Shown here: in pieces, positions 1-64,000 of the stretch
How the letters are laid out: every line of letters begins with the position of its first letter
How positions within the stretch are numbered: the first letter of the stretch is position 1
From: Myxococcales bacterium
GTDB taxonomy: Bacteria > Myxococcota_A > UBA9160 > UBA4427
Assembly: GCA_022563535.1 (NCBI GenBank)
Contig: JADFNE010000019.1
Span: 3,386 to 67,385, forward strand
DNA length: 64,000 nucleotides
Direction of reading: 5' to 3'
Position numbers and translations under genes: made by a program
The notes under the pieces: generated by a model
Told to the model about the DNA's origin: nothing
The model's input: the letters and a program-made list of their open reading frames with translations, nothing else
Databases searched by the model: none

Positions 1-396
1 GTAGACCCGTTGTGCTCCCGCGTACTGGCGCAACTTGACAAAGAGCACGCAGCCATCGCGGGAGAAGGGAGCGTGCCGGAAGCCCTCCGGATTCAGCAGG
101 TGAGTGCCGGCAGGCCAATCGCCGTGCTCATCCGAGAACACGCCCTCGAGCACGAAGATCTCTTCACCATCGGGGTGGTCGTGGATTGGAAATGCGGCGC
201 CTGGCTCGTAGCGAACGACCGATGTCACCTGTCCTGACTCGGCATCACCCACCAGGTGGAGACGTTTGCGCCAGACCGTGCCACTGGGGCTCGCCTGCCA
301 CTCGATTTCCGGGGTACGCATTACCGCTCGATGCGCCATGTCGCCATTGAGAGATGCTGGAGCCCGGATCTCTTGGCTGCCTGCTTCGTCGTTCAT
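1..396 (-). CDS. ChrR-like cupin domain protein (3' end runs off the window)
   Basis: Manual minus-strand translation from the ATG at 396: MNDEAGSQEIRAP...VRYEPGAAFPIHDHPDGEEIFVLEGVFSDEHGDWPAGTHLLNPEGFRHAPFS. The pattern is cupin-like and the frame stays open to position 1. It lies about 40 bp downstream of the flavoprotein gene on the same strand. Confidence 0.6.
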   Translation of the reverse strand, partial: MNDEAGSQEIRAPASLNGDMAHRAVMRTPEIEWQASPSGTVWRKRLHLVGDAESGQVTSVVRYEPGAAFPIHDHPDGEEIFVLEGVFSDEHGDWPAGTHLLNPEGFRHAPFSRDGCVLFVKLRQYAGAQRVY

Positions 397-439
397 CACA
401 GCGACCTCAGCTGAAATTGCGGATGCCTTCAAGCCGATT

Positions 440-2083
440 TCATGCCACCGGCCCGAACGACTCCGAGTGTATGCGTTCCGGCGAAACATCGCGTTGCTCC
501 AGGTGTTCGTAGATTGCGGCCATCCATTTACTGGGGCCGCAGAGGTAGAAATCTGCCTCATACGAGTTCAGCAGCGCATCCAGCCTGTCGCCATCGACAC
601 GACCTTCCAGATGATCTGCGTCTCGGGTCACGTCCCCGGGAAGTGGGCGGCTGTAACTCACACGAACCTTTACGTTGGGCGCCGCTTCCGCAAGATTGCG
701 CACTTCTTCGTCCAGGGGATGCTGCGTTGAGTTGCGGGCGCCGTGGATGAACCAGATGGGTTTGGTCTCGCCCCGGTCGATCAGAGCGTGCAGCATGCTC
801 ACCATCGGCGTGATCCCGACTCCAGCACTGAGTAGTACGCTCGGTCGCGATGTTTCCTTCGCCAGCGTGAAGTCGCCAGCGGGTGCACCGGCAATCAGCG
901 TATCACCCACCTCGACTACGTCGTGCAAATGACGGGACACTGTCCCCATTGATTCCCGCTTGACGGTGATGCGATAGTACGGGTCGCGAGGATCATTGGA
1001 CAACGAATAAGTCCGATCGACTGCGGCATCGTGCCCAGGGATTTCGAGCTTCACCGGCAAATGCTGTCCGGCCATGAATGAATCGAGTTCCCCGCCCGCG
1101 ACCGGCTCGAGAACGAAGGAGGTCACGTCCGCGCTCTCCTTCAGCTTGGAGGCAATACGAAGTTCGCGACCCGAATGGGTCTGGCTATCCCAGCGCAGGG
1201 GAATTACAGCTGTTTGTTCAAGAACCTCTGCCACTTGAAAATGGATCAACCGCTGGGCGCCAGGGAACTGAGCAAGTTGCGGGCCCGCATCTTCAATCCG
1301 GGCCCGCCCCGTGAGTTGGAGCAGGTTTCCAGCTGCGAAATCCACGAAGAGGAGTCCGACTCTCGGATCCATCAGTAGATTGCCAACCGTATTGAAGTGG
1401 TTGTTGCCCGCGTAGTCCGGGAACACCAGGCTCTGGGCACTGTCTACCCGAACAAACCCCGGATCCCCGCCGCGGTGGGACGCATCCATTCCGTACGCTG
1501 CGCTCTCGCCTTCTCCCCGGTAGCCCGTCGCAATGAAGAAAGTGTCGGCCGTCTCGATGATTTCACGGAAGTGGCGGGTAAGCTGGAGATGACGCACCGG
1601 AACTGCCTTCAGAGCCACCACGGGTACGCTTCTCCAGCCGCGTTCATGGATGTACTGGGGGCAATTGCCGAAGGCTTGACCGACGGCGAGTTCCAGACCT
1701 TTCCCGTCCCGATGGCTGACGCGCCCATTCAGCCGGTTGCGCCTTCGGGTACTGAACTCGAGGCCCAGGAGCCCGAGATCTGATCCCTCCACAAGGCTAT
1801 CGACAAGCGGATCACTCGCAGGCGGCAATGCATCAATGCGCAGCGCACCGGGGTGGGGCGAGTGAGCAAATCCAACAGCTCCGGTCAAGAGTGTCGCCCA
1901 GGGCTGACCGTCCGCATCGCGCGCCGCAGCCACTAGGAAAGGCAGTTCGGCGTAGAACTCGCGATGCTGCTCGGGCAACGTGCTGCGTACCACCTTGCGG
2001 GCCCACGGCTCGATCTCGGCCCGCACACCGAGCTGTGTCTGAACCGTTTGCTCACCAGCATGAAACGGCGATGGGACGGACAT
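440..2083 (-). CDS. Flavoprotein oxidoreductase: PNPOx-like FMN-binding domain fused to a ferredoxin-NADP reductase-like FAD/NAD domain
   Basis: 547-aa ORF. The N-terminal half is pyridoxamine-phosphate-oxidase-like (FFIATGYRG...GGDPGFVRV...NNHFNTVGNL). The C-terminal half has the FNR motifs RTYSLS (FAD) and LLSAGVGITPMVSML (NAD). No 2Fe-2S cysteine cluster is visible. Confidence 0.75.
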   Translation of the reverse strand: MSVPSPFHAGEQTVQTQLGVRAEIEPWARKVVRSTLPEQHREFYAELPFLVAAARDADGQPWATLLTGAVGFAHSPHPGALRIDALPPASDPLVDSLVEGSDLGLLGLEFSTRRRNRLNGRVSHRDGKGLELAVGQAFGNCPQYIHERGWRSVPVVALKAVPVRHLQLTRHFREIIETADTFFIATGYRGEGESAAYGMDASHRGGDPGFVRVDSAQSLVFPDYAGNNHFNTVGNLLMDPRVGLLFVDFAAGNLLQLTGRARIEDAGPQLAQFPGAQRLIHFQVAEVLEQTAVIPLRWDSQTHSGRELRIASKLKESADVTSFVLEPVAGGELDSFMAGQHLPVKLEIPGHDAAVDRTYSLSNDPRDPYYRITVKRESMGTVSRHLHDVVEVGDTLIAGAPAGDFTLAKETSRPSVLLSAGVGITPMVSMLHALIDRGETKPIWFIHGARNSTQHPLDEEVRNLAEAAPNVKVRVSYSRPLPGDVTRDADHLEGRVDGDRLDALLNSYEADFYLCGPSKWMAAIYEHLEQRDVSPERIHSESFGPVA

Positions 2084-2088
2084 CAGCC

Positions 2089-2700
2089 TTACTCCTTTCC
2101 GGGCTTGACTGGAATCGGTGTCGCGCCCGGTCGTTTCGCGAGACGCTCGATCCAGGCCCGAACGTTGGGATATGCGTCGAGCTCAACGCCTCCGTCGGGT
2201 GCCAGGGCCAGGTAGCTGTAGTTGGCGATGTCGGCGATGGTCGGAGTGTCCGACACGAGAAAGGATCGATCCGCGAGGTGTTCCTCGAAGCGCTCGATTA
2301 CCGCGTGCGCGCGCTCCTGTGCTTCGGCGAGATCACCGTTGGCACCGAACACTGTGATGAGTCGTGCGAAGGCCGGACCGTTGGCGACATCGGTGCTGGC
2401 GGTGGCAAGCCATTCCTGGACTTTTGACTCTCCTTCCGCGTCGAGCGGTAGCCATTCACCGTGGCCGAATCTCCGGCCGAGGTAGACGAGAATTGCGCTC
2501 GAATCGCGCACGACCACGTCTCCGTCGACCAGGACCGGGACCTGGGCGAAGGGATTCAAGGCCAGAAACTTCTGACTGCGCTGTTCGCCTGCCAACAGGT
2601 CTACGTCGATGAGTTCGTGCTCGACGCCGAGCAGGGAAAGGAGGTTGCGGACCTTGTGTGAATTGCCGGAAAGATAGAAGTCATAGAGTTGAATCGTCAT
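2089..2700 (-). CDS. Glutathione S-transferase
   Basis: 203 aa. The N-terminal thioredoxin-like GST fold is recognisable (LYDFYLSGNSHKVRNLLSLLGVEHELIDVDLLAGEQRSQKFLALNPFAQVPVLVDGD). An AAGGA RBS lies about 9 nt upstream of the ATG. Confidence 0.85.
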   Translation of the reverse strand: MTIQLYDFYLSGNSHKVRNLLSLLGVEHELIDVDLLAGEQRSQKFLALNPFAQVPVLVDGDVVVRDSSAILVYLGRRFGHGEWLPLDAEGESKVQEWLATASTDVANGPAFARLITVFGANGDLAEAQERAHAVIERFEEHLADRSFLVSDTPTIADIANYSYLALAPDGGVELDAYPNVRAWIERLAKRPGATPIPVKPGKE

Positions 2701-2760
2701 TTTTGAATCCTTTGGGTGTGCGGTTTAGTTGTGGCCGGCGCGGCCATGTCACCCAATAAA

Positions 2761-2775
2761 GCACGAGGCATGCCA
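2761..2775 (-). promoter_or_regulatory. Candidate sigma-54 (-24/-12) promoter for the GST operon
   Basis: The minus strand reads TGGCAT-GCCTC-GTGCTT. The GG and GC elements have the canonical spacing (consensus TGGCAC-N5-TTGCW). The motif ends 60 nt upstream of the GST ATG and faces away from the sigma-54 activator gene. Confidence 0.45.
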
Positions 2776-2865
2776 ACTGAGCATAAAACACACTAAATTA
2801 GTAATATCCGTTAGTTACGAATACATTTGCCGATCCGTAATCCATGCGAAATGTAGAGAATCAAT

Positions 2866-2894
2866 GAAATTTCGTGTCTAATTACGAAATTTCG
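2866..2894. promoter_or_regulatory. Two GAAATTTC palindromes; candidate upstream activator sites and autoregulatory operator
   Basis: tGAAATTTCg (2866-2873) and CGAAATTTCG (2885-2894) have centres 20 bp apart. They lie about 100-120 bp upstream of the -24/-12 motif and 15 bp upstream of the activator ATG. A third half-like copy, GCGAAATG, is at about 2847. Confidence 0.4.
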
Positions 2895-2908
2895 CGTATT
2901 TTTTGTAA

Positions 2909-4540
2909 ATGGAACTGACGGCGGAGCGCTTCAAAGGGTTGCTGCTCCAAATAGTGGGGGAGTGCGATCTCGACACCTTGCTTCGGGTGATCGTGAGCGA
3001 ACTCGCCGACGAGAGCGATGTCGCCCTGGCTCGGATCTGGCTCATCAGGCCGGGGGACATTTGTGCCAGCTGCCCGAGGCGCGACGATTGCCCCCAACAC
3101 ACCGCGTGCCTGCATCTGGTTGCCAGTGGCGGAACACCTCTGAATGCGACGACCCCAGCCGGCGAAACCCTTGACTGGACCCGCACCAACGGGAACTTCC
3201 GCCGCTTCCCCCTGGGCGTTCGCAAGATTGGGCGCGTCGGCACAGGAGAAACTGTTCGTATCGAAACAATCGAAGGCAACGAAGCTTGGCTCGCCGATCC
3301 CGAATGGGCGACCCGAGAGCAGATCCGCGGTTTCGGAGGCGTCCCCCTGACCTATTCCGGTGAAGTCCTGGGCTGTCTCGGCGTCTTCACCAGAAGCGAT
3401 TTTTGCGAGGACACTCTCGAATGGATGCGGATCGTCGCCGATCATGCGGCGGCCGCCATTGCCAACGCAAGGGCCTTCCAGGAGATCGAAAGTTTGCGCG
3501 GCGAACTCGCGCTCGAGAATGAGTATCTCCGCGAGGAGGTGAGCGAAGCGAAGTCATTGGGTGCGATCGTCGGCACCAGCGCATCGCTTGCCAGCGTTCT
3601 CCAGCGCATCGCATTGGTCGCACCCACTGACGCGACCGTACTGATTCAAGGAGAGTCGGGGACCGGCAAGGAACTCGTCGCTCGCGAGATCCACCGTCTC
3701 AGTGAGCGCGCCGAACGACCGCTGATCCAGGTGAACTGCGCCGCCATTTCGCGCGAACTCTACGAAAGCGAATTCTTCGGTCACGCTCGCGGCGCCTTTA
3801 CCGGGGCAACTCGTGAGAGAGCCGGGCGCTTTGCCGCGGCCCATGGTGGAACACTCTTCCTGGACGAAGTAGGAGAGATCCCACTCGACTTGCAGGGCAA
3901 GCTTCTCCGAGTGCTCCAGGAGGGAAGCTATGAACGTGTGGGTGAAGAGCAGACCCGAGAGGTGGACGTTCGCATCGTGGCTGCGACCAACCGAGATCTG
4001 CGCGCCGAAGTGGCAGCGGGGCGCTTTCGCGAGGATCTCTACTACCGGCTCGATGTGTTTCCAATTGAAGTTGCACCATTGCGCGAACGCCGCGAAGACA
4101 TCAGTGCGCTGGCGGACCACTTTATCGCCCGGACGGCGCGTCGACTCGGACGGCGCGTTCCAAGACTCGACGGGAAGAGCTACGCGGCACTGCGGGGCTA
4201 CGACTGGCCGGGCAACGTTCGCGAACTTCAGAACGTGCTCGAGCGGGCGATCATCACATGGCGCGGCGGGCCGCTGCGAGTCGATCTAAAACTGTCATCG
4301 GCAACACGTACAAGCGGTCAAAAAGTGTCGTCGTCAACAAGTGATGCCGATCGGGTCGGCGAGTCGCCGATCCTCACCGATCTCGAATTGCGAGACCGCG
4401 AGCGCGAAAACATCGAAGCCGCACTTCGTCGCACCCGCTGGAAAATTGCGGGGCCGGGCGGGGCCGCGGAGTTGATTGGGGTCCGACCTTCGACTCTCGC
4501 CTCACGCATCAAGAAGTTGGGGGTGGAGCGCCCAATCTGA
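2909..4540 (+). CDS. Sigma-54-dependent transcriptional activator with an N-terminal GAF domain
   Basis: 543 aa. It has Walker [24 protein letters not shown] (intact GAFTGA loop), Walker [12 protein letters not shown] and GNVRELQN, plus a C-terminal Fis-type HTH. The N-terminal ~170 aa are GAF-like and carry a C-x2-C-x5-C-x5-C cluster. Confidence 0.9.
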
Positions 4541-4554
4541 CGAGGAGGATCGAT

Positions 4555-4710
4555 CAAGTGTGCCCGGCTGGCTCTGTCGGGGCGAGAGGCAGTCGTACCG
4601 CAAACTTGGTTCCGGCCGAGCTCGATTCGCAATCGATCGTCCCGCCGTGCTTATCGACAACCACTGACCGCGAGATCGTAAAACCTTGCCCCGATGCCAG
4701 ATTTCTCGTG
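4555..4710 (-). pseudogene. Relic of a histidine-kinase C-terminus (HATPase_c G2 box to stop)
   Basis: Manual minus-strand translation gives ...RNLASGQGFTISRSVVVDKHGGTIDCESSSAGTKFAVRLPLAPTEPAGHT*. This matches the GxGLGL...HGG.I...S..G.GT.F...LP end of sensor kinases. No upstream kinase sequence or start codon is present, because the frame is closed by a stop at about 4771. Confidence 0.35.
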
Positions 4711-4785
4711 GCACGGACAACCCGTGGTGATTGGGCTCGTGGCCAGTACGAAGGACGCTAGTGCGACGATCTACTAGTCGTTGCT

Positions 4786-5616
4786 TCAGCTGGCGCCGTC
4801 GCGAATGCTCGCCGTCGCATCTTTGCCGTAGATGTAATCGCCAACCCGTCTCATCCAGGCTTGCTCTTCGGCATCCATCGGACCCAGTTCGAGGGCCGCG
4901 AGCGCCTCTCTCATCTGGGCTGCGTTGTCTGGGCCCGCGAGACAAAGGTCGACATCAGGGTTGGAGATGGCGAAGCGGTAGCAGTCGGTACCGGTCGGTG
5001 TGCGCTCGCCCGGGGGCGTCTTCGCTGCGTCACAGAGTTGGCCCCAGCTCGTGGTCGTGTAGGTCACAACGCCGGGTCGCTCGTCTTCGGGCTTTGCTTC
5101 GAGAACCGGAAAAACGTCATTCTCGGCGCCGCGGTGCACCGCATTGTAGCGGACGTGCCAGATCGAATAGGTGTCGTCCTCGAGCAGGGTAGGGAAGAAC
5201 CTGCGACGATGGCTCGAGATTGCGATCGATCGAATTCGTTCTCGATGCTTCAGTTCGAGCGCTGCGTCGACCACACTGCGAGGCGGCGGTGAGTTGTACC
5301 AGCCGAGCAACAGCACGTCGCCGTGGTCGATTCCGAGCTTGCGGATTGCGCTTTCGACCGATCGATTGAGATGCCAGCCCCATCTCGAGTAGCTCTGTAG
5401 TACAACACTGATCTCTTCTCGTTTCTGACGCGAAATCTCTCGGATCGCGGTGGCCATCAAGCTGCGACGGTAGCTACCCCAATAAAAGTAATTGACGCCC
5501 CGCTCAAACGCTTCGAGATAGCTGGCTGCGGGGGCCCCGAACGACGAGCCAAGGCCGAGCTTGGAAACCCGCAGGCCGCTCCGCCCCAGGGTGGTGCGTT
5601 CGGGAAATCCGCTCAT
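4786..5616 (-). CDS. Aldo/keto reductase family oxidoreductase
   Basis: The ORF 4786..5730 is trimmed to the ATG at 5616, which is preceded by an AGGGGG RBS. The N-terminus MSGFPERTTLGRSGLRVSKLGLGSSFG is typical of AKRs. Confidence 0.85.
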   Translation of the reverse strand: MSGFPERTTLGRSGLRVSKLGLGSSFGAPAASYLEAFERGVNYFYWGSYRRSLMATAIREISRQKREEISVVLQSYSRWGWHLNRSVESAIRKLGIDHGDVLLLGWYNSPPPRSVVDAALELKHRERIRSIAISSHRRRFFPTLLEDDTYSIWHVRYNAVHRGAENDVFPVLEAKPEDERPGVVTYTTTSWGQLCDAAKTPPGERTPTGTDCYRFAISNPDVDLCLAGPDNAAQMREALAALELGPMDAEEQAWMRRVGDYIYGKDATASIRDGAS

Positions 5617-5845
5617 CTTCAGCCCCCTAGTGTTGTGGTGCATTGCAGATGCTAGCCAAAACGCTGGACCGTGTAGTGGGGTGGGTCGCGAATTGGGTGC
5701 GGATCTGCTCGTGTTTGACAATCCGCACAACGCTTCAATCCCCGAAGATGGTACTCTTGGCTCAGCAGCAGTGCATGGCTCAAAAATCCATGTACTTCGA
5801 TGGTAGAAAATGAAGCACTTCCCCGTTTCCGTACGAGGTTATTCC

Positions 5846-6523
5846 ATGTGGCTCAACAAGTACGCGCTCTCATGCTGTGGCGTTTGTATTCTGCTGGTTC
5901 TTGGTTTTGCGAGCACAGGCGGGGCCGAAGGCCTGCCCGAAGTCAGCGCGCGGCCGCCTTGGATGCTGCACGATCAAAACCGCGACAGTGAAACCGGCTA
6001 CGCACTTTACAAGCGAAAGCCTGTGGGATCGGACTATGACGCATTCCGATTGGAAGCCATCATCGACTCTCCGCCCAGAGTTGTCGCAGCGGCAGCGGCA
6101 GGGAACATTGCTGACCCCGAACGGAGTCAGAAGAACATGGACAAGAAAATCCTCCGCGACGATGAAAATGGGATGATTGTCTACAGCTATATCCACATCA
6201 ACGCACCTTTTGTCGCGGATCGCGACGTCATCTCCCACATTGATCGCTCCTACGATGCGGCAACAGATACCCACATGATTTCTTGGCGAGCTACGGATGA
6301 AGGGCCTGCCCCGATCGACGGCGTGACTCGCGTGTCCCGTTCCGAAGGTTCCTGGACCTTTTCGCCCGAAGCAGGCGGCAAGACCCGGGCGGTCTACGTC
6401 AGCCATACCGAGGTCGATGGCTTTGTCCCGGTCTGGATCATCAACGCCACGATGAGAAGAACGATGGTCCAAGGGCTAAAAGGGCTTCGTGAGTCGGTTG
6501 CTCTCGTGCGGCAATCTGAATAG
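5846..6523 (+). CDS. Secreted START/SRPBCC-like lipid-binding protein
   Basis: There is a signal peptide (MWLNKYALSCCGVCILLVLGFASTGGAEG) after a GAGG RBS. The layout is START-like, but the assignment rests on overall pattern only. Confidence 0.55.
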   Translation: MWLNKYALSCCGVCILLVLGFASTGGAEGLPEVSARPPWMLHDQNRDSETGYALYKRKPVGSDYDAFRLEAIIDSPPRVVAAAAAGNIADPERSQKNMDKKILRDDENGMIVYSYIHINAPFVADRDVISHIDRSYDAATDTHMISWRATDEGPAPIDGVTRVSRSEGSWTFSPEAGGKTRAVYVSHTEVDGFVPVWIINATMRRTMVQGLKGLRESVALVRQSE

Positions 6524-6587
6524 TCGGGATTCCACCGAACCTTTCCTGGTGGGCGCCCTGGCGGTGGATTTCAATACCCGCGAGTAA

Positions 6588-7336
6588 CTATTCGATGAAC
6601 GGGGCATCGCCAAGCGGAGCGCGGACTGGCTTCTCGAGGGTTCCAAACATCCAGTCGTAGATCATCGTCAAAGTGGCGTAGTTTCCCTGGTCCATGTCGA
6701 TGTGATGCGCGGCGTGAACTGACGTGATGTAGTCGACGGTCTTGAAGGGAAAGTAGGGCAAGTTGACGTAGGTGTGATTGAGGGTGTTGAGTTGGGTGAA
6801 GACCAGCGTGGCGAAGACTGCTGATACCACATGGAGCGGACCGCCGCCCAGGAATCCGATCAGCGGGATCATCATCAGGAACAAGCCGAGCCCAATAATG
6901 GTCTCGAGAGGATGCACGTACAGCGCATCGATAAAGGTCGGCTGGCGCGCCTGGTGGTGCAGAGCGTGAAGCTTGCGCATGAGTCTTCCATGAAAGATGA
7001 AGCGGTGTGTCAGGTAATAGAAGAAATCGAACACCATCAGCACGGCAAGGATGTCGACCAAGTGCCGCCAGATGGGACGCGGCGCCAGATTTACGCACCA
7101 GGGCAAGATCACGACAAAGAAAACCAGATTGGTGATCAGCCCGGCCTTGTTGTTGATCTTGACCGCATCGCGGAAGCGTTTGCGGGACAACTTCTCTTTG
7201 TCCACTTCTCGGTTCATTTTCAATGCACGCTCGAACGCTGGGATCTTGAACACCAGAGCCTTACCCGCCACGGTCACCACGGACAAGCCGCCAACAAACA
7301 GCAGGGCTGCGATCCAGTCGTAATGCAATTCGCTCA
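6588..7336 (-). CDS. Fatty acid hydroxylase / sterol desaturase family membrane protein
   Basis: Histidine boxes are present: HRFIFH, HALHH and HAAHHIDMD, with several TM helices. I chose the start at ATG 7336 (MSELHYDW, GAGGACGGAG upstream) rather than 7577, which would overlap the divergent gene. Confidence 0.8.
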
Positions 7337-7450
7337 TGTCGGCTCCGTCCTCAACTCGCATTTCGAGGAGCTCAGCCAGATGCGCTGCATCTCCGCTCGG
7401 GCTCCTGCCTGTCGAAGATAGGAGAGCGGCTCGCATTTGGTCAGTGTTTC

Positions 7451-9001
7451 TTGACATTCTTGTCGCGGATGGATTATCACGAGACTGCCACGTCTGCTGG
7501 TATCGTCTACGTGAGCCAGCTGAGGAATGGGATCTTGAGCGGAACCGACGAGCGTAGGCGAAGTCTCCGGGTTGCAATCATCGGCGCAGGCCCGGGGGGG
7601 CTGTGCATGGCGAGTCAGCTCAAGCTGGCGGGCTTCGAGGATATCGTGTTGCTCGAAAAGAGCGACGGAGTGGGGGGCACCTGGTACTACAATCGCTATC
7701 CGGGCTGTGCCTGCGACATCCCATCCGGTCTCTATTCGTTCTCCTTCGAGATCAAATACGACTGGTCGCGTCCCTACGCTCCTCAACCCGAAATCCGCAC
7801 CTACATGGAAGAGTTCGCCAAAAAATACGACTTGATTCGCCACTGTCGTTTCGAAAGTGACGTCACCCGTGCTCGCTGGGATGAAGAGCGCGCATGTTGG
7901 ACGCTGGAACTCCGTTCGGGGGACTGCGTGGAAGCGGAAGTGGTCGTCAGCGCAGTGGGGATGTTCAATGAACTGAATTGGCCGGAGCTCGAGGGACTCG
8001 AAACTTTTTCAGGCACGAGCTTTCACTCCGCGCGCTGGAATTGGGATCACGATCTCACTGGCCAGCGGGTTGGCGTGATCGGGAGTGCGGCGAGCGCCGT
8101 TCAATTCGTGCCCGAGATCGTCGAGGAGGCCGGTCAGGTTTACCTGTTTCAGCGCACAGCCAACTGGGTTCTCCCGAAGCTCGACGATCCCTACACCGAA
8201 GAACAGCTCGAGACATTCCGCAGGGATCCGAACGTCTCGGCGGCGATTCGCGATCAGATCTTTCAAGTCGTCGACGAGGGCATGACGTTTTCGAACCCCG
8301 ATACACTGGCTGGGTTCGAGGCGGCAGTGCTCGGTGCAATCGAGGGCATCGAGGACGAACAATTGCACGGCAAGTTGCGACCCACGCATCCCTTCGGATG
8401 CAAGCGACCGCTGCTATCCAACCGTTTCTACCCCGCATTCAACCGGCCGAACCTCGAATTGGTGACCGACGGAATCGAACGCATCACCAAAAATGCCATT
8501 GTCACCGTAGACGGAACGGAGCGTCCGGTAGATACGCTGATCATGGCAACCGGGTTTTCAACCACCAAGTACTTGTCGGCGATCGACGTGACCGGGCGGA
8601 ACGATCGACACATCGATGAGGCGTGGAGCGATGGCGCACGTGCCTACCTTGGAATTGCCACCGCAGGTTTTCCAAATCTCTTCATGCTCTACGGACCCAA
8701 CACCAACAACGGATCGATCCTCACGATGATCGAGGCCCAGGTGGGCTACGCGTTAAAGCAGATCGAGCGGATCGTGGGTGAAGACCTCGCATGGATGGAT
8801 ATTCGGTCCGAGCCGATGGAGCGCTACAACGAGGAGGTCCAGCAGGCCATCGCCGGAATCAAGGTGTGGCAGGCGGGTTGCAATGGCTATTACCGAACGC
8901 CGAGCGGCCGGGTCGTCACGCAGTGGCCATTTTCCATGAGCGAGTTTTGCGACCGCACGGTCGACGCGGATCCCGATGTGTTCGAAGTCGCCCCCCGCTA
9001 A
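7451..9001 (+). CDS. Flavin-containing / Baeyer-Villiger-type monooxygenase
   Basis: It has VAIIGAGPGG (FAD), GGTWYYNRYPGCACDIP and a second dinucleotide motif GVIGSAASAV. The true start may be the in-frame TTG at 7535, which follows AGGAA. Confidence 0.85.
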   Translation: MTFLSRMDYHETATSAGIVYVSQLRNGILSGTDERRRSLRVAIIGAGPGGLCMASQLKLAGFEDIVLLEKSDGVGGTWYYNRYPGCACDIPSGLYSFSFEIKYDWSRPYAPQPEIRTYMEEFAKKYDLIRHCRFESDVTRARWDEERACWTLELRSGDCVEAEVVVSAVGMFNELNWPELEGLETFSGTSFHSARWNWDHDLTGQRVGVIGSAASAVQFVPEIVEEAGQVYLFQRTANWVLPKLDDPYTEEQLETFRRDPNVSAAIRDQIFQVVDEGMTFSNPDTLAGFEAAVLGAIEGIEDEQLHGKLRPTHPFGCKRPLLSNRFYPAFNRPNLELVTDGIERITKNAIVTVDGTERPVDTLIMATGFSTTKYLSAIDVTGRNDRHIDEAWSDGARAYLGIATAGFPNLFMLYGPNTNNGSILTMIEAQVGYALKQIERIVGEDLAWMDIRSEPMERYNEEVQQAIAGIKVWQAGCNGYYRTPSGRVVTQWPFSMSEFCDRTVDADPDVFEVAPR

Positions 9002-9052
9002 CCTTTCCTGGGCGTGCGATCCCCAACCTCAGGAAGTTGTCGAGGCGAGCCC

Positions 9053-9919
9053 ATGACCCGAGAGAAACCAGTTGCCTTCGTGACCGGCGCTAGCCGTGGG
9101 ATCGGGAAGGCCGGCGCCCTGGCGCTCGCCGAGGCTGGCTATGACGTCGTGATTACGGCTCGCACGGTCGCGCCCGGTGAGAAATACGAATACGGCTCGA
9201 CAGTCATCGATTCGGGCACCCCCCGATCCATGCCCGGCAGCCTCGCAGAGACCGCCGCACTGATCCGCGAGCGAGGGGGCGAGGCCTTGCCCATTCGCCT
9301 CGACTTGATGGACCGCAGGAGCATTGATGCAGCGGTCAAAGAGGCCCTGGCTAGCTGGGGACAGATCGATGTCCTTTACAACAACGGCATCTACCAGGGC
9401 CCCGGAGTGATGGATGGGTTTCTGGACCTCCCCCAGGACAAACTCGAATTGGTGTTCGAGGGAAACTTCTTCGCGCAGTTCTATCTCACGCGTCTGTTGC
9501 TCGATCAAATGCTGGAGCGCGGGGAGGGCACGATTGTCAACATGACTTCGGGCGCCGCGTCGAGCGACCCCAAGTTTCCGACCGGGAAAGGGGGCTGGGG
9601 CTTTGCGTACGGTGCTTCCAAGGGTGCCCTGCATCGGATGGTCGGCATGATCCACGTCGAACTGAATCCGCGCGGGATCCGGGCCTACAACATTGATCCC
9701 GGGCACGTACCCACCGAGGCCCTGCGCGAAATACTCGGCGAAGACAGCGCCGTATTCCGGATGCAAGTTGAACACGGTACTCCGGCCGAAGTCCCGGCGG
9801 CTATGCTCGTCTGGATCCTCACCAGTGATGAGGGCCGGGCGCGCAGTGGCGAGACGTTCATCGCGCCGGAGTTTTGCGCGGAACGCGGACTCGTACCCGG
9901 CTGGCCCAAAAAGACTTGA
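9053..9919 (+). CDS. SDR family oxidoreductase
   Basis: VAFVTGASRGIGKA (the TGxxxGxG motif), NNG, and YGASKGAL (the YxxxK catalytic motif). The start is set at MTREKP. Confidence 0.85.
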   Translation: MTREKPVAFVTGASRGIGKAGALALAEAGYDVVITARTVAPGEKYEYGSTVIDSGTPRSMPGSLAETAALIRERGGEALPIRLDLMDRRSIDAAVKEALASWGQIDVLYNNGIYQGPGVMDGFLDLPQDKLELVFEGNFFAQFYLTRLLLDQMLERGEGTIVNMTSGAASSDPKFPTGKGGWGFAYGASKGALHRMVGMIHVELNPRGIRAYNIDPGHVPTEALREILGEDSAVFRMQVEHGTPAEVPAAMLVWILTSDEGRARSGETFIAPEFCAERGLVPGWPKKT

Positions 9920-10108
9920 TCGCACCCGCGCTCCAACTTGTGCGATCCACATCAAGTGGGACCGGTCGCCCGAAGACTTCGCTCCGGACGAGGCGCGGGA
10001 AAACGTCGTCGCTTTTCTGGTAAACGCTCTCGCGCATCAGGCCTAGGTGCACCTATCCTGTGCCAGGCAGGATAAACCCTCTCAGCGAGCAAGGACACGT
10101 TCAAGAGC

Positions 10109-10408
10109 ATGATTCCACTTCCGACACAAGTAGACCTGGCAGACGACGGGCGCCGCATCGAGATTAAATGGCAGGACGGGAGAAGGACGCAGCATTCAGC
10201 GTTCGAGCTGCGAGCGCAGTGCCCGTGTGCTTCGTGCGTTCATGAGTTCTCAGGGGAACAGCTGCTCAAGATCGAAGATGTGGACGAGAATGTCGCCGCC
10301 TCGGGCTTCCACAAGGTGGGGCGATACGCCCTGCAGTTTGACTGGAGCGATGGGCACTCGACAGGCATCTACACCTACGAGCGGCTGCGCGACGACATGT
10401 TGGCCTGA
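10109..10408 (+). CDS. DUF971 (gamma-butyrobetaine hydroxylase N-terminal-like) protein
   Basis: 99 aa. IEIKWQDGRRTQHSAFELRAQCPCASC...YALQFDWSDGHSTGIYTYERL matches the DUF971 pattern as I recall it. Confidence 0.7.
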   Translation: MIPLPTQVDLADDGRRIEIKWQDGRRTQHSAFELRAQCPCASCVHEFSGEQLLKIEDVDENVAASGFHKVGRYALQFDWSDGHSTGIYTYERLRDDMLA

Positions 10409-10443
10409 TCTCTCGACCTGGGACGTCGACCGGGTAGGTCGGC

Positions 10444-11679
10444 CTACTTGATCGGGAGACGCGGATCGGAAAAGCCGCGCGCAATCAAACTCAACAGGGT
10501 TTGTTCGACCTCGGTTCCGCCATGTCCCTCTTCGCCGGCTACGGCCTGCAATTCGGCGAGGGTCGGGGCAGGGGAATCATCGTTGAGCATGCGCTGCAAC
10601 AGGGCGAGGCTGCAAGGGTCTTTCAACTCGAACAACTGGCCGTCCGCCCTTGCGAACTTTCGCGCAAGGGTTTGCGTAGAAGTCGGCTCGAGTGAATGAC
10701 GCAGTCGGGTTGTGAACTCGAGCCCGGCCAGTGTCTCGACCGAGAGCGCGCGAGCCACCGGTGCATCGTCACGCACAATGAGCGACCTGCGACCCGAGCG
10801 ATTTACCATGAAATCGATCAGCTGCTGGGTTTCGATAAAATCGGGCGCGAGCTGCTGCAGCAACCCGGCAGCACCGGACGGCAGTCCGTCGAGGGCCATC
10901 GTGCCCAGATCGACCTCCGACAGGTACTGCATCCCCCACTCGCTCGCCCACTCGACGAATTGGACGAAGTAGCAAGGGTCGTGAATGCTTCCGAGTTCGT
11001 CGTGGAGGAACACGTCCGCTGCACTGGTCTGCATGCTCTCCACCACACTCTTGAGAGACTGCGCGTGGCAATCGTCACTGTTGCTGGAATAGCCGGCGTG
11101 CAACAGTTTCAACACCAGCGCAGACTGGCGCACTCGCTCCTTTGGATCCTTGATATCGCTGGTCCGAAAGGCGAGCAGTTCGCGGATGGCTTCGCGCTGT
11201 TTCCAACCGGGATAGGTTAGATACGCAATCGCGGCGACGCCGCTCCGCTTGAGCCCGAGCCTGCAGAGTTCAAAAATACGCTCCTTGACATCGTCAGCAA
11301 CCCAAGAGAACGCTCCATGACACAGAATTACATCGAAATCGCCTGGCGCAATATCGAGACTTCGCAGGTCTGAACAAATCAATTCAACGTTGGTCGCGCC
11401 GCTCTCTTTGATGGCCTTGCGTCCAGCATCGATTTCGTTTTGAGAGAAGTCGGCTCCGGTGAACTGGACACCCGGATAGCGTTCTGCCTGTTGGCGAATG
11501 TGCGCCCCGGAAGCGCAGGCTAGATCGAGTACCCGGATTTCCGAGCCCTTCGACCCATCCGGGCCCAGCCGAAAAAGACGCGCCAGCCCAAGCAACCGGG
11601 AGAGATCGAGGTCGTGGAAGACTTGATCCCGATACGGGCTCTCGTCGTAGCGCGCTTTGAGGGTATCGTCCGAATCCAT
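10444..11679 (-). CDS. Class I SAM-dependent methyltransferase with a C-terminal methyltransferase-regulatory-type domain
   Basis: Motif I is VLDLACASGAHI, followed by FTGADFSQNEI. The start at ATG 11679 (MDSDDTLKARYDESPY) lies just after the stop of the upstream gene at 11691. Confidence 0.8.
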   Translation of the reverse strand: MDSDDTLKARYDESPYRDQVFHDLDLSRLLGLARLFRLGPDGSKGSEIRVLDLACASGAHIRQQAERYPGVQFTGADFSQNEIDAGRKAIKESGATNVELICSDLRSLDIAPGDFDVILCHGAFSWVADDVKERIFELCRLGLKRSGVAAIAYLTYPGWKQREAIRELLAFRTSDIKDPKERVRQSALVLKLLHAGYSSNSDDCHAQSLKSVVESMQTSAADVFLHDELGSIHDPCYFVQFVEWASEWGMQYLSEVDLGTMALDGLPSGAAGLLQQLAPDFIETQQLIDFMVNRSGRRSLIVRDDAPVARALSVETLAGLEFTTRLRHSLEPTSTQTLARKFARADGQLFELKDPCSLALLQRMLNDDSPAPTLAELQAVAGEEGHGGTEVEQTLLSLIARGFSDPRLPIK

Positions 11680-11690
11680 GCAGTCGGATG

Positions 11691-12380
11691 TCAGCTGGCG
11701 CTGAGTTTGGCGCGTCGGCGCTTGCGGGAGAGGATCGCAAAGCCCACCAGACCCATGCCGAGCATGAGTGCGGTGTTGGGTTCGGGGTTGGTCAACCAAC
11801 CCGCGTTGAGAGCAAGGCCTGAATCATCGTAGGCAAACCCCAGAACCGTAAAGTCGGTTCCACTGGCATTGAATTCGATTTCCAGCCAGCCGTAGAGTGG
11901 ACCCGATCCAGTGTCGAAGGTGAATCCCGCGTATGCCGTTGTACCTGGAGCCCAGTCGGGATTGGTCGTTCCTCCTTTCGACATGTGTCCCTGGGTGGCA
12001 ACATACGAAAGACTGTCGTCGACCGTCTCCCCATAACTCATCAGCGTCAGATAGTCCACCGACATCGCTCCGCCAGTCGGGGTCACATAGAACTCGATCG
12101 TACTCGCAGTCATCATGGATGCGTGCGGTTGGAGCCACAGATCGTCACCCGCGTCCGCGGTGTTGACCGAGATCCCGCTTAGAAGGGATCCATCAATGGT
12201 AAAATTCGTACCGGGAGATGCATTGAGTGTAAGTTCGTAAATGACCGCCGCTGACGCGTTGTCGGCCAATCCCGAAGAAGCCAACCCCAACGCTGCGACC
12301 TTGAGACTCCGCCCGCGAAATCGATTTGCTTTTCGACCCAGTCGGGACGTGCTCACAGTGCTCTGCGTTTCTCGATTCAT
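11691..12380 (-). CDS. PEP-CTERM sorting-domain secreted protein
   Basis: There is an N-terminal signal peptide. The C-terminus TNPEPNTALMLGMGLVGFAILSRKRRRAK has the PEP motif, a TM helix and an Arg-rich tail. Confidence 0.75.
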   Translation of the reverse strand: MNRETQSTVSTSRLGRKANRFRGRSLKVAALGLASSGLADNASAAVIYELTLNASPGTNFTIDGSLLSGISVNTADAGDDLWLQPHASMMTASTIEFYVTPTGGAMSVDYLTLMSYGETVDDSLSYVATQGHMSKGGTTNPDWAPGTTAYAGFTFDTGSGPLYGWLEIEFNASGTDFTVLGFAYDDSGLALNAGWLTNPEPNTALMLGMGLVGFAILSRKRRRAKLSAS

Positions 12381-12768
12381 CTACTCATCCACGCGCCAAC
12401 AATCACTGCTCTGCATCTACCTATAATCTATCGGCAGTACACTCGAGCATCATGACCGGGATCACCTTAGACGCGCAGCTAACTCTCGGAAACACGATTG
12501 CTTTCGCCTTAGCAGATTTTCTTTGGATTGTCTATCCGCAATTGATGCGCAGATGGCCATCAGCAATGCGCAATAAGGCGGCATTTCGTTGCGACGACAG
12601 TACGACACGGCGCTACCCCTGTACCACTTGCGTGTCCGTGACGAACGCGAGTTGTCCCGTCACCCGCCGGCAACTAATCGTGTACGGGGACCACACACAG
12701 CGTCCGAGGTGAACTTTGACGAGTTGCTAGAGTGTTGTTCTATATACCTAGCCATCCGGGAGTAATGC

Positions 12769-14727
12769 TTGTCCATGTCTGATTCGAACGCGAGACCAGC
12801 CAATCCACATGCCGGTCTGCCCATCACCGACGACGATGCGACGATCGCCAAGGCCCTCGAGGATGTAAGCATCCCAACCTTGATGCTCTCGTTGTTGCAC
12901 ATTACGGGCGACGCAGAGTTGATCCGGGGAGCCCTGCGCCCGGCGGGCCTGTTCATCAACGAAGTCCAGGGTTTCATGTCCGAAGAGGACAAGGCGCAGG
13001 TGCGAAGTCTCGCCCTCGAGATCATCCGCAAGTATCGCGACGGCGGTTCCAAGCTTCCGCCGCCACCCAGCCCCGAGTTGATCCAGGAGATGATGAGCTG
13101 GCTGGTCTGCACCGAAGTGCCGAGCGAATACATCCCCATGATGCTCGAAGAAATGGAGCTCGACGGGATTGACGCGCGCAAACTCGACTGGGACAGTGTC
13201 AGCGAGGAAGTTCGAGCGGAGTTTCCAGTCGTCGTCATCGGGTGCGGTCAGTCGGGCCTGTTGGCGGGCATCCGTCTGAAAGAAGCGGGCATTCCTTTTA
13301 CCATCATCGAAAAGAACGCAGGGGTCGGGGGAACCTGGTACGAGAACACCTACCCGGGTATTCGCGTCGACGTCGGCAACCACTTCTATTGCTACTCCTT
13401 CGAGCCCAGTGATCACTGGACCGAATTCTTTTCCCAGCAGGCTGAGCTACAGAGTTACTTCGAGCGGGTGATGGACCGCCACGAGGTCAGGCCCCACGTG
13501 CGCTGGGAAACCGAGGTTGTCGGTGCCAGCTGGAACGACACAGACGGTGTCTGGTCGGTCCTTATACGAAACCCCAACGGAAGTGAAGAGACCCTGGTCG
13601 CCCGAGCGGTGATCTCTGCCGTCGGCCAACTCAACCGGCCCAAGATTCCGGACTTTCCCGGAATCGAAGAATTCGAGGGCGCCTCATTCCACTCCTCTCA
13701 ATGGGACCACAGTGTCGACTACAAGGGAAAGCGAATCGCCGTTGTGGGCGCCGGAGCCAGTGGCTTCCAGATCGTGCCCACGATCGCGCCGGACGTCGAA
13801 CATCTCACGGTGTTTCAGCGCACGGCCCAGTGGATGTTCCCCAACCCAAACTATCACGAAAAGGTGGGATCCGGCGTGCGCTGGGCCATGCGACACCTTC
13901 CGTTCTATGGCCGCTGGTATCGCTTCCTGATTTTCTGGCCCGGCTGCGATGGCGGATTGGTCGCAGCGCGCATCGACCCGGAGTGGCCGGACGACGGCAA
14001 GTCGATCAGCGCGGCCAACGATGCAACGCGGCAGATGTTCACGGCTTGGATCACGGAGCAGGTGGATAACGACCCCGAACTCATCGCCAAAGTTCTCCCC
14101 ACCTATCCAGCCACGGGCAAGCGCACCCTGCAAGACAACGGTAGCTGGCTCAAGGCGCTGACCCGGGACAATGTGGATCTGGTAAAGGAAGGAATCGAGC
14201 GAATCACAAAGAACGGCATCGTGACGACTGACGGGCGCGAGATCGAAGTCGACATCATCGTTTACGCGACGGGCTTCCACGCAAACCGCTTCCTTCACCC
14301 GATGAACATTGTGGGACGAGATGGCCTGGAGCTGACATCCCATTGGGGAGACGAACCCAAGGCTTACCTTGGAATTACCATGCCCGGGTTTCCCAACTTG
14401 TTCTGCATGTACGGTCCCGGCACCAACCTCGCCCACGGCGGCAGCTTGATTTTCCACTCCGAATGTCAGATGCGATACATCGAGGGCTGCATAAAGGGAA
14501 TGATGGAGCGCGGTTTGCGTTCGATGGAACCCAAGCCGGAGGTGCACCAGGAGTACTACGAGCGCACCCAGAAAGAACTGGAAACCATGGTCTGGTCTCA
14601 TCCCTCGATCGACCACAGCTGGTACAAGAACGCCAAGGGGAAGATTCACATCCTCAGCCCGTGGCGCCTGGTCGTATACTGGGATTGGACCCGCGAGCCA
14701 GACTTCGCAGACTTCAATCTGACCTAG
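12769..14727 (+). CDS. Flavin-dependent (Baeyer-Villiger-type) monooxygenase with a ~150-aa N-terminal extension
   Basis: VVVIGCGQSGLLAG, GGTWYENTYPGIRVDV and VVGAGASGFQ are present. It is a paralog in kind of the 7451..9001 gene. Confidence 0.85.
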   Translation: MSMSDSNARPANPHAGLPITDDDATIAKALEDVSIPTLMLSLLHITGDAELIRGALRPAGLFINEVQGFMSEEDKAQVRSLALEIIRKYRDGGSKLPPPPSPELIQEMMSWLVCTEVPSEYIPMMLEEMELDGIDARKLDWDSVSEEVRAEFPVVVIGCGQSGLLAGIRLKEAGIPFTIIEKNAGVGGTWYENTYPGIRVDVGNHFYCYSFEPSDHWTEFFSQQAELQSYFERVMDRHEVRPHVRWETEVVGASWNDTDGVWSVLIRNPNGSEETLVARAVISAVGQLNRPKIPDFPGIEEFEGASFHSSQWDHSVDYKGKRIAVVGAGASGFQIVPTIAPDVEHLTVFQRTAQWMFPNPNYHEKVGSGVRWAMRHLPFYGRWYRFLIFWPGCDGGLVAARIDPEWPDDGKSISAANDATRQMFTAWITEQVDNDPELIAKVLPTYPATGKRTLQDNGSWLKALTRDNVDLVKEGIERITKNGIVTTDGREIEVDIIVYATGFHANRFLHPMNIVGRDGLELTSHWGDEPKAYLGITMPGFPNLFCMYGPGTNLAHGGSLIFHSECQMRYIEGCIKGMMERGLRSMEPKPEVHQEYYERTQKELETMVWSHPSIDHSWYKNAKGKIHILSPWRLVVYWDWTREPDFADFNLT

Positions 14728-14742
14728 CAGCCCGCGAGCTGT

Positions 14743-17415
14743 TCAGCTTCGGGCCATTTCCCGCAACACCGTATGCAGGATGCCACCGTTTCGGTAGTAG
14801 CCGACCTCGGCCGGTGTATCGATGCGACAAATCGCCTTGAACTCGACCACCTGGCCCTCGCTGTTGGTCGCACGAACGGAGACATTCTGGCGCGCTTCGA
14901 GATCTTCATCGATGTCGATGTCGAAATGCTCCCTGCCGGTCAGCCCAAGGGATGCCGCGGAGTCGCCGTCCTTGTAGCAGAGCGGAAGCACCCCCATGCC
15001 CACCAGGTTGCTGCGATGAATCCGCTCGTAGCTTTCCGCCAGTACAGCCCTGACGCCGAGCAAGAAGGTTCCCTTGGCGGCCCAGTCGCGACTCGAACCC
15101 ATGCCGTAGTCCTTGCCCGCCAGAACCACCAGCGCCGTGCCGGCGGCCTTGTAGTTCTGGGCCGCATCGTAGATGAACGAGACTTCGCCATCGGTACCCC
15201 GGGTAAAGTCGGTCGTGTATCCGCCTTCGGTTCCCGGAGCCAGTTCGTTGCGCACGCGAATGTTGGCAAAGGTTCCTCGGGTCATGATGCGGTCGTTACC
15301 CCGACGCGAGCCGTAGCTGTTGAACATGTCGCGTTCGACACCGTGATCGGCCAGGAAGGCACCTGCCGGTGTGTCGGCTCCGATGGCTCCGGCCGGACTG
15401 ATGTGATCGGTGGTAATGGAATCTCCGACCTTGATCAAGCAGCGCGCATCGCGAATGGCGGTGATCGGCGCAACCTCAGGACTCAGCCCGATGAAGAACG
15501 GAGGCTCCTGCACGTAGGTGCTCGCTTCATTCCAGCTGTAGAGCGCACCCTCAGAACTCTTGACATCACGCCACTGCACTGATCCTTTGAAGACGTCCGC
15601 GTATTTGTCGATGAACTGCTCCCGGGTCACGAACTCGCCCACGGCGTCGGCGATTTCCTGCTGACTCGGCCAGATGTCTGCGAGGGTGACTTCTTCTCCG
15701 TCGGAACCAATGCCGAGGGGATCCGTCGTGAGATCAATATTGACGGTTCCCGCGATCGCATAGGCGACCACCAGGGGAGGGGAGGCCAGGTAATTGGCCT
15801 TGACGTCCGCGCTAATGCGCCCCTCGAAGTTTCGGTTGCCGCTCAACACACTGCAGGCTACGAGATCGCGTTCGTGAATGGCTTCGCGGATCGGATCGGG
15901 CAGCGGACCTGAATTCCCAATGCAGGTCGTACAGCCATAGCCCACGTTGTAGAAGCCCAGGGCTTCGAGGTCCACCGTTACGTTCGCCGCGTCGAGGTAC
16001 TCGGTCACCACCTGGGAGCCCGGCGCGAGCGAAGTCTTGACCCAGGGCTTGCGATTGAGACCGCGCTTTCTGGCGTTGCGCGCCAGCAGGCCCGCCGCGA
16101 GCATGACGCTTGGATTGCTGGTGTTGGTGCAACTCGTGATCGCGGCCAGCACCACGGCTCCGTCCGTGAGTTCGAACTTGTCACCTTCGTAGTCCACTGG
16201 AATGGTGTCTGCCTCGGCTTTGCCGAAGGTTTGCGCCAGATCCGAAGTCCACTGGCTCTGCATCTGGGACAGCACGATCCGGTCCTGGGGTCGCTTTGGG
16301 CCGGCGAGGGACGGTTCGACCGTGCTCATGTCGAGTTCGAGATCGGCGCTATAACGAATGTCCCGAGACTCATCGCGCCAGAGACCTTGCTCCTTGGCGT
16401 ACAGCCCGACCGTTTCGATCAGCGCATCATCGCGGCCACTCAACCTCAAATACTCGAGGGTCCGTTCGTCGATGGGAAAGAATCCCATTGTGGCGCCGTA
16501 CTCGGGGGCCATGTTTGCGAGGGTCGCGCGGTTCGCCAGGGGCATGTCGTCGAGCCCGGGACCGTGGAATTCGACGAACTTTCCCACCACCCCGTGTTCG
16601 CGCAACTGCTGCGTCACCGTCAGGACCAAGTCGGTGGCGGTGCAGCCTTTCGCGAGCGTTCCGAACAACTTGAAGCCAACCACCTCGGGAATCAACATCG
16701 AAATCGGCTGGCCGAGCATCACGGCTTCGGCCTCGATTCCACCCACGCCCCAGCCCAGCACTCCCAGGCCGTTGATCATCGTCGTATGGCTGTCGGTTCC
16801 CACGACGCTGTCGGGGTACAGGACACCGTCGGTTTCCCAGACACACTTGGCCAGGTATTCGAGGTTGACCTGGTGCACGATTCCCGTGCCCGGAGGTACT
16901 ACGCGAAAATTGTCGAATGCTTGCTGGCCCCACTTCAGAAACTCGTAGCGCTCGGAGTTGCGGGCAAATTCGCGTTCGGTGTTGATGCGCAGCGATTCTT
17001 CGCTCGCAAACGAATCGACCTGCACCGAATGATCGATCACCAGATCACACGGCACCAATGGGTTTATCTTGCTCGCACTCGCCTCGTCCCCGGTCATGCG
17101 CACCACCCCCGAACGCATTGCGGCGAGGTCGACCAGCGCTGGCACGCCGGTGAAGTCCTGCAGGAGTACGCGTCCCGGCTTGAATGGAATTTCGGTCTCA
17201 CCGACGTTTCGCGCATCGTAGGCGGCCAGTTGTCTTACATGTTCTTCGGTGACGCTGAAACCATCTACGTTGCGTAGGCAGGCTTCGAGCAGGATCTTGA
17301 TCGAATACGGCAGCCGGTCGATGTCCCCGTGGTCGCGCAGCGCCGCGAGCCGGTAGATCGACTTGTCCCCGGCGGGGGTCTCGAGCGTCGCTTTGCTGTT
17401 GAAGGGATTCGACAT
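14743..17415 (-). CDS. acnA: Aconitate hydratase A
   Basis: About 890 aa from ATG 17415, with an AGGAGC RBS. Hallmark aconitase segments are present ([43 protein letters not shown]). Confidence 0.95.
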
Positions 17416-17563
17416 GTTTCTGCTCCTGACGTGGTTTCCGGGGGTCTGGATGATACTGCCGCAGCACGGAAGAGCGAGGGGAAGATCCTTTTCCGGGCTC
17501 GGGCGGCGTGCTCGTCTTCGCGACCGGCGGCTCAACTCGGGCTAGGCTCGGTTCACGCTTGCG

Positions 17564-18985
17564 ATGCGATGGAGGTCCGAACACCCGATGGCCAAAGACC
17601 CGAAGGAAGTCCAGCAGGAACTTCGCGCGGCATGGGACGATATGTTTGCCAGTCTCGCAGCAGCGCGCGACGCCATCGACCAGGCCGAACTGATGCCAGC
17701 GCCGATGAATGAACGAAATTTGGCAGAGGGCTACCGCTATCTGATTGGTTTCCTCCATAACGCCATCGAGCGTTCCTTCCACTCGGACAAGACACGGCCC
17801 GCAATTCGCAATGTATTGAGCATTTTTAATCGCGCGACCATCGACAACGCCGATGCAATCTATTTTTCCGCCGCAATCGACGGACGCGAGCAATACTGCC
17901 TGCGTGGACAGGCCGAAGATTCGCGTGTCTGGCGGGGAGAAGATCCCGCGACAACGGGGCGTATGGCTCCGCACTACGTCATTTTTGAGGCCTCATCCGG
18001 GGTGCTGGCCGGCGACTCCGGGGATCTGCGCGAACTCATCCCGGGAGTCAAGCTCCAGACGGGCAATCTCGACTCGTCGTCCATCGAAGTCGCCGCCGAC
18101 GGTTCGTTCGAAATCTTGCTAGCCCCCGAAAGACCCGAAGGACATGTGGGGAACTTCATTTCAACGCTGAGGATTGCCGACCGGCCAAATCCGTTAGACC
18201 CGGACGCCCCCCTCGAGCGCTACGCGGATTACATCAGCGGACGTCAACTCTTCTACGATTGGGAACGCGAAGACGCGATCCACTTTTCGATCACGCAACT
18301 GGGTGCGGAAGGCACGGCGAAAGAAGCCTACAACGCCGAGCAAGCCGCGGCGGAACTGCGACGCTGCGGTGAGTTGGTGCGCGGACAAATGCACTTCTGG
18401 AACGCGTTCTGGACCATTCCCATGGGCGTATACGGCAAGCGAGACGGTTCGATTCCGGGCATCGAGTTTCCACGCAACGGTTTCAATACGATCAACGCCG
18501 CGTCCGCAGCGACCGGCGGTGGGATGAGCACGAACCTCTATGCCGGTGGTGTCTTCGAACTCGAGCCCGATGAAGCCTTGATCATCGAAAACCGCATTCC
18601 CAGTCCTCCGCAATACGTGGGCTTTCAGATCGCCAATCTATGGGGTGAGTCGGTCGAGTACGGCGACCAGATTGGCAGTCTCAACGGGAATCAGAGCGAG
18701 GTCGATTCCGATGGCGTGATTCGACTGGTGATCGCGCACCGCGATCCCGGCGTCCCCAACTGGATCGATACGACGGGGCATCGCGAGGGCTTCCTGACCC
18801 CGCGCTGGGCGTACAGCGAGACGCCGCCAACGGACCAGTGGCCGACCATTACCGCAACCAAGGTGCGCTTCGACGAAATCCGCAAAAACCTGCCCTCCGA
18901 GACTCGGCGAGTGACGCCAGCAGAGCGCCGGGAACAGGTTAGAGTTCGCCAGGAGCACGTCCTAAGGCGCTACCGCTCGTTCTAA
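17564..18985 (+). CDS. Conserved hypothetical protein
   Basis: A 473-aa ORF with coding-like composition and no motif I can name confidently. An alternative start is ATG 17588 (MAKDPKEV). Confidence 0.6.
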   Translation: MRWRSEHPMAKDPKEVQQELRAAWDDMFASLAAARDAIDQAELMPAPMNERNLAEGYRYLIGFLHNAIERSFHSDKTRPAIRNVLSIFNRATIDNADAIYFSAAIDGREQYCLRGQAEDSRVWRGEDPATTGRMAPHYVIFEASSGVLAGDSGDLRELIPGVKLQTGNLDSSSIEVAADGSFEILLAPERPEGHVGNFISTLRIADRPNPLDPDAPLERYADYISGRQLFYDWEREDAIHFSITQLGAEGTAKEAYNAEQAAAELRRCGELVRGQMHFWNAFWTIPMGVYGKRDGSIPGIEFPRNGFNTINAASAATGGGMSTNLYAGGVFELEPDEALIIENRIPSPPQYVGFQIANLWGESVEYGDQIGSLNGNQSEVDSDGVIRLVIAHRDPGVPNWIDTTGHREGFLTPRWAYSETPPTDQWPTITATKVRFDEIRKNLPSETRRVTPAERREQVRVRQEHVLRRYRSF

Positions 18986-19157
18986 AGCGTCACATCACTG
19001 AGAGGACCCCTACCGGAGAGCCCCAGGCGGGTCGATGCCCCGAGGTCGTGGTTGCGGTGTTCTCGACCATTCGATACGGTGCGTTTCGTAACTGGTCGGC
19101 TCGTATCCGGGCAGTCGACGGGCACCGGCGGCCGGGACGAGACGGGGAGAGCAGATC

Positions 19158-20342
19158 ATGGACTTCGAATTCAGCGCAGAAGAGCAGGCCTTTGCCAGCG
19201 AGGTCGCAGCGTTTTTACAGGAAGTGCATTCGGACGACGTCATGCAACCCTGGAAGGAGAACTTCACGCAATTGGTCGACACCCCGGCCAAACGCGCCTT
19301 CCTCAAAAAACTCTCGGACAAGAACTGGTTGGGCATCACCTGGCCCAAGGAACTCGGCGGACAGGAAGGATCCGGAATCCTCGAATACCTGCTCAACGAA
19401 GCCCTGGCCTACGTGGGTGCTCCCCAGATCGGCAAGGGGGTCGGGATCATCGGCAAGACCTTGATCCGCCACGGCAGCGACAAGCTCAAGGCCGAATTTC
19501 TCCCCAAGATCCTGAATGCCGAAGTCGAGTTTGCCGTGGGCTACAGCGAACCCCAGGCCGGCTCCGATGCCGCCAACATGCAACTTCGCGCCGACAAAGT
19601 GGACGGCGGTTGGAACCTCAACGGTCAGAAGATCTGGACCACATCCGCGCACTTTGCCGATTGGTACTGGGTGGGTGCCCGCACCAACCGGGAAGTCAAG
19701 AAGCACGCCGGCATCAGCCTCTTTCTGATTCCCATGAATGAAAAGGGTCTCGAAATTCAGACCATGGAGTGCATCGGCGGAGATCAAACCAACCAGGTCT
19801 TTTTCGACGACGTGTTCGTGCCCGACGACTACATGGTCGGCGACGAGGGCAAGGGATTCCAGTACATCTCCGAGGCGCTCGATCTCGAACGCTTTACCAT
19901 GTTCACCTTCTCCCCGATCTGGGCCCGCTTCGAACTGTTGTTGGACTACGTCAAGAACAACACCCGGGACGGCGAGTTGCGCAAGGACGATCCCGTCGTG
20001 CGCAGTGAAATTGCGAAGCTCGCGACCGATCACGAGGTTGCCCGGGTTCTCGGCCTGCGTTTCGTTGCCGCTGCGAAAGGTGTGGAAGGCAAACCTCCAA
20101 CCGTGGAGGCCTCTCAGTACAAGCTCTTCGCGACGCAACTCTCTCAGCGCTCAGTCAACAAGGGCCTGGATATCATGGGTTCCGAAGGGCAGTTCCGGCT
20201 CGACGACCCCCACGCAATGCAGAAGGGGCGCTTTGATTCTGCCTACCGCGCGACCGTGGTCGAAACGATCGGCGGTGGTTCGAGTGAGATTCAGAAGAAT
20301 ATCATCGCGCGGCGCGGTCTCGGGCTTCCGAAGAACTTCTAG
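19158..20342 (+). CDS. Acyl-CoA dehydrogenase
   Basis: 394 aa. GSDAANMQLRA, KIWTTSAHFADWYWV and the C-terminal IGGGSSEIQKNIIARRGLGLP are typical of ACADs. Confidence 0.9.
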   Translation: MDFEFSAEEQAFASEVAAFLQEVHSDDVMQPWKENFTQLVDTPAKRAFLKKLSDKNWLGITWPKELGGQEGSGILEYLLNEALAYVGAPQIGKGVGIIGKTLIRHGSDKLKAEFLPKILNAEVEFAVGYSEPQAGSDAANMQLRADKVDGGWNLNGQKIWTTSAHFADWYWVGARTNREVKKHAGISLFLIPMNEKGLEIQTMECIGGDQTNQVFFDDVFVPDDYMVGDEGKGFQYISEALDLERFTMFTFSPIWARFELLLDYVKNNTRDGELRKDDPVVRSEIAKLATDHEVARVLGLRFVAAAKGVEGKPPTVEASQYKLFATQLSQRSVNKGLDIMGSEGQFRLDDPHAMQKGRFDSAYRATVVETIGGGSSEIQKNIIARRGLGLPKNF

Positions 20343-21567
20343 CAGCCGGGGACTTGCGAAGCGCTTCAGCGATTGCCCGGAACATGGCGATGTGTAGATC
20401 TTTCGACTCCTGGCGCTCGACCAGGTAGCGACGGTTCGCAGAGTTCTTGACGATCACTACCCGGGCGCCGGGGTTCACGTAGATGTATTGATTGTAGACG
20501 CCGGCCGCCGTGTAGTCCGAATTTCCCGGCCCGGGAATCCACCATTGATAACCGTATCCCCAACTGGAAGACGAGGCGGGGTTTCCCTTGCCGGGCATCA
20601 AATGTGGCCCCCCCGGAGAGGTCGAAGCGCGGACCCAGCGGGCGGGTACGATTTGTCGGCCCCGAAACTTGCCGCCGTTCAAATACAACATGCCGAAGCG
20701 CGCGTAGTCCCGCAGTGAAGCGTTCAGCCCCCCGAGCGCGACCTCCATGCCCGTGCCGTCGAGCATCCAGTAGGCGTCGTGCTCCATTCCGAGTTGGCGC
20801 CAGATTTTTTCCTCCAGGTAGCTCGCAATGCTCACCCCGGTCACCCGGGTGAGCAACATCCCCAGCACCTGGGTATCGATGCTCACGTAGTGGTGGTAGC
20901 TGCCGGGTTCCCGCGCGCGCTCGAGACTCGCGGCAAACTTGGCCATGGATCCGCCAAAAGCGATGGTCCGACCAAAGCGATTGATGTCGGAATCGGGGTC
21001 CGCGTAGTCCTCGTTGAAACCCACTCCAGAAGACATTTGCAGGATATCTTTGATCCGCACTTCGTCGTATCCGCTGCCGACGAGTTCGGGCAGGTAATGC
21101 GTAATGGGCTCGTTGATGCTTATGATCTTGCCCTCTTCGAGCGCGATTGCGATCAGGGCCGAGATGAAGGACTTTGCGACCGACCATGAAATGTGTTGCC
21201 CGTCTTCACGGTGTCCAAGCCAGTATTGCTCGTAGACGATCGTGTCATCTTTCAGCACCAGCATGCCCGTCGAGCGGCTGTATTCGAGATACTCCTCGAG
21301 ATTGCGATCCGCCCCCTCGAAGGAAAACGTTTCTGGAAGCTCGATCTCGGCTCGCCGGAATTCGGAGGTTTCGGCGGGAGCCCGGACCGCGCGCGTCGGA
21401 AACAAGTCCTGCATGTTCAAAAAGTTGTGGACGATGCGGTCTTCGTCGTAGAGATGGTCCAGGCGATATAAATGCAGAAACAGTGGGGCGAAGTACAGAC
21501 CGTAAACCACCAGGATCCAGGCCAAAACGGCACGGATGCTGCCGAAATACGACGTTCTGCTGCTCAC
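20302..21567 (-). CDS. Membrane-anchored serine hydrolase (beta-lactamase / PBP4*-like fold)
   Basis: An SxxK motif (SVAKSF) follows an N-terminal TM helix. The start is set at GTG 21567 (GGGAG upstream) to avoid overlapping the upstream gene. The 3' end overlaps the convergent ACAD gene by 41 nt. Confidence 0.75.
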   Translation of the reverse strand: MSSRTSYFGSIRAVLAWILVVYGLYFAPLFLHLYRLDHLYDEDRIVHNFLNMQDLFPTRAVRAPAETSEFRRAEIELPETFSFEGADRNLEEYLEYSRSTGMLVLKDDTIVYEQYWLGHREDGQHISWSVAKSFISALIAIALEEGKIISINEPITHYLPELVGSGYDEVRIKDILQMSSGVGFNEDYADPDSDINRFGRTIAFGGSMAKFAASLERAREPGSYHHYVSIDTQVLGMLLTRVTGVSIASYLEEKIWRQLGMEHDAYWMLDGTGMEVALGGLNASLRDYARFGMLYLNGGKFRGRQIVPARWVRASTSPGGPHLMPGKGNPASSSSWGYGYQWWIPGPGNSDYTAAGVYNQYIYVNPGARVVIVKNSANRRYLVERQESKDLHIAMFRAIAEALRKSPAARSSSEARDRAAR

Positions 21568-21646
21568 GACGAACTCGCTCCCAATGCGGTTGGGTTGTCC
21601 TTTCGGGACTTCCGGGCAGCAGCGTAGCCCAATGTTTGGCAGCGGT

Positions 21647-22870
21647 TCAGAGCAACGCTGCCAATAGTGTGCTCCACCCAACCACCTGACGCCGAGTCTC
21701 GTCTTCGAAGACAAAGCCCTGCTCGAGCAATTTGCGCTCAATTTCCGGAAGGTGGAGCGCACCCCACGGCACGATGACGTTTTTGTACTGCGGCAATGCA
21801 ATTTGGATTTGGGCCAGCAGGTGACGATTGCGCAGTTCGAGGATGTCGCGCAGGAACACCTCCGCGAGCTCGGGATGCTCGAGAACGTGGCGGTAGAAAT
21901 CTATGAACGCCAACAGGGGTTCGTCGGTGTCCCAAATGCCGGCAGCCAGCGCGAGATACTCCACGGTCTCGGGAGCGAACACGCGAGCGTCGACGTCGGC
22001 ATTGCGAAGCACCGGCCACTCTCCTGCAGCTCCGGTCACGCCGTCTGGAAACAGGTAGAAGCCGATCGGCTGCTGGGTCTGTAGCCCCAGGTTTCGAGCC
22101 AGGCGTTCGTAGGTGAGCGCACCCTCGAGTACGGCGCCCTCATCCGACACGCCTTCTTCCAACACGATCGTATTTTCACTCACAAAACTCGCGGTGAGCG
22201 CCCGATAGGACTCGTCTTCCCCCACGTGCATCATGCCCACGAGGCGCACCTCGTTTTCTCCCTGGGCGTATCGACGATCGGCCAATTGAATTCCGGAGAG
22301 GTTGACCTGCACGAAACTCTCGGTTCCCACCTCCAGCCATGTCGCGAACGAAACCACGACATAGCCGACCAGGAGCGGAACCATGACGAACAGCATCGCG
22401 GCAAAAAAGCGCAGGCTATGGCCGAGCGCAATTTGCGGACCGCCCCGGGTCGAGTCGGTCAGCAGCCAATTCTCCCCCCGATTCAAGTGACGGATTCGAA
22501 GCAGCGTCGCGGCGGCGAGTCCCAGCTGAATGGCTCCGAGCGCGGCGGGCAGTTCCCACTCGAGATCGAGCGCCAAAGCTAGTGGCGCGCCCCCACTCGC
22601 CAACCACAAGACGCTTGCGCAGAGGGTCAGCAACATTCCCATCGGAAGTCGCGCGCAGATTGCCAGTATGGGCACGCACAAAATGGCCCCCAACAAGACC
22701 AGTACAGCGACGTATCGCTGCAACGCGATTAGCGGAGGGAGTTCAATGAACAAATCGCTCGCGAGGCTGACCAAGCTGAGCACGGCATCTGCGCCGTAGG
22801 CGACAATGAACGCATTTGCGAACCAAATGGGTGGTGAGGGCGAGGATGCAGTGGATTCGGAGAGAGCCAT
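21647..22870 (-). CDS. Polytopic membrane protein with a C-terminal TraB/GumN (Tiki-like) domain
   Basis: The first ~180 aa form about 6 hydrophobic helices. These are followed by VRLVGMMHVGEDESY and VIVPWGALHLPEIERKLLEQGFVF, which are the two GxxH motifs of the TraB/GumN/Tiki family. Confidence 0.6.
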   Translation of the reverse strand: MALSESTASSPSPPIWFANAFIVAYGADAVLSLVSLASDLFIELPPLIALQRYVAVLVLLGAILCVPILAICARLPMGMLLTLCASVLWLASGGAPLALALDLEWELPAALGAIQLGLAAATLLRIRHLNRGENWLLTDSTRGGPQIALGHSLRFFAAMLFVMVPLLVGYVVVSFATWLEVGTESFVQVNLSGIQLADRRYAQGENEVRLVGMMHVGEDESYRALTASFVSENTIVLEEGVSDEGAVLEGALTYERLARNLGLQTQQPIGFYLFPDGVTGAAGEWPVLRNADVDARVFAPETVEYLALAAGIWDTDEPLLAFIDFYRHVLEHPELAEVFLRDILELRNRHLLAQIQIALPQYKNVIVPWGALHLPEIERKLLEQGFVFEDETRRQVVGWSTLLAALL

Positions 22871-22975
22871 GAGCGCTTCAGATCTTCGAACTTTGCGCGC
22901 TCTCGCGCAACCCCCCGACGTAGATCCGCGGACTGGGGCGCAGCGGCATCCCTAGCGACAAAACGAGTCTGCGTT

Positions 22976-25900
22976 CTACATCCAGTCGTTGACCAGGGTG
23001 AAGGGTGCCCAGTAGAAGGGATGTGAATAGCGTTCGCTTTCGCGCAGGGTTGTCTGAGCCTTCTTCAGAGCTTCCGCCTTGTTGAGCTCGGGCTCCTGCA
23101 GGCCGCGGTAGAAGGCGATCATCAGTTCCCGTGCCGCGGTGTCCGAGATCGACCAGAGGCTCCCCAGTGCACTGCGTGCGCCGGCACGAATCGCACTCCC
23201 GGTGAAGCCAAGCCCCGCCCGATCGTTGCCCACTGCCGTCTCGCAGGCACTCAGGACCAACAGATCCAGCGGCGCGCCATCGGCCTGGGTCATGCCAACT
23301 ACGTCGGAGAGATCGTCGAATCCGACGCGTCCCCCGTAGGTGAGCAAGAAACTCGTATCGGGATTGCCGGTGAATACAGCGTGAGTCGCAAGGTGGACAA
23401 TGCCGGGTACTTCCTGCTCGACCGCTTCTCGGATCTTGGCCAGGGTGAAGGATTCGTTCAGCAGCAGCTCGCCGCCTTCAATGGCTTGAATCTGAGCCAA
23501 CTCCTCCGTGACCGCAGCCAACTCGCTAAAGCCCTGCACACTCTCGCTCACTCCGGCCAGCACTGGGCGTCCACGTTCCGAAGCGAATTCGGGAGGCGTC
23601 AGCAACCGCAAGCTAAGTGCCGTGGCCGTCGCAAAGCGATCCCCTACGTAATAACCGTCTTCGTCACTCAGGGCGGCGAAGGGCAGGGTGCGCAGGCGCC
23701 CGTCGGGTACGAACACGAGGGTTTCGATTCCCTCCTCGTCCATCCGCTCGGCGTACGGAGCGACCAGCCACTTGTAGAGCAACTTGCCAATTGCGCGGTG
23801 CTCGGTGGTCAGCGGATTCTGTACCGCTCGGCGGAATTGATCCACGGTCTTGATCAGGCGCGTTGCCGCGACTTTGGTCGTAAAGCGCTCGATCCCCCCC
23901 GGGAGACCCACCAGCAGTTCGATGCGATCGGGCAAGGTGACGGTGTAGACCACTGCAACCTCGTCGCCCAAATTGTCGATGCCGCGACCACTTCCGCCGA
24001 CACTCGCGATGCACTCATCTTCAAAGTAGTCGCGCAGTTCGGCGCCCTTGAGCTTTTCGAGGGTGTCCCGAGCTTCTGCAATCAAGAGATCGGCAGTGTG
24101 CTGGCTCTTGACCATGCTCGCGGTGCGCAGCAACAAGTCGACGGTGTCCTGGTAGACACCTCCCACGGTCATGCGGAACGAGGCGTCGGTCGTGCCGTAG
24201 CCCTCCGATGCCACGGGTTTGGTCTCTTCGAGAATCGCGACCGCCCGTCGGTGCGCCGCCAGCGCGGGCCCGACCTGATGCTCTGACCAGAGGATCTGCC
24301 CTTCCTGCCAATGTGCGCGGTACAGCAGCTCGGGGGCATTGATGCCTTCCGCAGCGCGGCGCGCCAGACGGGTCAAGTACAACGCTTCGCTGTGGTGCTG
24401 CTCTTCGCGATAGAGAGCGCCGAGATTCAAATTCGCCAGCGCCACACTGCGCAGATCCCCGAGTTCCTCGGCTCCCTTGAGCGCCGCATCATAGGCTCCG
24501 TAGGCGCTCAACAGCGATTCCGCTCGCGCCTTTGGCGACACCGCGGCCAGTTGAGCGAAGCTGCGGCCCATGTGAATGTTGAGCGGCACGCGCTCTCGGG
24601 TCTCGCGCAAGTCTTGGGTCAGGGACATGGCCTTGTCGAGCAGCCTGCGCGAATCCGCCAGGTGACCGCTGTCTGCGGCGGCTCGGGCGGCTCCGGCGAG
24701 GGCCCGGGCTTCGTCACCCTTGCGGCCAAGCTTGCGTGCGAGCTTGGCCGAGCGCTCGAAGGCCCAGAGTGCACTCGTAAAGTCGCGGGTAGCGGCATGG
24801 CGATTGCCGAGATTGTTCAAGACCGCTGGCGCAGGGGCATTGTTGTCCGAGGCGATCACGATGTTGAGGCCGCGGGTCAATTCCTCTTCGGCCCGGACCA
24901 GTTCCCCGGTGCCGATCAACGCATTGCCGAGACTCGTACGGATTGCAGCAGTGTGTTGTTCATCGCCGAGGGGTTCAGCCAGGGCGAGCGCGCGCTCGAG
25001 ACTGCGACGCGCGCCCATGAAACGACCGTCATTCTGCTGAAGCTGAGCGTACGCGAGGAGCGCTTCACTGGCGCCCCGGGCATCCATTGCCGCTTCGAGT
25101 TCATTCACGACCAATTCAAATCCGGCAGCGGCTTCTTCGAAGCGGCCACCTCGCACCGCCACGGCCGCCGTCGCCAATGCGCGCTGGGTTCGGATGTTGC
25201 GCTCGAGTTCTTCGACGTTCGCAACCGATGGCCCAATCGCTCCAACGGGAGGAAGATCGGGACTCTGGGCCGCGGCGAGCAGTTGATCGCCTGTGGTGTC
25301 GAAGGCGATCAACCAATCTTCAGGAGATGCCGGCAAGCGCCTGCTGGTGCTGGCCAGGAACTGGCTCTTGCGGTCCCTGCCGGCGATCGATTCGCAGGTG
25401 CGGGGAACGATCGGCGCGGCCTCGGCGCTATTGGTGAAGAGGGAGACGCCGGGGACCTTTGAAGTCTTCTTCTTTTGAGCGTGTGCCTGGCTGCTGGCGG
25501 ATGCGGCGGCGATCTGCTGCTCGGCTTCTTCAATGGCCGGATCTCCGGGGGGGCCGGAACCTACCGGGGGCAGGCTCGAAGCTGTGAGTTCGGTTTCGAA
25601 GGGCTCGAGATCGGTGAAGCCAACTGGGTCGTCGCTGTTGGTGAAGATTTGCTCGAGGGTGTTGACGATTTCTGTAATTGTATTGTCGGTGGAGTCGTCT
25701 TCAGGAGGGGGCTCCGTACCGAGTCGAACGACTTCGAACGTGCCATCCAATTCGGGTGAAATACCCGATACGTCAGTTTGTAGGGTGGTGAGATCTGAAA
25801 ACTGGGCCGAGGTGAGAGTGATGTCGCCTGCGTGGGCGCCATCCACTGCGCCGGTGGAGATAGAGGCGTCCGTAACGTCCAACTGCTGCTCGGCAAAGAT

Positions 25901-28891
25901 ATCGACACTTCCGGCAATCCCGGTCTCACCCAAGCTCCCAAAGTCGATCAAGGCTCCACTCAGATCTACGAAATCCCCAGAAACAGAGAGACCGCCGGGT
26001 TTCTCAGTCGAGCCCGAGCTGCCGAAAATCGTGATGTTGGGGAGGGCGATTTCGGGAGCTTCAATCACGACGCCAGCGGTGGTTGGACCGTCAGCCGAGA
26101 TCGTAACGCTGTCGCCCGAGATCGAGATGCCTGCTTTGATCGACACAGACCCCGCCGTACCAGAGAATGAACCCGTATCGATAATAATGATGGAATTGGT
26201 TTGACCGAGACTGATCGTATCCGTCGCCTGGATATTTACGGCACCGCCAGTATCGGCAAAGAACGAGGCGGTAGAGATGTCAATGTCAAGCAGAACATCG
26301 GTCCCGAGGATCTCAACGTCGCCCACCCGAGTGGGTCCCTCGGCTGCGGCAGCTACGAAAAACTGTTCTTCGGGAAAATCGGGAATCGTGAGAATTTCCC
26401 CCGTGAAGATAGAGCCACCGCTCAAGTGGACGGTGCCGCCTCGAAACGAGACGTCACCACTGCTGTCAGACGGTCTACTGGTGGCAAGATTTCCGTTGAA
26501 CGTCAAGTTGCCAGACGCGTTGATCTGATTCCCAGACAGATCGGTTGTTACCAATGACAGCCCTGAAGTTTCAGGCCCCTGCGGGTCGAGATCGCTGGCG
26601 TCTATGACGCGACCGGGACCTCCCAACGCGATTGCGTGAAAGCCGCGGCCCTGGGTACTGATGTCGAGTGGCGCATCGAAACCGAAAGTCAGCTCGCTGG
26701 CAACGAAGACGAACACGCCGCCGAGAAAATCAGAATCGATGGGGGCCACATCGAAGCCATCGACCACGATCGACGAAAGATTGCCGTTGCGAATTTGCAC
26801 GGCTCCCACACTGACGTCCGTCAACAGGGGTGCCTCGATCGGCGCCGTCATGTCCATCAACGTAACGGAGCTGTCGAAATCGCTGAACAGTTCCAGCCGA
26901 TCCGCGGTGCTGACAATGAAGCCCTGCTTTGTGTCAATCGCGAAGTCCGGCCCGAAGAAAACTCCGTTTGAGTTTAGGAAGAACAGATCCGCGGAATCGT
27001 AGGCGCTTACAATGCTCCCATCGATTTGAGACGGCCTCGAACCTGTGATTCGCGTAATCACGCTGTCGACTTCAACGAGACTCGTCGCATTGTCGGTATA
27101 GAGTGCAGTCTCTCCAACATTCAGATCGAACTCGGAAAAGCTGTGCAACACCAGAGAGTCGTCATCTCTTTTGATGCCGTCGTCGCCGTGAATCGTGTAA
27201 GTGTTTTCAGCGTCGAGCACAAGCAGACCGGGAGTCTGGCCGGGAGTGGAATCGCGGATAATATTGCTGCCATCGAGAGTAGTTTCGACGTACGAGCCAG
27301 CGGTCCCGGATTCCGACGATACGTCGTAGATAGGGTCGGCCTCGCCATCGAAAGTCAAATCCCGGGTAACGAATTGAACCGTACCGCCATCGCTGTTATC
27401 GCCAAGCGCGGCCACTGAGCCCGTTGCGTCACTTGCGATGATCTGCTCGCTTCCGTACACGTAAATCGAACCACTAGCTTGATCGCTTCCGGACGTCGTG
27501 AGGTCGACATTAGACCCGCTAATGTCCACAACGCGCCCCTCGATCGAGACAGCCACGGGTGTACCGCTGGCGGACTTTCCATCGATCTTCGAGCCCCTGA
27601 AACTGATCGCATCCCCAGCCACCTGGATCGTGTTGGGTTCTGTGCCAGACAGCGCCGAACCGGTAAGGATCGTAATGCCGTCGGCCATGACAGATTTGGC
27701 GCCGAAGAATCCTATCGAACCCGATTGGTCGCCCGTTCTCGAACCGATGGTATTAAATGTCTGCCCACTCCCGATCGTGAGCGTGTCCTCCGCAACGACA
27801 AGGATGTCGCCCGCGCTGGCACCAAGGCTAACGGTCACAATGCTCGAATCGAGCAGGATGTCATTACCCAAAATCCGCACGTCGCCCGCGTCGTCGAAAA
27901 CCAAACCCCCGGTCGTGATGAATCCCTGGGTCGTGACAGTGCCGCCCTGAAGCAGGATGTCACCATTGCCACGGCCTCCATCCGACTGGGGATCGGTAAT
28001 CGTGCTCAGGCTGCCGGAATAGAAAACGTCTCCTTCTGTAGCGATTGCTACCCCGAGCAAAGAAGTCGTTCTTACCGAATCAATCGAGGCTGAGTTGGGG
28101 CCAGCTGCACCGGCAAAGCCCTCGACCCTACCATCGCGACCCAAACCCACGGCGATAAAACTCCGGCCATTGGTGTCGATGCTGAATCCCTCAACTGTCA
28201 ACGGATCTCCGAAGCTCACATCGCCGGCGACAAAGCTCAGTTCGGCGGCCTCTGTTCCCAGGAAACTGTCCGTTACATTGAAACCATCAACGACGATATC
28301 TCCCAGACCCGTCGGCCCGGCACCCAGAAAACCCCAGGCGTGTGGAACGGCCATGGTCAGATCCGGTACAAGCAATGGCGCTCCGGTATCGATTGTGGTT
28401 ATTGAACCGTCGAGGGTGCTGCGCATCTCGAGAAAGTCAGCCGTGCTGACGTGGAAGCCCTGCTTTACGTCGAGGGAGAAACCCGAACCGAAGAAGACGC
28501 CGTTGGGATTGACGAAGAGTAGATCGGCGTTGGGATAATCACTCTCGATCGTGCCGTCGAGTTGCGAAGAGTTGCTACCGGTAATTCGAGTGAGCACGGT
28601 CAGTGCGGCCTCGAGGCCAGCTTCGTTACTGTCCATGTAGCGAGCGGTCTCAGTGGATTTCAAACCCATCTCGCTCAGGCTGTGTACGATCAGGCTCCCG
28701 TCTGTGCTGCGGATGCCGTCTTCACCGTCGATCAAGAACACGCCTTCGATGGACTCGATGTTCCCCGCCTCTTGTCCTTCGGTGTCGTCCCGGACGATCT
28801 GAGCAGACGCGCTGGATGCAGCAAACAATCCCAACACGATGAATGACAGTACGGCTCGCCCGAGCGAGCCCGATCCATATTTGTTTAACAT
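22976..28891 (-). CDS. TpsA-type exoprotein: signal peptide, two TPS/beta-helix modules, linker, TPR repeats and a C-terminal CHAT (caspase-fold) domain
   Basis: 1971 aa. TPS motifs occur twice: LTRITGSNSSQLDGT...LLFVNPNGVFFG (aa ~95-135) and ITRITGSRPSQIDGS...LFFLNSNGVFFG (aa ~610-647). G/D/S/T-rich beta-helix repeats follow each. TPR-like helices span aa ~1230-1560. The CHAT His (IVHLATHAVF) and Cys (LLVLSACETAVG) are present. Confidence 0.9.
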   Translation of the reverse strand: MLNKYGSGSLGRAVLSFIVLGLFAASSASAQIVRDDTEGQEAGNIESIEGVFLIDGEDGIRSTDGSLIVHSLSEMGLKSTETARYMDSNEAGLEAALTVLTRITGSNSSQLDGTIESDYPNADLLFVNPNGVFFGSGFSLDVKQGFHVSTADFLEMRSTLDGSITTIDTGAPLLVPDLTMAVPHAWGFLGAGPTGLGDIVVDGFNVTDSFLGTEAAELSFVAGDVSFGDPLTVEGFSIDTNGRSFIAVGLGRDGRVEGFAGAAGPNSASIDSVRTTSLLGVAIATEGDVFYSGSLSTITDPQSDGGRGNGDILLQGGTVTTQGFITTGGLVFDDAGDVRILGNDILLDSSIVTVSLGASAGDILVVAEDTLTIGSGQTFNTIGSRTGDQSGSIGFFGAKSVMADGITILTGSALSGTEPNTIQVAGDAISFRGSKIDGKSASGTPVAVSIEGRVVDISGSNVDLTTSGSDQASGSIYVYGSEQIIASDATGSVAALGDNSDGGTVQFVTRDLTFDGEADPIYDVSSESGTAGSYVETTLDGSNIIRDSTPGQTPGLLVLDAENTYTIHGDDGIKRDDDSLVLHSFSEFDLNVGETALYTDNATSLVEVDSVITRITGSRPSQIDGSIVSAYDSADLFFLNSNGVFFGPDFAIDTKQGFIVSTADRLELFSDFDSSVTLMDMTAPIEAPLLTDVSVGAVQIRNGNLSSIVVDGFDVAPIDSDFLGGVFVFVASELTFGFDAPLDISTQGRGFHAIALGGPGRVIDASDLDPQGPETSGLSLVTTDLSGNQINASGNLTFNGNLATSRPSDSSGDVSFRGGTVHLSGGSIFTGEILTIPDFPEEQFFVAAAAEGPTRVGDVEILGTDVLLDIDISTASFFADTGGAVNIQATDTISLGQTNSIIIIDTGSFSGTAGSVSIKAGISISGDSVTISADGPTTAGVVIEAPEIALPNITIFGSSGSTEKPGGLSVSGDFVDLSGALIDFGSLGETGIAGSVDIFAEQQLDVTDASISTGAVDGAHAGDITLTSAQFSDLTTLQTDVSGISPELDGTFEVVRLGTEPPPEDDSTDNTITEIVNTLEQIFTNSDDPVGFTDLEPFETELTASSLPPVGSGPPGDPAIEEAEQQIAAASASSQAHAQKKKTSKVPGVSLFTNSAEAAPIVPRTCESIAGRDRKSQFLASTSRRLPASPEDWLIAFDTTGDQLLAAAQSPDLPPVGAIGPSVANVEELERNIRTQRALATAAVAVRGGRFEEAAAGFELVVNELEAAMDARGASEALLAYAQLQQNDGRFMGARRSLERALALAEPLGDEQHTAAIRTSLGNALIGTGELVRAEEELTRGLNIVIASDNNAPAPAVLNNLGNRHAATRDFTSALWAFERSAKLARKLGRKGDEARALAGAARAAADSGHLADSRRLLDKAMSLTQDLRETRERVPLNIHMGRSFAQLAAVSPKARAESLLSAYGAYDAALKGAEELGDLRSVALANLNLGALYREEQHHSEALYLTRLARRAAEGINAPELLYRAHWQEGQILWSEHQVGPALAAHRRAVAILEETKPVASEGYGTTDASFRMTVGGVYQDTVDLLLRTASMVKSQHTADLLIAEARDTLEKLKGAELRDYFEDECIASVGGSGRGIDNLGDEVAVVYTVTLPDRIELLVGLPGGIERFTTKVAATRLIKTVDQFRRAVQNPLTTEHRAIGKLLYKWLVAPYAERMDEEGIETLVFVPDGRLRTLPFAALSDEDGYYVGDRFATATALSLRLLTPPEFASERGRPVLAGVSESVQGFSELAAVTEELAQIQAIEGGELLLNESFTLAKIREAVEQEVPGIVHLATHAVFTGNPDTSFLLTYGGRVGFDDLSDVVGMTQADGAPLDLLVLSACETAVGNDRAGLGFTGSAIRAGARSALGSLWSISDTAARELMIAFYRGLQEPELNKAEALKKAQTTLRESERYSHPFYWAPFTLVNDWM

Positions 28892-28946
28892 TTCACCACT
28901 CCAGGTTCTCTTGTATCACCGGCGCACTTCAAAAAGCAAGTGCAAC

Positions 28947-30695
28947 TCATGGGAAGCGGACCTGCATCGAGAAGTGAAGGCCGTCGTCCTGCAACGCCTT
29001 TTTGTCTCCAGTCACGCCGCCAGTCTTTTCTACTTTCCCCGCCCACTCGATAGCGATTCGTACATGGCGCCAGATGTCGGCGTGGATACCGACTCCCAGG
29101 CTCACCAACCTGGCTCCCGATCCGCTCCCTGCGAAATCACGCCCATAGCCCGCATCGCAGAAGAGTCCAAGCTCCAGCCGTTCTACTGGCTCGACATGGG
29201 GCAGGGGGATTCGTAATTCCACCGAACCCACGACGCCCTGGTCCCGAACCAGGAGGTTCTCCCGGAGGCCTCGCACCGAGTTGTGTCCCCCGAGCGCAAA
29301 CTGCTCCAGTCCCAGGAGGTGCGCGTCGGCCACCTGTGCGTCAATGCGCGACTGAATTCGCAAGTCGTACCAGGGCAAGTACTCGACAGCCTGGATCTGG
29401 ATGAGGCCGCTTACAAATTTTCCGTCGGGAAATTTTTCAAGCGTCATCATGTTCTGCTGCAGCGGGGTGGCATCGAGTATGTCAAGTCCGACGCTCGCCG
29501 TAATCCTTGCTGCGAACGCCCGCCGTCTCAGGCGCAAGAGGTAGTCTCCCCCGGCGCGCAACACCGCGACCGTCGATTCCCCCTCGTTTGGATCGTCTGG
29601 GTCGATCCCCGCCGCTCCGGCCAAGAACCCACGGCCGCGTTTCCAGTCCCCCGCAAAGAACACTCGAGCCTCTTGACCGCGTTCGCGCAACACCGGCTGC
29701 CTGATGCGAAATCCATAGGCCTCGGTCTTGCTTTCGATGTCGAGGGCCTTGAGGGAATCTTCGATGATTTCACTCCACGCACGGCGCATCCAAATCTCGA
29801 GCGAAGTGTCCCAGCGATTCAGCGGCACTTCGACTCGCACATCCACATCGTGCAGTCCCTCGGCGACGGAGTACGCGGTCGACCAGGTATCCCCCCAACC
29901 CGACACGTTGCGGTGACCCGCGCGAAAGCGTCCGCGATACTCGCCAATCGACACTGGAGCGTAATTATTGAAACTGGCGCTGGCCCAATACGGAACCGCT
30001 TCATCGACCGCGATCGACAGCATGCTCTCGCCGCGTTCTTCGCCGGGAATGAGTTCGGCGGCCACCGCAGTGATCCGCGGATCCCGCTTCAAGCGGCGCA
30101 GGCTTTCGCGCAAGGTGTTTACGTTCAGCGTGCCCCCGTTAGCTTCGAGCCGCGAGGTAAAGTATCGGGGCCGTAGACGACCGTCAGTTGTGACATCGAT
30201 CGAAGTGAGCTGACCTTCAATGATCGTGATCTCCACCACCCCGTCGCGATAATCCTGCGCCGGAAGCACTGCACCCGAGCTGATGTAGCCAGCGTCGACG
30301 TACGCCCGGGTGACGCGATCGCGCGCCTCCAGGACCGTCGAGTAACGACGCTCTTCACCGAGATAGGCTTGGGTGACAACTTCGAGATCCGCGTCGGACA
30401 GCGCGAGATTGCCTGAAAAATGAAACGCCTTGATCGAGATGACTCCGCCGGAGAGCGCGCTGGCCGCGCTGTCGTCTTCCGGAATATGAATCTGGGGCAG
30501 GGTGCGACCGGGGATCGGCGCATCCTCTGCGTCCAGATCGAGCGGGGGAAGTTCAGGGCGAGTTTCCCCTGGTCCCCTGAGCAGGGGCGCGACTTGCTGC
30601 GCAAACGCAGACTCAGCTGCGAGACTCAAAAGCAAAAAAACCGCCGCTGCACCGACAACCGCCACGGTCGCAATACGAAGGCGAAGGATTGGCAT
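28947..30695 (-). CDS. ShlB/FhaC/HecB-family two-partner-secretion outer-membrane transporter (TpsB)
   Basis: The start is ATG 30695, followed by a signal peptide (MPILRLRIATVAVVGAAAVFLLLSLAAESAFA). A POTRA segment is present (IKAFHFSGNLALSDADLEVVTQAYLGEERRYSTVLEARDRVTRAYVDAGYISSGAVLPAQD...VEITIIEG). The C-terminus ends in an aromatic beta-barrel motif (FSMQVRFP). Confidence 0.9.
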   Translation of the reverse strand: MPILRLRIATVAVVGAAAVFLLLSLAAESAFAQQVAPLLRGPGETRPELPPLDLDAEDAPIPGRTLPQIHIPEDDSAASALSGGVISIKAFHFSGNLALSDADLEVVTQAYLGEERRYSTVLEARDRVTRAYVDAGYISSGAVLPAQDYRDGVVEITIIEGQLTSIDVTTDGRLRPRYFTSRLEANGGTLNVNTLRESLRRLKRDPRITAVAAELIPGEERGESMLSIAVDEAVPYWASASFNNYAPVSIGEYRGRFRAGHRNVSGWGDTWSTAYSVAEGLHDVDVRVEVPLNRWDTSLEIWMRRAWSEIIEDSLKALDIESKTEAYGFRIRQPVLRERGQEARVFFAGDWKRGRGFLAGAAGIDPDDPNEGESTVAVLRAGGDYLLRLRRRAFAARITASVGLDILDATPLQQNMMTLEKFPDGKFVSGLIQIQAVEYLPWYDLRIQSRIDAQVADAHLLGLEQFALGGHNSVRGLRENLLVRDQGVVGSVELRIPLPHVEPVERLELGLFCDAGYGRDFAGSGSGARLVSLGVGIHADIWRHVRIAIEWAGKVEKTGGVTGDKKALQDDGLHFSMQVRFP

Positions 30696-31099
30696 CCAGT
30701 TAGAACCTCGATTACCAGCTGTTATTGAGAAGGGGGTAGCTTGTCGCTTGCAGAACCATCCCGCCGACTCGGCGTTCCCAGGGCTAGCGATTCGTTGTCG
30801 CGAAGGTGATCGGCGCCGGTGTCTTTGCAACTTCGGGCTTTGCTCTTACCGATACAAGTTCACGCAACATCGTGTTGCTTGCCTGGGTGCCAGACGGAAT
30901 CATCGCACTCCGCGAGGCCCTCTGCTAAGGCCCGTCCATAGACAGAACCTCGGCATTGGACTGATGAAGGGCCCGATCTTCGGCTTCGTCGCTTTTGGCT
31001 TGGTCCTGTTGCCGGAATACCGATCGACTGCAACAGAATCTGTCGATTTTGTATACGACGGACGATTCCCGGCTACGAACAACGGCGCAGTCCTGCGGT

Positions 31100-31843
31100 C
31101 TAGTCGATCGTCAGTGTGCGCTTGAAGAAACCGATCGCGAGCTCGAGGGCAGCCAGCGCCGCTGCGGGGTCGTAGCGGGGGCCTTCGTCTCGGATGAATG
31201 CGTGTTGGGCGTTGAACTCGTGCCAGGTGAAGTCGACTTCGGCTGCGCTGAGCGCTTGATAGATCTTGGCGCGGCCCTCGGTTGGGATGTGAGGGTCCTG
31301 TCTTCCCCAGACGAGTTGCAACTCGCCCCCGATCTCTGCGCATCGTTCGAGGGTTCCGTTGCCGGCCTTGCAGGCGAGGGTGTCGGAGTGAAGATCGGTT
31401 GCGTAGAAGCAACTCGCGGCCAGGATTGCGTCGTTCAGCGCGGCTCGGAATGCGAGGTGTCCGCCGATGCAGATCCCCATGGCGCCAACCTTCCCAGTGC
31501 AACCCGCACGCCCGCGCAAACAGTCGACCAGCACGTTGGTGTCGTGATCGTGCGCCTCGAGAGTCTTTGCGGATTTGTCCGCATTGCCCTTGTCCTTGCC
31601 GGCGTCGTCGTAGGCGAGCACGGTGCCGATCGGATTCAGTTCGTGAAAAATTTCCGGCACCGCGACTGTAAAGCCATGGCCCGCCAACAGGGACGCAACC
31701 CGGCGAATCGGATCCGTCTGTTGAAAAATCTCTGAATAGAAAATCAATCCGGGATAGCGACCTTCACCCGCCGGCTCGTACAGCGTGACGCGCATGGGGC
31801 CTGTGTCGGTAGCCAGATCGATTTCACAGGTCTCGATGATCAT
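31100..31843 (-). CDS. Dienelactone hydrolase family protein
   Basis: The start is ATG 31843 after a GAGGAA RBS. GAMGICIGGHLAF matches the nucleophile-elbow Cys variant typical of DLH. Confidence 0.85.
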   Translation of the reverse strand: MIIETCEIDLATDTGPMRVTLYEPAGEGRYPGLIFYSEIFQQTDPIRRVASLLAGHGFTVAVPEIFHELNPIGTVLAYDDAGKDKGNADKSAKTLEAHDHDTNVLVDCLRGRAGCTGKVGAMGICIGGHLAFRAALNDAILAASCFYATDLHSDTLACKAGNGTLERCAEIGGELQLVWGRQDPHIPTEGRAKIYQALSAAEVDFTWHEFNAQHAFIRDEGPRYDPAAALAALELAIGFFKRTLTID

Positions 31844-31912
31844 CGGAGTTCCTCGACGGATCGCGGGAAAATTCCCGCCGCCCAACGGCCATCAGAGGTA
31901 AGCTCTCCCGCC

Positions 31913-32695
31913 ATGGCTGGACAAGTGCTCACGACGATTGAAAACGGCATCGGCAGCTTGATTTTCGATCACGAAGCGAGGCGCAACGCCATCACGGGCG
32001 AAATGTGGGACGCGATTCCCGCTGCCGTAATCGCATTCGAGAAGTCCGACGAAGTACGCGTGGTCGTGATGCGCGGTGCGGGGGAAGTCGCCTTTGTGTC
32101 GGGCGCCGACATTTCGGAGTTCGAAAAGAACCGCAGCGGTGCTTCAGCTGCAGCGTACGATCAAAGCAACCAGCGAGCCTTTGCGACGCTTGCCGGGATG
32201 CAGAAACCGCTGATCGCCATGATCCACGGCTTTTGTATCGGGGGTGGCTGCGCGCTCGCCCTCACCGCCGACCTGCGGTACTGCGCCGAAGACGGTGTAT
32301 TCGCAATTCCGGCGGCAAAGCTGGGACTCGGGTATCACGCGGGGGGACTAGAAGCCCTGGTCAGCGTGGTCGGGCAATCTGCGGCCCGCGAGATCTTCTT
32401 TACGGCGCGCCGCTTCGACGCCACGGAAGCACTCCAGATGGGACTGGTGAACGCAGTCCTGCCGAAAGAACAACTCGAAGCTCACGTTGCAGAGGTGGCG
32501 CAACAGATCGCCGACAATGCACCCCTGACCCTGGCCAGCGCAAAGTTCATCCTCAGCCAAATCCAACGCGAGCCCGGCGCTCGAGATCAAGCGGCAATCG
32601 ACGCCTCGATTGGCGCCTGCTATGAGAGCGCAGACTACGCCGAAGGCGTTCGCGCCTTCCTGGAAAAGCGCTCCCCAAAATTCAAGGGTCGCTAG
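31913..32695 (+). CDS. Enoyl-CoA hydratase/isomerase family protein
   Basis: 260 aa. The crotonase signature is present: VVVMRGAGEVAFVSGADISEF ... IAMIHGFCIGGGCALALTADLRY. Confidence 0.9.
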   Translation: MAGQVLTTIENGIGSLIFDHEARRNAITGEMWDAIPAAVIAFEKSDEVRVVVMRGAGEVAFVSGADISEFEKNRSGASAAAYDQSNQRAFATLAGMQKPLIAMIHGFCIGGGCALALTADLRYCAEDGVFAIPAAKLGLGYHAGGLEALVSVVGQSAAREIFFTARRFDATEALQMGLVNAVLPKEQLEAHVAEVAQQIADNAPLTLASAKFILSQIQREPGARDQAAIDASIGACYESADYAEGVRAFLEKRSPKFKGR

Positions 32696-32731
32696 GGTTC
32701 GTCGCCGAATGGGGTGTACCCATCGCTCGAC

Positions 32732-33901
32732 TCACCCGGTGCCTCCCGGAAGCTCCGCTTCGCCGGCATCGTCGTCCCAACCGAAGCGCTCGAACAAAGG
32801 CGCGAGTTCGCGGCGAATTTCATCGGCCGCAAGACCGAATTCATCCAGGCTGTAGGCGTGACGCGTCTCATGGGTTCGCGCCCGCTTGTCTTCCGTGCGA
32901 AGCACTTCTCGGTATTCGTCGGAGATCGCAAACCCAAGCTGCTCGTAGCTGCGTTCGATCGTCTCGGCGGGGCGCGCGGTGAGATCGCGATAATCAATGA
33001 CTGCTTGTCGGGTCTCGGGATGCCTCGCGAGCACTTCGAGGGGATAGCGGTAGGTGTGGTAGGACTGGTCGGCGAGAAAGCGCAGGCTGCGCATGATGCC
33101 GTCCTCATCCCAGTCCAGCGCCCGGTAGCCGACCCGCATCAGTTTGAGCAGGCTGGGTATGGTTTCGTTTGGATTGCGCATGGGCACCACGATGCGGGCA
33201 TCCGGAAATGCTTCGATCAACGTCTCGACGCGACCCGCAAATACAGGGTTCTTGCTCAAGTGAATGCGATCACTCCCGTTCAACAACAACTGTCGGCGGA
33301 TGCAAGCCTTGTAAAAATCCATCATTCGCTTGCGTTCATGCGCTGGGCGCTCGTCGATGCGATAGAAATCGAGCTTCCCCATATAAGGCAACTTGGTCAT
33401 CCAGTAACCGGAAGCACAGGAGTAGTAGAAGACGATGTCGTCTTCTTCGGGTTGGGTGAGTCCCATGTCGTGTATGTCGCGAGTCGCCGCGTAGCGCTTC
33501 TCTTCCCAGGCCTGCACGAGTTTTGCGAGCACGCTGGAGAGAAAGCGCCGATCGAATTTGGCGACCGCACGAATCGCTTTCTTCTGCAAGAGAGAAGGGA
33601 AGTACAGCTCGTACAAATTGAAGGAGCTAAAGCGCCCATCGTCCTTGCTCATCAAACGATGCACCAACGTGGTTCCGCTGCGCGCGTGGCCGACTACGAA
33701 AACCGGGGTGCGGATCTCAACGTTGTGCAGGGCAGGGAAGAGGATGCCGTCGAGAAAGAAGCAGATCGCGTGAAACGACGAGATCAGGGGAACGCTCACG
33801 CACAGGATGAACAAAAAGTACCTGCGCGCCATGGGATGCGGTTCGTTCCACGCGAGGCGGAGCATGCGGAAGTACTGAGGGAAGTCGAAGTAGTACAGCA
33901 T
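32732..33901 (-). CDS. Sulfotransferase family protein
   Basis: A PAPS 5'-phosphosulfate-binding loop is present (VFVVGHARSGTTLVHRLM), with a later 3'-phosphate-binding-like segment. The longer opposite-strand ORF has no motifs. Confidence 0.8.
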   Translation of the reverse strand: MLYYFDFPQYFRMLRLAWNEPHPMARRYFLFILCVSVPLISSFHAICFFLDGILFPALHNVEIRTPVFVVGHARSGTTLVHRLMSKDDGRFSSFNLYELYFPSLLQKKAIRAVAKFDRRFLSSVLAKLVQAWEEKRYAATRDIHDMGLTQPEEDDIVFYYSCASGYWMTKLPYMGKLDFYRIDERPAHERKRMMDFYKACIRRQLLLNGSDRIHLSKNPVFAGRVETLIEAFPDARIVVPMRNPNETIPSLLKLMRVGYRALDWDEDGIMRSLRFLADQSYHTYRYPLEVLARHPETRQAVIDYRDLTARPAETIERSYEQLGFAISDEYREVLRTEDKRARTHETRHAYSLDEFGLAADEIRRELAPLFERFGWDDDAGEAELPGGTG

Positions 33902-34039
33902 GGTGTGGGGTGTCTCGCCGGAGCTTCGAGCGCCTACCGGCGATCGCTTCCTCGAGTATGCGGCTTCTGGGGTCTCATCGCTTAAACCCCTGCGGGGCGC
34001 CTGCCCCGAAACAAACGCGCCTGCTCAGCAAAAAACTCC

Positions 34040-34068
34040 TTGACGTGGGATTATTTCCCACCGATAAT
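34040..34068 (+). promoter_or_regulatory. Sigma-70-type promoter (TTGACG - 17 nt - GATAAT)
   Basis: The -35 TTGACG is at 34040-34045 and the -10 GATAAT at 34063-34068, with an exact 17-nt spacer. It lies about 50 nt upstream of the ATG at 34119. Confidence 0.5.
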
Positions 34069-34091
34069 CTATATGTGGGAAAAATTCCCAC
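34045..34091. promoter_or_regulatory. Two 17-bp palindromic operators, GTGGGA-N5-TCCCAC
   Basis: GTGGGATTATTTCCCAC (34045-34061) fills the promoter spacer. GTGGGAAAAATTCCCAC (34075-34091) covers the predicted transcription start. Their centres are 30 bp apart. Confidence 0.55.
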
Positions 34092-34118
34092 CTTATACGA
34101 TGCATGGAGGAAATCACG

Positions 34119-34652
34119 ATGAATCGAAACCCACTACGCATGCCCATGTTGCTCCTGGCCGGGACGTGCATGATGACGGCCCCCATGGTCTTCGCCGGGG
34201 AAACCGGAGATGGCTTGAGAGCAGAGAAGTTCTACAAGGCAACGGTAAAGCGCGAGATCCGACAGATTGAAGAGGTCGTCGTTGAGAGGGAACTCGACAC
34301 ATTGCCCGACGACATCAGGCCCCCGGACGATCTCGACTCCGCCGACACCGTGTTGCTGTTCACCAACATAGGCAACCAGCCCGCCATGGTGAAATGCGTT
34401 GCTTTCGACAGAAACGGCACACCGATCGGACGCACAGCAACCCGTGTACCGGCACTGGGTTTGCGCTACGTGACAGCGTCGGACATCAGCGACGGGCTCG
34501 ACTTCATCGGCCAGGTTCAATGCGCGCGCAGGGGGCAGATCGTGGGCTCGGTTGTCTTCATCGGGCCCGGGTTCACGGACTTGCCAGTGATGAACCGCTC
34601 GAATGGCGGCGGGAAAGGGCGCATCCGCTTTCCGCTCGTGGTTCACTACTAG
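34119..34652 (+). CDS. Secreted hypothetical protein
   Basis: The start is ATG 34119, 7 nt after GGAGG. A signal peptide is present (MNRNPLRMPMLLLAGTCMMTAPMVFAGE). I recognise no motif. Confidence 0.6.
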   Translation: MNRNPLRMPMLLLAGTCMMTAPMVFAGETGDGLRAEKFYKATVKREIRQIEEVVVERELDTLPDDIRPPDDLDSADTVLLFTNIGNQPAMVKCVAFDRNGTPIGRTATRVPALGLRYVTASDISDGLDFIGQVQCARRGQIVGSVVFIGPGFTDLPVMNRSNGGGKGRIRFPLVVHY

Positions 34653-34878
34653 ACGAGAATCGAGATCCCAGGGCGTCATCGGACGCGCGCCGACAAACAG
34701 GGATGCAGTGCGATCCAGCAGGCCGAGGTCGCCGACACGGCGGCTTCGGCCTCGCACCAACGGGTGTCCCAGTTCGAGGAGCCAAAGGCTCAAGCCGTCC
34801 TGCCAGCGGACGATACTGACGACTGGTCTACAAACATCGCGGAAAACCCCGCAGTATCCAATCAATCCCTGAGGCCGA

Positions 34879-35556
34879 ATGTTGAAATTATTCAGGAATC
34901 GCGTCCGGGTCCCGATTTCTGCGATCGCCTTGGTCAGCATCCTGTTGGAAACAGGCTGTTCTCAACTGGGCACGCCCACGCCGACGGACAGCCCACCACT
35001 AAGGGACATTGCCGTCTACCACCGGGCGGAGACCCAGCGAGCGGATCAGCTGAGCATCGAGGTAAAGCGCCTGCGCGCTGATCTGCTGCGCGCCGAAGAG
35101 GCGTTGGTCAAAGTGGAATCGGGTTTGCGGGGCAACCACACCCGCGCGAATGCCGTGTCGGAACTCGCGGAAGCCCGCATCCTGGTGAAGCGTGCCGCGC
35201 AACGAGCTTCCTGGCGAACCAAAGAAACCAGCGAAGCCCAAAGCAAGCTCGCCGAAGCCGAGCGTCAAGTGCAACAGGGCAATCCCGGTGCTGCTCTCTT
35301 CTTCGTATACCGAGCGCGACGTATCGCCGAGCTGGGTCTACTCGAGGCCAAGACAGTCCGATCACAACCCGACACTTACTTCGTGGTGGGCGATCGCGTG
35401 AATCTGCGCGCCGGACCCACGACGAACGACCGGGTGCTGCGCGTTCTCGCCAGCGACACCCCTGTGTTCGTCGAGCGCAGTAAGGACGAATGGTTTCTCG
35501 TGCGGGTGATCTCCGGATCGGCTGGCTGGATCCATAAGAGTTTGGTGCGCCGCTAA
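34879..35556 (+). CDS. Lipoprotein with a coiled-coil region and a C-terminal bacterial SH3 domain
   Basis: A lipobox is present (LLETGCSQ). The central helical segment is Ala/Arg/Glu-rich. The C-terminus is SH3_3-like (VVGDRVNLRAGPTTNDRVLRVLASDTPVFVERSKDEWFLVRVISGSAGWIHKSLV). Confidence 0.7.
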   Translation: MLKLFRNRVRVPISAIALVSILLETGCSQLGTPTPTDSPPLRDIAVYHRAETQRADQLSIEVKRLRADLLRAEEALVKVESGLRGNHTRANAVSELAEARILVKRAAQRASWRTKETSEAQSKLAEAERQVQQGNPGAALFFVYRARRIAELGLLEAKTVRSQPDTYFVVGDRVNLRAGPTTNDRVLRVLASDTPVFVERSKDEWFLVRVISGSAGWIHKSLVRR

Positions 35557-35595
35557 CAGCCCGTTGAAGAACCCTGACCGAGCCAGGCACGAATC

Positions 35596-37290
35596 TCAGT
35601 CCAGTTCCTCTGTCACCATCACGCAATCACGTCCGCCGTCCTTCGCCCGGTAGAGTGCCTGGTCGGCACCCGAGAAGAAGGCCTTCGCATCACCTCGATA
35701 GACATTTACGCCGACCGACACCGTCAACCTCATGTGTTCACTCGGCAGATCGAGGACGATCGAGCTTGCGGCTACCGATGCGCGAATCTTTTCTGCCAAC
35801 TTCATGGCACCATCCATGTCCGTCTTCGGCAGGATCAGTGCAAATTCTTCGCCGCCATAGCGCGCCAGGACGTCTGTCTCGCGCACGATCTCGTTCATCA
35901 CGTTGGCGATCTTGCGCAGGACTTCGTCACCACCGGCATGGCCTATTTTGTCGTTCCATTTCTTGAAGTGGTCGATGTCGATCAAGATCAACGCAAGTGG
36001 GTCGCCAACGCGATCAGATCGTTTGATCTCCTTGGCGAGTTGTTCCTGGAAAAAACGGTGATTGTGCAAACTCGTGAGGCCATCGGTGATCGAGAGCTGT
36101 TCGAGGACTTCGTTCACCCGCTGCAGTTCGGCGTATTGTTCCCGCATCTGCTGAACGGCCTGCTCGGTCTCCGCCTGACTTCGCTCGAGCGCTTCGGCCT
36201 TGCTGGCGAGGCGGGCGGTCATTTCGTTGAATGTCCGCGTCAGCACGCCCACCTCGTCCTGAGCCCGAGTCTCGGGAAGTTCCACATTATCTTCGTCATC
36301 CGAGATCCGTCGGGCTGCTTCCGACAGGGCCTCGATCGGGCGAGCAATCGACACCGCAACCCGGTAGGCCGCAACTCCAAAAAGCAAAACAACGGCGAGA
36401 TTGATGCTCAGAACCCTGCGAAAGGCAGCGAGCAACGGAGCAAAGGCTTCGTCGTAGTTTTCTTCCACAACGAGGGTGAGACCGTATTCGGAAATCGGGG
36501 TTGCGTACCCGACGACGCGAACCCCCGCGTCATTGGTGTAGTCGACGACAGTTTCCAATCTACGCAGCGAGGGCAGCACGCGTTTGAGAATATTCGTCCT
36601 TTCATGGGACCGCCCTGCAGCGACGAAGATTTGCGCCGCGTTCACCAGGTAGATCTCACCCGTGTCTCCCAGGCGCTGCGTGCGAAGAGGTTCTGCTACC
36701 GCTTCGAGCGGCATCACTGCGTTCAGCAAGCCGATCATCTCGCCAGCGCGATCGTCGATGCGCGCCGAAACGATTTGCACGAACTGTCCCTCGACCAGGC
36801 TCAGCACGGGCATGGGCTTCTCCACCGACTTCAGAAGTTTGTCGGTCGTTTCTCGAGTCAGCGCATACTCACTTCCGACCCAGACCAGTGTCTCGCCATC
36901 GGGCTGGAGAATGAAGAGCGAATCGAAGTGCGGGAAGCGATCGCGAACGTATTGGAGGTACTCCGTAACGTCGTGCGATGCAGTGGACCCTGTTTTTCCA
37001 TTAGCACCGGGCATCAGCCGCCGGACGTTGTTCTCGAGTACATCGCTCGCGGCCAACACTCCGAGATTGAGAGTCTGATGGCCATACCACTCGTCGACGA
37101 GCCGACTGGCCTCCTGGGCGATCTCGGGAAACTTCAGCTCGAGCTTTCCGCGCAAGAACGTATCAATCGAACGAACCGAAATTCCCGTCACGATCAACGA
37201 GGTCAACAGGGTCGCGCCGAAGACAAATAGGCTGATGCGCGCAGGTAGGCTGCGAAACGGATTCACGCGTTGGGGGATACGCAGTTGCAA
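35596..37290 (-). CDS. Membrane sensor diguanylate cyclase (periplasmic Cache-like domain, HAMP, GGDEF)
   Basis: An N-terminal TM helix is followed by a ~270-aa periplasmic domain, a second TM helix and a HAMP domain. The GGDEF domain has RYGGEEFALILP and an RxxD I-site (RETD) five residues upstream. Confidence 0.9.
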   Translation of the reverse strand: MQLRIPQRVNPFRSLPARISLFVFGATLLTSLIVTGISVRSIDTFLRGKLELKFPEIAQEASRLVDEWYGHQTLNLGVLAASDVLENNVRRLMPGANGKTGSTASHDVTEYLQYVRDRFPHFDSLFILQPDGETLVWVGSEYALTRETTDKLLKSVEKPMPVLSLVEGQFVQIVSARIDDRAGEMIGLLNAVMPLEAVAEPLRTQRLGDTGEIYLVNAAQIFVAAGRSHERTNILKRVLPSLRRLETVVDYTNDAGVRVVGYATPISEYGLTLVVEENYDEAFAPLLAAFRRVLSINLAVVLLFGVAAYRVAVSIARPIEALSEAARRISDDEDNVELPETRAQDEVGVLTRTFNEMTARLASKAEALERSQAETEQAVQQMREQYAELQRVNEVLEQLSITDGLTSLHNHRFFQEQLAKEIKRSDRVGDPLALILIDIDHFKKWNDKIGHAGGDEVLRKIANVMNEIVRETDVLARYGGEEFALILPKTDMDGAMKLAEKIRASVAASSIVLDLPSEHMRLTVSVGVNVYRGDAKAFFSGADQALYRAKDGGRDCVMVTEELD

Positions 37291-37768
37291 CAGTGGAAGC
37301 CTCTTCCGATTTTCAGTTGGACGCGATCGCCCGCACAGCTGGACCGCTCACCACGGCCTGCAGGCGAAAATCGACACATCCTCAGACCTCACTGTTCGGC
37401 ATCTTTATTCTCCATCTTGATGTTTCCGCTCACGCAATGTGACTTGCTCAGGTACTGGCTCACCCGTGTTGGAGCGGTCTTTCCAATCCTGAGGGGGCGG
37501 ACCATTCTGGCGGCTCCTTCAGGTCATAGAAGGAGAATCGGATAGGGCAGGTGAGGGGTTCTTTTCGCCTCCCACACGTGCAGCCCCAGGGCAGGAAGCA
37601 TGCAGTTCCTCCGTGCTGGCCTCTGCTCAGTCGCGGCTCGAGTCCGGTGGAATCGGATGCATCCGGCGGCAGTGCAATCGCTGTAGAACTCAGTGTCAGC
37701 GTCTCTTGCGTGCAGAATCCCCGCAACTCAACCGATAGGAGAACCGAGGCAAGGGACGGGGACTCGCG

Positions 37769-38656
37769 ATGGTAGATCTAGAACACGATCTAGAACACAA
37801 AGACACGCATCGAAAAAGGCGTATCTCGGCCCAGGAACTGACGGCCGAGCGTGTCATCTCGGCCCTGCGGCGCCGGGTCGGAGATGTCCCGCATCGCTTC
37901 GCATGGAACGCAAGTCGCGGCCGCAGCCTCGCCAATCGCGAGCGGTTGCTCGACTACAGGGATCGCCACCGCGGACAGCGTTGTTTCATCCTGGGCAACG
38001 GGCCCAGTCTCGCCAAGATGGACCTTCGGCCCCTGGCCGGGGAGTGGACCTTTGGCATGAACCGAATCTACTTGCTGTTCGAACAGATGGGATTTCTGCC
38101 GAGCTATTACTGCGCGGCCAATGACCTGGTCATCGATCAGTTTGCGCAAGATATCGCCGCACTATCGATGCCCAAATTTCTCAATTGGAACGGCCGGAGC
38201 CACTTCGACCCGAACGACGCATCGCTGCTGTTTCTGCGCCAGGCCCTCACCCTGAGCGACTTCTTCGGCCGGGACCTCGCACGCCCCATCTGTTCGGGAG
38301 GAACGGTGACCTTCCTCGCTCTGCAGGTCGCCTACTACATGGGCTTCCAGCAGGTCGTCTTGATCGGCGTGGATCACAATTTTGTGGACAAGGGCACGCC
38401 CAACCGCGCCGTGACTCGAACCGCCGAAACCGACGAGAATCACTTTCACCCCGACTACTTTCCCAAGGGTTCGCGTTGGCAGCTGCCCGATCTATTGCGC
38501 TCGGAAGAAGCGTACCGACTCGCCCGGGAGGCCTATCAAGCCGACGGTCGCGAGATCGTCGATGCCACCGTGGGTGGAGCGCTCGAAGTCTTCGACAAGG
38601 CGGACTATAGCGACCTGGTCGAATTCGAAGACGACGCTGACGGTGTCGTCGGATGA
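37769..38656 (+). CDS. DUF115 / MptE-like (Maf-type) putative glycosyltransferase, paralog 1
   Basis: RCFILGNGPSL...TFGMNRIY...GGTVTFLALQVAYYMGFQQVVLIGVDHNF. The motifs align with the paralog at 41461..42306. Confidence 0.7.
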   Translation: MVDLEHDLEHKDTHRKRRISAQELTAERVISALRRRVGDVPHRFAWNASRGRSLANRERLLDYRDRHRGQRCFILGNGPSLAKMDLRPLAGEWTFGMNRIYLLFEQMGFLPSYYCAANDLVIDQFAQDIAALSMPKFLNWNGRSHFDPNDASLLFLRQALTLSDFFGRDLARPICSGGTVTFLALQVAYYMGFQQVVLIGVDHNFVDKGTPNRAVTRTAETDENHFHPDYFPKGSRWQLPDLLRSEEAYRLAREAYQADGREIVDATVGGALEVFDKADYSDLVEFEDDADGVVG

Positions 38657-38663
38657 GGGCGGC

Positions 38664-39425
38664 GTGACGAAGCCATCTCCACTCGAACTTCTGCGGAAAG
38701 AAAATCCCCTGTTCCAACTCGCGACGGGCAACGCAGACGTTCCCAGCAGCGAAGATTTGTTTGTCGCGCAGGGCGGGGTCGACACCCGACGTTTCCCTCG
38801 CGCCTCCGCGGCACTGCCCGCGGATAGCCTGGCTGCGGTCCATCGCTTGCTCAGTCCAGAGCAATCCACGATAGAAATTGGTGGCGGTCAATCGACAGTA
38901 GTCTTCGCCAGTACCGTGGCGCGGCACGTCTGCGTAAACCCGGATCGCACGGCAAACGAGCTGGTGCGTGAGTTTCTCGAACGTCACGGAATCTGGCGTG
39001 ACAACGTCGAGTTCCTCGGCGAATCCTCAGACACAGCGCTCCCGGGCCTCGAAGCCCCGGGCGGATTCGACGTCGCATTGATGGACGGAAATCACAGCTT
39101 CCCGTTTCCCATGCTCGACTGGCACTTTATCGATCGACACCTGCACCGAGGGAGCACGCTGATCGTCGACAATGTCGAGATCAACGCGGTCCGAATCCTC
39201 ACCGAGTACCTCGACGGCGAGCCCGCCTATCGACTGATCGAGCGCGTGCGCGAAAGTCATCGTTACGACTGTTACATCTACGAGAAGGTCCGGGATCGCG
39301 TCGTCTCGGGCTGGAACGCACAGGCGATCAATCGCACGACCCTGGCGAGCCTTTGCTTCGACGCCAGCTTGACCGCAATGTGGAAGCCGCTGCAGCGAAT
39401 CAAGCGCCGCATCCTCTCGAACTGA
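38664..39425 (+). CDS. Class I SAM-dependent methyltransferase (Methyltransf_24-like)
   Basis: TIEIGGGQSTVVF (motif I) and FDVALMDGNHSFPFPMLD are present. The start is set at GTG 38664, just after the upstream stop, with GAGGG upstream. Confidence 0.7.
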   Translation: MTKPSPLELLRKENPLFQLATGNADVPSSEDLFVAQGGVDTRRFPRASAALPADSLAAVHRLLSPEQSTIEIGGGQSTVVFASTVARHVCVNPDRTANELVREFLERHGIWRDNVEFLGESSDTALPGLEAPGGFDVALMDGNHSFPFPMLDWHFIDRHLHRGSTLIVDNVEINAVRILTEYLDGEPAYRLIERVRESHRYDCYIYEKVRDRVVSGWNAQAINRTTLASLCFDASLTAMWKPLQRIKRRILSN

Positions 39426-39656
39426 GCCGGGCTCGCCCCAAATCGGTCGAGAACCCACACAGTGCCACGACACCGTGACCAAGTTGTTCCCTTCCTCCGG
39501 CTTTCACAGCCAATAAATCCACGGTTCTCCCGATCTTTAGCCATTTAAGCGCCGTCGATAGAGAGCGCGTTAGCGGTGGAAGTTCGCCGCTTTATTTGTT
39601 CGCAATTCGAAAAGCGAATTTTCGCGATCTACGGAAATTCTGAAAAGGTGAATGCA

Positions 39657-40852
39657 ATGTCGACGAAACACATGGGAATCTGGGTAGGCCTGATTTCAAG
39701 TATCACGTTGCTCGTAGCTTCGGTAGCCAACGCAGACACCGAAGATGCGACCGGGAGCGGGACAACGGTATTTTTTGGCGAAGATGCGCCGGAGCGCTAC
39801 GGACTTCAGGATCTTACGCATAGTTACAATTTTTTGAACCGAGACGATTGGGTAGACAACCCCAACCTCAGCAGGCTTGGGTTGGATGGACTCCCGGCCG
39901 TGGGCGCGCTGATGGAAGAGATGCCAGGCCATCACGAAGTTTACGGACTGGTTCAAGTGGCGACGAGCTGGGAGGGTGTAAATCGCGACTCGGGGGGCTC
40001 CGATACGACCAGCATTCGACTCGACAACAATACATCGATTCTCGGTGTTCGAGGTTGGGTGGGGAATGAAGTGCTCAAGGGAATCTACAACGCCCAGTTC
40101 GGGATTGACTACGACAACAATCCCGTGCTCACCCGGCGCGATACCTATATCGGCCTGAAGCACAGTGAGTGGGGAACCGTGGTGCTTGGTACGACGTCAC
40201 CGCCCTACAAAGCGGTCGCCGCCCGGGATGATCCGTTCCGGGATACAGCAGCCGGATTCGTGTTCGGAGCTCAGAGCTACGCATTTCCGACATCACCCTA
40301 ATCGACGTCAACAACACCATCGAGTACAAGTCGCCGAAAATCATGGGGGCGACCCTCAACGCTGCGGTCTACATCGATGATACGAACGCCGACAAGACCG
40401 GCTACGACGCGGGCTTCGAAATTTATCACGGCATGCTGAATGTGGGCGTTCACTATCTGCGAGCTACCGCGGGCAGCGTCAACATGACCGCGAACCCCGC
40501 CAAGTACGTGCGTGTTCACGCCAAGATCTCCGAAGAGGGCCGCTGGAGCGCTCTCTTCGCCTTTGAACACGAGAACTTCGATGATGGTGCAATGGATGAC
40601 ACGAACTACTTTCACGTAAACGCTACCTACCATGTCAGCCCGAAGATGATGGTGGCCGCATCGCTCGGCATCCAGGATGCCGGCGTTGCCGAAGGTGTCG
40701 GTGGTTCGGTGGGCGTGTTCTATCAGCTCTACAAGCGGTTCCAGCTCCATGCCCTCGTGAGCTCAACCAATCTCGATGACAAATCGATGAGTGTTGGCGA
40801 CCGTACAGTCGTCAGCGCGGGGATGAGCATTTCTTTCGGAGTTGGTAGCTAG
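39657..40852 (+). pseudogene. Gram-negative porin (Porin_4-like) interrupted by a frameshift
   Basis: Signal peptide MSTKHMGIWVGLISSITLLVASVANA. Frame 0 ends at TAA 40299-40301. The porin continues in another frame (...ISDITLIDVNNTIEYKSPKIMGATLNAAVY... to a C-terminal SISFGVGS), and that frame is open from 40232. One indel within 40232-40299 would restore an ORF of about 398 aa. Confidence 0.6.
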
Positions 40853-40904
40853 AAAGTCGAGCTCGCGGTCGGGAACGTCTCCGGGCTGCGTTCTTGTCGG
40901 ATCC

Positions 40905-40942
40905 AACGCGGCGCTTCGAGTTCATAACTCAAGCGCCGCGTT
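40905..40942 (+). terminator. Hairpin downstream of the porin gene (possible terminator)
   Basis: AACGCGGCGCTTCGAGTT-CAT-AACTCAAGCGCCGCGTT forms a ~17-bp stem with one bulge. It is followed by TTGCGTCT, a weak U-tract. Confidence 0.45.
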
Positions 40943-41086
40943 TGCGTCTAATATGCCGACGAGTTGCCTTCTACTGGCTATGAAAGTTTCTACACGGAGT
41001 GGAATGGGATTCACAAATCCACACCGAAGACTCCCCCGTTGTCGGGAGTCGAAATCCAAGTGGCTGTTCTTGCAGAGGTTTCATTT

Positions 41087-41101
41087 TGGCACGAGTCTCG
41101 C
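41087..41101 (+). promoter_or_regulatory. Candidate sigma-54 promoter
   Basis: TGGCACG-AGTC-TCGC has correct GG/GC spacing, a perfect -24 element and a -12 of TCGC instead of TTGC. It lies about 95 nt upstream of the small lipoprotein ORF. Confidence 0.3.
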
Positions 41102-41195
41102 CGTAGACTGAATCATCGAGTTCAGAGGCCGGAAGCAATCCGCTTCCCATCCACTGAGCGAATGATACGGATCAACTACTACGAGGTTTATTGAT

Positions 41196-41354
41196 ATGTC
41201 GAGAATCTACCGATTGCTGCTGATCACTGGTTCCATTCTGATGTTTGCTGCTTGTGCGACTGCTGGTGATGATGTTGTTACGAAAGATGACCTGTCCAAT
41301 TTCGGCAACCGACCGTTTGACATTCAGTGCGTCAGCCAGCACGTCTGTTACTAG
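41196..41354 (+). CDS. Small (52 aa) putative lipoprotein, absent from the ORF track because it is under 60 aa
   Basis: ATG 41196 follows a GAGG RBS. The sequence is MSRIYRLLLITGSILMFAAC|ATAGDD..., with lipobox FAAC and two further Cys near the C-terminus. A strong terminator follows. Confidence 0.45.
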   Translation: MSRIYRLLLITGSILMFAACATAGDDVVTKDDLSNFGNRPFDIQCVSQHVCY

Positions 41355-41417
41355 ACAGTGAGATCCAACGCTGATTTGAAGCTGCGCTGAGCCCGATTGC
41401 TGACGCTGATCTAGCAA

Positions 41418-41448
41418 GGCCCGTTCCCAAAGAACGGGCCTTTTTCTT
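41418..41448 (+). terminator. Rho-independent terminator
   Basis: GGCCCGTTC-CCAAA-GAACGGGCC forms a perfect 9-bp stem and is followed by TTTTTCTT. Confidence 0.65.
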
Positions 41449-41460
41449 GGGCCCTGCCTA

Positions 41461-42306
41461 TTACAAGCTAGAGAACAGAGACTCGTAGTCCACGCGTTCG
41501 AAGACCTCGAGTTTGCCACCCACGCTCGCGTTGACAATCCGCCTGCCGCTCCGCTCGAACACGCGACGGGCCACGGTGTAGGACTTTTCCATGCGATGGG
41601 TCTGCGGGTCCCGCCAGCGATAGCCAGGGCCAAAGTAGTCCGGATCGAAGTGGTTTGGATCCGCACCGGTCGAGGTCCACTCGTGACCCCGGACAATGAG
41701 ATCGTCGGGCTTCGAGTAGGCGTGATCCATACCGAGCAAGATCACTTCTTCAAAACCCATGAAATAGGCCAGCTGCAAACAGATGTACGTCACGGTTCCC
41801 CCGCTGAAGAGCAGGCGAGTGGCATCGTTTGAAAACGCTGGCCAGTTCGCAGACTGGACGTCGTCGAAGTCCTGAATTCCCCGGTAGTAGTAGCGGTTGG
41901 ATCGGTTGAAGCCATGGCATTCGAGCTGCAGCGGAAAAAAACTGACGGAAGCGCGAACGAGGTCCTTGATGTCCTGGAAGCGATCTTCGTGGAACAGCGC
42001 GTCTTCGACGGCGTAGTAGGTCGATTCGAAGCCGAGCCAGTCGTGAAGCAAGAAGGTCCCATTCATCCCGAAAGTGAATTCGTTGGCGAGCGGGGCGGGG
42101 TCATGCTGCTTGAGCGAGGGACCGCAACCGAGAACGAAGCAGCGCTGTCCCGAGTGGATGTCCCGGAACTGCCCGATCCCCGGAGATGAAGAACGGGTGG
42201 CTCGGTACCAGGCATAGAACGCCCGCCGCAGTCCCGCCCGGGTCATCAGTTTCAGGGCTGTGCGCTCCCGGGGACTGAACACCCGCCGCATTTGATCGCG
42301 ATTCAC
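41461..42306 (-). CDS. DUF115 / MptE-like (Maf-type) putative glycosyltransferase, paralog 2
   Basis: RCFVLGCGPSL...TFGMNGTF...GGTVTYICLQLAYFMGFEEVILLGMDHAY, collinear with the gene at 37769..38656. Confidence 0.7.
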   Translation of the reverse strand: MNRDQMRRVFSPRERTALKLMTRAGLRRAFYAWYRATRSSSPGIGQFRDIHSGQRCFVLGCGPSLKQHDPAPLANEFTFGMNGTFLLHDWLGFESTYYAVEDALFHEDRFQDIKDLVRASVSFFPLQLECHGFNRSNRYYYRGIQDFDDVQSANWPAFSNDATRLLFSGGTVTYICLQLAYFMGFEEVILLGMDHAYSKPDDLIVRGHEWTSTGADPNHFDPDYFGPGYRWRDPQTHRMEKSYTVARRVFERSGRRIVNASVGGKLEVFERVDYESLFSSL

Positions 42307-42651
42307 CCTGCTGCCTCTTTGTGTGAGAACTGACGAAAACGCTGCCGCTCTCTTGCAGCCCTAACCGCAAACGCGGCGCCGTGTATCTATCGTCCTCGGA
42401 GTCGAAGTCCTGATCTTCGCAACGATCTCGCACGCAACTCTTTCGGCCGAAGATCGACGACGATTACGACCCGCGGCCAGAACCATGCTTTGACTGGAAA
42501 ACGTGCGAATTCTCGCATCGCAAGCTGGGTGTCGGGTTTCCACAGTGAGAACTGCGAGCCGCGACATCAGGCTGCTACGCTGCTGCGTCGATCATTCGCT
42601 CCGCTTGATCGACGCCTACTCGACTGCCGCGACTGTTCCAGGAGATCACTC

Positions 42652-43368
42652 ATGACGACCCAGCGAGATGGGCACGGGTGGTGGCCGTACCTCGGTCCCT
42701 ATATGGCGTTTCTGCTGGGCGCCCAGTTGTCGGGCGAGTTTCCCGACGCCTGGCAACCCGCGATGTTGGTCGTCAAGCCCGCGCTGCCGGGGGGGTTGAT
42801 TCTCTACTTCTTCCTGCGCGGCGACTATCCAGAGCTTCGTGCCATGAGATTTCGTCCGGGCTGGGCGCTGCTCGACATCGCTTTCGGGGTTTTGTTGGCT
42901 GTCCAATGGATGGGGCCATACTTGCTGATCGAAGCGCTCCCGCGGCCCGATGCCGAGAATGGCTTCAACCCACAGATGGCCGGCGAATCCATGGTCGCAG
43001 TCATTCTGGCGATTCGAATGTTTGGATTTGCGCTGGTGACACCCGTATTCGAGGAACTCTTCATTCGCAGCTTCGTGATGCGCTACGCGGACTGCTACCT
43101 GCGCCCGGGAGACTTCCGCAAGATCGAGATCGCCCGCTATACGCTGCGGAGTTTCATCTCCACGGTGTTGATCTTCACCGTGGCCCACGCGTTCTGGGAG
43201 TGGTGGGTGGCGCTGCCCTGGGTCGTGGCGACCAACCTCTGGTTCTACCTGCGCAAGGACATGAGTTCGGCGATTCTGGTACACGCAGCCACCAACGCGA
43301 GCATTCTCATCTATGTCGTGCTGGCGACCGGCGGCGTGCCGGGGCACGCACTCTGGGTGTTTGCCTAG
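42652..43368 (+). CDS. CPBP (CAAX-protease-like) intramembrane metalloprotease family protein
   Basis: ATG 42652 follows AGGAG. Motifs PVFEELFIRSF (EExxxR), FTVAHAFWEW and VHAATNA are present, with multiple TM helices. Confidence 0.8.
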   Translation: MTTQRDGHGWWPYLGPYMAFLLGAQLSGEFPDAWQPAMLVVKPALPGGLILYFFLRGDYPELRAMRFRPGWALLDIAFGVLLAVQWMGPYLLIEALPRPDAENGFNPQMAGESMVAVILAIRMFGFALVTPVFEELFIRSFVMRYADCYLRPGDFRKIEIARYTLRSFISTVLIFTVAHAFWEWWVALPWVVATNLWFYLRKDMSSAILVHAATNASILIYVVLATGGVPGHALWVFA

Positions 43369-43406
43369 GCGTGCGAAGAGATTGCGGGCGCTGGTGCAGC
43401 CTGTCC

Positions 43407-43823
43407 TCAGGCGGCGCCGCGGTGCCCAAGCCGGATCCGACCGCTGATGTCGGTGAGTTCGACCATGGCCGCCTGTGCGTCTTCTAGCTTGTCGTCCCGG
43501 CAAGCATCGGCCACAACCGTGGCGACGACCGCGAGCGGGGTGTAACCCAGTTCGTCGGCCCGCTGGCGAAGTTTGGTCGCGAGTTCGCACAACAACGCGA
43601 GATCCTCATCGAGATCGGCGTCCTGGAGCCGGTCGACTTCTTCCGCCAGCGAAATGACGAAACTGTCAATGGCATCGCCGAGTGCAAGGTCGTCTTCGAG
43701 GGTGGAGAAAATGGGAGGCTGCTTCTTTTGGGGCATGCCCAACACATCGGCAGGACAATCCGGCCGCTGTACCGCGTATGCGACAGAGGCTTGTGGCGGG
43801 GGGGTCCCCGAAGGGAGTTCCAT
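43407..43823 (-). CDS. Hypothetical acidic helical protein
   Basis: A 138-aa ORF with coding-like composition and no catalytic motif. The start is uncertain (alternative ATG 43736). Confidence 0.5.
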   Translation of the reverse strand: MELPSGTPPPQASVAYAVQRPDCPADVLGMPQKKQPPIFSTLEDDLALGDAIDSFVISLAEEVDRLQDADLDEDLALLCELATKLRQRADELGYTPLAVVATVVADACRDDKLEDAQAAMVELTDISGRIRLGHRGAA

Positions 43824-43839
43824 GGCTCGTCCGGCTGGG

Positions 43840-44583
43840 CTAGCGAGCCTGCCCCTTGGCCTGGCGTCTCGGATTCGAATCGGCCTTTGGTTTCGCGAGA
43901 GACGCCGGGAACGAGAGCGTTCTTCCGTCCCGGGCTTCGAACTCGAGCATCAGCTTTCGCGGACTGGGCAGGTCCTTGAGCAGACGCAGGGAATCGGAGC
44001 CTTGTCGGAGCAGATGAATGCGCAACTTGCCACCGCGAAAATCGAGTGACTCGGTCACCGGCGGATCCGCGCCGACCTCACTCAACTGCAAACGCCCTTT
44101 GACGATGTCGAGTTCGAATCCCCGCTTGCGGCGCAGTTCGGCCTTGAAATCGCGAACCGCCGTATCGCGCCGCTTGGTATTGGGATGTCTCACCGCGAGT
44201 TCTCCAGTGATGTTGGGGGTGCGCCCACCAATTTCGGTAAAACAGCGCGATGCTGTGCCGGCCTCGAGTTCGAGATCGACAAAGCGAATGGTTCCCTCGG
44301 CGGGCCGTGTCACGCCAGTTCCGGGTTCGATCAAGATGCGCCGCAGGCCGCGCTGAGCCCGCCCGTCGATCTTGCAAATGAGTGGGCTCGCGTAATTGCC
44401 CTGGATCCAAATCAAGACGAGATCGTTGAGGCTGGCGGGGGTGAGTGTCTGTGCCCTCGCTTGCGAGAAGAGAGACATGACGAGAGTCAATCCCAGAGCC
44501 CAGCCGACCACAGATGCGAACGCCGCGCCCCGTTCGCGACGGACCTCGCGGTAGCCATGGGTTGATTCAATCGGGCGGAACAT
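43840..44583 (-). CDS. Hypothetical secreted protein
   Basis: 247 aa with a signal/TM segment (AAFASVVGWALGLTLVMSLFSQARAQ). It lies directly upstream of 43407..43823 on the same strand. Confidence 0.55.
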   Translation of the reverse strand: MFRPIESTHGYREVRRERGAAFASVVGWALGLTLVMSLFSQARAQTLTPASLNDLVLIWIQGNYASPLICKIDGRAQRGLRRILIEPGTGVTRPAEGTIRFVDLELEAGTASRCFTEIGGRTPNITGELAVRHPNTKRRDTAVRDFKAELRRKRGFELDIVKGRLQLSEVGADPPVTESLDFRGGKLRIHLLRQGSDSLRLLKDLPSPRKLMLEFEARDGRTLSFPASLAKPKADSNPRRQAKGQAR

Positions 44584-44734
44584 CGAAAGCGTCGGGGCCT
44601 CCCTACGCCGAAGCTTATCACTCGTATCAGGCTCGAGTCGATCGCAGGCCTGGAATGCATTCTTGAATGCACTGAAACCTCGGGGCCAACAGGAATTCTT
44701 GGCAGTACGACCGTGAATACTGCACGCTCATTCC

Positions 44735-45016
44735 ATGAAGTGTTTTGTATGCAACGTCGGGATCGAACTCTCGGCCGAGGGACGCGTGGGCTTCCGTGAA
44801 TGTTGCGAGAGTTGCGGGGCAGATCTGCACATCTGCAAGAACTGCCGCTTCTACGACCCTACGGCCTACAACGAATGCAGCGAACCGAGCGCCGAGCGGG
44901 TGACGGATTCTGAACGGGCGAACCGTTGCGACTGGTTCAGTCCAAGCGACGAAGAGGGCGGGGCGAGTGTTCGCGCAGATTCGCTCGCCGATCTCGACGC
45001 GCTGTTCAAGAAGTAG
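44735..45016 (+). CDS. Small Cys-rich (zinc-ribbon-like) protein
   Basis: 93 aa with CxxC-type pairs: C-FVC, CCESC, CKNC, plus C...C. Confidence 0.6.
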   Translation: MKCFVCNVGIELSAEGRVGFRECCESCGADLHICKNCRFYDPTAYNECSEPSAERVTDSERANRCDWFSPSDEEGGASVRADSLADLDALFKK

Positions 45017-45107
45017 CTGGCCAAATCCCTCACGGGCCCAACCACGACCGCGCAAGGCTGAGTCAGTAAATTTCAGGCCGGCCGCAAATTACCCGATAGG
45101 ACAAATC

Positions 45108-45785
45108 ATGGACCGACGCGGAAAAGATACCTGGACAGTCTTCAAGATCATGGGGGAATTCGTTGAGGGTTTCGAAACCCTGCACGATTGCTGGCCCTCG
45201 GTTTCCGTTTTTGGCGGCGCTCGGGTCCGCCGGGGCAACCCGATCTATGGCCAGGCCGTGGAGATTGGGAGGGCGCTTTCCCACGCGGGCTTTACCGTGA
45301 TTACAGGCGGTGGCCCCGGTGTGATGGAAGCGGCCAACCGTGGTGCCCAGCAGGGTCCCCATGATTCGGTCGGATTGAACATCCGCTTGCCTTTTGAACA
45401 GAAACCGAACCCCTACACCGACAAGCTCGTCAACTTCAACTACTTCTTTGCGCGCAAGGTGATGTTCGTGAAATACGCTTGCGGGATCGTGGGCATGCCG
45501 GGGGGCTTCGGCACCATGGATGAGATATTCGAGGCCCTGACCCTCGTGCAGACGAAGAAGATTCAACGCATGCCGGTGGTGCTCTTCGGCAAGGACTACT
45601 GGAGCGGATTGATCAACTGGATGGAAGACCGCATGCTTGCAGATCGCATGATCGCCAAGAGCGACCTCAAGCTGTTCACGGTCACCGACGACTGCGAAGA
45701 GGTGATCAATGTCATGCTGCGACATCTAAAGCTGTTGCGGCGTCGGGGCGAACTCGAGACCAGTGCAGATCGCGAGACCCCCTAG
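45108..45785 (+). CDS. LOG / TIGR00730 family Rossmann-fold nucleotide phosphoribohydrolase
   Basis: GGGPGVMEAANRGA and PGGFGTMDEIFE are present. The start is at ATG 45108 (MDRRGKDTW). Confidence 0.9.
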   Translation: MDRRGKDTWTVFKIMGEFVEGFETLHDCWPSVSVFGGARVRRGNPIYGQAVEIGRALSHAGFTVITGGGPGVMEAANRGAQQGPHDSVGLNIRLPFEQKPNPYTDKLVNFNYFFARKVMFVKYACGIVGMPGGFGTMDEIFEALTLVQTKKIQRMPVVLFGKDYWSGLINWMEDRMLADRMIAKSDLKLFTVTDDCEEVINVMLRHLKLLRRRGELETSADRETP

Positions 45786-45815
45786 CTACCCCCTGGTTCC
45801 TTCGAAACCACGTGA

Positions 45816-47315
45816 TTACCAGGACGCAAAGACTGCGACCATGACGATCACCACTCCGGTCAGCCAGCTGACGCGATCCGTGGCCGCGAACAACACCGGA
45901 TCGTCGAGCAGAATCTTCCTCCGCGCCAAGAACCACATGCGCGAGACCCAGTACAGGAATGGAGGCATGATCAGCCAAAGCACGTTGGGGCGGGGATAGA
46001 GCCTGCTCACATCGTCGCTGGTCACGAACAAGCAGAGAACCAGGACTGCCATGTAGCCGGCGGCGAGCCCCATGGTCTCGATCATTCCGACATCCGTCAC
46101 TTCATATGCCCGACGCGCATTACTCTCCGCACCGATGTCTTCGGTCGCCAACAACTCTGCGTAGCGTTTGAGCAGCGCAAGACTCAGAAACATGAACATG
46201 CAGAATGCCAGCAGCCAGGGAGACAGCCTTACGTCGGCAGCCACGGCGCCGGCCAGCACTCGATGGGTAAAGAGTCCCGCCAGCACGAGCACGTCGAGAA
46301 ACAATTTCTGCTTCAGATAGAGGGAATAGGTAATTGTGAGCACCGTGTAGATCGCGAGCATTCCGGTTGCAATCAGCGGGAGCGCCGCAAAGGAGAGACC
46401 GAAACCGCCCAGCATAAGGCAGGCCAGCAACGCGACCCCGGTCGGAATGGGCAGCGTTCCCGCCGCGAAGGGTCGCATCCGTTTGCGTTCGTGTCGGCGA
46501 TCACTTTCGATGTCCAGCAGATCGTTGAGAAGGTAGGTCGCGGACGCAATACTGCAGAAACACGCGAAGGCAATCGCGACCTGAGTGACTTTCTCGAAAT
46601 TGCTCAGTTGGTGGGCGAGCAGCAGCGGTACCCACAGCAGGGCGTTTTTGATCCACTGGTAAATGCGCATGGACTTGATTGCGGGGGCCAGGCCCGGGGA
46701 ATCGGTCGAAAATCGCTTGACCTCGCCCTCGAAACTCTCGGCGGCCCGGACTGCGCCAGCACTCGGCTGTACCAGGATTGCCACGGCGGCGTGTCGCCAA
46801 ACGGGGATGTCAGCAGTGGAATTTCCGAGGTACTCGAACTCCGAGCCTCCGCAGTCGCGCTGAATGGCGTCGAGCTTCGCTTCGCTCAGCAGGTTCATTT
46901 CGCCGTCGCTCGCCAGCACCGCATCGAAGAAACCGAGATGTGCGGCGATCGGCTCGGCCATCAAACCATCGCTCGCCGTGGCGAGCACCAGACGCCGCCC
47001 CTTGGCCTTTTCCTCGCGCAGGTAGTCGAGCACCTGGCTGCGGTAGGGGAGCCGCGCTGGATCGAAGCTCACTCGCTGTGCAATGGCCCGCTTGAAGCCA
47101 GCCTTGCCCCGCAGCAACCAGATCGGCATGCTGAGCGCCCGGAAGGGCTGTTGGGCGGCCAGCAAGCAGATGGACTCCCACAGCATGTCTGTGCTGATCA
47201 GGGTGTCATCGAGGTCTACGTAAACAGGGCAGGTCGCGGTGGACATGGCTTGATTGCTTTCGGCCTCGGATTCGATCGAATTGGGGTGGGTGGTCGAAAA
47301 TTTGCAACCCAGCAT
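45816..47315 (-). CDS. Fusion protein: HAD-IB-type phosphatase (N-terminal) and UbiA-family prenyl-phosphate phosphoribosyltransferase-like domain (C-terminal)
   Basis: HAD motifs VYVDLDDTL (DxD), LATAS and GNSTADIP are present. The UbiA motif NDLLDIESDRRHERKRMRPFAAG closely matches the decaprenyl-phosphate phosphoribosyltransferase signature, and 8-9 TM helices follow. An alternative start is ATG 47246. Confidence 0.85.
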   Translation of the reverse strand: MLGCKFSTTHPNSIESEAESNQAMSTATCPVYVDLDDTLISTDMLWESICLLAAQQPFRALSMPIWLLRGKAGFKRAIAQRVSFDPARLPYRSQVLDYLREEKAKGRRLVLATASDGLMAEPIAAHLGFFDAVLASDGEMNLLSEAKLDAIQRDCGGSEFEYLGNSTADIPVWRHAAVAILVQPSAGAVRAAESFEGEVKRFSTDSPGLAPAIKSMRIYQWIKNALLWVPLLLAHQLSNFEKVTQVAIAFACFCSIASATYLLNDLLDIESDRRHERKRMRPFAAGTLPIPTGVALLACLMLGGFGLSFAALPLIATGMLAIYTVLTITYSLYLKQKLFLDVLVLAGLFTHRVLAGAVAADVRLSPWLLAFCMFMFLSLALLKRYAELLATEDIGAESNARRAYEVTDVGMIETMGLAAGYMAVLVLCLFVTSDDVSRLYPRPNVLWLIMPPFLYWVSRMWFLARRKILLDDPVLFAATDRVSWLTGVVIVMVAVFASW

Positions 47316-47425
47316 TCGTCTTCAGGTCGGCCAACTATACCAAGTTTCTGTATTTCAGTCCGATCCGAGCACGGTATCCTGCAGCGCGTGACGCCTTGCA
47401 AACCGGAACCAGGAATATTGCCGCA

Positions 47426-48178
47426 ATGAGCCGCACCACCATCGTCGTGCCCTGCTACAACGAAGCCAAACGCTTTGACGCCAAGGCGTTCGAGCTCGCA
47501 TTGGCCGATGTTCCGGGACTCGAATTTCTGTTCGTGAATGACGGCAGTGACGACGACACCCCGATCATGCTGCGCGCATTTGAAGAAAAGCACGAAGGGC
47601 GGGTGCAGGTCATCGATCTGGCACACAACCGAGGCAAGTCCCACGCGGTACGTGCCGGCATGCTCGCAGCACTGGCCGGAGACGCAACCTACTGCGGCTA
47701 TTGGGACGCCGACCTGGCAACACCGCTGAATGAAATTCCCCGCTTCGTGGAGGTCCTCGAAGCCAGGCCGCTGCTCGAACTCGTGATCGGATCCCGGGTC
47801 AAACTGCTCGGCCGCACGATCGAACGCAATCCGCTGCGGCACTATCTGGGACGCATCTCCGCCACCGTGACCTCCGTGCTGCTGGATCTCCCGGTCTACG
47901 ACACCCAGTGCGGGGCCAAGCTCTTTCGCAATAGCCCCGAAACGCAGAGTCTGTTCGCGGAAGCGTTCTTGAGCGGGTGGATATTTGACGTCGAACTCAT
48001 TGCACGAATGATCCAGCATCGCCGCACTGCAGGGCTGCCTTCGGCGGAATTCGCCATCTACGAACTCCCCCTGCGGCAGTGGCGTGACATGGCGGGATCA
48101 AAGCTCCGGGTGGGCCTGGCCTATGCCGGCGCATTCTGGGAGATCCTGCGGATTTACTGGCGCTACCTCCGCCACTGA
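47426..48178 (+). CDS. Family 2 glycosyltransferase (polyprenyl-phosphate glycosyltransferase-like)
   Basis: TIVVPCYNEAKRF, FVNDGSDDDT, and WDADLATP (the DxD-type motif) are present. The size (~250 aa) is typical of DPM1/GtrB-like enzymes. Confidence 0.85.
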   Translation: MSRTTIVVPCYNEAKRFDAKAFELALADVPGLEFLFVNDGSDDDTPIMLRAFEEKHEGRVQVIDLAHNRGKSHAVRAGMLAALAGDATYCGYWDADLATPLNEIPRFVEVLEARPLLELVIGSRVKLLGRTIERNPLRHYLGRISATVTSVLLDLPVYDTQCGAKLFRNSPETQSLFAEAFLSGWIFDVELIARMIQHRRTAGLPSAEFAIYELPLRQWRDMAGSKLRVGLAYAGAFWEILRIYWRYLRH

Positions 48179-48797
48179 ATCTGGAGTGCATAGCCAGAAT
48201 TGGCCGTATCGCGAGATCGCGACACCAAATTGCGATTTTCCAGGCGGGGTCCGGTGATCTGCGGAATTCGCTTGGCATGTTTTTTTTCAAAATAGTGCAA
48301 TTTTCTCTTGGATTCGAATTGCCGGTCGTGGTAAGTGTTATACACACGTGTGGGTCGAATCTCGGACGTACGGTTGAAGATCGCCGTACACACCCGAATC
48401 GAGCCCAATACGTCCAGTTCTGGCGTATGACGGGATGAATGAAGGCTGCTGGCCCTCACCACTCCAAAGCAACAAAAAGCACCGAAGTTCTAAAATAAAA
48501 AAGCTCAGCGACTAAGAAACACAAGCTGACGAATATTGACCTGACTGCGGCTCGATGGGGGGTTCGATCCGTTTCCCTGCGGGGAAGGAGGGCCCATCAG
48601 ATGCTGTGGAGTGGAACGTCTCCAAGCGATTACTCGCGCCAACCAAATACAAGCTCGATGCCGCGGATTCCGCGGAACCAATCCGTCTCCATCGCGACTC
48701 ACCTTCAAAATGAGTCCGGCTGGTCCCGGCTCGGTCGGTGCCGGTTTCGTTCAATCAAAGTCGATTTCGGCACACTCGGTTCACGGAGCCCAGAAAA

Positions 48798-50210
48798 ATG
48801 TTGAGAGAGCTGGGCCGAAGAATGCATCGGATTTGGCTGATCTTTGACGTATCGATTTGCATCGTCTTGTTTTCGGCCATCGTCTACCACCCGCAATTTG
48901 CGGAATCGAACAATCTTCAGGCCTATAGCCCGGTCGCAATCGGGATCATGGCGTTGTTCACCGGTTTCGGTTGGCAGATCATTCTGGGCCGCTGCCGGGT
49001 TTACGAATCCCACCGCCGGATCAACGTCTCGCAGCTGTTGAGGCGGCTGACGATGGGCAACTCCATTGGAGCTGCCACACTGGCGGCCGCACTCTTTACC
49101 GTCGGAATCGAAGCACCCCCGTTCATGCCTGTGGCCCTCGCGGTCGGAATCTTCACGGTGCAGGCCATCACGCGCATTTCGGCCATGATCCTGCTGCGGT
49201 CCATTCGCCGCAGCGGCAGGAATTTTCGCAACGTCTTGATCGTGGGGGCGGGGCCGCGCGCTCTAAACGCGACCAATACGATTCTCAATCACCCCGAGTG
49301 GGGTCTTCGCGTCATCGGCTACCTCGACGATTGGTACGGTGAGGATTTTCGGCCCTCCGTTCCCATCGACAAAATTCACAAGATCGTCGAGCTGCCTGAG
49401 CTGCTGCGCAACGAGACCGTGGACGAACTCCTGGTCGCCTGTCCACGCACGATGCTGATTACATTGACCCCGGTGGTGAACGAATGCGCACTCATCGGTG
49501 TACCCGTCACCGTGCTGGCCGATCTCTTTGGAGACCAGTTGCCCGCCCCGAAGGTCGGCATCCTCGGCTCCCACACGACCTTGAGCTTTGCACCTGTTCA
49601 CCACAACGAACTCGAGCTCATGGTGAAACGAGTGGTTGATATCCTGGGGGCCCTGGTCGGGTTGCTCCTCTCGGCGCCCATCGTCGCGGTCGCGGCGGTT
49701 CTGATCCGGCTCGATTCCAAGGGGCCGATCTTCTTCCGTCAGGAGCGCTGCGGGCTCAACGGTCGCCGCTTCGAGATGATCAAATTGCGCACCATGAACG
49801 ACGGAGCCGATGCTCACAAGCACGAACTCATGCATCTCAACGAGATGGACGGGCCGGTCTTCAAGCTCGCGAACGATCCTCGGATTACGCCGATCGGCCA
49901 CTTTTTGCGGCGCACCAGCATCGACGAATTTCCGCAGTTCCTGAACGTCCTGGTGGGCGACATGAGCCTGGTCGGCCCCCGTCCCCCAACTCCGGAAGAA
50001 GTGATCTGCTACGAGGGCGACACGCGCCGGCGTCTGTCCATGCGACCGGGTCTCACCTGCTATTGGCAGGTCGGTGGACGCAACAACATCAGCTTTGCCG
50101 AATGGATCCAGCTGGACTTGATGTACATCGACACCTGGTCCCTGCTGAACGATCTGGTGATCCTGCTGAAAACCGTGCCCACAGTCATCTTCACCCGCGG
50201 AGCCAGCTAA
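48798..50210 (+). CDS. Exopolysaccharide priming enzyme (polyprenyl-phosphate hexose-1-phosphate transferase, WbaP/WcaJ-like)
   Basis: ATG 48798 follows GGAGC. There are 4 N-terminal TM helices and a Rossmann-like linker. The C-terminal bacterial sugar transferase domain has KRVVDILGALVGLL...GPIFFRQERCGLNGRRFEMIKLRTM...DEFPQFLNVLVGDMSLVGPRP. Confidence 0.9.
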   Translation: MLRELGRRMHRIWLIFDVSICIVLFSAIVYHPQFAESNNLQAYSPVAIGIMALFTGFGWQIILGRCRVYESHRRINVSQLLRRLTMGNSIGAATLAAALFTVGIEAPPFMPVALAVGIFTVQAITRISAMILLRSIRRSGRNFRNVLIVGAGPRALNATNTILNHPEWGLRVIGYLDDWYGEDFRPSVPIDKIHKIVELPELLRNETVDELLVACPRTMLITLTPVVNECALIGVPVTVLADLFGDQLPAPKVGILGSHTTLSFAPVHHNELELMVKRVVDILGALVGLLLSAPIVAVAAVLIRLDSKGPIFFRQERCGLNGRRFEMIKLRTMNDGADAHKHELMHLNEMDGPVFKLANDPRITPIGHFLRRTSIDEFPQFLNVLVGDMSLVGPRPPTPEEVICYEGDTRRRLSMRPGLTCYWQVGGRNNISFAEWIQLDLMYIDTWSLLNDLVILLKTVPTVIFTRGAS

Positions 50211-50218
50211 CCGTCCCG

Positions 50219-51001
50219 CTAAAGTCCCGGCAGCGACGTAGTATTGCGATAGGCCGCTCCGGCCTGAATGACCGGCTGGAACGGAAACAAGATCTGCTGC
50301 AAGACATAACCAATCCGCGCCAGGATTGTCGGCGGCACCACGACAATGTCTCCGCTGAGCAGTTGAATATTGCTCGAAAGATCCCCCGATTGGATTCGAC
50401 TCAAATTCACTTGGAGGATCACCGGCTCGCAATGTAACCAGCATTGTGCGGGGTCTCGTGCAGCTCGAATCACCCGGACGTTGCGCTTTGACGCGAAGTT
50501 GGTCGTGCCGCCCAATTGTGCGATGGCTTCTGCCACCCGAATGTCGTGCTGGATGGGAAAGGTGCCCGGACTGCGGACTTCGCCGAATAACGTGATGGTG
50601 TCGCTCTCGGCTGCAATTACGGTCACGGTGACCGAAGCGTTGCGCTTGAAGCGGCCGATCTCCACCCGCACGGATTCGGCGATCTCCTCGGGCGTCATGC
50701 CCGCTGCCTGGAGATCACCAATCAAGTCCAGAGACACCTTGCCGTCCGGACGTACGGTCACAACTCGTTCGATCACGGGCTCGGGCAGAATGCTGATCAA
50801 GATCTGGTCGGGGGCGCCCACTCGATAGGGCACCGGTTTTGCCATCAAGGGCGGTGCGGCTGGCGAAACGCAGGCGATCGGGCCGAGCAGCGAAAGACCC
50901 ACCGCGACCAAGAGCAGCGCAAGCGGCGCCGTCCTCCGCTTTTCATGCTGTGCCTGATTCGCAAATTGAATTGGATTGGAGTGCACGGTTGATCCCCCCA
51001 C
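50219..51001 (-). CDS. Polysaccharide export outer-membrane lipoprotein (Wza-like: Poly_export plus SLBB)
   Basis: A lipobox is present (LLGPIAC). YRVGAPDQILISI and VRPDGKVSLDLIGDLQAAGMTPEEIAESV match the export-protein pattern. The start may instead be GTG 50986, which follows GGGGGGA. Confidence 0.85.
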   Translation of the reverse strand: MGGSTVHSNPIQFANQAQHEKRRTAPLALLLVAVGLSLLGPIACVSPAAPPLMAKPVPYRVGAPDQILISILPEPVIERVVTVRPDGKVSLDLIGDLQAAGMTPEEIAESVRVEIGRFKRNASVTVTVIAAESDTITLFGEVRSPGTFPIQHDIRVAEAIAQLGGTTNFASKRNVRVIRAARDPAQCWLHCEPVILQVNLSRIQSGDLSSNIQLLSGDIVVVPPTILARIGYVLQQILFPFQPVIQAGAAYRNTTSLPGL

Positions 51002-51007
51002 GCGTTC

Positions 51008-51062
51008 TTCGGGTGTTGTTCGGGTGTTGTTCGGGTGTTGTTCGGGTGTTGTAGTTCGGGTG
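51008..51062. repeat. Tandem direct repeat, 11-bp unit TTCGGGTGTTG x4 plus a partial fifth copy
   Basis: Perfect copies lie at 51008-18, 51019-29, 51030-40 and 51041-51. TAG then precedes TTCGGGTG (51055-62). The array fills the gap between the FHA-gene stop (51107) and the Wza-like start. Confidence 0.9.
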
Positions 51063-51106
51063 CAATGAAACTGACATGCTTGGGGGGGCGGGAGAAGTCT
51101 ACCGTG

Positions 51107-51451
51107 TCAGCTGGAACTCGGGGACCCAAAATCGAAACGAAACGAAGTACTGCCGATCTTGATCTCGTCCCCCGGCACGAGGGTTGCCGAGCGCACGCGC
51201 TTGCCGTTGAGCTTGGTTCCATTGGTCGACTGAAGATCTTCGACCACGTATTCGCCGTGGTCACCGGCGGATTCGTCGAAGCTGATGATGGCGTGCTCGC
51301 GGCTGATGCCGTCGTCGAGCAAGGTGATGTCGGTGGTCGGGTTGCGGCCGATCAAGGTTTCTTCGGCAGACAACTCGTACACCATCCCTTTGAAGTCGCC
51401 GGTCAGCGCCACGAGACGACCGGATGCGGGCCGGGAAGACTGATCAGACAT
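51107..51451 (-). CDS. Stand-alone FHA domain protein
   Basis: 114 aa: LIGRNPTTDITLLDDGISREHAIISFD...VEDLQSTNGTKLNGKRV. Confidence 0.85.
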   Translation of the reverse strand: MSDQSSRPASGRLVALTGDFKGMVYELSAEETLIGRNPTTDITLLDDGISREHAIISFDESAGDHGEYVVEDLQSTNGTKLNGKRVRSATLVPGDEIKIGSTSFRFDFGSPSSS

Positions 51452-51538
51452 TGCGCGGCAACCTTTCGGCCTCCGCCCGTCGGGGCAGTGGAGACTCGAT
51501 CCGCTATCGGCATGGCAAGCGAGAAGCTTGAGACGGCG

Positions 51539-52348
51539 CTACAGGCGCCGGTTTGCCAGGCAGGGGACAGACTTCCGGACGCGTTCCAAGTGCGCAAGGT
51601 CACAGTCGGCCAGGATCACCCCGGGTTCGTCGCCCGCCTGCGCGAGCACCAGGCCCCAGGGATCCACGATCATCGAACGTCCGTAGCTAGAACGATCTGC
51701 GCTGTGCTGACCGCATTGGGCCGGGGCCAACACGAAGGCCTGGTTTTCGATTGCCCGGGCGCGCAGCAGCACCTCCCAATGGTCTCGCCCAGTACTGGGT
51801 GCAAACGCCGACGGAACACTGAGAAAACGCGCCCCTTGGGCCACCAGTTCTCGGTACAACTCGGGGAAGCGCAGGTCGTAACAGATGGACATGCCTAGCA
51901 CGCCAAAGGGAAGTTTGGCCGATACCACGTCACTGCCCGGGGCGATCGCATCGGATTCTCGAAAGCTACCGCCGTCGCGAGCCAGGTCGACATCAAACAA
52001 GTGGAGTTTGCGGTAACGCGCAACGCACTCGCCTTCGGGCGAGATCAACACACTGCAGTTGTACACGCGATCGCTGTCGGGGATGCGCTCGGGAAACGAA
52101 CCCCCGAGAATCCAGATGTTCCGTTCTCGAGCCAGTTCGCGAATACAGACGACGATCTCTCCGTCGACGTCCTGGGCGCAGGGGTAGGCCAGCCCTTCCC
52201 GGCGCAGATAGCCGTAGTTCTCGGGCAGGGCGACAAACTCAGCACCCCGGTCGACCGCCTCGCGAACGAAGTGACGCGTGGCTTCGAGATTTGCGGCGAT
52301 ATCGTCGCTCGAACTCAGCTGGATGATGGCGGTGCGAACCACTGACAT
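51539..52348 (-). CDS. Carbon-nitrogen hydrolase (Nit/nitrilase superfamily amidase)
   Basis: The Glu-Lys-Cys triad contexts are present: FVALPENYGY, RYRKLHLFD and MSICYDLRFPE. The ATG at 52348 lies 4 nt after the upstream gene's stop. Confidence 0.85.
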   Translation of the reverse strand: MSVVRTAIIQLSSSDDIAANLEATRHFVREAVDRGAEFVALPENYGYLRREGLAYPCAQDVDGEIVVCIRELARERNIWILGGSFPERIPDSDRVYNCSVLISPEGECVARYRKLHLFDVDLARDGGSFRESDAIAPGSDVVSAKLPFGVLGMSICYDLRFPELYRELVAQGARFLSVPSAFAPSTGRDHWEVLLRARAIENQAFVLAPAQCGQHSADRSSYGRSMIVDPWGLVLAQAGDEPGVILADCDLAHLERVRKSVPCLANRRL

Positions 52349-52352
52349 CAGA

Positions 52353-53402
52353 TCAAGTGCGGAACTCGCTCGGATCAACTCCGGTGCGTCGGATCACGTC
52401 GTAGAAGTCCTTGCGATCCTTCTTGGCCAGCCTCGCCGCACGACTGATATTGCCACTGCAGCGCCGCAGCAATCCCTCGACGTAGCGAGTTTCGAAGGCC
52501 CGCTTCGCATCCTTGAAGGAGGGCACTTCGTCGCCGTCGGTCGCGAGCATCAGCGATTCTGCGGAGATCACCCCGCCGCTGTTGAGTCGCACGGACTGTC
52601 GGATGCGTTCGCGCAACTCGCGCACGTTACCGGCCCAAGTTTCCTCGACCAGCCAGTTGCGCGCGTCGGAGGTGAAACCGATCGGCCGAATCTCTTCGGC
52701 TTCCGCCACCTCTGCCAGGAAGTGTGCGGCCAATGGCAGCACGTCCTCGCGTCGCTCGGAAAGCCCATCGAGGCTGACCACCTCAGTGGGCAGGTCACCA
52801 AGAAGCTTCTGTTCCGTGTGTCCATCGGAACTATCGGCGGTTGCGATGATGCGCACGGCCAACCGAGTCGGTTCACTCTGACCGGGCCGAATGAACGACT
52901 GAGACTGTGCGGCTTGAATCACCGCGGTGCGCAGCGACGGCTCCAATTTGTCGAACCCGGCGATCAGCAGCGTGCCCTGTCGCGCAGTGAAGAGCGCACC
53001 GTCGGTATTTTCGCCGAGGGGAGCCGCAGCGTCCGCGCTGCCGAACAATTCGCGCTCATGAAGGCCGATGGGCGTACTCGCCGCCGGAAACACGATAAAG
53101 GGCTGTCCCGCCCGGGTGCTCCACGCGTGAATCGCGCGACCGAAATGTTGGCGTCCACTGCCACTTGGTCCGACGATCAAGATCGCACTGTCGCCCCGGG
53201 CGCAGGCAGTCGCCTGGTCCAGGGAACGTTGGGCACTTTCGCTGGCGGCGACGATTCGATCGCTCTGCCGGCGGCCGATGACCCGAGTCGCCGTTGCGCC
53301 CGTGTCCGTACCAGGCGTTGCGCCATGCGGGCTCTCCGCCGCTTCTGCCGTCGTTGCCCCTGCGGTCGGAGTTGTGATCGATGTCGTTCGTTGATCGTTC
53401 AT
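52353..53402 (-). CDS. Sigma-54-activator-like AAA+/Fis-HTH regulator with degenerate ATPase and sigma-54-contact motifs
   Basis: It has the EBP layout and signatures (GNVRELRERI; C-terminal HTH ISRAARLAKKDRKDFYDVIRRTG). However, Walker A is GPSGSGRQ (Lys to Arg), Walker B is LLIAGFDKL (no DE), and no GAFTGA loop is present. The N-terminal ~45 aa are a Thr-rich low-complexity tail. Confidence 0.8.
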   Translation of the reverse strand: MNDQRTTSITTPTAGATTAEAAESPHGATPGTDTGATATRVIGRRQSDRIVAASESAQRSLDQATACARGDSAILIVGPSGSGRQHFGRAIHAWSTRAGQPFIVFPAASTPIGLHERELFGSADAAAPLGENTDGALFTARQGTLLIAGFDKLEPSLRTAVIQAAQSQSFIRPGQSEPTRLAVRIIATADSSDGHTEQKLLGDLPTEVVSLDGLSERREDVLPLAAHFLAEVAEAEEIRPIGFTSDARNWLVEETWAGNVRELRERIRQSVRLNSGGVISAESLMLATDGDEVPSFKDAKRAFETRYVEGLLRRCSGNISRAARLAKKDRKDFYDVIRRTGVDPSEFRT

Positions 53403-53625
53403 GCGTGATGCCCCCAGACGTTATCCGCGTGAAAACCAGAACCATTGATGTTTCACGTCATTGTCAAACACTCTTGCGAATGCATTGCATAATCTCTCGC
53501 AAATGAACCAGACGTGTTCCAGAAAACATTGACTCACCAACGCGGCCATGTTAACCCGCAAGAGGGGAAATGTGGGCAGCGAATTCACACCATTTTTTAA
53601 TTTTCGGCAATTAATCGGAGTTAAC

Positions 53626-55464
53626 ATGGAAAATGAGAAGGGTCGCATTCAGCTCCTTTCCAATGCCGTGATCGACCAGATCGCTGCCGGGGAAGTTGTC
53701 GAGCGTCCCGCGTCGGTGGTCAAGGAGCTGGTCGAGAACGCACTGGACGCCGGCGCAACGCGAATTCGGGTGGATGTACGGGATGGGGGCCGCGGTCTGG
53801 TCGCAGTCACCGATGACGGATACGGCATGTCCCCAGGGGAAGCCCGGATGGCGCTGGCCCGTCACGCCACCAGCAAGCTCACGAGTATTTCCGATCTCGA
53901 AAATGTCACCAGCTTTGGATTCCGGGGCGAGGCCATGCCCGCAATCGCTTCGGTTTCGAAGATGAGGTTGTTTACCCGGCCACACGATCACGACGAGGGA
54001 TACGCGATCAATCTCGAGGGCGGTGAAATTCTCTCCGAAGGGCAGGCGGGTGGACCGGCCGGGACCCGGGTCGAAGTCGCCGAACTGTTTGCCAAGATTC
54101 CCGCGCGCCGCAAGTTTCTCAAGAGCGAAGGCACCGAGTGGGGACACATCGCCGATTGGATGCGGAGGTTGGCCCTGGTTCTGCCCGGGGTACATTTTGA
54201 ACTGCGACGAGATGATCGTGCGGCCATCGTCTGGCCAGCGACCTCGAATCCCCTGGATCGTATTGCCGCCGTGCTCGGAGAAGCCGAAGCCGCGGCGCTG
54301 GTCGAAGTCGAGTGCGAAGAGGGGACGGGGCATCTACACGCTTTCATCTCCACGCCCGAGAACACCCGGGCCAACGCGAACGCCATCTACCTGTTCGTCA
54401 ACGGACGCCCGGTTCGCGACAAAGTCATGCGCCACGCACTGCTCCAAGCCCATCGCGACATCTTGCCCAAGGGCCGCTTTCCGTCGGCGATTCTCTTTTT
54501 GACCCTGCGCGGATCCGGTCTGGACGTCAACGTGCACCCGGCGAAGTGGGAAGTCCGCTTTGCAGAGCCCCAGGCTGTTCACCAACTGATTCGCCGCGCG
54601 GTGCGCGACGCAATGGTGCAGCGAGGTTGGTTGGGAGACGGGGTCGCAACGCAAACCACTGAGGCGCTGACTCCGGGACTGAATCGAGGGACGCGCAAGC
54701 TCGCAGCCGGAGCCTCCTGGGTTCGAGATCGCAGCGGGAGCGACTGGGCCCTCGCGGGCCCCAGCGCTGACAGCGCGCCTGGTTCGGTCGCGCTCCCGGG
54801 GCTCGACGTCCCATCGAGTGAACCGGAAACGTCCGCGATTCAGTTCGGCAGCTTGCGCCTGCTGGGTCAACTGCTGGCCAGCTACTTGCTGGTGGAGGGC
54901 AAGGAGGGTTTGCTGCTCGTCGACCAACACGCTGCCCACGAACGCGTTCTCTATGAGCGCCTGCGCGCGGAGTGGCTCGACCGGGGAGTCGAACGCCAGG
55001 GCTTGTTGCTCGCGGTCAACGTCGAACTCGACCCGCTGGATGCTGCGGCCCTCGGCGAACACAGCGAAATCGTCGAACGTCTGGGCTTCGAGATCGAACC
55101 CTTTGGCGAAGGGGCAATGGTTGTGCGATCGACCCCATCGCTACTCGGCGACCGGGATCCGGCAAAGCTCCTGCGCGACCTGGCGGCAGAACTGCAGGAC
55201 ATCCCCTCCGTTCAGGACGACCCTGCAGACCGGACAACGACGTCTCCCGCCGACACCCGCCTGCTCGGAGCCGCGGATCGCGTGTTCGCCAGCCTCGCCT
55301 GCCACAGTGCCAGAAGGGCGGGAGATCATCTCGAACCCGACGAGCAACAGCAGATCTTGAACGATCTGGACACGATCCCCTGGGCTCCCACTTGCCCCCA
55401 CGGACGCCCGGTTGCCGTCGCCTATTCGCTGCCCGAAATCGAGCGAAGATTCGCCCGTCGTTAG
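53626..55464 (+). CDS. mutL: DNA mismatch repair protein MutL
   Basis: ATG 53626 follows GGAG. IQLLSNAVIDQIAAGEVVERPASVVKELVENALDAGA is the GHKL N-terminus, and a C-terminal dimerisation domain is present. Confidence 0.95.
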   Translation: MENEKGRIQLLSNAVIDQIAAGEVVERPASVVKELVENALDAGATRIRVDVRDGGRGLVAVTDDGYGMSPGEARMALARHATSKLTSISDLENVTSFGFRGEAMPAIASVSKMRLFTRPHDHDEGYAINLEGGEILSEGQAGGPAGTRVEVAELFAKIPARRKFLKSEGTEWGHIADWMRRLALVLPGVHFELRRDDRAAIVWPATSNPLDRIAAVLGEAEAAALVEVECEEGTGHLHAFISTPENTRANANAIYLFVNGRPVRDKVMRHALLQAHRDILPKGRFPSAILFLTLRGSGLDVNVHPAKWEVRFAEPQAVHQLIRRAVRDAMVQRGWLGDGVATQTTEALTPGLNRGTRKLAAGASWVRDRSGSDWALAGPSADSAPGSVALPGLDVPSSEPETSAIQFGSLRLLGQLLASYLLVEGKEGLLLVDQHAAHERVLYERLRAEWLDRGVERQGLLLAVNVELDPLDAAALGEHSEIVERLGFEIEPFGEGAMVVRSTPSLLGDRDPAKLLRDLAAELQDIPSVQDDPADRTTTSPADTRLLGAADRVFASLACHSARRAGDHLEPDEQQQILNDLDTIPWAPTCPHGRPVAVAYSLPEIERRFARR

Positions 55465-55525
55465 CGGTTTCGAGACGTGGTCTACGCGAGTCCTGCAGCG
55501 ATTCTTGATGTAGGCTCGCGCCGCC

Positions 55526-56491
55526 ATGTCCAGCGCCTCGCAAAATGAAACGCAGAAGAAGCCTCCCGTCATCGTTCTCACCGGTCCCACCGCGGCCGGC
55601 AAGAGTTCCCTCGCCCTCGATCTGGCCCAGCGATGCAACGCCGAAATCATCAACGCCGACTCGATGCAAGTGTTCCGCTTCATGGACATCGGGACCGCAA
55701 AACCGAGCCTCGAGGAACGCGCCAGCGTTGCCCATCACCTGTTTGATGTGGCCAACCCCGACGATGCCTACAGCGCCGGTCGCTACGCCATTGAAGCCCG
55801 CGCCGCCGCCGCGAAGATCCACGCGGCCGGCAAACTCGTGATCCTGGTGGGCGGGACCGGCCTCTACATTCGAGCTTTTCTCGAAGGTTTGATTGCAACG
55901 GGCGGTGCGGACAGCGAGTTTCGCGAGCAACTCGAAACGGAACACGCGCGCGCCGTCGAGCAGGGCGAACCCCTGAAGCTCTATCGCCGCCTCGAAGAAC
56001 AGGATCCGAAGGCCGCCGCCGCCATCCATCCCAACGATCTGCGCCGGATCATCCGCGCCCTCGAAATTGTTCGGCACTGCGGCCGTGAAGCATCGACGGT
56101 GCGCGAGGAACACAATTTCCGCGAGGCACCGTTCGCGACCCTGCATCTGGCGCTGGACCCAGGTCGCGAGATCATCAACCAGCGGATCGAGCTGCGCTGC
56201 GAAGCCATGATCAAAAACGGCCTGCTCCAGGAGGTTCGGCGCCTGCGCGGGATGGGCTACGGCGCTGGGCTACGGCCCATGCAGGCAATTGGCTATCGAC
56301 ACATCAATCCCGTGGTGGACGGCAGCGACACCCTGAGCAACGCCCTGACTGCCATGCAAACCGACACGCGCCGCTTCGCCAGGCGCCAGCGCACCTGGCT
56401 GCGCAAGGTCGTCGATGCCCGCTGGTTCGATCCCCAGGACGGGGATTCGATCGACCGGGCGGTCGAGGACTTTTTGGCTCAACAGAACTGA
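55526..56491 (+). CDS. miaA: tRNA dimethylallyltransferase
   Basis: The P-loop LTGPTAAGKSSLALDLA is present, with INADSMQVFRFMDIGTAKP and the conserved C-terminal RRFARRQRTW. Confidence 0.95.
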   Translation: MSSASQNETQKKPPVIVLTGPTAAGKSSLALDLAQRCNAEIINADSMQVFRFMDIGTAKPSLEERASVAHHLFDVANPDDAYSAGRYAIEARAAAAKIHAAGKLVILVGGTGLYIRAFLEGLIATGGADSEFREQLETEHARAVEQGEPLKLYRRLEEQDPKAAAAIHPNDLRRIIRALEIVRHCGREASTVREEHNFREAPFATLHLALDPGREIINQRIELRCEAMIKNGLLQEVRRLRGMGYGAGLRPMQAIGYRHINPVVDGSDTLSNALTAMQTDTRRFARRQRTWLRKVVDARWFDPQDGDSIDRAVEDFLAQQN

Positions 56492-56529
56492 GAGGAGGGC
56501 GCTGGGGCTACAGTCCCCGCGCGGCAAAC

Positions 56530-56994
56530 TCAGTAGGCAGCGGCGGTGTAGTCGATGCCAAACTTCACGTCGATACAGCAGGGTGTATCCATTTCGAACA
56601 ACGCCGCCGCGCCGTATACCGGCGAGAACAGCGGATCGAGATCGGCTTCAAAGGGAAGCAACAACACACCCGGAATCAATTCGAGGCCACCGGTGACGAA
56701 ACGAATGAACGATGCACCGACGTTCACGCCAGCGTTCCAAATATATCCGGGCATGAAAAACGCGACCCGAACCGCGACGGGATCGTCCTGCTCACGCATT
56801 CCCTCGATCACCGAGATCAGAGCGACCATCGGGGTAAGCACAAGATCGAGAGGGGCTTGGGTGATATTGCTGACGGAACGCTTTAGGGTTTCGGTCGATG
56901 CCAGGGCGGGAACACCCGAAGTGAGCAGCACGCCCAGCAAGACCAGCGAGGCCATGGGGCGGAACCAAAACCTTTTCAGAGACCGAAACCTCAC
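56530..56994 (-). CDS. Hypothetical secreted or membrane protein
   Basis: 154 aa with a signal peptide (LVLLGVLLTSGVPALAS). I cannot confirm any motif. Confidence 0.55.
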   Translation of the reverse strand: MRFRSLKRFWFRPMASLVLLGVLLTSGVPALASTETLKRSVSNITQAPLDLVLTPMVALISVIEGMREQDDPVAVRVAFFMPGYIWNAGVNVGASFIRFVTGGLELIPGVLLLPFEADLDPLFSPVYGAAALFEMDTPCCIDVKFGIDYTAAAY

Positions 56995-57258
56995 GGCTGC
57001 GCTCCATTTGCTCTCGAGCTGCGGATCTTATTTTCGTTCTGCGGTTGCATCCAATTCCACCCGTAGTCAGCCGCCCGTAAACAACGTAATTACACCGGGG
57101 TCCCCCGCACCCGCAGCCGCCAAACTAGAGGCAAGCCCAGCGGGTTGTCAAGCGACCTCACCGGGGTCCTGCAGCGCCCGGAAGCGTCAGTCCTGGTCCC
57201 CGCTTCTGTTGGCAGCGAGGGGGCAGGGCGGAGCTTCCCGCTATTGTCAGGAACGCCC

Positions 57259-58734
57259 ATGAGTGAGACCACCCCCCTGCCCATTATCGCCATCGTCGGA
57301 CGACCCAATGTTGGAAAGTCCCGGCTGTTCAATCGCTATGCGGGTCACCGTCGTGCCCTGGTGCACGACTTGCCCGGTGTGACGAGGGACCGGATCGCCG
57401 AAGAGATCAGCCTGCTCGGGCGGCGGATTCTGCTGGTCGATACCGCTGGACTCGACACCGAGGAGTCCTCCGATCTCGACGCCCAGGTGCAGAGCCAGGC
57501 CCGGGCTGCGGTCAAGCAGGCCGACGCGATCTTGTTCGTGGTCGACGCCCAGGCGGGGCTGCTACCCCAGGACGAAGACATCGCCCGCACCTTGCGCCGC
57601 AGCGACAAGCCCATGGCCCTGGCGGTGAACAAAATCGACCTGCCAGAGCACCGGGACCGCGCTAGCGAGTTCTACAGCCTCGGCTTCGACTCTCTGTTCG
57701 CAATTTCAGCGGAGCACGGGAGCGGCGCCTTCGAGGTGCTCGAAGCACTCGTCGAAGCGTTGCCCAACGCGCCGCTCGACATCGTGGACGAAGACGACAA
57801 TGCCGAGCATTCGCTGCTGCGAGAGGGCGAAGACGAGATCCCTGATTATTCGGAAGAACCCCTCGACGGAAACTTCGGCGGCGACCGCAGCGAAGACGTG
57901 GACCCGAAGCCGGAACAAGACGAGCCGCCCAGGGATATTCGCGTGGCGGTGGTCGGGCGCCCGAACGTCGGCAAGAGTTCGCTGGTCAACCGACTGCTGG
58001 GCGAGGAGCGCGTCGTGGTTTCGGATGTTCCCGGGACCACCCGGGACGCGATCGATGCTGCGCTCGAAGTCGATGGCCAGCGCTTCATCCTGGTCGACAC
58101 GGCTGGCCTGCGCCGCCCCGGACGCCGCACTGCGGGCGTCGAACGGGTCAGTGCCTTGATGACCGTCCGCGCACTCCAGAGCGCGGACGTGGCACTCCTC
58201 CTGGTAGACGCCGAAGAGGGAATTGGAGACCAGGACGCCCATATCGCAAGCCTGGTGCGAGACCGCGGCTGCGCTGCACTGGTGCTGGCAAACAAGTGGG
58301 ATCAGGTGAAAGGAGAGGCCGGCAAGAAGATTCTCGAAGACATCGAGCACGGGCTTCGCTTCATGTCCGACGTCCCCATGCTGTCCATCTCCGCGCTGAC
58401 CGGTGCACGGGTGGGCCGACTGTTTCCGGCCGTGCGCAAGGTGGCCGAAGCGGGACGGCGGCGGGTATCGACCGCAGAACTCAACCGTTGGCTGCAAGAG
58501 ACGGTGCGCCGCCACGAACCCGCGCTGGGACGCAGAAGTGGTCACGCCCGGCGGCCGATCCGGTTTTTCTATGCCGCGCAGGTCGGCGTGCGTCCGCCGA
58601 CCTTTCTGTTCTTCTGCACCCAGCCGAAATCGGTCCAGACCGCCTACCGCCGGTACCTCGAAAATCGCCTGAGAGAACGATTCGATTTCGCCGGAACCTC
58701 GATCCGATTGCGTTTCCGCCCGAGGAAACGCTGA
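57259..58734 (+). CDS. der: Ribosome-biogenesis GTPase Der (EngA)
   Basis: There are two GTPase domains, each with GRPNVGKS (IAIVGRPNVGKSRLFN and VAVVGRPNVGKSSLVN), DTAG and NKxD motifs, plus a KH-like C-terminus. The start is ATG 57259. Confidence 0.95.
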   Translation: MSETTPLPIIAIVGRPNVGKSRLFNRYAGHRRALVHDLPGVTRDRIAEEISLLGRRILLVDTAGLDTEESSDLDAQVQSQARAAVKQADAILFVVDAQAGLLPQDEDIARTLRRSDKPMALAVNKIDLPEHRDRASEFYSLGFDSLFAISAEHGSGAFEVLEALVEALPNAPLDIVDEDDNAEHSLLREGEDEIPDYSEEPLDGNFGGDRSEDVDPKPEQDEPPRDIRVAVVGRPNVGKSSLVNRLLGEERVVVSDVPGTTRDAIDAALEVDGQRFILVDTAGLRRPGRRTAGVERVSALMTVRALQSADVALLLVDAEEGIGDQDAHIASLVRDRGCAALVLANKWDQVKGEAGKKILEDIEHGLRFMSDVPMLSISALTGARVGRLFPAVRKVAEAGRRRVSTAELNRWLQETVRRHEPALGRRSGHARRPIRFFYAAQVGVRPPTFLFFCTQPKSVQTAYRRYLENRLRERFDFAGTSIRLRFRPRKR

Positions 58735-58856
58735 CGCCGAAGCCGAGAGGCAGCCGGCTGCGCCCAGATTGTCGCGCTTTGAATGGAGTCGGATAGAATC
58801 CCCGGCCCACAGCGATAGCCAACGAGACCAACCGAGACCCAGGGAGACCGCCGATC

Positions 58857-59621
58857 GTGGCTGTACCGAAAAAGAAGAAGAACAAGCCCACCAAGGAATC
58901 GGCTTCGACCGCCCTCGACGAGATCGAGTCGCGCTCCGGAGACCTCGCTGAATGGATCAGTGAAAATCCGCTTCCGATCCTGATCACCGGCGGCGCAATC
59001 CTCGCGATCGCGGCGGCCTACACCCTGGCGTCGAGCGGCATCGACTCCGCAAAGCTCGAGGCATCGACCGCCATCGCCGCGGTAAAGAACGAGTACAGGG
59101 TCGCGATGGGCGGCGAATATTACGGTTCTACCGATGTGCCGGAACCCGCCAACCCCGAGATCGCACGCAACACCCGGTTGGACTACCTCAAGCGCTTCCA
59201 GGGGCTCGCCGCCGAGCACGAGGGAAGCGAGATGGGAAGCTACGCACTGGTCCAGGCCGGTTCCCTGCAGACGGACCTCAACGACCTCGAAGGGGCGCTC
59301 GCGAGTTTCCAGCAGGCGCTCGAAGTCTACGACAAAGACCAGGCGATGCGCGGGATCATCCTCGAACGCATTGCAGGGCTCCACGAGCAACTCGGCGATC
59401 TACCGGCCGCGGCGGCTATCCACCTCCAAGCTTCGGAAATCGCGAGTTACCCGCTGCGCTACTTCGCGTTGCTGAACGCCGCCCGGAGTCAGGCCGAGGC
59501 GGGCCAGACCGATGCCGCGATCGTGAGCTTCGATCGCGTGACCCAGGAGAGTCCCGATCTCCGAATCCCCGAGCACACCCAGGCCATGCTGATGGAACTG
59601 AAGGCGAAGCGCTCGCTCTGA
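58857..59621 (+). CDS. YfgM-like membrane-anchored TPR-like protein
   Basis: A GTG start and Lys-rich N-terminus are followed by a single TM helix (PILITGGAILAIAAAY) and a helical-repeat ectodomain. It lies next to der. The YfgM assignment rests on architecture and context only. Confidence 0.55.
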   Translation: MAVPKKKKNKPTKESASTALDEIESRSGDLAEWISENPLPILITGGAILAIAAAYTLASSGIDSAKLEASTAIAAVKNEYRVAMGGEYYGSTDVPEPANPEIARNTRLDYLKRFQGLAAEHEGSEMGSYALVQAGSLQTDLNDLEGALASFQQALEVYDKDQAMRGIILERIAGLHEQLGDLPAAAAIHLQASEIASYPLRYFALLNAARSQAEAGQTDAAIVSFDRVTQESPDLRIPEHTQAMLMELKAKRSL

Positions 59622-60060
59622 GGGGTACCGCGGCAGAGTCCCACAGGCCCCTAGATCATGCTTTTCGCTGCCCCGGGGCTCTCTGCGCCCCCTCAAATTC
59701 CGCCGATAAGATATATTATGTCAAATAGAATCTTATCAGGAGCAAGACAGACTCCCCTCGCGCTGCGTGCTCGGCTTTGCGGCTCCAGAACCGTTAGCCC
59801 CCCAATTTTCGAGTCGTAGCCAGCTCGTACCCCGCGCGGCTGCAGAAAACTGCACGGACCTTCTCACAAATTGTCAATTTCTTGAAACTTATGCTGCTTC
59901 CCCGCTGGAAAAATTCCCCCAGACGGTGTAACTGAGCTGCGAAGGATTTTGATTTCGGGAAGTTGCGCGCGAGCCGCTAGCGACCCCCGGACCTGAGGAA
60001 TCACATCGAGGGCCCTCCCCTACGATGTAGTTCCAAACCCGTTGCATTGGGAATGAGCAT

Positions 60061-60945
60061 ATGAGCCCTGCGAAAAAAAAGGCGAAGACCAAGGCCAAAG
60101 CAAAGGCAAAGGTCAAAAAGAGCCCTGCCCGCAGGAAGCCCGCCGTGAAGGCGCTGATAAAATCGGCGAAGAAGAAGGCGGCGGCAAAGAAGCAAGCTGC
60201 AGCTAAAAAGAAGGCCGCAGCCAAGAAGAAAATAGCCGCAAAGAAGAAGCTGGCGGCGGTCAAGAAGAAAGCAGTGGCCAAGAAGAAGGCCGCCGCAAAG
60301 AAGAAGGCAGCGGCAAAGAAGAAGGCCGCAGCGATCGTCGCCAAGAAGAAAGCAGCCGACAAGAAGGCCGCCGCTCAAAAGAGGGCCGCCGAGGCTGCCG
60401 CCAAAGCCGCGGCCAAGGCCGCCGCAAAGCAGGAAGCCGCAGAAAAGAAAGCCGCGGAAGCCGCGGCCAAGGCCGCCCTACCGCCGCCGATCAAGCGCGG
60501 CAAAGCCAAGCCCACTGGCCCGCTTCACCCGAAGCTCGGATACAAGTGGGAGTGCTTCAGCTGCCAGGCAAAGTTCTACGACCTCAACAAAGAAGAGCCG
60601 GTCTGCCCCAAGTGCCAGACCGATCAGCGTGACAAGCCGAAAGAGCCCCCGACCGAGGCGCCCAAGAAGCGGGCGAGGAAGGCGAAGGTGCGGCCGATGG
60701 TCCCCATCTACGACGACGACGACTCACACCGCACCGGCGAGCAGAGCATCGAGGAAGGCGAACACGCACGTGCCGCCGGTGGGGAGAAGTTGTTTGAGGA
60801 CGCCAGTACCGAAACCGACGTGGTTGACGCGGTGGAAGCCGCGGATGGAACTGGGGGAGTTGCCGGAACAGGTGGCGACGATGCGGATGCGCACCCGGAA
60901 CCCCACGCCGATCCGGTCAAAATCGAAAACATCGAAGACAAATAG
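60061..60945 (+). CDS. Histone-H1-like Lys/Ala-repeat domain fused to a FYDLN_acid (TIGR02300-type) zinc ribbon and an acidic tail
   Basis: aa 1-140 are AKKK/AAAK repeats. They are followed by WECFSCQAKFYDLNKEEPVCPKCQ and then a D/E-rich C-terminus. Confidence 0.8.
   Translation: MSPAKKKAKTKAKAKAKVKKSPARRKPAVKALIKSAKKKAAAKKQAAAKKKAAAKKKIAAKKKLAAVKKKAVAKKKAAAKKKAAAKKKAAAIVAKKKAADKKAAAQKRAAEAAAKAAAKAAAKQEAAEKKAAEAAAKAALPPPIKRGKAKPTGPLHPKLGYKWECFSCQAKFYDLNKEEPVCPKCQTDQRDKPKEPPTEAPKKRARKAKVRPMVPIYDDDDSHRTGEQSIEEGEHARAAGGEKLFEDASTETDVVDAVEAADGTGGVAGTGGDDADAHPEPHADPVKIENIEDK
60160..60480 (+). repeat. Coding low-complexity repeat (GCN-AAG/AAA periodic, Ala/Lys)
   Basis: Runs such as gccgcaaagaagaaggcagcggcaaagaagaaggccgcagc recur throughout. 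They also create a long shadow ORF on the opposite strand (59889..60362). Confidence 0.8.
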
Positions 60946-60977
60946 TCGAGGCGGCCGGAGGGTTTTTCAACGGGCTG

Positions 60978-61418
60978 CTAGATGCTCGTGAGTCGCTTCA
61001 GGTGCAGGGACCACTGGCTTTCGTTGCGGCGCCAGGCCTGCTCATCTCGGATCTCGCGAAGCCTCGCCTCCGAATCCGCCACGTGGGAAGTTGCGACGCG
61101 GATATCGCTTCCGATTTTCTGGACCCGATCAAACTCGCCAATCTTTTCCATGATCAAGCCGTCGGCATCGCGCACCCCCCTGCGTGTCTCGAGCGAGGCT
61201 TTGTATTTGCGTTCGAGCGTGTCGGCCTGTTCACCATAGGCGTTGGCCAGATCGACCAGCGCGCTATCCGAGTACCCCTCGAATGGACGCGAACCCGCCT
61301 GCTCGGTCTCCAGGCCCAAATTCCGGTGATAATTCCAGGCGCCGAGGGTCCCGGCCACCAACAGAATTACGGTCAGCGGGAGCGACCCACCGCCCTTCTT
61401 GCGTCTGCGCTTCGCCAT
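60978..61418 (-). CDS. Hypothetical N-terminally membrane-anchored protein
   Basis: 146 aa. MAKRRRKKGGGSLPLTVILLVAGTLGAW is followed by a charged helical region. Confidence 0.55.
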   Translation of the reverse strand: MAKRRRKKGGGSLPLTVILLVAGTLGAWNYHRNLGLETEQAGSRPFEGYSDSALVDLANAYGEQADTLERKYKASLETRRGVRDADGLIMEKIGEFDRVQKIGSDIRVATSHVADSEARLREIRDEQAWRRNESQWSLHLKRLTSI

Positions 61419-61585
61419 GCTCGAGCCCCTTAGCGTGTGAGAATTCTCTTACGCTTTTCGGCCAACCCCGCGGTAGCAACAGTGAATTTCGACACAATCT
61501 TCAGGGGCCGGCAAGGTTGCCGTCCAACGGCTCGCGAGGTTTCGGCAATCCTCACCACCCGGCAGGCTAGCGAGAAGAGTCCGGC

Positions 61586-63718
61586 TCAGTACAGGACGCG
61601 GTAGGCGTGATAGCTCCGCAGCACGCGCTTTACGTAACTCCGGGTCTGGTCGTAGGGGATCGACTCGACCCAGACGTCGTCTTCCGTCGACGCCGGTTTC
61701 CCGAGCCAGCCTTCGACCGCGTTCGGGCCGGCGTTGTAGCTGGCGATCGAGGCCGAAAGGCGCCCGTCGAAGCGCCCCAGCAATTCGGTCAGGTAGTAGG
61801 CTCCGAGCTTGATATTGGTCTCGGGCTCGAACAGGTCGTCGGGATCGTAGTCCGCTTGACCGACCCGGCTGGCCAGACGATCTCCCGTGGGCACCATGAT
61901 CTGCAGCAGACCTCTGGCACCCGAGGTCGAGAGGATCTGCGGCCGGTAGCCGCTCTCTTCCCGCATGATCGCGAAGACCAGGGCGGGCTCAACGCTGCCC
62001 GGAGCCCGCGTCGAGGCCATCACCAGTTCCTTGAACGCCGAGGGCCAGGCGTGCCACCAGAGTTCTTCCAGATGCGGCACGGGGCCTCTCGCCAGGTCTT
62101 CCGTGTAGGCGTCCACGATCACCCGCAGCGCCTCGTGGTATTCCTCGGCTTCACTGAATAGCTGGGCCATGGCGAGGCGATCCGCCAACCCTCGAGCGCG
62201 GCGACCGGTGCGGCGCATTTCCTCGACCGCCACTTTGCGCAGCCCGGCGGCCAGCAGGATTCTTGGACGCGCGAGGTCGTCCTCGCTGAGCTGGGTGGTG
62301 CCGGGCTCCGGTCGGGCGCCTGCCGACGGTTGGTCGTGATCGCGTATCCGGTCCCGCGCGCGCCAGCCGTAATAGGAGAATGGAAATTCGTTGGCGATCG
62401 TCGTGAACTCCAGCGTGGCGGCGGTTTTGTCCTCGATGGAGTCGTCCATGGATTCGAGCGCGCGTGCGCGCCAGTAGCGGATGCGAAGGCGGTCGATGGT
62501 GTCGGTCTCGAGTTTCAACAGACGGTCGAAGTAGTCGACGGCCTCGTGCCCTTTCTGTCCGCGAAAGGCCGCCCAGCCCAGTCGCCACAGGGCGGCATGG
62601 CTGAGCCCCGTAGAAACCTGGTTGCGTGATACCCTATCAAAATGCTCTTCGGCGCGCTCGACGTGACCTCGACCCTCCAACAACAGAGCCGCCAGATAGG
62701 TCGCGCGAACACTCAGCTCGCCTTTGTTCTGCTTGGCGAGTTTTTCAAATTCTTCTACCGCGAGGGTGACTTCGCCGCTGCGCGCCAGGGAACGCGCACG
62801 CCACAGCGGGACATCATCGTTTTGCGGCAGCGAGCTGAACGCCTTCACGGCCTCGGGGTATTCGCGCAAGCGGAACAGGGTGTGGGCGCGTTGTTTTTTC
62901 GCGCGGTTGGCTTCGGACGTCTTGAGCGTGCCCGCCAGGGCCTTGTCATAGGCCGCAAGGGCTCCGGCGTTGTTCCGTTTGCGGAACAACTGGTCCGCGC
63001 GCTTGCGCCAATCGACGGCGCTGCGCGCCTCGGCCCCGGGTTCGAGTTCCAGCGCGTTCAGCCGTTCCTCGGCCAGATTGGCCTGGTCGCTGCTGGCGTG
63101 GCGCGTCCAGATTTTCCGATAGACCCGGAGTGCTTCTTCCAATTCGTCCGAACGTTCGAGCGAGGACGCCACGGCGAGCCGCATCTCGGCCTGGCGCTCG
63201 GAGTCCCGGGTGAGGCGGATCCCGCGGGTCCACGCCTTGCGGGCGCCCTCTTCGTCGGAAAGGGCTGCCCGGGCGGCGCCTAGAATTTCCTGAAAGTCGG
63301 TGCGCAGGGGGGATTTATCGAAGCGCTCGAGGGCGGCCATAACGGCCGAGGCCGCTTCGTCGTAGAGCCGAGCGTCGATCAGCTTTTGGGTCCGCATCAG
63401 GCTCGCGTGATCGGCGATGATCTCGAACTTGCGGGAAACCGCTGCAAAGCGTGCCGCGGCCACCATGGGATCGTCGGCCTGCATCGCGTAGCGTAAGCCC
63501 TCGGCGGGGTCGTCGGACGGCAGGACCAGCTCCGCCAGCCCGGCGGCGCTCTCCTGGGAGTGCCTCGCGCGTTCGGCCGCGCTGAAACTCGTCAATTTCA
63601 TCTTGGCCGAGAAGGACTCGGTCGAACTGAGTGCGACCCACGCGGCAAGCCAGACCGCGCACACAAATCTCAACCGTCGACGCTGGATGTAGCGGCGTCT
63701 CACCCGACTTCCCCCCAT
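61586..63718 (-). CDS. slt: Soluble lytic murein transglycosylase (Slt70-like)
   Basis: A signal peptide is followed by a long superhelical TPR-like N-terminal region. The C-terminal SLT domain has FAIMREESGYRPQILSTSGARGLLQIM and ASYNAGPNAV. Confidence 0.85.
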   Translation of the reverse strand: MGGSRVRRRYIQRRRLRFVCAVWLAAWVALSSTESFSAKMKLTSFSAAERARHSQESAAGLAELVLPSDDPAEGLRYAMQADDPMVAAARFAAVSRKFEIIADHASLMRTQKLIDARLYDEAASAVMAALERFDKSPLRTDFQEILGAARAALSDEEGARKAWTRGIRLTRDSERQAEMRLAVASSLERSDELEEALRVYRKIWTRHASSDQANLAEERLNALELEPGAEARSAVDWRKRADQLFRKRNNAGALAAYDKALAGTLKTSEANRAKKQRAHTLFRLREYPEAVKAFSSLPQNDDVPLWRARSLARSGEVTLAVEEFEKLAKQNKGELSVRATYLAALLLEGRGHVERAEEHFDRVSRNQVSTGLSHAALWRLGWAAFRGQKGHEAVDYFDRLLKLETDTIDRLRIRYWRARALESMDDSIEDKTAATLEFTTIANEFPFSYYGWRARDRIRDHDQPSAGARPEPGTTQLSEDDLARPRILLAAGLRKVAVEEMRRTGRRARGLADRLAMAQLFSEAEEYHEALRVIVDAYTEDLARGPVPHLEELWWHAWPSAFKELVMASTRAPGSVEPALVFAIMREESGYRPQILSTSGARGLLQIMVPTGDRLASRVGQADYDPDDLFEPETNIKLGAYYLTELLGRFDGRLSASIASYNAGPNAVEGWLGKPASTEDDVWVESIPYDQTRSYVKRVLRSYHAYRVLY

Positions 63719-63818
63719 GGATCAACAGTGTGCAGGAGGTGTTCTTGCTGTCAATTGCACAGTCGCGTGTTCGACCCGCATTGTTGGCCCGAGGGGCCTC
63801 CGTTACGGTTCCCAAACC

Positions 63819-64000
63819 TTGAACCCATACGCCCTGAAAATCGACCGCACCCCACTGTGCAGACACCGCCCTGAGCGGCTCCGTGCCCCGACGCTTGGCC
63901 GGCTCGCAGTCGCACTGGCGGCCTGTGCCATCGCCGCTGGACTCGGCTGCGATCGCGGAACCCCGGTGGCGGCTGTCGCCGGGCTGCCCGCGGTCTCCTT
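63819..64000 (+). CDS. Possible lipoprotein gene, 5' fragment (runs off the window)
   Basis: Manual translation from TTG 63819 gives ...RLRAPTLGRLAVALAACAIAAGLGCDRGTPVAAVAGLPAVS, a signal peptide with lipobox LGC. The start codon is uncertain. Confidence 0.3.
   Translation, partial: MNPYALKIDRTPLCRHRPERLRAPTLGRLAVALAACAIAAGLGCDRGTPVAAVAGLPAVS

What the first reader, a model, noticed from the sequence alone, without database searches (positions are those of the whole stretch)
22976..30695. Two-partner-secretion operon whose passenger is a 1971-aa TPR-CHAT (caspase-fold) protein
A TpsB transporter gene (POTRA plus ShlB-type barrel) lies 55 bp upstream of a giant ORF on the same strand. That ORF begins with a signal peptide and a TPS secretion domain (HSLSEMGL...LTRITGSNSSQLDGT...LLFVNPNGVFFG). 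It continues with beta-helix repeats, an acidic/Pro-rich linker containing a C-x11-S-x-F...RRLPxSPED motif, and about 330 aa of TPR-like repeats. It ends in a CHAT domain with the catalytic-type His (IVHLATHAVF, nt ~23381-23383) and Cys (LLVLSACETAVG, nt ~23246-23248) intact. TPR+CHAT is the architecture of the CRISPR-associated Craspase protease (Csx29). Here it is instead attached to an FhaB/CdiA-like delivery scaffold. That predicts a caspase-like protease displayed on the surface, released, or delivered into neighbouring cells. I know of no experimentally characterised TPS-exported CHAT protease, so this is the best candidate for an undescribed system in the window.
Basis: partly seen in the sequence, partly recalled or inferred. 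Interest (0 to 1): 0.85.

Follow-up and report, generated by a model that had tools for sequence, protein, structure and literature searches.

The report
Secretion filament fused to caspase-like protease
A myxobacterial two-partner secretion gene pair encodes a surface-filament protein fused to a caspase-like TPR-CHAT protease that most bacteria make as a separate periplasmic protein beside the same genes, so the protease more likely processes or anchors the filament's tail than acts as a delivered toxin.

Summary
tpsB (28947-30695, -) lies 55 bp upstream of a 1971-aa ORF (22976-28891, -) with a signal peptide, TPS, TPR and CHAT domains and an invariant His1837/Cys1883 pair.

- The N-terminal ~1040 aa is a tandem duplication of a TPS + presumed beta-helix module.
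- In most genomes the TPR-CHAT part is a separate ~780-900-aa protein with its own signal-peptide-like N-terminus. It is encoded beside tpsB and one to three tpsA genes, and often beside DUF928 and CHASE2-sensor genes.
There it opens a two-cysteine tail like the HMW1/HxuA periplasmic anchor.

The window gene is therefore a fusion of normally separate partners. Fusions arose at least twice and keep the CTE at the junction. The TPR-CHAT end is the best-conserved part and the TPS modules the most variable, which is the reverse of CdiA toxins.

Best reading (about 0.45): TPR-CHAT stays in the periplasm as anchor and maturation/release protease acting on the TpsA tail.

No paper found links CHAT with two-partner secretion. 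This is an uncharacterised variant of a known secretion type. Interest 0.6.

The parts
28947..30695 (-). tpsB: Omp85-family TpsB transporter, 582 aa from the ATG at 30695. N-terminal signal peptide MPILRLRIATVAVVGAAAVFLLLSLAAESAFA.
   Evidence: Pfam POTRA_2 E=2.6e-17, ShlB E=1.4e-24, Omp85 E=7.2e-07. It is 64% identical to the TpsB upstream of the closest full-length homologue, in L001.
30213..30434 (-). ShlB-type POTRA domain of TpsB (aa 88-161)
   Evidence: Pfam PF08479
29082..30032 (-). ShlB/FhaC-type beta-barrel of TpsB (aa 222-538)
   Evidence: Pfam PF03865
28892..28946 (-). 55-bp tpsB-tpsA intergenic gap with a GGAG Shine-Dalgarno-like sequence about 9 nt before the ATG. No terminator-like site.
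22976..28891 (-). Fused tpsA-TPR-CHAT gene, 1971 aa
   Evidence: A 99%-identical, contig-truncated copy (P0027) sits in Myxococcales MAG GCA_022561235.1.
28802..28891 (-). Sec-type signal peptide (aa 1 to about 30, ...AASSASA|QIV)
   Evidence: Read directly from the sequence. Inferred; no predictor was run.
27257..28792 (-). Module 1: TPS domain (about aa 51-202) plus a Gly/Ser/Thr/Asp-rich repeat region, presumed beta-helix (aa 34-545)
   Evidence: Pfam TPS has two stretches. Locus-derived TPS HMM hits at aa 51-202 and 562-711.
25772..27256 (-). Module 2: internal second TPS domain (about aa 562-711) plus repeat region (aa 546-1040). Tandem duplicate of module 1.
   Evidence: BLASTP of module 1 against module 2: 37% identity, E=7e-60. 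Module number is 1-3 in close homologues.
25412..25771 (-). Acidic/Pro-rich linker (aa 1041-1160). Its C-terminal end was modelled as disordered.
   Evidence: Sequence. pLDDT<50 for aa 1140-1223. Only 24-54% identity among close homologues.
25304..25411 (-). Degenerate TpsA C-terminal element (CTE) at the fusion junction: PRTC(1166)ESIAGRDRKSQFLASTSRRLPASPEDWL (aa 1161-1196)
   Evidence: hhalign of the window-clade junction profile against the stand-alone-TpsA CTE alignment: probability 80.8%, E=1.3e-05, 35 columns in register. The direct HMM score is weak at 2.1 bits. The segment is 50-81% identical among close homologues, compared with 24-54% for the linker before it.
23990..25219 (-). TPR/helical-repeat superhelix and scaffold (about aa 1225-1634). 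Includes the conserved non-catalytic Cys1627.
   Evidence: AlphaFold model with mean pLDDT 85.7 and pTM 0.81. Pfam TPR_12. Cys at position 438 of the first A2 sequence is conserved in at least 90% of sequences.
22991..23794 (-). CHAT caspase-fold domain (Pfam aa 1700-1967)
   Evidence: Pfam CHAT E=2.2e-58. Foldseek top hits are Csx29, separase and DdvA.
23381..23383 (-). Codon of the catalytic-type His1837 (HLATH|AVF)
   Evidence: invariant in 29 sequences; aligned to the CHGQ His of Csx29
23243..23245 (-). Codon of the catalytic-type Cys1883 (LSAC|ET)
   Evidence: invariant in 29 sequences; aligned to the GACET Cys of Csx29

Best explanation
Shown here:
- The locus is a tpsB-tpsA two-partner secretion operon from a Myxococcales bacterium.
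- Its TpsA is a gene fusion. Two tandem TPS + repeat modules are joined through a disordered acidic linker and a degenerate copy of a conserved TpsA C-terminal element (CTE) to a TPR-CHAT caspase-fold module.
- Across Nitrospirota, Verrucomicrobiota, Myxococcota, Pseudomonadota, Desulfobacterota and Cyanobacteriota the TPR-CHAT module is normally a separate protein with a signal-peptide-like N-terminus. It is encoded beside tpsB and one to three CTE-bearing tpsA genes, and often beside DUF928 and CHASE2-sensor genes.

Inferred mechanism:
1. The whole protein crosses the inner membrane by Sec.
2. The N-terminal TPS domain engages the TpsB POTRA domains, and the variable TPS/repeat modules are threaded out and fold on the cell surface.
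3. The C-terminal TPR-CHAT part folds in the periplasm, where its stand-alone homologues are expected to reside. There it acts as a stopper that holds the filament in the TpsB pore, taking the place of the disulfide-looped tail of the unfused TpsAs.
4. Its His1837/Cys1883 site cuts at or near the CTE junction, in cis or between neighbouring molecules, to mature or release the surface filament.

On this reading the protease is a dedicated periplasmic processing and anchoring partner of TpsA, not an exported toxin.
For: Architecture:
- domains and duplication; model and Csx29/separase/DdvA fold matches.
- His/Cys: invariant in 29 CHAT domains, conserved in at least 90% of 45 sequences, aligned to the Csx29 motifs.

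Separate partners elsewhere:
- Of 83 TPR-CHAT ORFs in 81 loci, only 4 are fused to TPS.
- Of the 37 with at least 6 kb on both flanks, 29 have a TPS gene within 6 kb or fused, 18 have tpsB and 17 have both.
- 63 of 66 stand-alone TPR-CHAT ORFs have a signal-peptide-like hydrophobic N-terminus directly followed by TPRs.

CTE:
- An HMM built only from stand-alone TpsAs finds it in 66 ORFs, including 50 of 51 complete stand-alone TpsAs. It lies roughly 10-110 aa from the C-terminus, mostly 40-110.
- 40 of 51 have exactly two Cys in the mature protein, and 43 of 51 have one in the CTE and one in the last 15 aa. The loop has a median of 92.5 aa.
- This is the HMW1/HxuA-type C-C periplasmic anchor signature described in the TPS review PMC5422565.

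Fusions keep the CTE at the junction:
- L077 E=2e-08; L005 E=0.005-0.017; P0008 E=2.1e-12, P0009 E=9.2e-10, P0010 E=6.9e-09.
- Window clade by profile-profile comparison: probability 81%, E=1.3e-05.
- Fusions arose at least twice.

Conservation: TPS modules 31-49% identical, TPR 58-82%, CHAT 66-85%.

Precedents:
- DdvA has a periplasmic TPR-CHAT with proposed linker autoproteolysis (PMC11506125).
- The review's reference list cites work on the intracellular FhaB prodomain and on SphB1 as a maturation protease.

Predictive check: two of four CTE-bearing TPS-only proteins picked independently have an adjacent ~790-aa CHAT gene and a tpsB. The one CTE-negative control has none.
Against: - There is no direct evidence of proteolysis, of a cleavage site, or of where the module sits.
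- The window's CTE is degenerate. It scores 2.1 bits against the CTE HMM, and the canonical GRGG is replaced by SRR.
- AlphaFold leaves the junction disordered and does not dock it onto the TPR groove or the active site.
- The periplasmic location of stand-alone TPR-CHAT rests on a hydrophobicity heuristic, not on a signal-peptide predictor or an experiment.
- CTE-bearing TpsAs are not always next to a CHAT gene. P0025 is an orphan and P0022 is unresolved.
- The 80 loci were ranked with a query that also contains TPS, which may inflate the TPS association.
- TpsA C-terminal domains are exported in many TPS systems, so export of an unfolded TPR-CHAT cannot be excluded.
Confidence: 0.45

Rival explanations
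1. The TPR-CHAT is the cargo. It is threaded through TpsB after the filament and then displayed on the surface, released, or delivered into neighbouring cells as a caspase-like effector, in the manner of CdiA.
For: - It occupies the C-terminal position, as toxin or functional domains do in many TpsAs.
- The TPS pair is intact and the catalytic dyad is intact.
- A long disordered linker precedes it.
Against: - Homologous TPR-CHAT proteins are mostly separate, have their own signal-peptide-like N-terminus and have no TPS domain.
- The C-terminus is the most conserved region and the N-terminus the most variable.
- No VENN-like motif.
- No conserved immunity-like gene downstream. The 407-aa neighbour is absent from L083, L084 and L085.
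- No PADLOC or toxin-family hit.
Confidence: 0.2
2. Signalling module. The TPR-CHAT is a signal-activated extracytoplasmic protease, like separase, Craspase or the model proposed for DdvA. Its cleavage of the TpsA tail, and in unfused systems perhaps of DUF928 proteins, reports a surface event to the cell. In most lineages this would act through the neighbouring CHASE2 sensor (cyclase or kinase output). The window's version would be a stripped-down form without the sensor.
For: - DUF928 occurs in 46 of 81 loci and a CHASE2-containing sensor cluster in 46 of 81.
- TPR-CHAT proteases characterised so far are tightly regulated (PMC11506125).
- The surface modules are variable in sequence and number.
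Against: - No DUF928 gene was found anywhere in the window, and no CHASE2 homologue was found in the window or in the held flanks of the closest fused relatives.
- There is no evidence of any output pathway here.
- The argument rests on gene neighbourhood alone.
Confidence: 0.15
3. The TPR-CHAT acts mainly as a non-catalytic periplasmic plug or chaperone for TpsA. The TPR groove holds the tail. The His/Cys site serves some unrelated substrate or is vestigial.
For: - The fusion replaces the two-Cys loop tail with a bulky folded domain.
- DdvA shows that a periplasmic TPR-CHAT can act as a steric block.
Against: His and Cys are invariant in 29 of 29 CHAT domains and conserved in at least 90% of 45 sequences across several phyla. 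That argues for retained catalysis.
Confidence: 0.1
4. The long ORF is an assembly or frameshift artefact that joins separate tpsA and TPR-CHAT genes.
For: Separate genes are the rule in other genomes.
Against: - The same fused architecture appears in independent metagenomes and MAGs: P0001-P0007, L001, L083 and L084/L085.
- A 99%-identical copy exists in GCA_022561235.1.
- There is no signal peptide at the junction, and the junction sequence is conserved.
Confidence: 0.02

Closest known systems
HMW1/HMW1B and HxuA/HxuB two-partner secretion systems (periplasmic C-terminal anchor)
   Same: A TpsB transporter is paired with a TpsA carrying an N-terminal TPS domain. In the unfused relatives the TpsA tail has two Cys bracketing a loop near the C-terminus. 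That resembles the disulfide-bonded anchor that locks HMW1 or HxuA in its TpsB pore (PMC5422565).
   Different: The loop is longer (median 92.5 aa). It starts with a distinct conserved element (consensus ...C-x8-12-SSFxVTGRGGLPxSP...). A caspase-fold protease is genetically coupled to it. In the window the loop tail is replaced by the fused TPR-CHAT. No sequence homology to HMW1 or HxuA tails was tested.
FhaB/FhaC of Bordetella with the SphB1 maturation protease
   Same: A TpsA whose C-terminal part stays inside the cell and is removed by dedicated proteolysis. The FhaB prodomain and SphB1 papers appear in the reference list of PMC5422565. The rest is from my own knowledge.
   Different: The protease here is a caspase-fold TPR-CHAT, not a subtilisin autotransporter or CtpA/DegP. 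It is encoded in the same cluster, or fused in cis. No FhaB-type repeat families were detected by Pfam.
Csx29 (TPR-CHAT) of type III-E CRISPR Craspase
   Same: Best full-length structural match: Foldseek E about 1e-13 and TM 0.37-0.54. Same TPR-then-CHAT order. The His and Cys align to the Csx29 CHGQ and GACET motifs.
   Different: About 11-14% sequence identity. Csx29 is cytoplasmic, bound to gRAMP/Cas7-11 and activated by RNA. The window protein is Sec/TPS-exported, and no cas genes are among the neighbours examined.
DdvA anti-sigma factor of Myxococcus xanthus (periplasmic TPR-CHAT)
   Same: Periplasmic TPR-CHAT in a myxobacterium. Structural match 8rw5/8rot, E about 1e-9. Proposed self-cleavage of a flexible linker preceding the TPR-CHAT (PMC11506125).
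   Different: DdvA is a dimeric single-pass membrane protein with a cytoplasmic zinc-binding anti-sigma domain. It has no TPS domain and no TpsB partner. Its CHAT lacks a three-helix motif.
CdiA/CdiB contact-dependent inhibition
   Same: A tpsB-tpsA pair with a large TpsA carrying a distinct C-terminal domain.
   Different: No VENN motif, no hypervariable C-terminus (conservation is the reverse), no adjacent immunity gene, and no FHA-1/FHA-2 repeat hits.

Membership tests
Two-partner secretion (type Vb) system | TpsB: Omp85-family outer-membrane protein with periplasmic POTRA domain(s) and a ShlB/FhaC-type barrel | tested here: met
   Pfam POTRA_2 E=2.6e-17 and ShlB E=1.4e-24, both above the gathering scores
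Two-partner secretion (type Vb) system | TpsA: N-terminal signal peptide followed by a TPS domain with the conserved NPNG-type motif | tested here: met
   Pfam TPS E=4.7e-36; TIGR01901 E=1.3e-26. FVNPNGVFFG is present. The signal peptide was read from the sequence only.
Two-partner secretion (type Vb) system | tpsB and tpsA adjacent and co-oriented | tested here: met
   55-bp gap on the same strand. tpsB lies directly upstream in L001, L083, L084 and L085.
Two-partner secretion (type Vb) system | TpsB-dependent translocation of TpsA across the outer membrane | not testable with these tools
   Needs secretion assays
CHAT domain / clan CD caspase-hemoglobinase-fold peptidases | Significant match to the CHAT profile | tested here: met
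   PF12770 E=2.2e-58, 198 bits against a cut-off of 24
CHAT domain / clan CD caspase-hemoglobinase-fold peptidases | His-Cys catalytic dyad at the canonical positions | tested here: met
   His1837 and Cys1883 are invariant in 29 CHAT domains. They align with the His of CHGQ and the Cys of GACET in Csx29 chain 7zoq_A, in a marginal hit at E=0.052. That these Csx29 residues are the catalytic dyad is from my own knowledge. The 3-D geometry of the pair in the model could not be measured.
CHAT domain / clan CD caspase-hemoglobinase-fold peptidases | Caspase-like alpha/beta fold preceded by a TPR superhelix | tested here: met
   AlphaFold pLDDT 85.7. Foldseek top hits are Csx29, separase and DdvA.
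CHAT domain / clan CD caspase-hemoglobinase-fold peptidases | Peptidase activity | not testable with these tools
   Needs biochemistry
Craspase (type III-E CRISPR Csx29) | Encoded with gRAMP/Cas7-11, Csx30/31 and RpoE; cytoplasmic | tested here: not met
   The neighbours examined are metabolic genes, not cas genes. The protein carries a signal peptide and TPS domains. PADLOC gives no Craspase model hit.
CdiA-type polymorphic toxin | Conserved N-terminal region, pre-toxin (VENN-like) motif, hypervariable C-terminal toxin, adjacent immunity gene | tested here: not met
   No VENN-like motif. The C-terminus is 58-85% identical among close homologues and the N-terminal modules 31-49%. The downstream gene is not conserved across close homologues.
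HMW1/HxuA-type anchored TpsA | C-terminal disulfide-bonded loop retained in the periplasm | tested here: inconclusive
   Unfused relatives show the two-Cys tail signature in 43 of 51. The window protein keeps only the first Cys (C1166) and has TPR-CHAT in place of the loop. Disulfide formation and topology are untestable here.
DdvA-like anti-sigma factors | N-terminal cytoplasmic zinc-binding anti-sigma domain plus one transmembrane helix before the TPR-CHAT | tested here: not met
   The N-terminus is a signal peptide followed by TPS modules

The most novel reading that the evidence does not exclude
The tpsA(CTE)-tpsB-TPR-CHAT cluster, often with DUF928 and a CHASE2 sensor, is a widespread undescribed envelope system. 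In it an extracytoplasmic caspase-like protease controls the anchoring and release of a variable surface filament by cutting a conserved C-terminal tail element. In most lineages this event is coupled to second-messenger or kinase signalling through the CHASE2 sensor. The window's fused gene is the Rosetta-stone form that shows the protease and the filament tail act on each other directly.
Probability: 0.22. Interest if true: 0.85.

Novelty: new variant of a known kind. Interest (0 to 1): 0.6.

Why it matters
Two-partner secretion is a well-studied pathway, yet the main review does not mention CHAT or caspase-like partners, and none of my ten literature searches found a paper linking the two. 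The comparison made here gives three leads.

- **A functional context for TPR-CHAT proteins.** A large class of extracytoplasmic TPR-CHAT proteins gets a context.
- **A candidate substrate or recognition element.** The TpsA C-terminal element is not covered by any Pfam model.
- **A simple first experiment.** The window's single polypeptide contains filament, tail element and protease together. Cleavage in wild type compared with H1837A/C1883A, and the topology of each end, can be read directly.

It also links DUF928 and CHASE2, two long-standing unknowns, to a secretion and protease module.

Tried and rejected
1. **Docking the junction by AlphaFold.** A construct of aa 1140-1971 left the junction at pLDDT<50 with no contact. 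Inconclusive.
2. **Direct HMM match of the window junction to the CTE.** Only 2.1 bits. Homology rests on the profile-profile comparison and on intermediate fused forms.
3. **PDB sequence searches.** The TPR-CHAT profile gave only TPR proteins. The single CHAT sequence gave nothing. The CHAT profile gave Csx29 only marginally, E=0.052. The fold search was needed.
4. **The 407-aa downstream ORF (21647-22870, -) as a third component or immunity gene.** It is conserved in L001 (46% identity) and in the same-species contig L082, but absent from L083, L084 and L085. It has only a weak TraB_PrgY_gumN hit, E=0.02. Rejected as a core part.
5. **DUF928 and CHASE2 in the window.** Absent. The one 'CHASE2-cluster' hit is the GGDEF/HAMP/dCache protein at 35596-37290, matched through parts other than CHASE2.
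6. **Known anti-phage defence models (PADLOC).** Only weak TPR hits.
7. **Promoter and terminator scans.** No more sites than in shuffled sequence.
8. **Arg at P1 of the CTE as a cleavage site.** The canonical GRGGLP and the window's SRRLP do not place Arg in the same register, so this stays speculative.
9. Alignment A1 began one codon late, so its positions are one too low. Corrected by direct translation.
10. **Literature.** Ten full-text searches found no paper connecting CHAT with TPS, filamentous hemagglutinin or ShlB.

Full report
**1. What is in the window**

Two co-oriented ORFs on the minus strand are separated by 55 bp. One is a 582-aa protein (28947-30695 from the ATG). The other is a 1971-aa protein (22976-28891). 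A GGAG lies about 9 nt before the second ATG, and there is no terminator-like site in the gap.

- Pfam identifies the first protein as a TpsB: POTRA_2 E=2.6e-17 and ShlB E=1.4e-24.
- The second protein has TPS (E=4.7e-36, two stretches), TPR_12 and CHAT (E=2.2e-58, aa 1700-1967). NCBIfam TIGR01901 agrees.
- A 99%-identical copy, truncated by a contig end, sits in Myxococcales MAG GCA_022561235.1 with identical downstream synteny. The source is therefore a Myxococcales bacterium.

**2.

The N-terminal ~1040 residues are not one TPS domain followed by repeats. They are a tandem duplication of a ~500-aa TPS + repeat module: aa 34-530 against 546-1040, 37% identity, E=7e-60. Close homologues carry one, two or three such modules. 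The 'beta-helix' nature of the repeats is inferred only.

**3. The C-terminal module**

- An AlphaFold model of aa 1190-1971 built on a 45-sequence alignment is confident (mean pLDDT 85.7, pTM 0.81). It shows a helical-repeat superhelix followed by an alpha/beta domain.
- Foldseek against the PDB puts Csx29 TPR-CHAT chains of Craspase first (E=6e-14 to 2e-11). Human separase follows (about 2e-11), then the periplasmic TPR-CHAT of the Myxococcus anti-sigma factor DdvA (6e-10).
- His1837 and Cys1883 are invariant in 29 diverse CHAT domains and conserved in at least 90% of a 45-sequence alignment.
- A profile of these domains aligns the two residues to the CHGQ His and the GACET Cys of Csx29, in a marginal hit at E=0.052.
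- Membership of the CHAT family is therefore well supported. Membership of Craspase is not: the protein has a signal peptide, there are no cas neighbours, and there is no PADLOC hit.

**4. The comparative result that changes the interpretation**

A scan of one genome per species found at least 584 stretches encoding relatives. I kept the best 80 loci and searched their ORFs with pieces of the window proteins and with iterated HMMs.

- Of 83 TPR-CHAT ORFs, only four are fused to a TPS domain. The rest are ORFs of about 780-900 aa.
- Among the 37 with at least 6 kb on both sides, 29 have a TPS-domain gene within 6 kb or fused, 18 have a tpsB and 17 have both.
- Typical orders are tpsA-tpsB-TPRCHAT (L009, L076), or one to three tandem tpsA genes followed by TPR-CHAT (L046, L067, L070).
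- The stand-alone TPR-CHAT proteins start with a signal-peptide-like hydrophobic segment immediately followed by TPRs, in 63 of 66. They have no TPS domain.
- By established knowledge of type Vb secretion, TpsB transports TPS-bearing substrates. These proteases are therefore expected to work in the periplasm.
- Clustering of neighbouring ORFs revealed two more recurrent families: DUF928 (46 of 81 loci) and a CHASE2-sensor cluster (46 of 81). Neither is found near the window gene or its closest fused relatives.

Caveat: the loci were ranked with a query that includes TPS, which may inflate the TPS association.

**5. The junction motif**

The C-termini of the stand-alone TpsAs share an element with this consensus...LLAQRC-AARLGGQG-SSF-VVTGRGGLP-PSP-GGAL....

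- An HMM made only from stand-alone TpsAs finds it in 66 ORFs, including 50 of 51 complete stand-alone TpsAs. It lies roughly 10-110 residues from the C-terminus, mostly 40-110. No Pfam model covers it.
- 40 of the 51 have exactly two cysteines in the whole mature protein.
- 43 of 51 have one Cys in the element and one within the last 15 residues. The loop between them has a median of 92.5 aa.
- This is the signature of the small disulfide-bonded periplasmic domain that locks HMW1 and HxuA in their TpsB pores (review PMC5422565).
  - Its direct HMM score is weak at 2.1 bits.
  - A profile of the ten window-clade junctions aligns to the element in register: hhalign probability 81%, E=1.3e-05.
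- Other fusions carry a clearly recognisable element at the same place: L077 E=2e-08, L005 E=0.005-0.017, P0008 E=2.1e-12, P0009 E=9.2e-10, P0010 E=6.9e-09.
- A crude tree of the TPR-CHAT region puts the window clade with L007 and L005, next to unfused myxococcal systems. The cyanobacterial fusion L077 lies elsewhere. Fusion therefore happened at least twice.

**6. Test of the CdiA-like reading**

- Among close homologues the TPS modules are 31-49% identical, the linker 24-54%, the junction element 50-81%, TPR 58-82% and CHAT 66-85%.
- The variable end is the surface end and the conserved end is the protease, the reverse of polymorphic toxins.
- There is no VENN-like motif and no conserved immunity-like gene downstream. 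The 407-aa neighbour is present in L001 and L082 but not in L083, L084 or L085.

**7. Most likely mechanism**

The steps below are inferred, not shown.

1. The fused protein is exported by Sec.
2. The first TPS domain engages TpsB, and the variable modules are threaded out and fold outside the cell.
3. The TPR-CHAT end folds in the periplasm and holds the filament in the pore. It takes over the role of the two-Cys loop, of which only Cys1166 remains.
4. The His/Cys site cuts at or near the flexible junction, to mature or release the filament.

Precedents:
- HMW1/HxuA anchoring.
- The intracellular FhaB prodomain and the SphB1 maturation protease. The papers are cited in PMC5422565; the details are from my own knowledge.
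- DdvA, where a periplasmic TPR-CHAT is proposed to cut the flexible linker that precedes it (PMC11506125).

I give this about 0.45. The descriptive part (a TPS pair, and a fusion of normally separate partners that retains the tail element) I hold at about 0.9.

**8. Weak points**

- AlphaFold leaves aa 1140-1223 disordered and does not dock it.
- Signal peptides were judged by a heuristic.
- In an independent check of four CTE-bearing TPS-only proteins, two had an adjacent ~790-aa CHAT gene plus tpsB (P0026, P0023). One had tpsB but a broken contig (P0022). One was an orphan (P0025). The CTE-negative control P0019 had none.
- Local linkage is therefore frequent but not universal.

**9. Novelty**

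- Public records call these proteins 'CHAT domain-containing protein' or 'filamentous hemagglutinin family protein', so the domain combination is visible in databases.
- Ten full-text searches found nothing connecting CHAT with two-partner secretion. The main TPS review does not mention CHAT or caspase. One paper merely notes a CHASE2-DUF928 neighbourhood in Nostoc.
- I rate the window feature as a new, uncharacterised variant of a known secretion type. Its main value is as a Rosetta-stone fusion pointing to a widespread tpsA(CTE)-tpsB-TPR-CHAT (plus or minus DUF928 and CHASE2) module.
- Interest 0.6.

Noticed in passing
window 21647-22870 (-): A 407-aa ORF directly downstream of the fused gene. 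It has predicted N-terminal membrane helices and motifs reminiscent of TraB/PrgY/GumN (MMHVGEDESY ... WGALHLPEIE). The Pfam TraB_PrgY_gumN hit is weak, E=0.02. A 46%-identical homologue lies two genes downstream of the fused gene in L001, but there is none in L083, L084 or L085.
   Followed up: partly
L002-L081 (for example L010 12215-13033, L015 17386-18153, L002 5661-7376): DUF928 secreted proteins (46 of 81 loci) and a CHASE2-sensor cluster (46 of 81 loci; the example checked carries a cyclase domain) recur beside the TPR-CHAT, tpsB and tpsA genes. Some DUF928 proteins carry a PPxRGAPxxRxGGGTR motif that loosely recalls the GRGGLP of the TpsA tail element. Any relation between the two was not tested.
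   Followed up: partly
window aa 1627 (about nt 24011-24013) and stand-alone homologues: A non-catalytic Cys in the motif ELRDYFxDxC(V/I)A is conserved in at least 90% of TPR-CHAT homologues. 47 of 74 stand-alone TPR-CHAT proteins contain exactly two Cys. If those two are this Cys and the catalytic one, a regulatory disulfide in the oxidising periplasm would be conceivable. The distance in the model could not be measured.
   Followed up: no
P0020 (1552 aa); L002 1482-5657: Other fusion forms exist. P0020 combines TPS, POTRA_2 and ShlB in one protein, with the tail element (E=1.1e-09) at aa 907-943, about 610 residues before its C-terminus. In L002 the TpsB and TPR-CHAT matches share one stop-to-stop reading frame.
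   Followed up: no
P0011, P0012 (Aulosira and relatives): Cyanobacterial proteins combine glycosyltransferase family 2 domains, a TPS domain and a CHAT domain. They have no TPR annotation and no detectable tail element, so this is a different TPS-CHAT architecture.
   Followed up: no
L084 12045-16026; L085 8686-12754: In one close fused homologue, the genes downstream are a protein with a weak PEP-CTERM (PEP_exosort_dom) hit and an 853-aa multi-TPR protein.
   Followed up: no
window 54000-64000: G+C rises to 0.62-0.66, with strong AT-skew swings (+0.23, then -0.12), compared with about 0.59-0.60 over most of the window. Not examined. No tRNA genes occur anywhere in the window.
   Followed up: no
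window 35596-37290 (-): A dCache_1-HAMP-GGDEF diguanylate cyclase lies about 5 kb from tpsB. It is not a CHASE2 protein, and no link to the TPS pair was found.
   Followed up: partly

Follow-up and report, generated by a model that had tools for sequence, protein, structure and literature searches.

Within the window, the 64,000-nucleotide stretch of Myxococcales bacterium DNA analysed here, a tpsA-like gene and a tpsB gene lie next to each other on the same strand, with tpsB directly upstream (Table 1). The tpsA-like product begins with a putative Sec signal peptide, recognized in the translation by its basic n-region, its hydrophobic stretch VLSFIVLGLFAA and an ASA/Q cleavage site; alignment places a putative signal peptide at the same position in all relatives. 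Two stretches of the protein match the TPS domain profile PF05860 (125.4 bits vs a cut-off of 33.5) and also TIGR01901, adhes_NPXG (92.3 bits vs a cut-off of 29.1). At the other end, the match to the CHAT profile PF12770 scores 198 bits vs a cut-off of 24, and the candidate catalytic residues His1833/His1837 and Cys1883 are invariant in the alignment of six relatives.

Table 1. Features of the tpsB-tpsA locus in the window (residues are those of the tpsA-like product), and TPS loci elsewhere in the same genome and in the window's order
Feature	Position	Strand	Description
tpsA-like gene	22976..28891	-	1971 aa: signal peptide, 2 x (TPS + beta-helix), linker, TPR, CHAT
Putative Sec signal peptide	28802..28891	-	Residues 1-30, ...ASSASA/QIVRD; read from translation
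Module 1	27263..28798	-	Residues 32-543; TPS core 32-268, then beta-helix coils
Module 2	25712..27262	-	Residues 544-1060; internal TPS core 544-775, then beta-helix coils
Linker	25175..25711	-	Residues 1061-1239; conserved PGVSLFT...PRTCESIAG...SPEDWLIAFD, invariant alignment columns
TPR repeat region	24212..25174	-	Residues ~1240-1560; Pfam TPR_12
CHAT caspase-fold protease domain	22991..23794	-	Residues 1700-1967; Pfam CHAT 2.2e-58
tpsB	28947..30695	-	Outer-membrane transporter, POTRA_2 + ShlB/FhaC barrel (Pfam)
Membrane-protein gene	21647..22870	-	407 aa; downstream of the tpsA-like gene, same strand
TPR-CHAT/TPS locus, window's order	G105:C7 18554-21516
TPR-CHAT/TPS locus, window's order	G068:C11 40318-43359
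TPR-CHAT/TPS locus, window's order	G144:C18 873077-879356
Further TPS-domain ORF, same genome (G000)	C31 (22282-26571)
Further TPS-domain ORF, same genome (G000)	C118 (19448-20041)
Further TPS-domain ORF, same genome (G000)	C121 (47409-48143)

The tpsB product matches the Pfam families ShlB (1.7e-24), POTRA_2 (3.2e-17) and Omp85 (8.4e-07). Its reading frame is open from 30830, and the start is likely the Met at ORF residue 46, which precedes a signal peptide. Homologues of this transporter are encoded directly upstream of three-module relatives of the passenger (64% identity at L020 and 52% at L021), and the tpsB-tpsA order is kept in the relatives examined. Downstream of the tpsA-like gene, the 407-residue membrane protein has no Pfam or NCBIfam match; it is 46% identical to the product of L020 10616-11797, which occupies the corresponding place downstream of P0004, a three-module relative, and its gene is for this reason probably in the operon. 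A Sec signal peptide, a TPS domain scoring over the curated cut-off, a TPS-like predicted fold (see below) and an adjoining tpsB gene together mark the protein as a two-partner secretion (type Vb) TpsA passenger, whose export is predicted to depend on TpsB. By its domain content, then, the locus is a tpsB-tpsA pair with a passenger ending in a predicted TPR-CHAT protease.

Comparison of residues 1-546 with residues 547-1110 by BLASTP gave one collinear alignment, of 35-496 with 547-1016, with 37% identity and 52% positives over 490 columns (E 3e-59). Each module is ~515 residues long and comprises a TPS core and ~280 residues of beta-helix. The two cores scored nearly equally against a family HMM, with 322 bits for residues 32-268 and 303 bits for residues 544-775. 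Both copies open with I[VI]RDxTxGQ, which in the first stands after the signal-peptide cleavage site, and both also have HS[FL]SE[FM], TRITGS and N[PS]NGVFFG, the last with NPNG in the first copy and NSNG in the second. Eight copies from three proteins are collinear from end to end, from I[VI]RD to GGDI.ITSA...DVS...DGT. Because the duplicated unit extends from the start of the mature protein through the last beta-helix coil, it is the whole module that was doubled, and the similarity goes beyond generic repeats.

An earlier note on this DNA had described just such a doubling of the whole TPS + beta-helix module inside one TpsA-like protein, and the collinear alignment bears it out, with coordinates that are exact (28798 is the first nucleotide of residue 32, and 25742 the last of residue 1050). 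The note had also held that the second copy retains the TPS core, and had proposed a pairwise self-alignment as the check. Run here, that alignment carries the similarity into the NPNG/ITG core, with TRITGS kept in copy 2 and NSNG in place of NPNG, in keeping with the near-equal HMM scores. Canonical TpsA proteins, as the note had pointed out, have one TPS domain, at the N-terminus, and with two cores in one chain this protein departs from them. The 37% protein identity, together with the AU test given below, rules out both a recent duplication and an assembly artefact, and a fusion of two tandem tpsA genes is unlikely, since no signal-peptide remnant precedes the internal IIRD.

Searches of PDB chains with module 2 (phmmer) and with a two-sequence profile returned nothing at E <= 1, so that fold comparison was needed. 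AlphaFold2 models were made from shallow alignments, of 7 rows for residues 31-1110 and of 8 module rows for module 2 alone. The longer model had a mean pLDDT of 77 and a pTM of 0.67, with pLDDT ~80 at the junction, and its two halves showed near-identical secondary-structure patterns. The model of module 2 alone reached a pLDDT of 83.9 and a pTM of 0.88, its first 30 residues standing at pLDDT 95-96. For both models the top PDB matches in Foldseek were TPS secretion domains, those of HMW1, EtpA, HxuA, HpmA and FHA (entries 2odl, 8cpk, 5kkd, 4i84 and 1rwr); for module 2 alone the target-normalised TM-scores were 0.50-0.66, with E-values down to 7.6e-08 (HMW1, 2odl). These models predict that the internal copy folds like a solved TPS domain.

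The same proteins, FHA (FhaB-FhaC of Bordetella pertussis), HMW1, EtpA, HxuA and HpmA, likewise have a Sec signal peptide, a PF05860 domain with an NPNG-type turn, a right-handed beta-helix (predicted here for the window protein) and an adjoining gene for a POTRA + ShlB transporter. The window protein differs from them in three respects. Where the FHA/HMW1 type has one N-terminal TPS domain, it has two that are complete, the second at residue 544; the sequence similarity of module 2 to the solved TPS domains is under detection; and the cargo is a predicted TPR-CHAT protease, whereas theirs is an adhesin, cytolysin or CDI toxin. The cargo has the same domain order, TPR then CHAT caspase-fold protease, as Csx29 of type III-E CRISPR systems. 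Unlike Csx29, it forms one chain with a signal peptide and a secretion stalk, and no CRISPR context surrounds it, its neighbours being tpsB and the membrane-protein gene, and no homology to Csx29 was detected. Among PDB chains, those with CHAT domains gave no sequence match to the window protein at E <= 1; the only matches were of its TPR region, to LGN/Pins TPR domains.

Six full-length relatives, all with the order TPS...TPR-CHAT, were found by a word-indexed search. Module number varies among relatives: one in P0008, two in P0005 and P0006, and three in P0004, P0007 and P0019, the last taken from the exhaustive search described below. A 1454-residue ORF in genome G085 also has one module, and both it and P0008 have the same TPR-CHAT cargo and the same kind of TpsB as the window. 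The family thus has a variable module array, and the doubling is no one-off event. The check on orthologues proposed in the earlier note therefore has a divided answer, in that some relatives share the duplication and others hold one or three modules.

A maximum-likelihood tree was built from 44 TPS cores. Window module 1 grouped with module 1 of P0004 (support 96/89), and also with the first modules of P0005/6 and P0019, while window module 2 grouped with module 2 of P0005/6/9 (99/94) and then with modules 2 and 3 of P0019. An AU test, for which the group was named after the tree had been seen, rejected a sister relationship between the two window modules (p 0.0023). Separate further duplications were apparent in P0004 (modules 2 and 3), P0007 (modules 1 and 3), P0019 (modules 2 and 3), P0056, P0035 and P0055. 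Since each window module groups with the same-position module of relatives, and given the AU result, the doubling must predate the split of these lineages and have been kept since; the phylogeny makes it an old duplication, common to several relatives.

A profile search of reference genome contigs with the family alignment yielded two loci only, one of them a distant TpsA from a cyanobacterium and the other a 3.5-kb piece of a MAG from the same genus, and the spread of the duplication was accordingly judged from metagenome proteins. In 193 genomes of the window's order, the window ORF was the only one with two TPS hits among the PF05860 matches listed. TPS-bearing and TPR-CHAT ORFs were frequent in the order, either fused into one (1400-2300 aa) or adjoining as separate genes (examples in Table 1), layouts which suggest that CHAT proteases and two-partner secretion are functionally linked and that the link is conserved. 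The genome of the window has TPS domains in three more ORFs (1520, 1492 and 2374 aa); the one on C31 has a single TPS domain, and its TPR-CHAT end is 40% identical to that of the window protein.

We then asked the same of proteins at large. With the two window cores as query, HMMER was run exhaustively against 1.84 billion representative proteins and gave 9095 hits, of which the best 150 were rescanned with a local HMM that demands the NPNG region. At least two true TPS cores (range 2-6) were found in 61 of the best 150 clusters, a proportion that is not a frequency, the ranking being one that favours multi-copy proteins. Two cores were present in 48 of these, three in 10, four in 2 and six in 1, and the commonest spacing between cores was 500-550 residues. 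Sources included cyanobacteria, Thermodesulfobacteriota and metagenomes; named examples are WP_261265745.1 (from the cyanobacterium Laspinema olomoucense), MDY6952714.1 and MEM6405362.1. The reiterated TPS-plus-helix architecture is, as judged from these profile matches, recurrent among environmental bacteria. The earlier note had called an internal second copy unexpected; this stands when the comparison is with canonical TpsA proteins, but not against the multi-TPS proteins found here. Annotated as filamentous hemagglutinin N-terminal domain-containing proteins, these resemble the window protein in core number and spacing; they differ in that most have other cargos and their internal copies come from separate duplications.

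A Pfam scan of 25 multi-TPS proteins found P_proprotein in 10, CHAT in 4 and a fused ShlB barrel in 1, and many were without detected cargo. P_proprotein is the proprotein-convertase P-domain (PF01483), which could be either cargo or an accessory domain; to our knowledge it is not usually linked to TpsA proteins. The largest array was in P0020, a metagenomic protein of 5727 aa, with six TPS cores at 53, 586, 1118, 1659, 2278 and 2650. P0010, P0011 and P0075 (WP_261265745.1) have one or more TPS domains together with POTRA_2 and a ShlB barrel in a single polypeptide; in P0075 two TPS cores precede the barrel, placing passenger and transporter in one chain.

Our search of papers and preprints brought up no account of internal or multiple TPS domains or of TPS domains combined with CHAT, and no experimental study of multi-TPS proteins; a 2017 review of two-partner secretion mentions neither multiple TPS domains nor TPS with CHAT (PMC5422565). 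As far as we could find, no TpsA has been described in which TPS-plus-helix modules are reiterated and the cargo is TPR-CHAT.

First and internal copies were compared for signs of different constraint. In the close family, 37 alignment columns were conserved in first and internal copies alike, and 4 in first copies only. These 4 columns (H147, T169, G187 and L189) were considered as determinants of recognition by TpsB and set aside, being weak and too few; likewise YPNA, a candidate signature of first copies, failed once P0019, P0026 and P0034 were added. In the wider set the first copy was the best-scoring one in 51 of 65 multi-copy proteins. NPxG was intact in 63/65 first copies vs 64/85 internal copies, and lost in 2/65 vs 21/85, counts taken from related, non-independent proteins that rank highest in a list biased towards multiple copies. 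The higher scores and intact NPxG of first copies fit a secretion-signal constraint acting on the first copy only. At the junction between modules, neither a conserved cleavage motif nor a signal-peptide remnant was seen in the translation or the module alignment. Together with the commoner loss of NPxG in internal copies, this leans, with regard to the three roles offered in the earlier note (second docking or re-threading point, processing site, structural cap), towards a structural or folding role for the internal domain, and away from a second obligatory signal. The existence of one-module relatives with the same cargo class and the same kind of TpsB leans the same way.

In the established model, beta-helix folding nucleated by the TPS domain drives translocation (PMC5422565). 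We favour an extension of this model, to which we would give about an even chance of being right, in which the first copy alone is the TpsB-targeting signal and internal copies are capped rod units that restart folding and lengthen the stalk. The stalk would consist of two self-contained modules, each with a TPS-fold domain as its N-terminal cap and nucleus and ~280 residues of beta-helix, and would bear the TPR-CHAT caspase-fold protease as cargo. After Sec export, only the first TPS domain would bring the chain to TpsB, at its POTRA domains, and it would then nucleate folding at the cell surface. Once module 1 was done, the second TPS domain would leave the pore and nucleate a second rod, restarting folding-driven translocation and lengthening the protease-bearing stalk. 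Copy number, 1-3 in the close family and up to 6 elsewhere, would tune stalk length through repeated duplication of the whole module.

A counter-point to a purely structural role is the conservation of internal copies, which in the close family nearly equals that of first copies. The internal TPS domain might instead be a second functional TpsB site, at which the unfolded chain re-docks on POTRA in the periplasm. Re-docking would hold or re-thread the long passenger, or would pause secretion with TPR-CHAT still periplasmic until some trigger, in a manner that can be likened to CdiA arrest or to the retained FhaB prodomain. Internal copies keep 37 of the ~41 family-conserved TPS columns; window module 2 remains a recognisable orthologue across several lineages, and NPxG is kept in 75% of internal copies from the 65 proteins. 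Moreover, POTRA domains recognise TPS domains in an extended, unfolded state (PMC5422565), a state through which the internal copy passes too. We nevertheless think a second site unlikely: window module 2 itself reads NSNG, NPxG is missing from a quarter of internal copies but from 3% of first copies, and no change was seen in the Pfam domains of the window TpsB. One-module relatives (P0008 and the G085 ORF) have the same cargo and TpsB kind, so that a second site is not required for TPR-CHAT export.

The duplication could also be neutral baggage, a product of unequal recombination fixed by drift, with its second TPS domain decaying and serving as part of the rod only. The drifted motif NSNG would agree with this, as would the longer end branch of module 2 in the tree (0.71 vs 0.29 for module 1) and the free variation of copy number among relatives. 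However, the doubling predates several lineages and yet module 2 still scores 303 bits vs 322 for module 1, the 37 shared conserved columns have been retained, and the many independent origins of this architecture speak for a benefit on which selection could act. Drift alone would not readily account for apparent retention across lineages and repeated independent origin, and we regard neutrality as quite improbable.

Least credible, and in our estimation very improbable indeed, is a processing site at the junction, where the protein's own CHAT domain or another enzyme would cut before the IIRD at residue 544, freeing module 1 and leaving a second fragment whose N-terminus mimics the mature one: every module does open with I[VI]RDxTxGQ, which in copy 1 stands after the signal-peptidase site, and a caspase-fold protease with an intact His/Cys pair is in the same protein, but the residues before IIRD are variable (GSN, GVG, DPN, GNG, GND, IPN, PSS), the junction has no signal-peptidase-like A-x-A and no hydrophobic stretch, and I[VI]RD is the first strand of the TPS fold, modelled at pLDDT 96 within the domain, which explains the conservation of the motif without cleavage.

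The present evidence amounts to no new mechanism, and domain annotations of public proteins are enough to reveal the architecture. Its interest lies in a contrast: published work treats the TPS domain as an address tag and folding nucleus that occurs once, at the N-terminus, whereas this family and a wider environmental set reiterate, and retain, the whole tag-plus-rod unit. The locus also documents, at the level of predicted domains, a caspase-fold TPR-CHAT protease as a cargo of two-partner secretion. Internal copies offer a natural system in which to separate TpsB targeting from beta-helix nucleation, because an internal copy can only nucleate unless it re-docks. A less probable reading, in our view, is a hitherto unrecognised 'multi-start' form of two-partner secretion, in which internal TPS domains would re-engage POTRA, re-nucleate folding, or both, giving staged export of very long or non-helical cargo, such as the TPR-CHAT protease here, with copy number setting the length of the stalk. 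If true, it would extend to environmental TpsA proteins with 2-6 TPS domains as a broad class.

Follow-up and report, generated by a model that had tools for sequence, protein, structure and literature searches.

Gene organisation of the locus

Within the 64,000-nucleotide stretch of DNA that was analysed (the window), one gene on the minus strand (45816..47315) encodes a HAD-type phosphoribose phosphatase (PRP) fused to a UbiA-fold polyprenyl-phosphate 5-phosphoribosyltransferase (PPPRS). This assignment is based on the ORF and its translation, Pfam, the NCBIfam model NF006088 and an AF2 model (pLDDT 90.8). The gene is one intact ORF of 499 aa without internal stops. Since residues 1-24 are unstructured and not conserved across the family, Met24 may be the true start codon, which would shorten the protein to 476 aa. 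The HAD-IB-like PRP domain (46701..47234, minus strand; approximately residues 28-205) matched PF12710 at residues 34-172 (E 5e-10), and the UbiA-fold domain (45819..46700, minus strand; residues 206-499), which contains nine TM helices, matched PF01040 at residues 240-429 (E 3e-19). NF006088, a model that covers the fused architecture over its full length, gave 600.3 bits (cut-off 351 bits), with residues 21-498 aligned to profile positions 4-480 of 482. This model (PRK08238) carries the generic name 'UbiA family prenyltransferase' and states no function. An N-terminal HAD phosphatase and a C-terminal UbiA domain in a single ORF had been proposed from the sequence beforehand, and both the motifs and the profile matches agree with this. 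The same fused architecture is common to more than 6000 protein clusters.

Upstream, and divergently oriented, lies a GT2 glycosyltransferase gene (47426..48178, plus strand) coding for 250 aa from an ATG or 260 aa from a TTG at 47396. Its product matched PF00535 (E 3e-17), in line with the GT2 neighbour of the original prediction. The region between the two genes (47316..47425), delimited on the sequence, is presumed to be a shared promoter region. The divergent pair was also present in L019, where the GT2 orthologue is 67% identical, and in L021, L024, L026-L028 and L053-L058; within the genus group, the divergent pairing of the GT2 with the fusion gene is conserved. Only the GT2 core was recognised (PF00535), the profiles for ArnC (37 bits, cut-off 529) and PpgS (27 bits, cut-off 370) scored far below their cut-offs, and the matches to ArnC/DPMS entries of the PDB were weak (~28-30 bits) and covered the N-terminal part alone. 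The GT2 sequence shows no obvious hydrophobic helix at its C-terminus. It is this weak N-terminal similarity to ArnC/DPMS that would make the GT2 a candidate polyprenyl-phosphate sugar synthase.

On the other side, a LOG/TIGR00730-family gene (44967..45785, plus strand) is convergent with the fusion gene and was assigned by Pfam Lysine_decarbox, TIGR00730 (143 bits) and synteny. Its start is probably near 45108, since the calls in relatives are 225 aa long. Beyond the GT2 gene we found the priming transferase and the Wza-like exporter that had been noticed earlier. The former is a polyprenyl glycosylphosphotransferase, the EPS priming enzyme (48738..50210, plus strand; Bac_transf and CoA_binding_3; TIGR03025 375 bits, cut-off 296), and the latter an outer-membrane polysaccharide export protein (50219..51001, minus strand; Poly_export and SLBB). 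Both genes are missing from the otherwise syntenic L054. Two further conserved genes on the minus strand encode P0123 (43840..44583; 247 aa), which has a hydrophobic, signal-peptide-like N-terminal segment and no Pfam match, and P0124 (43407..43823; 138 aa), an acidic protein that is always paired with it. When 17 family-level regions were compared, the fusion gene was found in 16, P0123 in 12 and P0124 in 11 of them. Throughout the family P0123 is encoded downstream of the operon, directly after DprE2 in L021, and its AF2 model reached a pLDDT of only 60.8.

The UbiA half is related to phosphoribosyltransferases

All motifs on which the original prediction was built were found in the translation, namely the HAD motifs DLDDT (residues 34-38), LATAS (111-115) and GNSTAD (164-169) and the UbiA motif NDLLDIESDRRHERKRMRPFAAG at residues 264-286. 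To assess the catalytic positions we used an alignment of 41 homologues. In the PRP domain D34 and D36, which form the DxD, and D169 were invariant, while T113 and K147 were nearly invariant. The PPPRS domain has NDxxDxxxD in loop II and R..E in loop IV, and all its key positions (K223, Y261, N264, D265, D268, D272, R384 and E387) were invariant. One clade-specific change was observed in motif I, G37D, where 38 of the 41 homologues have Gly.

The closest solved structure was that of Mycobacterium tuberculosis Rv3806c (8j8j), both by sequence (phmmer against the PDB, E 1e-26) and by fold, where a Foldseek search with the AF2 model gave a target TM-score of 0.84 compared to 0.62-0.74 for the remaining UbiA folds. 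The N-terminal half of the model resembled the HAD-IB structure 3fvv and SerB structures. The PRPP/Mg ligands K28, Y70, N73 and D77 of Rv3806c align with K223, Y261, N264 and D268, respectively. Two other Rv3806c residues are replaced in the fusion protein: Q135 corresponds to T327, where 37 of 41 family members have Thr, and Y157 corresponds to F349, where 33 of the 41 have Tyr and 8 have Phe. We also compared the protein to ORF15 of Citrobacter youngae using the published residue list (PMC11127046) rather than a direct sequence comparison. D18, the set N247, D248, D251 and D255, and R366 and E369 of ORF15 correspond to D34, to N264, D265, D268 and D272, and to R384 and E387, with a constant offset of 16-18 residues.

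A prenyltransferase of the aromatic, quinone or heme type with an attached phosphoserine-phosphatase-like domain could also be envisaged, because the protein belongs to the general UbiA Pfam family and JGI names homologues '4-hydroxybenzoate polyprenyltransferase/phosphoserine phosphatase'. However, none of the NCBIfam models of the UbiA, CyoE, MenA and DGGGP synthase type was matched (19-37 bits, cut-offs 180-353), and the Rv3806c residues that bind ribose 5-phosphate are conserved. Moreover, in the domain tree the UbiA half sits with Rv3806c-type enzymes and not with quinone or heme prenyltransferases, and branches of more than 6 substitutions per site lie between it and the three other UbiA paralogues of the same genome. 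Sequence and modelled fold thus effectively refute a prenyltransferase of this kind, which we regard as extremely improbable. The models that ranked next after NF006088 were those for DPPR synthase, NF008978, NF008977 and NF008976, with 154, 132 and 126 bits, which do not reach their cut-offs of 207, 234 and 474. Judged by these profile scores, the fusion protein is a homologue and not an equivalog of decaprenyl-phosphate phosphoribosyltransferase. Sequence, fold and tree assign the UbiA half to the polyprenyl-phosphate phosphoribosyltransferases, and the mechanism of the original prediction is therefore very probably correct. The fused enzyme is ordinary for its type; the architecture was already published in 2024 and is curated, and we do not present it as a discovery.

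The dprE1/dprE2 pair is missing from the locus

In all five congeners compared (5/5), and likewise in most genomes of the family, DprE1/E2-like genes follow directly after the fusion gene. The DprE1-like protein of a congener scored 477 bits on the DprE1 model. In the window, only a 30-bp junction (45786..45815) separates the stop codon of the fusion gene from that of the LOG gene, and synteny with L019 and L021 places the dprE1-like and dprE2-like genes of the congeners (~2.2 kb) at exactly this position. The same empty junction was found in the independent assemblies L053, L055 and L057, and the pair was likewise lacking from independent assemblies with 99%, 79%, 77% and 75% identity. The DprE-less loci form a clade with 100/100 support that is nested among DprE-bearing loci. 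All this suggests that dprE1/E2 were apparently deleted from the locus in this lineage. A search of the window's contig with tblastn detected no DprE1/E2-like sequence. The earlier statement that DprE genes are lacking thus holds for this contig, but not for the genome, where a distant DprE2/DprE1-like pair lies on another contig (C82).

With two of the three operon genes gone, and with the G37D change in motif I, the fusion gene might be regarded as a remnant in decay whose function was lost along with dprE1/E2. In contrast to this, its ORF is intact, five independent members of the DprE-less clade have preserved every catalytic residue, and the divergent GT2 partner was retained too. In addition, dN/dS of the fusion gene within the clade was 0.15-0.21, the same as between clade and non-clade sequences. 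The fusion gene is still under purifying selection after the loss of dprE, and we consider decay very unlikely.

An unlinked DprE2/DprE1-like pair

On contig C82, a full-length gene of the DprE1 family lies next to a gene for a DprE2-like SDR. The pair scored 292 bits on the DprE1 model NF053785 (cut-off 500 bits) and 139 bits on the DprE2 model (cut-off 250 bits). The oxidase aligned end to end with M. smegmatis DprE1 (192 bits), and the conserved AKDS stretch is intact. Because dprE1/E2 are missing from the fusion locus, ribofuranose is the most likely donor sugar, a reading that we hold with moderate confidence. The other outcome, that the end product is still polyprenyl-P-D-arabinofuranose and the C82 pair functionally replaced the deleted operon-linked pair, appears less likely to us, even though these features of the pair speak for it. 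Its distribution does so as well. An orthologue of the C82-type oxidase was found in none of 40 relatives of the order that were searched (0/40). Using a threshold of E 1e-30 or better, 27 of these 40 had one DprE1-family match (29-37% identity, mostly the operon-linked gene) and 13 had none. The only DprE1-family gene of the present genome is the one on C82, which the relatives lack, and the distributions are in this sense complementary. C82-type relatives at 81-82% identity also share a sequencing run or study with DprE-less PPPRS contigs.

Against a replacement, the C82 pair is just 33-35% identical to the operon-linked enzymes and stays well under both equivalog cut-offs. We compared the neighbourhood of the pair at four loci, one in this genome and three in relatives at 56-84% identity. 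The surrounding genes there are of non-glycan type, encoding FMO, P450, Rieske/KshA-like proteins, amidohydrolases, SDRs, a metallophosphatase and TetR. At none of the four was there a PPPRS, GT-C or flippase gene within 10 kb of the pair. The C82-type pair and PPPRS co-occurred in 15 of 15 genomes, which is uninformative given that a PPPRS-like gene was found in 230 of the 251 sampled genomes of the phylum (92%). We also searched for an 'empty site' of the C82 pair in the congeners, but it was not recovered, the flanking genes being on different contigs there.

Flippase and GT-C candidates are not linked to the fusion gene

Among the ORFs of the window between ~29 and 59 kb, no flippase gene of the MATE, SMR or GtrA type was found beside the PPPRS gene. 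The genome gave no match to the GtrA family (PF04138) or the SMR family (PF00893), and its four MATE genes are on other contigs. A genome-wide search for GT-C and DprE genes had been suggested together with the original prediction; it returned 35 PMT_2 matches, in addition to the C82 pair, but none of the PMT_2 matches is on contig C26 and no GT-C gene was recognised beside the PPPRS gene. Nor did the PMT_2 proteins of this genome have a homologue within 10 kb of PPPRS in 22 related loci.

Several other candidates were rejected. The Variovorax operon contains a GtrA gene and an ORF of 698 aa (a possible GT-C without Pfam family), neither of which has a homologue in this genome. In seven other genera of the family, the neighbours that are conserved in divergent orientation turned out to encode a carbamoyltransferase and an SxtJ-like small membrane protein instead of a GT-C or flippase; the corresponding genes of this genome are on C13, unlinked to the fusion gene. 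Contig C109 has a MATE gene and two GT-C genes of TMEM260-like type, but the intervening genes are unrelated, and hence no link was made.

Proposed pathway and significance

We propose that the fusion protein is probably a PRP-PPPRS, a bifunctional enzyme that makes polyprenyl-phosphate ribofuranose. Its UbiA-fold domain would work on the cytoplasmic side of the inner membrane and transfer 5-phosphoribose from PRPP onto a polyprenyl phosphate, which is presumably undecaprenyl phosphate. The fused HAD domain would then strip the 5-phosphate and leave polyprenyl-P-ribofuranose. The congeners still have the ancestral operon intact, in which the translationally coupled DprE1-like oxidase and DprE2-like reductase would turn this product into polyprenyl-P-arabinofuranose. 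Both epimerase genes are missing from the locus in this genome and those closest to it, where the donor most likely remains ribofuranose. It would subsequently be flipped by some flippase and used by one of the many GT-C transferases of the genome, and the sugar would decorate an envelope glycan or protein. The core of the original prediction, a lipid-linked pentose that is made and dephosphorylated by one protein for an extracytoplasmic glycosyltransferase, is consistent with every test and is supported by the biochemistry of ORF15, which has the same architecture (PMC11127046).

Conceptually this adds little, as the fused enzyme belongs to a very large family and was characterised together with its pathway in 2024. 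What is particular to this lineage is the loss of dprE1/E2 next to a retained fusion gene. Tentatively, we suggest that the sub-lineage rewired a conserved lipid-linked arabinofuranose pathway by deleting dprE1/dprE2 while PRP-PPPRS and the GT2 were kept under selection. The outcome might be a switch from Araf to Ribf, or epimerisation by a DprE2/DprE1-like cassette of unrelated context that belongs to a large uncharacterised branch. The clean loss provides a natural contrast between Araf-capable and probably Ribf-only congeners, which can be used for finding the acceptor and the GT-C, and the unlinked C82 cassette points to an unstudied branch of the enzyme pair. Given the frequency of PPPRS-like genes in the sampled phylum genomes, lipid-linked pentofuranose donors may be a core envelope feature of the phylum. 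No description of such a glycan in these bacteria was found in the literature searched, and the top-ranked literature matches included no relevant paper on Myxococcota with DprE1 or arabinofuranose.

Comparison with known systems

In the DPA pathway of M. tuberculosis (Rv3806c, Rv3807c, DprE1 and DprE2), Rv3806c is the nearest relative of the UbiA domain in sequence and fold, and the DprE1/E2-like genes directly downstream of the fusion gene in the congeners are a further likeness. The two systems differ in the phosphatase, which is a fused HAD domain here and the separate PAP2-type Rv3807c in M. tuberculosis, and in the lipid carrier, probably C55 here but C50 there. Moreover, the fusion protein scores below the DPPR-synthase cut-off (154 versus 207 bits) and the epimerase pair is missing at its locus. 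A second likeness is found in Pseudomonas aeruginosa PA7/Pa5196, where, as cited in PMC11127046, D-arabinofuranose on the pilin depends on a stand-alone PPPRS, DprE1/E2 homologues and the GT-C TfpW. According to that citation, this is also a Gram-negative route from PRPP via lipid-P-Ribf to lipid-P-Araf for extracytoplasmic glycosylation, but the PPPRS is described without a fused phosphatase, and both the GT-C and its target, the pilin, are known there.

A further parallel is ORF15 of C. youngae O1/O2, part of a three-component system for pentofuranose side chains (Kelly et al., PNAS 2024, PMC11127046). When assayed in vitro, ORF15 used PRPP to form farnesyl-P-Ribf, and the 5-phosphate form accumulated with the D18A mutant (PMC11127046). 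Both proteins have an N-terminal HAD/PRP domain followed by a C-terminal UbiA PPPRS domain with nine TM helices, their catalytic positions are collinear, and the predicted chemistry, from PRPP and polyprenyl-P to polyprenyl-P-Ribf, would be the same. In Citrobacter a MATE flippase and a GT136 GT-C are adjacent, whereas neither is linked to the locus in the uncultured Myxococcota-like bacterium studied here, and the ancestral epimerase is a GalE-like SDR there compared to the DprE1/E2 pair here. In Citrobacter the loss of an epimerase gene switches the sugar, from Xylf in O2 to Ribf in O1, and the loss of dprE1/E2 would be the parallel to this here.

Identity of the fusion protein

The PRP-PPPRS fusion gene (45816-47315, minus strand) is a single uninterrupted ORF of 499 codons; together with the divergent GT2 gene it makes up exactly the stretch described in the original prediction. 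All HAD motifs named there were present in the translation (DLDDT at residues 34-38, LATAS at 111-115 and GNSTAD at 164-169), as was the UbiA signature NDLLDIESDRRHERKRMRPFAAG at residues 264-286. Pfam placed a HAD domain (PF12710, E 5e-10) at residues 34-172 and a UbiA domain (PF01040, E 3e-19) at residues 240-429. Antisense to the fusion gene there is an ORF of 388 codons (46263-47429, plus strand). Among relatives it recurred only as a shadow of the conserved gene, and it was not counted as a gene.

The protein matched NF006088 (PRK08238), a curated full-length NCBIfam model that covers exactly the HAD-UbiA architecture, from end to end with 600 bits (cut-off 351). The next-best models were three decaprenyl-phosphate phosphoribosyltransferase families (154, 132 and 126 bits, each under its own cut-off), and the models for heme O synthase, 4-hydroxybenzoate prenyltransferase and prenyltransferases of archaeal lipids scored only 19-37 bits. 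When solved structures were searched by sequence, just two entries were returned, both of M. tuberculosis DPPR synthase Rv3806c (8j8j, E 1e-26). An AlphaFold model based on 41 homologues (pLDDT 90.8, pTM 0.86) showed a Rossmann-type domain and, after it, nine long helices, with disorder limited to residues 1-24. Foldseek ranked Rv3806c first (target-normalised TM-score 0.84, other UbiA folds 0.62-0.74), and the N-terminal half was matched by HAD-IB proteins (3fvv, SerB).

In a maximum-likelihood tree of UbiA domains, the domain grouped with PPPRS-type enzymes. The stand-alone clade including Rv3806c and the fused-type sequences formed one poorly resolved PPPRS group, and the three other UbiA paralogues of the genome were set apart by branches of more than 6 substitutions per site. 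Given this placement, a grouping with quinone or heme prenyltransferases was not seen in the tree. The observation of a HAD phosphatase fused to a phosphoribosyltransferase-like UbiA domain is confirmed. The proposed mechanism, in which a HAD phosphatase coupled to an Rv3806c-like phosphoribosyltransferase is predicted to synthesise and dephosphorylate a lipid-linked pentose in one polypeptide, is supported by the family models, the fold, the tree, the catalytic residues and the precedent of ORF15.

Conservation of catalytic residues

In the Rv3806c structure, the ribose 5-phosphate is contacted by K28, Y70 and Y157, N73 and D77 are Mg/pyrophosphate ligands and Q135 contacts the ribose (PMC10994848). 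According to the HMMER alignment, these residues correspond to K223 (K28), Y261 (Y70), F349 (Y157), N264 (N73), D268 (D77) and T327 (Q135). Position 327 is Thr in 37/41 fused homologues, and position 349 is Tyr or Phe. Invariant in all 41 were D34, D36, D169, K223, N224, Y261, N264, D265, D268, D272, R273, H275, R281, K383, R384 and E387, with T113 and K147 near-invariant. Since D34, D36, D169, T113 and K147 are thus conserved, the HAD motifs are catalytically aligned. HAD motif I carries a G37D change (DLDGT to DLDDT; codon 37, window 47203-47205) at a position that is Gly in 38/41 homologues. This change is common to exactly the clade that has no dprE1/dprE2 at the locus (P0001, P0003-P0006 and P0009) and was not found in the DprE-bearing relatives.

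Absence of dprE1 and dprE2 at the locus

Two metagenomic relatives (71% and 65% identity) share the gene order der, miaA, mutL, regulator, nitrilase-family gene, FHA, wza, priming transferase and GT2, with PRP-PPPRS, DprE1-like and DprE2-like genes divergent from GT2, followed by LOG in the 71% relative only. In the latter, the start codon of the DprE1-like gene and the stop codon of PPPRS overlap. The operon-linked DprE-like proteins of the relatives matched well. For the DprE1-like one, NF053785 gave 477 bits (cut-off 500) and M. smegmatis DprE1 gave 294 bits; for the DprE2-like one, NF053786 gave 166 bits, and the SDR model NF005489 was passed. A DprE1-like gene directly follows the fusion gene in 5/5 same-genus genomes and most family genomes, and of the 16 fusion-carrying loci compared at family level, 13 have one within 10 kb.

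In the window, the site occupied by dprE1/dprE2 in relatives is an empty junction of 30 bp between the stop codons of PPPRS (45816) and LOG (45785). This is not an assembly artefact, because an independent assembly carrying a 99%-identical gene (L053) has the same junction, as do contigs from four other runs that belong to relatives with 79%, 77% and 75% identity. In the fused-protein tree, the DprE-less sequences form a clade with 100/100 support nested within the DprE-bearing genus, and a single deletion of dprE1/dprE2 is therefore the simplest reading. Within this clade the dN/dS of the fusion gene was 0.15-0.21, comparisons of clade with non-clade sequences gave the same result, and all catalytic residues are retained. 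This constraint indicates that the synthase is still in use after the epimerase loss. A sister-group copy of the fusion without DprE genes (L079, P0016, 66% identity) lies among transposase, IS21, toxin-antitoxin and GDSL-lipase genes, a setting which suggests that the fusion gene can be relocated by mobile elements.

Predicted sugar product

The original prediction had drawn a ribofuranose product from missing DprE1/DprE2 genes. By tblastn, no DprE-like sequence was found on the window's contig, and the deletion strengthens the argument for ribofuranose. For the genome as a whole the absence of DprE genes did not hold, as a distant pair is encoded on another contig, C82 (32887-35102; 8888-11103 of region L022), with a DprE2-like SDR gene immediately upstream of a DprE1-like FAD oxidase gene. 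This order was seen in 4/4 loci of the C82 type examined; in the window's own genome the pair is flanked by FMO, SDR, amidohydrolase and HEAT-repeat genes. Compared with the operon-linked enzymes of congeners, the C82 pair is 33-35% identical, and its oxidase is the genome's one DprE1-family gene. The oxidase matched the DprE1 model over its full length (292 bits) and could be aligned from end to end with M. smegmatis DprE1, the conserved AKDS stretch near the C-terminus being intact.

This pair could have taken over from the deleted genes, giving Araf as the product. In agreement with such a replacement, a search of 40 relatives within the order found a C82-type orthologue in none; a single DprE1-family hit (E 1e-30 or better, 29-37% identity), in most cases the operon-linked gene, was present in 27 and none in 13. 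The C82 type being absent where the operon-linked type occurs, the two are complementary in distribution. Moreover, the run or the study that yielded C82-type relatives (82% and 81% identity) also yielded DprE-less PPPRS contigs. However, the C82 type itself is a large family (3335 clusters), and its neighbours in the four loci examined (one in the own genome, three in relatives with 56-84% identity) seem to be catabolic genes, not glycan-related ones: P450, Rieske/KshA-like, amidohydrolase, SDR, metallophosphatase, TetR and PhyH genes, with no PPPRS, flippase or GT-C within 10 kb. In the phylum sample, the C82 type co-occurred with a PPPRS-like gene in 15/15 genomes that have it, a comparison without power because such UbiA genes, mostly stand-alone and of 290-350 aa, occur in 230/251 sampled genomes of the phylum. 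We regard Araf made through the C82 pair as a doubtful alternative and give lipid-linked Ribf about an even chance of being the end product, the remaining probability going to other outcomes. A sugar switch through epimerase loss has a precedent in the O2-to-O1 change of Citrobacter (PMC11127046).

Neighbouring genes and candidate partners

As predicted, the divergent neighbour is a GT2 gene (47426-48178, plus strand, alternative TTG start 47396; PF00535, E 3e-17), whose tentative assignment to the DPM1/ArnC/GtrB class is based on a weak similarity confined to the N-terminal part. It is kept as the divergent partner throughout the genus group. A LOG/TIGR00730 gene (44967-45785, plus strand) is convergent with the fusion gene. 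The expected EPS priming glycosylphosphotransferase (48738-50210, plus strand; TIGR03025, 375 bits) and Wza-like exporter (50219-51001, minus strand) were also found, and beyond the latter lie a sigma-54-activator-like gene, mutL, miaA and der. The otherwise syntenic locus L054 (79% identity, Logan SRR24309842) has neither EPS gene between FHA and GT2 and keeps the GT2/PPPRS pair, so these genes are not obligatory partners of the pair. In seven other genera of the family (L081-L088), the position divergent from the PPPRS operon is taken by a NodU/CmcH-type carbamoyltransferase gene with a gene for a small SxtJ-like membrane protein behind it, and DprE2 is followed by a GalE/UXS-like SDR gene. 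Own-genome orthologues of these neighbours are unlinked, on contigs C13 (29566-31842) and C32.

Downstream of the PPPRS operon, two genes without a Pfam family (43407-44583, minus strand) encode P0123 (247 aa, signal-peptide-like N-terminus; AF2 model of low confidence, pLDDT 60.8) and P0124 (138 aa, acidic). They hold this position in 11-12 of 17 family-level regions compared, and in one relative directly follow DprE2. Two MptE-like (PF01973) genes with a Methyltransf_24 gene (37769-39425 and 41461-42306) and a sulfotransferase gene (32732-33901, minus strand) may be further glycan-tailoring genes near the locus.

The published system requires a flippase and a GT-C (PMC11127046). Neither is linked to the fusion gene at the locus. 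Searching the genome for GT-C proteins gave 35 PMT_2 matches, 33 above the Pfam cut-off and none on the window's contig; for a genome of 4.6 Mb, so large a set of lipid-linked-donor-dependent transferases is unusual. In 22 related loci, no gene within 10 kb of PPPRS was homologous to any of the genome's GT-C proteins. Four MATE genes lie elsewhere in the genome, and no GtrA- or SMR-family gene was detectable in it. Contig C109 has a MATE gene at its end and, a few kb away from it, two TMEM260-like GT-C genes.

Comparison with known systems

The fusion is widely conserved, with at least 6054 protein clusters matching at E 1e-5 or better and both Pfam domains in all 120 best of these. It is also encoded on 97 plasmid or chromid records, solely annotated as 'UbiA family prenyltransferase'. 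The source names attached to homologues agree with an uncultured Myxococcota as the host of the window's gene. Among the 251 phylum genomes, the HAD-fused form is limited to a few families (f1, f12 and f26). By contrast with the window, a Variovorax homologue (43% identity) lies in a typical compact operon of FkbM methyltransferase, PRP-PPPRS, DprE1, DprE2, NAD epimerase, amine-oxidase-like flavoprotein, GtrA, a 698-aa ORF without Pfam family (possible GT-C) and GT2.

The characterised example is ORF15 of Citrobacter youngae O1 (Kelly, Duong, Nothof, Lowary and Whitfield, PNAS 2024; PMC11127046), in which a HAD domain termed 'phosphoribose phosphatase' (PRP) occupies the N-terminus and is fused to a polyprenyl phosphoribofuranose synthase (PPPRS) of the UbiA family. 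Membranes with ORF15 converted PRPP and farnesyl phosphate to farnesyl-P-ribofuranose, the D18A variant accumulated the 5-phosphorylated product, and N247, D248, D251 and D255 were needed for activity (PMC11127046). According to its authors, a MATE flippase and a GT-C (GT136) use the donor for periplasmic alpha-pentofuranose side chains, optional epimerases (GalE-like ORF13 or DprE1/E2 homologues) turn Ribf into Xylf or Araf, and candidate systems occur in many bacteria (PMC11127046). The published ORF15 positions D18, N247, D248, D251, D255, R366 and E369 correspond to D34, N264, D265, D268, D272, R384 and E387 here, and from this constant offset of 16-18 residues the two proteins are collinear. 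The window's fusion is a known, curated and recently characterised kind of enzyme, and its architecture is not new. The sole unusual point is that this clade has apparently lost the coupled epimerase genes and kept the synthase, with a possible substitute pair at an unlinked site.

Follow-up and report, generated by a model that had tools for sequence, protein, structure and literature searches.

A degenerate enhancer-binding protein and its gene neighborhood in one class of uncultured Myxococcota

The window analyzed here, a stretch of 64,000 nucleotides from an uncultured Myxococcales bacterium (contig JADFNE010000019.1), encodes a regulator, hereafter REG, in which the AAA+ fold of a sigma-54 activator has lost the motifs of its motor. 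With moderate confidence, REG is considered to be a lineage-specific derivative of the "atypical" enhancer-binding proteins (EBPs), sensor-less and independent of both sigma-54 and ATP hydrolysis, whose gene neighbors are conserved without being obligate. According to this explanation, the AAA+ fold and the lid would have been kept as an oligomerization or scaffold domain, together with a near-invariant helix-turn-helix (HTH). Gone from the protein are the loop that contacts sigma-54, the catalytic glutamate of Walker B, the arginine fingers and, in the present lineage, the lysine of Walker A. By analogy with NtrX, VpsR and TyrR, the protein would act as a DNA-binding regulator, either activator or repressor, of promoters recognized by the housekeeping sigma factor. 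The features on which this explanation is built are listed in Table 1.

Table 1. Positions, within the window, of REG, its motifs, its neighbors and their promoters
Feature	Position	Strand	Description
REG promoter region	53439..53478	(-)	CGCAA-N6-TTGACA (-35), 17-nt spacer, -10-like hexamer TGGTTC
Shine-Dalgarno-like sequence	53410..53417	(-)	CTGGGGGC, 8 nt upstream of the REG ATG; fixed position in relatives
REG	52353..53402	(-)	349 aa: disordered tail, AAA+ sigma-54-activator fold, lid and Fis-type HTH (Pfam, PDB alignments, AlphaFold)
N-terminal tail, residues 1-42	53277..53402	(-)	Disordered, with 12 Thr; varies in length and sequence between orthologs
Basic motif, residues 43-51	53250..53276	(-)	G-R-R-(R/Q)-S-D-R-I-V; joins the tail to the AAA+ domain
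Walker A, degenerate	53148..53171	(-)	GPSGSGRQ versus G(D/E)SG(T/V)GKE: Lys to Arg
L1-loop region, GAFTGA expected	52992..53051	(-)	ELFGSADAAAPLGENTDGAL; by alignment
Walker B, degenerate	52950..52976	(-)	GTLLIAGFD; GTLLIAGFDKL versus GTLFLDEIGDI: DE to AG
Fis-type HTH	52386..52454	(-)	GNISRAARLAKKDRKDFYDVIRR; near-invariant in the family
Nit-branch C-N hydrolase	51539..52348	(-)	269 aa from the ATG at 52348; PF00795, 3.9e-62
Sigma-28 (FliA)-type promoter	51505..51531	(-)	TCAAG-N15-GCCGATA; 53 nt ahead of the start codon of the FHA gene
Stand-alone FHA-domain protein	51107..51451	(-)	114 aa; PF00498, 1.4e-20, 74 bits
Polysaccharide export protein	50219..51001	(-)	Poly_export + SLBB; frequent, non-constant downstream neighbor; own promoter-like element in relatives

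Fold, tail and motif losses of REG

The layout of an enhancer-binding protein, AAA+ followed by a Fis-type HTH, that the initial annotation had read in these 349 residues is borne out by Pfam and by alignment with PDB structures. Pfam recognizes the domains Sigma54_activat (PF00158, 7.4e-22, 78 bits) and AAA_lid_14 (PF25601, 3.4e-16, 59 bits), no Pfam HTH family is found in REG below an E-value of 0.01, and the EBP equivalogs of NCBIfam are all matched, each below its threshold. The AlphaFold model (mean pLDDT 86, about 95 in the core) has as top PDB fold matches the NtrX structures 5m7p and 5m7n (E 6e-22), with ATP or ADP, followed by NtrC1, FlrC, ZraR, FleQ and VpsR, and PspF is also among these matches. 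When the sequence itself is compared with those of the PDB, NtrX is the second-best match and PspF is matched at 1e-18. The C-terminus aligns with the HTH of NtrX and ZraR, and its helices (residues 296-347) are modeled at a pLDDT of about 95.

No folded sensor is found ahead of the AAA+ domain, where 42 residues give no Pfam match and are modeled with a pLDDT below 50 (residues 1-38). The Thr-rich tail described initially in place of a sensor domain is real, with 12 threonines counted in residues 1-43 of the translation. The ATG at 53402 is held to be the true start because the promoter and the Shine-Dalgarno sequence are conserved at a fixed distance from it in relatives. As a folded sensor is lacking, REG would be controlled in trans or through this short, disordered, Ser/Thr-rich tail. 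Tail lengths in the family range from 0 to 81 residues as called in 120 database proteins, and from about 10 to 90 residues when re-derived from the loci. Thr and Ser account for 12.7% and 13.7% of the tails, versus 4.6% and 7.9% of the core. Individual subclades have their own short tail motifs containing TT or TTS, such as MxEQRTTS and RVE(T/S)TTxDR, which resemble the ETTS phosphosite of GarA/OdhI. The basic motif that follows the tail is better conserved: R49 is invariant and G43, R44, R45 and D48 are conserved at 90% or more among 79 sequences, with S, E, G or N at its Ser position.

A residue-by-residue alignment of REG with ZraR, NtrX and NtrC1 agrees with the absence of GAFTGA and the Lys to Arg replacement in Walker A reported initially. 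In this alignment, ELFGSADAAAPLGENTDG faces ELFGHEKGAFTGADKRREG, and ADAAAPLG stands at the position of GAFTGA. The acidic pair of Walker B had also been declared lost, rightly, but at the wrong place: the FDKL designated as the site is located just past the true Walker B, where DE is replaced by AG. The arginine-finger segment (FRxDLyyRL) is shortened to EQKLLGDLPTEV, devoid of Arg, and the sensor II sequence GNVRELRE is retained. Judged on these alignments, REG is not a canonical bacterial EBP, since it possesses the fold, the lid and the HTH but neither GAFTGA, nor the consensus Walker A and B motifs, nor the arginine fingers.

The ortholog is met again, along with its motif losses, in 200 distinct relatives, and the observation is therefore not due to chance. 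None of these 200 family members contains a GAFTGA-like sequence and only 3 have the canonical DE of Walker B, while at the lysine position of Walker A 132 of the 200 have Arg and 67 have Lys. These counts support the earlier prediction of a protein unable to hydrolyze ATP or to remodel sigma-54, and very probably REG neither hydrolyzes ATP nor contacts sigma-54. The Walker A Lys retained by about a third of the family speaks against a dead motor. Some lineages retain GSGKE and DE/DD, but none has GAFTGA. Because the latter is gone everywhere while ATPase motifs persist in some lineages, the coupling to sigma-54 would have been lost first, the ATPase decaying later. Walker B is highly variable across the family, and the sister order retains the arginine-finger helix with a P-loop that is degenerate in a different manner (GEEGVEKD). 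The P-loop glycines G78, G81 and G83 are nevertheless invariant and the sensor II Arg is conserved, so that the binding of a nucleotide or phosphate ligand may still matter, and "scaffold only" is perhaps too strong a description.

Distribution, conservation and transcription of REG

The REG family is confined to one class of uncultured Myxococcota. The ortholog is single-copy and present in 38 of 40 genomes of the order and in 10 of 10 of the sister order; in a sample of the phylum, two borderline matches (30-31%) were the only ones obtained outside the class, with none in the rest. The 80 loci listed, out of 183 confirmed public relatives, all belong to metagenome-assembled genomes of uncultured Myxococcota or "Deltaproteobacteria", a few of them mislabelled. 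Of 120 homologs that share only about 55% identity overall, 113 have the identical HTH, and that of the sister order differs little from it. Among 79 sequences, 59 columns are invariant and most of them fall in residues 295-344, a pattern which argues for purifying selection acting on the DNA-binding end of REG. The interpretation of REG as a relic or a pseudogene was rejected on account of this strongly conserved C-terminal third.

The conservation profile also bears on the notion that REG could be a dominant-negative or modulating subunit, forming mixed rings with one of the roughly 17 canonical EBPs encoded in the genome and thereby tuning sigma-54 transcription. Mixed EBP rings are known for HrpR/HrpS and FleQ/FleT. 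The AAA+ fold and the oligomer surfaces of REG are kept while catalysis is lost, the genome yields 18 EBP-like matches, and it makes use of sigma-54 promoters, those of the flagellin genes among them. It is, however, the HTH and not the ring interfaces that is most conserved, no other EBP gene adjoins REG, and the loss of the arginine-finger helix in the order alters the inter-subunit face. Such a role is regarded as very improbable.

The promoter region argues for transcription by the housekeeping machinery. TTGACA is found in 79 of 88 orthologous intergenic regions, versus about 6 in shuffles, at a fixed position -65 from the ATG, and the -10-like hexamer reads TAGATT, TAGTTT or TACTTC in relatives. 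The promoter predicted from these elements is strongly conserved and of the sigma-A type. A search for operators between REG and mutL in 88 loci recovered parts of the promoter only, namely TTGACA, the -10-like box, the Shine-Dalgarno sequence, the start-codon context and a CCGCAA located 6 nt upstream of the -35, which has inverted partners at variable spacing in some loci. Two candidate sites were discarded. The combination CGCAA-N6-TTGACA cannot define a regulon, as it occurs once in the genome, and CATGGCAC, present in 21 of the 88 regions and resembling a sigma-54 -24 box, corresponds to the GTGCC-ATG start-codon context. No sigma-54 promoter (-24/-12) was found in the neighborhood examined, where the conserved motifs are the TTGACA type for REG and TCAAG-N15-GCCGATA for the FHA gene.

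Conserved neighbors of REG

As described initially, the start codon of the C-N hydrolase (ATG at 52348) is located 4 nt past the stop codon of REG (TGA, 52355-52353). In the present genome, the two genes are probably co-transcribed as a predicted operon from the TTGACA-type promoter of REG. The columns of the Glu-Lys-Cys triad are conserved in 91 hydrolase orthologs. The nearest NCBIfam model is the deaminated-glutathione amidase NF043013 (212 bits for a cut-off of 500), and NF033621 is matched at 157 bits (cut-off 355). On the basis of its sequence, the enzyme is assigned to the Nit branch of the nitrilase superfamily.

The next gene, co-oriented and therefore second downstream of REG as announced in the initial annotation, encodes the 114-residue FHA protein. 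Its phosphothreonine (pThr)-binding residues GR, SREH and NG are all conserved in 82 orthologs. In this respect, and as a small bare FHA domain, it is similar to GarA/OdhI and FhaB/FipA of Actinobacteria. It differs from them by scores far below the cut-offs (the best NCBIfam matches being FhaB/FipA, 70 bits for 125, and OdhI NF041660, 52 bits for 200), by the absence of an N-terminal ETTS-type phospho-tail in the roughly 15 residues that precede the domain, and by a sigma-28-type promoter; it has no membrane segment.

This promoter, read as TCAAG-N15-GCCGATAG at 51531-51505, can be compared with the published FliA consensus, TAAAGTTT-N11-GCCGATAA (PMC7286023). FliA promoters were defined here by a TAAA(G)-like -35 and a GCCGATAA -10 about 14-15 nt apart, in a genome that contains fliA, a description to which the element upstream of the FHA gene conforms; the fliA product is recognized by the FliA/WhiG model TIGR02479 with 282 bits for a cut-off of 190. 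The motif is present in 42 of 82 FHA-upstream regions in its relaxed form and in 30 in its strict form (0.1 and 0 in shuffles), and one-base variants, judged by eye and untallied, occur in many of the remaining regions. Genome-wide, 11 sigma-28-type sites were detected, versus 0-4 in shuffles, in front of MCP, CheY-like, PilT-like and pilin genes. The similarity to the consensus and the kinds of genes located downstream suggest that the FHA gene forms a transcription unit of its own, dependent on sigma-28. By its promoter type, it would join the chemotaxis and type IV pilus genes preceded by the same kind of element. The flagellin genes themselves have sigma-54-type promoters.

The initial annotation had regarded the regulator, the nitrilase and the FHA protein as a dedicated module. 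The three genes are indeed syntenic in about 90 loci: the hydrolase is co-oriented downstream of REG in 84 of 85 loci and follows it closely in 72 of the 85, and the FHA gene lies within about 1.5 kb of REG in 73 of 77. The housekeeping genes mutL-miaA-der are, however, syntenic in 76 of 77 loci, as conserved as the REG block, and the gene order of this region is therefore largely inherited. In 12 loci, a pgi-like gene or others split REG from the hydrolase, and in 5 the FHA gene is inverted. Losses occur in both directions. Five genomes that keep REG are devoid of the FHA ortholog, their best remaining FHA protein being 32-41% identical or absent, and REG still has its tail in four of them; conversely, REG is cleanly deleted in one family (f10) in which the hydrolase, the FHA gene and its sigma-28-type promoter are retained. 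Because of these intervening genes, independent losses and the separate FHA promoter, the amidase and the FHA protein are not obligate partners of REG: they are its conserved neighbors and do not constitute a dedicated signaling module. Given their proximity to REG in most loci, a looser functional tie may exist.

The same exceptions weigh on the mechanism proposed along with the module, in which a Hanks-type Ser/Thr kinase would phosphorylate the Thr-rich tail, the FHA protein would dock on it, and the complex would control the polysaccharide export and priming genes. The intact pThr-binding residues, the family-wide Ser/Thr enrichment of the tails with their TT/TTS motifs, the frequent vicinity of the FHA and export genes, and the nine Hanks kinase (Pkinase) genes of the genome are all consistent with it. 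None of these nine kinases is encoded on the REG contig, however, and the locus has neither a kinase nor a phosphatase linked to it. The tails are variable and reduced to about 10 residues in some orthologs, the FHA gene can be lost, inverted or left without REG and is served by a promoter of its own, and synteny is just as strong for the housekeeping block as a whole. In roughly 60% of loci, the FHA gene is followed by the export gene, which has a promoter-like element to itself and gave no REG-type operator; an 11-bp tandem repeat in four copies in front of it was considered as a REG site and rejected, since even the closest relatives do not conserve it. As an obligate mechanism, phospho-dependent docking is thus unsupported, and we consider it improbable.

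A priming sugar transferase is also found downstream in many loci, and this recurrent association with exopolysaccharide (EPS) genes could be explained differently if REG were a ligand-switched regulator of EPS or biofilm formation, like VpsR, FleQ and EpsI/Nla24. Its pocket, or the RRRSDR patch, would bind a nucleotide second messenger; c-di-GMP, or ATP without hydrolysis, would then switch DNA binding or the contact with RNA polymerase at EPS genes. VpsR, an atypical EBP, requires c-di-GMP at a sigma-70 promoter (PMC6158489) and is found with FleQ among the fold matches of REG. In REG, ligand binding could involve the invariant glycines of the P-loop, the Arg of sensor II and the conserved Arg-rich patch leading into the AAA+ domain. 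The divergent P-loop of the sister order and the variability of Walker B argue against a conserved nucleotide pocket, and EPS genes are not constant neighbors; they also still adjoin the locus in a REG-less genome (L129). The c-di-GMP-binding residues of FleQ gave no clear match in REG and were not used as evidence. A ligand switch seems to us rather unlikely.

Relation to known regulators and significance

The explanation favored here, an EBP derivative acting at housekeeping promoters, has precedents. Atypical EBPs that lack GAFTGA, often with non-consensus Walker motifs, act at sigma-70 promoters (PMC6158489; bioRxiv 10.1101/2023.06.06.543975) and are seen as links between sigma-54 and sigma-70 regulation (PMC6158489). 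NtrX acts without sigma-54, binds short CAA-N(2-5)-TTG dyads and is often a repressor (PMC9223101; PMC6158489). As studied in Brucella abortus and Sinorhizobium meliloti, NtrX shares with REG the Fis-type HTH and an AAA+ fold of the EBP kind from which GAFTGA is missing. It is nevertheless an alphaproteobacterial protein, only about 28% identical, whose receiver domain can be phosphorylated and which is paired with a kinase, NtrY, where REG has only a disordered tail; in REG, the Lys of Walker A, both acids of Walker B and the segment of the arginine fingers are missing in addition.

Other regulators have likewise kept a DNA-binding domain without GAFTGA, namely VpsR, TyrR, PhhR, HupR, HsfA of Myxococcus xanthus and NtrC of Rhodobacter and Caulobacter. 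They possess a folded N-terminal sensor (REC or ACT/PAS) that REG does not have, and several of them still need to bind ATP. To our knowledge, the combination of a tail with AAA+ and HTH domains has been reported for none of them. In size and composition, AAA+ and HTH without a sensor, REG resembles PspF and HrpR/HrpS, which are controlled in trans; the regulation of REG would likewise depend on a partner protein. PspF, however, is an active ATPase with GAFTGA, a sigma-54 promoter beside its own gene and an inhibitor, PspA, encoded alongside, whereas at the REG locus the only candidate partner is the FHA protein, lost or kept independently of REG. In Myxococcus xanthus, FHA-domain sigma-54 activators were reportedly described by Jelsbak, Givskov and Kaiser in 2005. 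Ser/Thr-kinase signaling, FHA domains and EBP-type regulators are thus met together elsewhere in Myxococcota, but there the FHA domain is fused as a sensor to an active GAFTGA EBP, while here it stands as a protein of its own, transcribed apart from the EBP-like protein, which is predicted to be catalytically dead. PexR (PMC12754779) was considered as a relative of REG and rejected, being a canonical GAF-EBP.

A more ambitious proposal, to which we give a small chance, would make REG a class-wide global regulator of sigma-54-activator descent, with the dead AAA+ ring as a mere assembly platform, an HTH reading many sites, and an activity set by the phosphorylation of Ser/Thr in short linear motifs of the tail, read by the sigma-28-controlled FHA protein where that protein is present. 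If true, this would couple the motility state to a housekeeping-sigma regulon. The locus is also a warning that deep synteny within a narrow lineage is not equivalent to a functional module, the three genes being separated here by reciprocal losses and promoter types. Only a handful of atypical EBPs have been studied, all of them with sensor domains, and the REG family would add a sensor-less form. Its approximately 200 natural variants constitute a graded series, in which GAFTGA is gone in all members and the Walker A and B motifs and the arginine fingers are lost stepwise by branch. This series would show which parts of an AAA+ activator stay useful after the loss of its motor, the DNA-binding end remaining near-invariant.

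Domain structure and decay of REG

The 349-aa regulator REG had been described in the initial annotation as a protein with the AAA+/Fis-HTH layout of an enhancer-binding protein (EBP) and with several lost motifs, and this structural reading was borne out by Pfam, by alignments and by AlphaFold. Pfam recognizes Sigma54_activat (7.4e-22) and AAA_lid_14, and every NCBIfam EBP equivalog matches REG, all of them far under the cut-off. HMMER alignments to ZraR, NtrX and NtrC1 confirmed that the Walker A Lys, the Walker B DE and GAFTGA are all missing: Walker A reads GPSGSGRQ, with Lys replaced by Arg, Walker B reads LLIAG instead of hhhDE, ADAAAPLG occupies the position of GAFTGA, and the arginine-finger segment is shorter and devoid of Arg. 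Sensor II is kept (GNVRELRE) and the C-terminus aligns with the HTH of NtrX and ZraR. The AlphaFold model, based on 79 homologs, has a mean pLDDT of 86, with a core at about 95 and residues 1-38 below 50. Its top PDB fold match is Brucella NtrX (E 6e-22), followed by NtrC1, FlrC, ZraR, FleQ, PspF and VpsR.

A clear single REG ortholog is present in 38 of the 40 genomes of the order (E 1e-75 to 1e-156), well apart from paralogous EBPs at about 1e-35. In a phylum-wide sample of 301 genomes, orthologs were found in most same-order genomes and, at 38-46% identity, in 10/10 genomes of a sister order; beyond the class, this sample yielded only two borderline matches at 30-31% and none in the rest. 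The 80 loci listed from public contigs, out of 183 confirmed relatives, all belong to MAGs of uncultured bacteria that bear the label Myxococcota, Myxococcales or Deltaproteobacteria, a few of them mislabelled, and databases name the protein 'sigma-54-dependent Fis family regulator' or 'GlrR'.

None of 200 distinct family members carries a GAFTGA-like loop. The Walker A position is Arg in 132 and Lys in 67, and a canonical Walker B DE persists in only three. The sister-order proteins keep the arginine-finger helix and the Lys, although their P-loop is broken (GEEGVEKD); within the window's order, GSGKE with DD or DE survives in some branches, and in the window's own branch all of these motifs are gone. 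Since GAFTGA is lost in all members and the catalytic motifs only in some branches, the alignments argue for a stepwise decay in which sigma-54 coupling was lost first and catalysis later. Of 120 homologs with an overall identity of only ~55%, 113 share exactly the same HTH, GNISRAARLAKKDRKDFYDVIRR, and residues 295-344 hold the majority of the 59 invariant columns of the family alignment. A near-invariant HTH in a protein that diverges elsewhere is what would be expected if this protein serves to bind DNA, perhaps at numerous sites.

Synteny of the regulator, hydrolase and FHA genes

The four genes REG, hydrolase, FHA and export are co-oriented, with mutL-miaA-(orf154)-der divergent from them; 4 nt separate the REG stop codon from the hydrolase ATG, and 87 nt the hydrolase from the FHA gene.

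Features of the locus and of related genes (positions preceded by a C-numbered contig are elsewhere in the same genome)
Feature	Position	Strand
REG, 349 aa	52353-53402	minus
Nit-family C-N hydrolase	ATG 52348, stop 51539	minus
FHA protein, 114 aa	51107-51451	minus
Poly_export/SLBB protein (export gene)	50219-51001	minus
FliA/sigma-28-type promoter TCAAG-N15-GCCGATAG, in the 87-nt gap	51531-51505	minus
CCGCAA element	53474-53478	
TTGCGA-N17-TCGCAA	53475-53510	
Four 11-bp repeats	51008-51062	
Sigma-28-type motifs	C12:71455, C31:108372, C88:22607, C108:5980, C126:77897, C98:64938	
Flagellin genes	C139:8955, C74:47441, C74:34964, C31:78203, C90:3926	
fliA	C130:4853-5530	
EBP paralog	C130:3338-4336	

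Synteny was counted over 90 loci. The regulator-nitrilase-FHA triad proved to be syntenic: the hydrolase lies downstream of REG on the same strand in 84/85 loci with room (within 300 nt in 72), and the FHA gene is near REG in 73/77, of which 68 on the same strand and 5 inverted. In 12 loci, a pgi-like gene, in some cases on the other strand, or several unrelated genes intervene between REG and the hydrolase. This glucose-6-phosphate-isomerase-like gene, identified by eye from the motifs GIGGSSLG and ATDQHSQ rather than against a family library, was seen at L114-L116, L120, L023, L029 and L121, accompanied in the last two loci by further unrelated genes.

The same survey shows mutL divergent from REG in 76/77 loci, and miaA, orf154 and der also keep their positions, sister order included. 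Because these genes are equally syntenic, this lineage conserves its gene order whatever the genes do. Moreover, four genomes have no FHA gene at the locus and still carry REG with its tail. For so short a protein, orthology was decided on gaps in identity: the closest FHA protein elsewhere in these four genomes is only 32-41% identical, versus 50-70% for orthologs. A fifth, streamlined genome keeps REG and gave no FHA match whatsoever. Conversely, REG is cleanly absent from family f10 of the order (two genomes, 94% and 99% complete), where the hydrolase and the FHA ortholog lie directly beside mutL on the same contig. At these loci, L128 (genome G096) and L129 (G033), the loss of REG is precise and the hydrolase is directly divergent from mutL. 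As each gene persists without the other, an obligate REG-FHA partnership is ruled out. The dedicated signalling module proposed initially, in which a kinase phosphorylates the Thr-rich tail, the FHA protein docks on it and exporter/EPS genes are controlled, is thus unsupported as stated, given these reciprocal losses and the equal synteny of the mutL block. A facultative contact between a phosphorylated tail and the FHA protein appears improbable.

Promoters of the locus

Promoters were assigned on the basis of consensus and conservation. The predicted REG promoter is conserved and of the housekeeping type: TTGACA, at -65 from the ATG, occurs in 79/88 orthologous intergenic regions versus ~6 in shuffles, followed 17 nt downstream by a TAGATT/TAGTTT/TACTTC box (TGGTTC in the window) and then by a GGGGG Shine-Dalgarno. 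The conservation of these elements at a fixed distance argues that the ATG at 53402 is in use and that the tail is translated. Six nucleotides upstream of the -35 hexamer stands CCGCAA, conserved order-wide, with an inverted TTGCGG copy 3-50 nt further upstream in some loci; in the window this arrangement reads TTGCGA-N17-TCGCAA. Read together with the -35, the CCGCAA element gives CAA-N6-TTG, a candidate autoregulatory site that resembles the CAA-N2-5-TTG of NtrX sites (PMC9223101), a motif too short to count as evidence. A search for the operator of REG did not identify one. On the other side, alignments of mutL orthologs cover the longest ORF only from about residue 26-34 onwards (window 53548-53625), so the true mutL start is probably the ATG at 53627 (MENEKGRIQ...) rather than 53548, which would extend the divergent intergenic region to ~220 bp. 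Relatives show a TTGACG-type -35 for mutL on the plus strand.

The element preceding the FHA gene fits the published FliA/sigma-28 consensus, TAAAGTTT-N11-GCCGATAA (PMC7286023, PMC4866697). It was found in 42/82 orthologous loci with a relaxed pattern and 30/82 with a strict one, versus 0.1 and 0 in shuffles, and in many of the remaining upstream regions it differs by a single base, as in GCCGATT or GCCGATC (seen by eye, untallied). It also persists at loci with an inverted FHA gene and at both f10 loci, which lack REG, one of these two having it with a single-base change. A FliA/WhiG sigma factor (282 bits, cut-off 190) and at least six flagellins are encoded in the genome, which contains 11 occurrences of the motif versus 0-4 in shuffles. 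TCAAG-N14-16-GCCGATA precedes genes for CheY-like, PilT-like ATPase, type IV pilin, MCP, HD_5 and PPP-type metallophosphatase proteins, and the sigma-28 regulon of this myxobacterium seems to cover pili and chemotaxis. Five flagellin genes have sigma-54-type promoters (TGGCAT/C-N5-TTGCA) and no sigma-28 ones, and an EBP paralog lies just upstream of fliA. Most simply, the FHA gene would be a separate sigma-28-type transcription unit belonging with motility and chemotaxis genes, because it has its own conserved promoter of the type common to them.

In relatives, the export gene is likewise preceded by a promoter-like element of its own, TTGCGC-N17-CCGATAGCGT. Four perfect 11-bp repeats precede this gene in the window (CAACACCCGAA on the coding strand). 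Their consideration as a conserved operator was rejected since the closest relatives lack them; the array is lineage-specific and possibly unstable. Locus L049 has another tandem repeat, of different sequence, in the same place.

The tail and the putative mode of action of REG

The REG tail contains 12 Thr among 43 residues. All orthologs that were re-derived from their loci carry such an N-terminal extension, of ~10-90 residues, ending in the conserved junction (D/E)RxxGRRRSDRIV. Ser, Thr, Ala and Gly are enriched in these tails (T 12.7% versus 4.6% in the core), which are non-alignable between subclades; each subclade begins with a short motif of its own at the N-terminus (MxEQRTTS, MSEQHSxLGxxRVExTTxDR, MSEIGVQREGS, MTDTQDINS). 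ETTS is the phosphosite of GarA/OdhI, and the TT(S) motifs of the tails are reminiscent of it, an analogy that may serve as a lead.

REG is most likely an atypical EBP, as judged from its motifs and its model. Proteins of this kind include TyrR, PhhR, HupR, HsfA, NtrX and VpsR (PMC6158489) as well as the NtrC of Rhodobacter and Caulobacter (bioRxiv 10.1101/2023.06.06.543975); REG resembles NtrX in fold and PspF in layout, and differs from all these atypical EBPs in having no folded sensor domain. It would be a DNA-binding regulator of EBP descent that has given up contact with sigma-54 and whose action at housekeeping-sigma promoters needs no hydrolysis of ATP. As it has no folded sensor, its input would have to come via the disordered tail, via a partner acting in trans or via a ligand bound by the degenerate pocket. 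A literature search found no description of the REG family or of its gene arrangement. The family is a variant of atypical EBPs confined to uncultured Myxococcota, and the two f10 genomes constitute natural REG knock-outs, useful for a search of its regulon by comparison.
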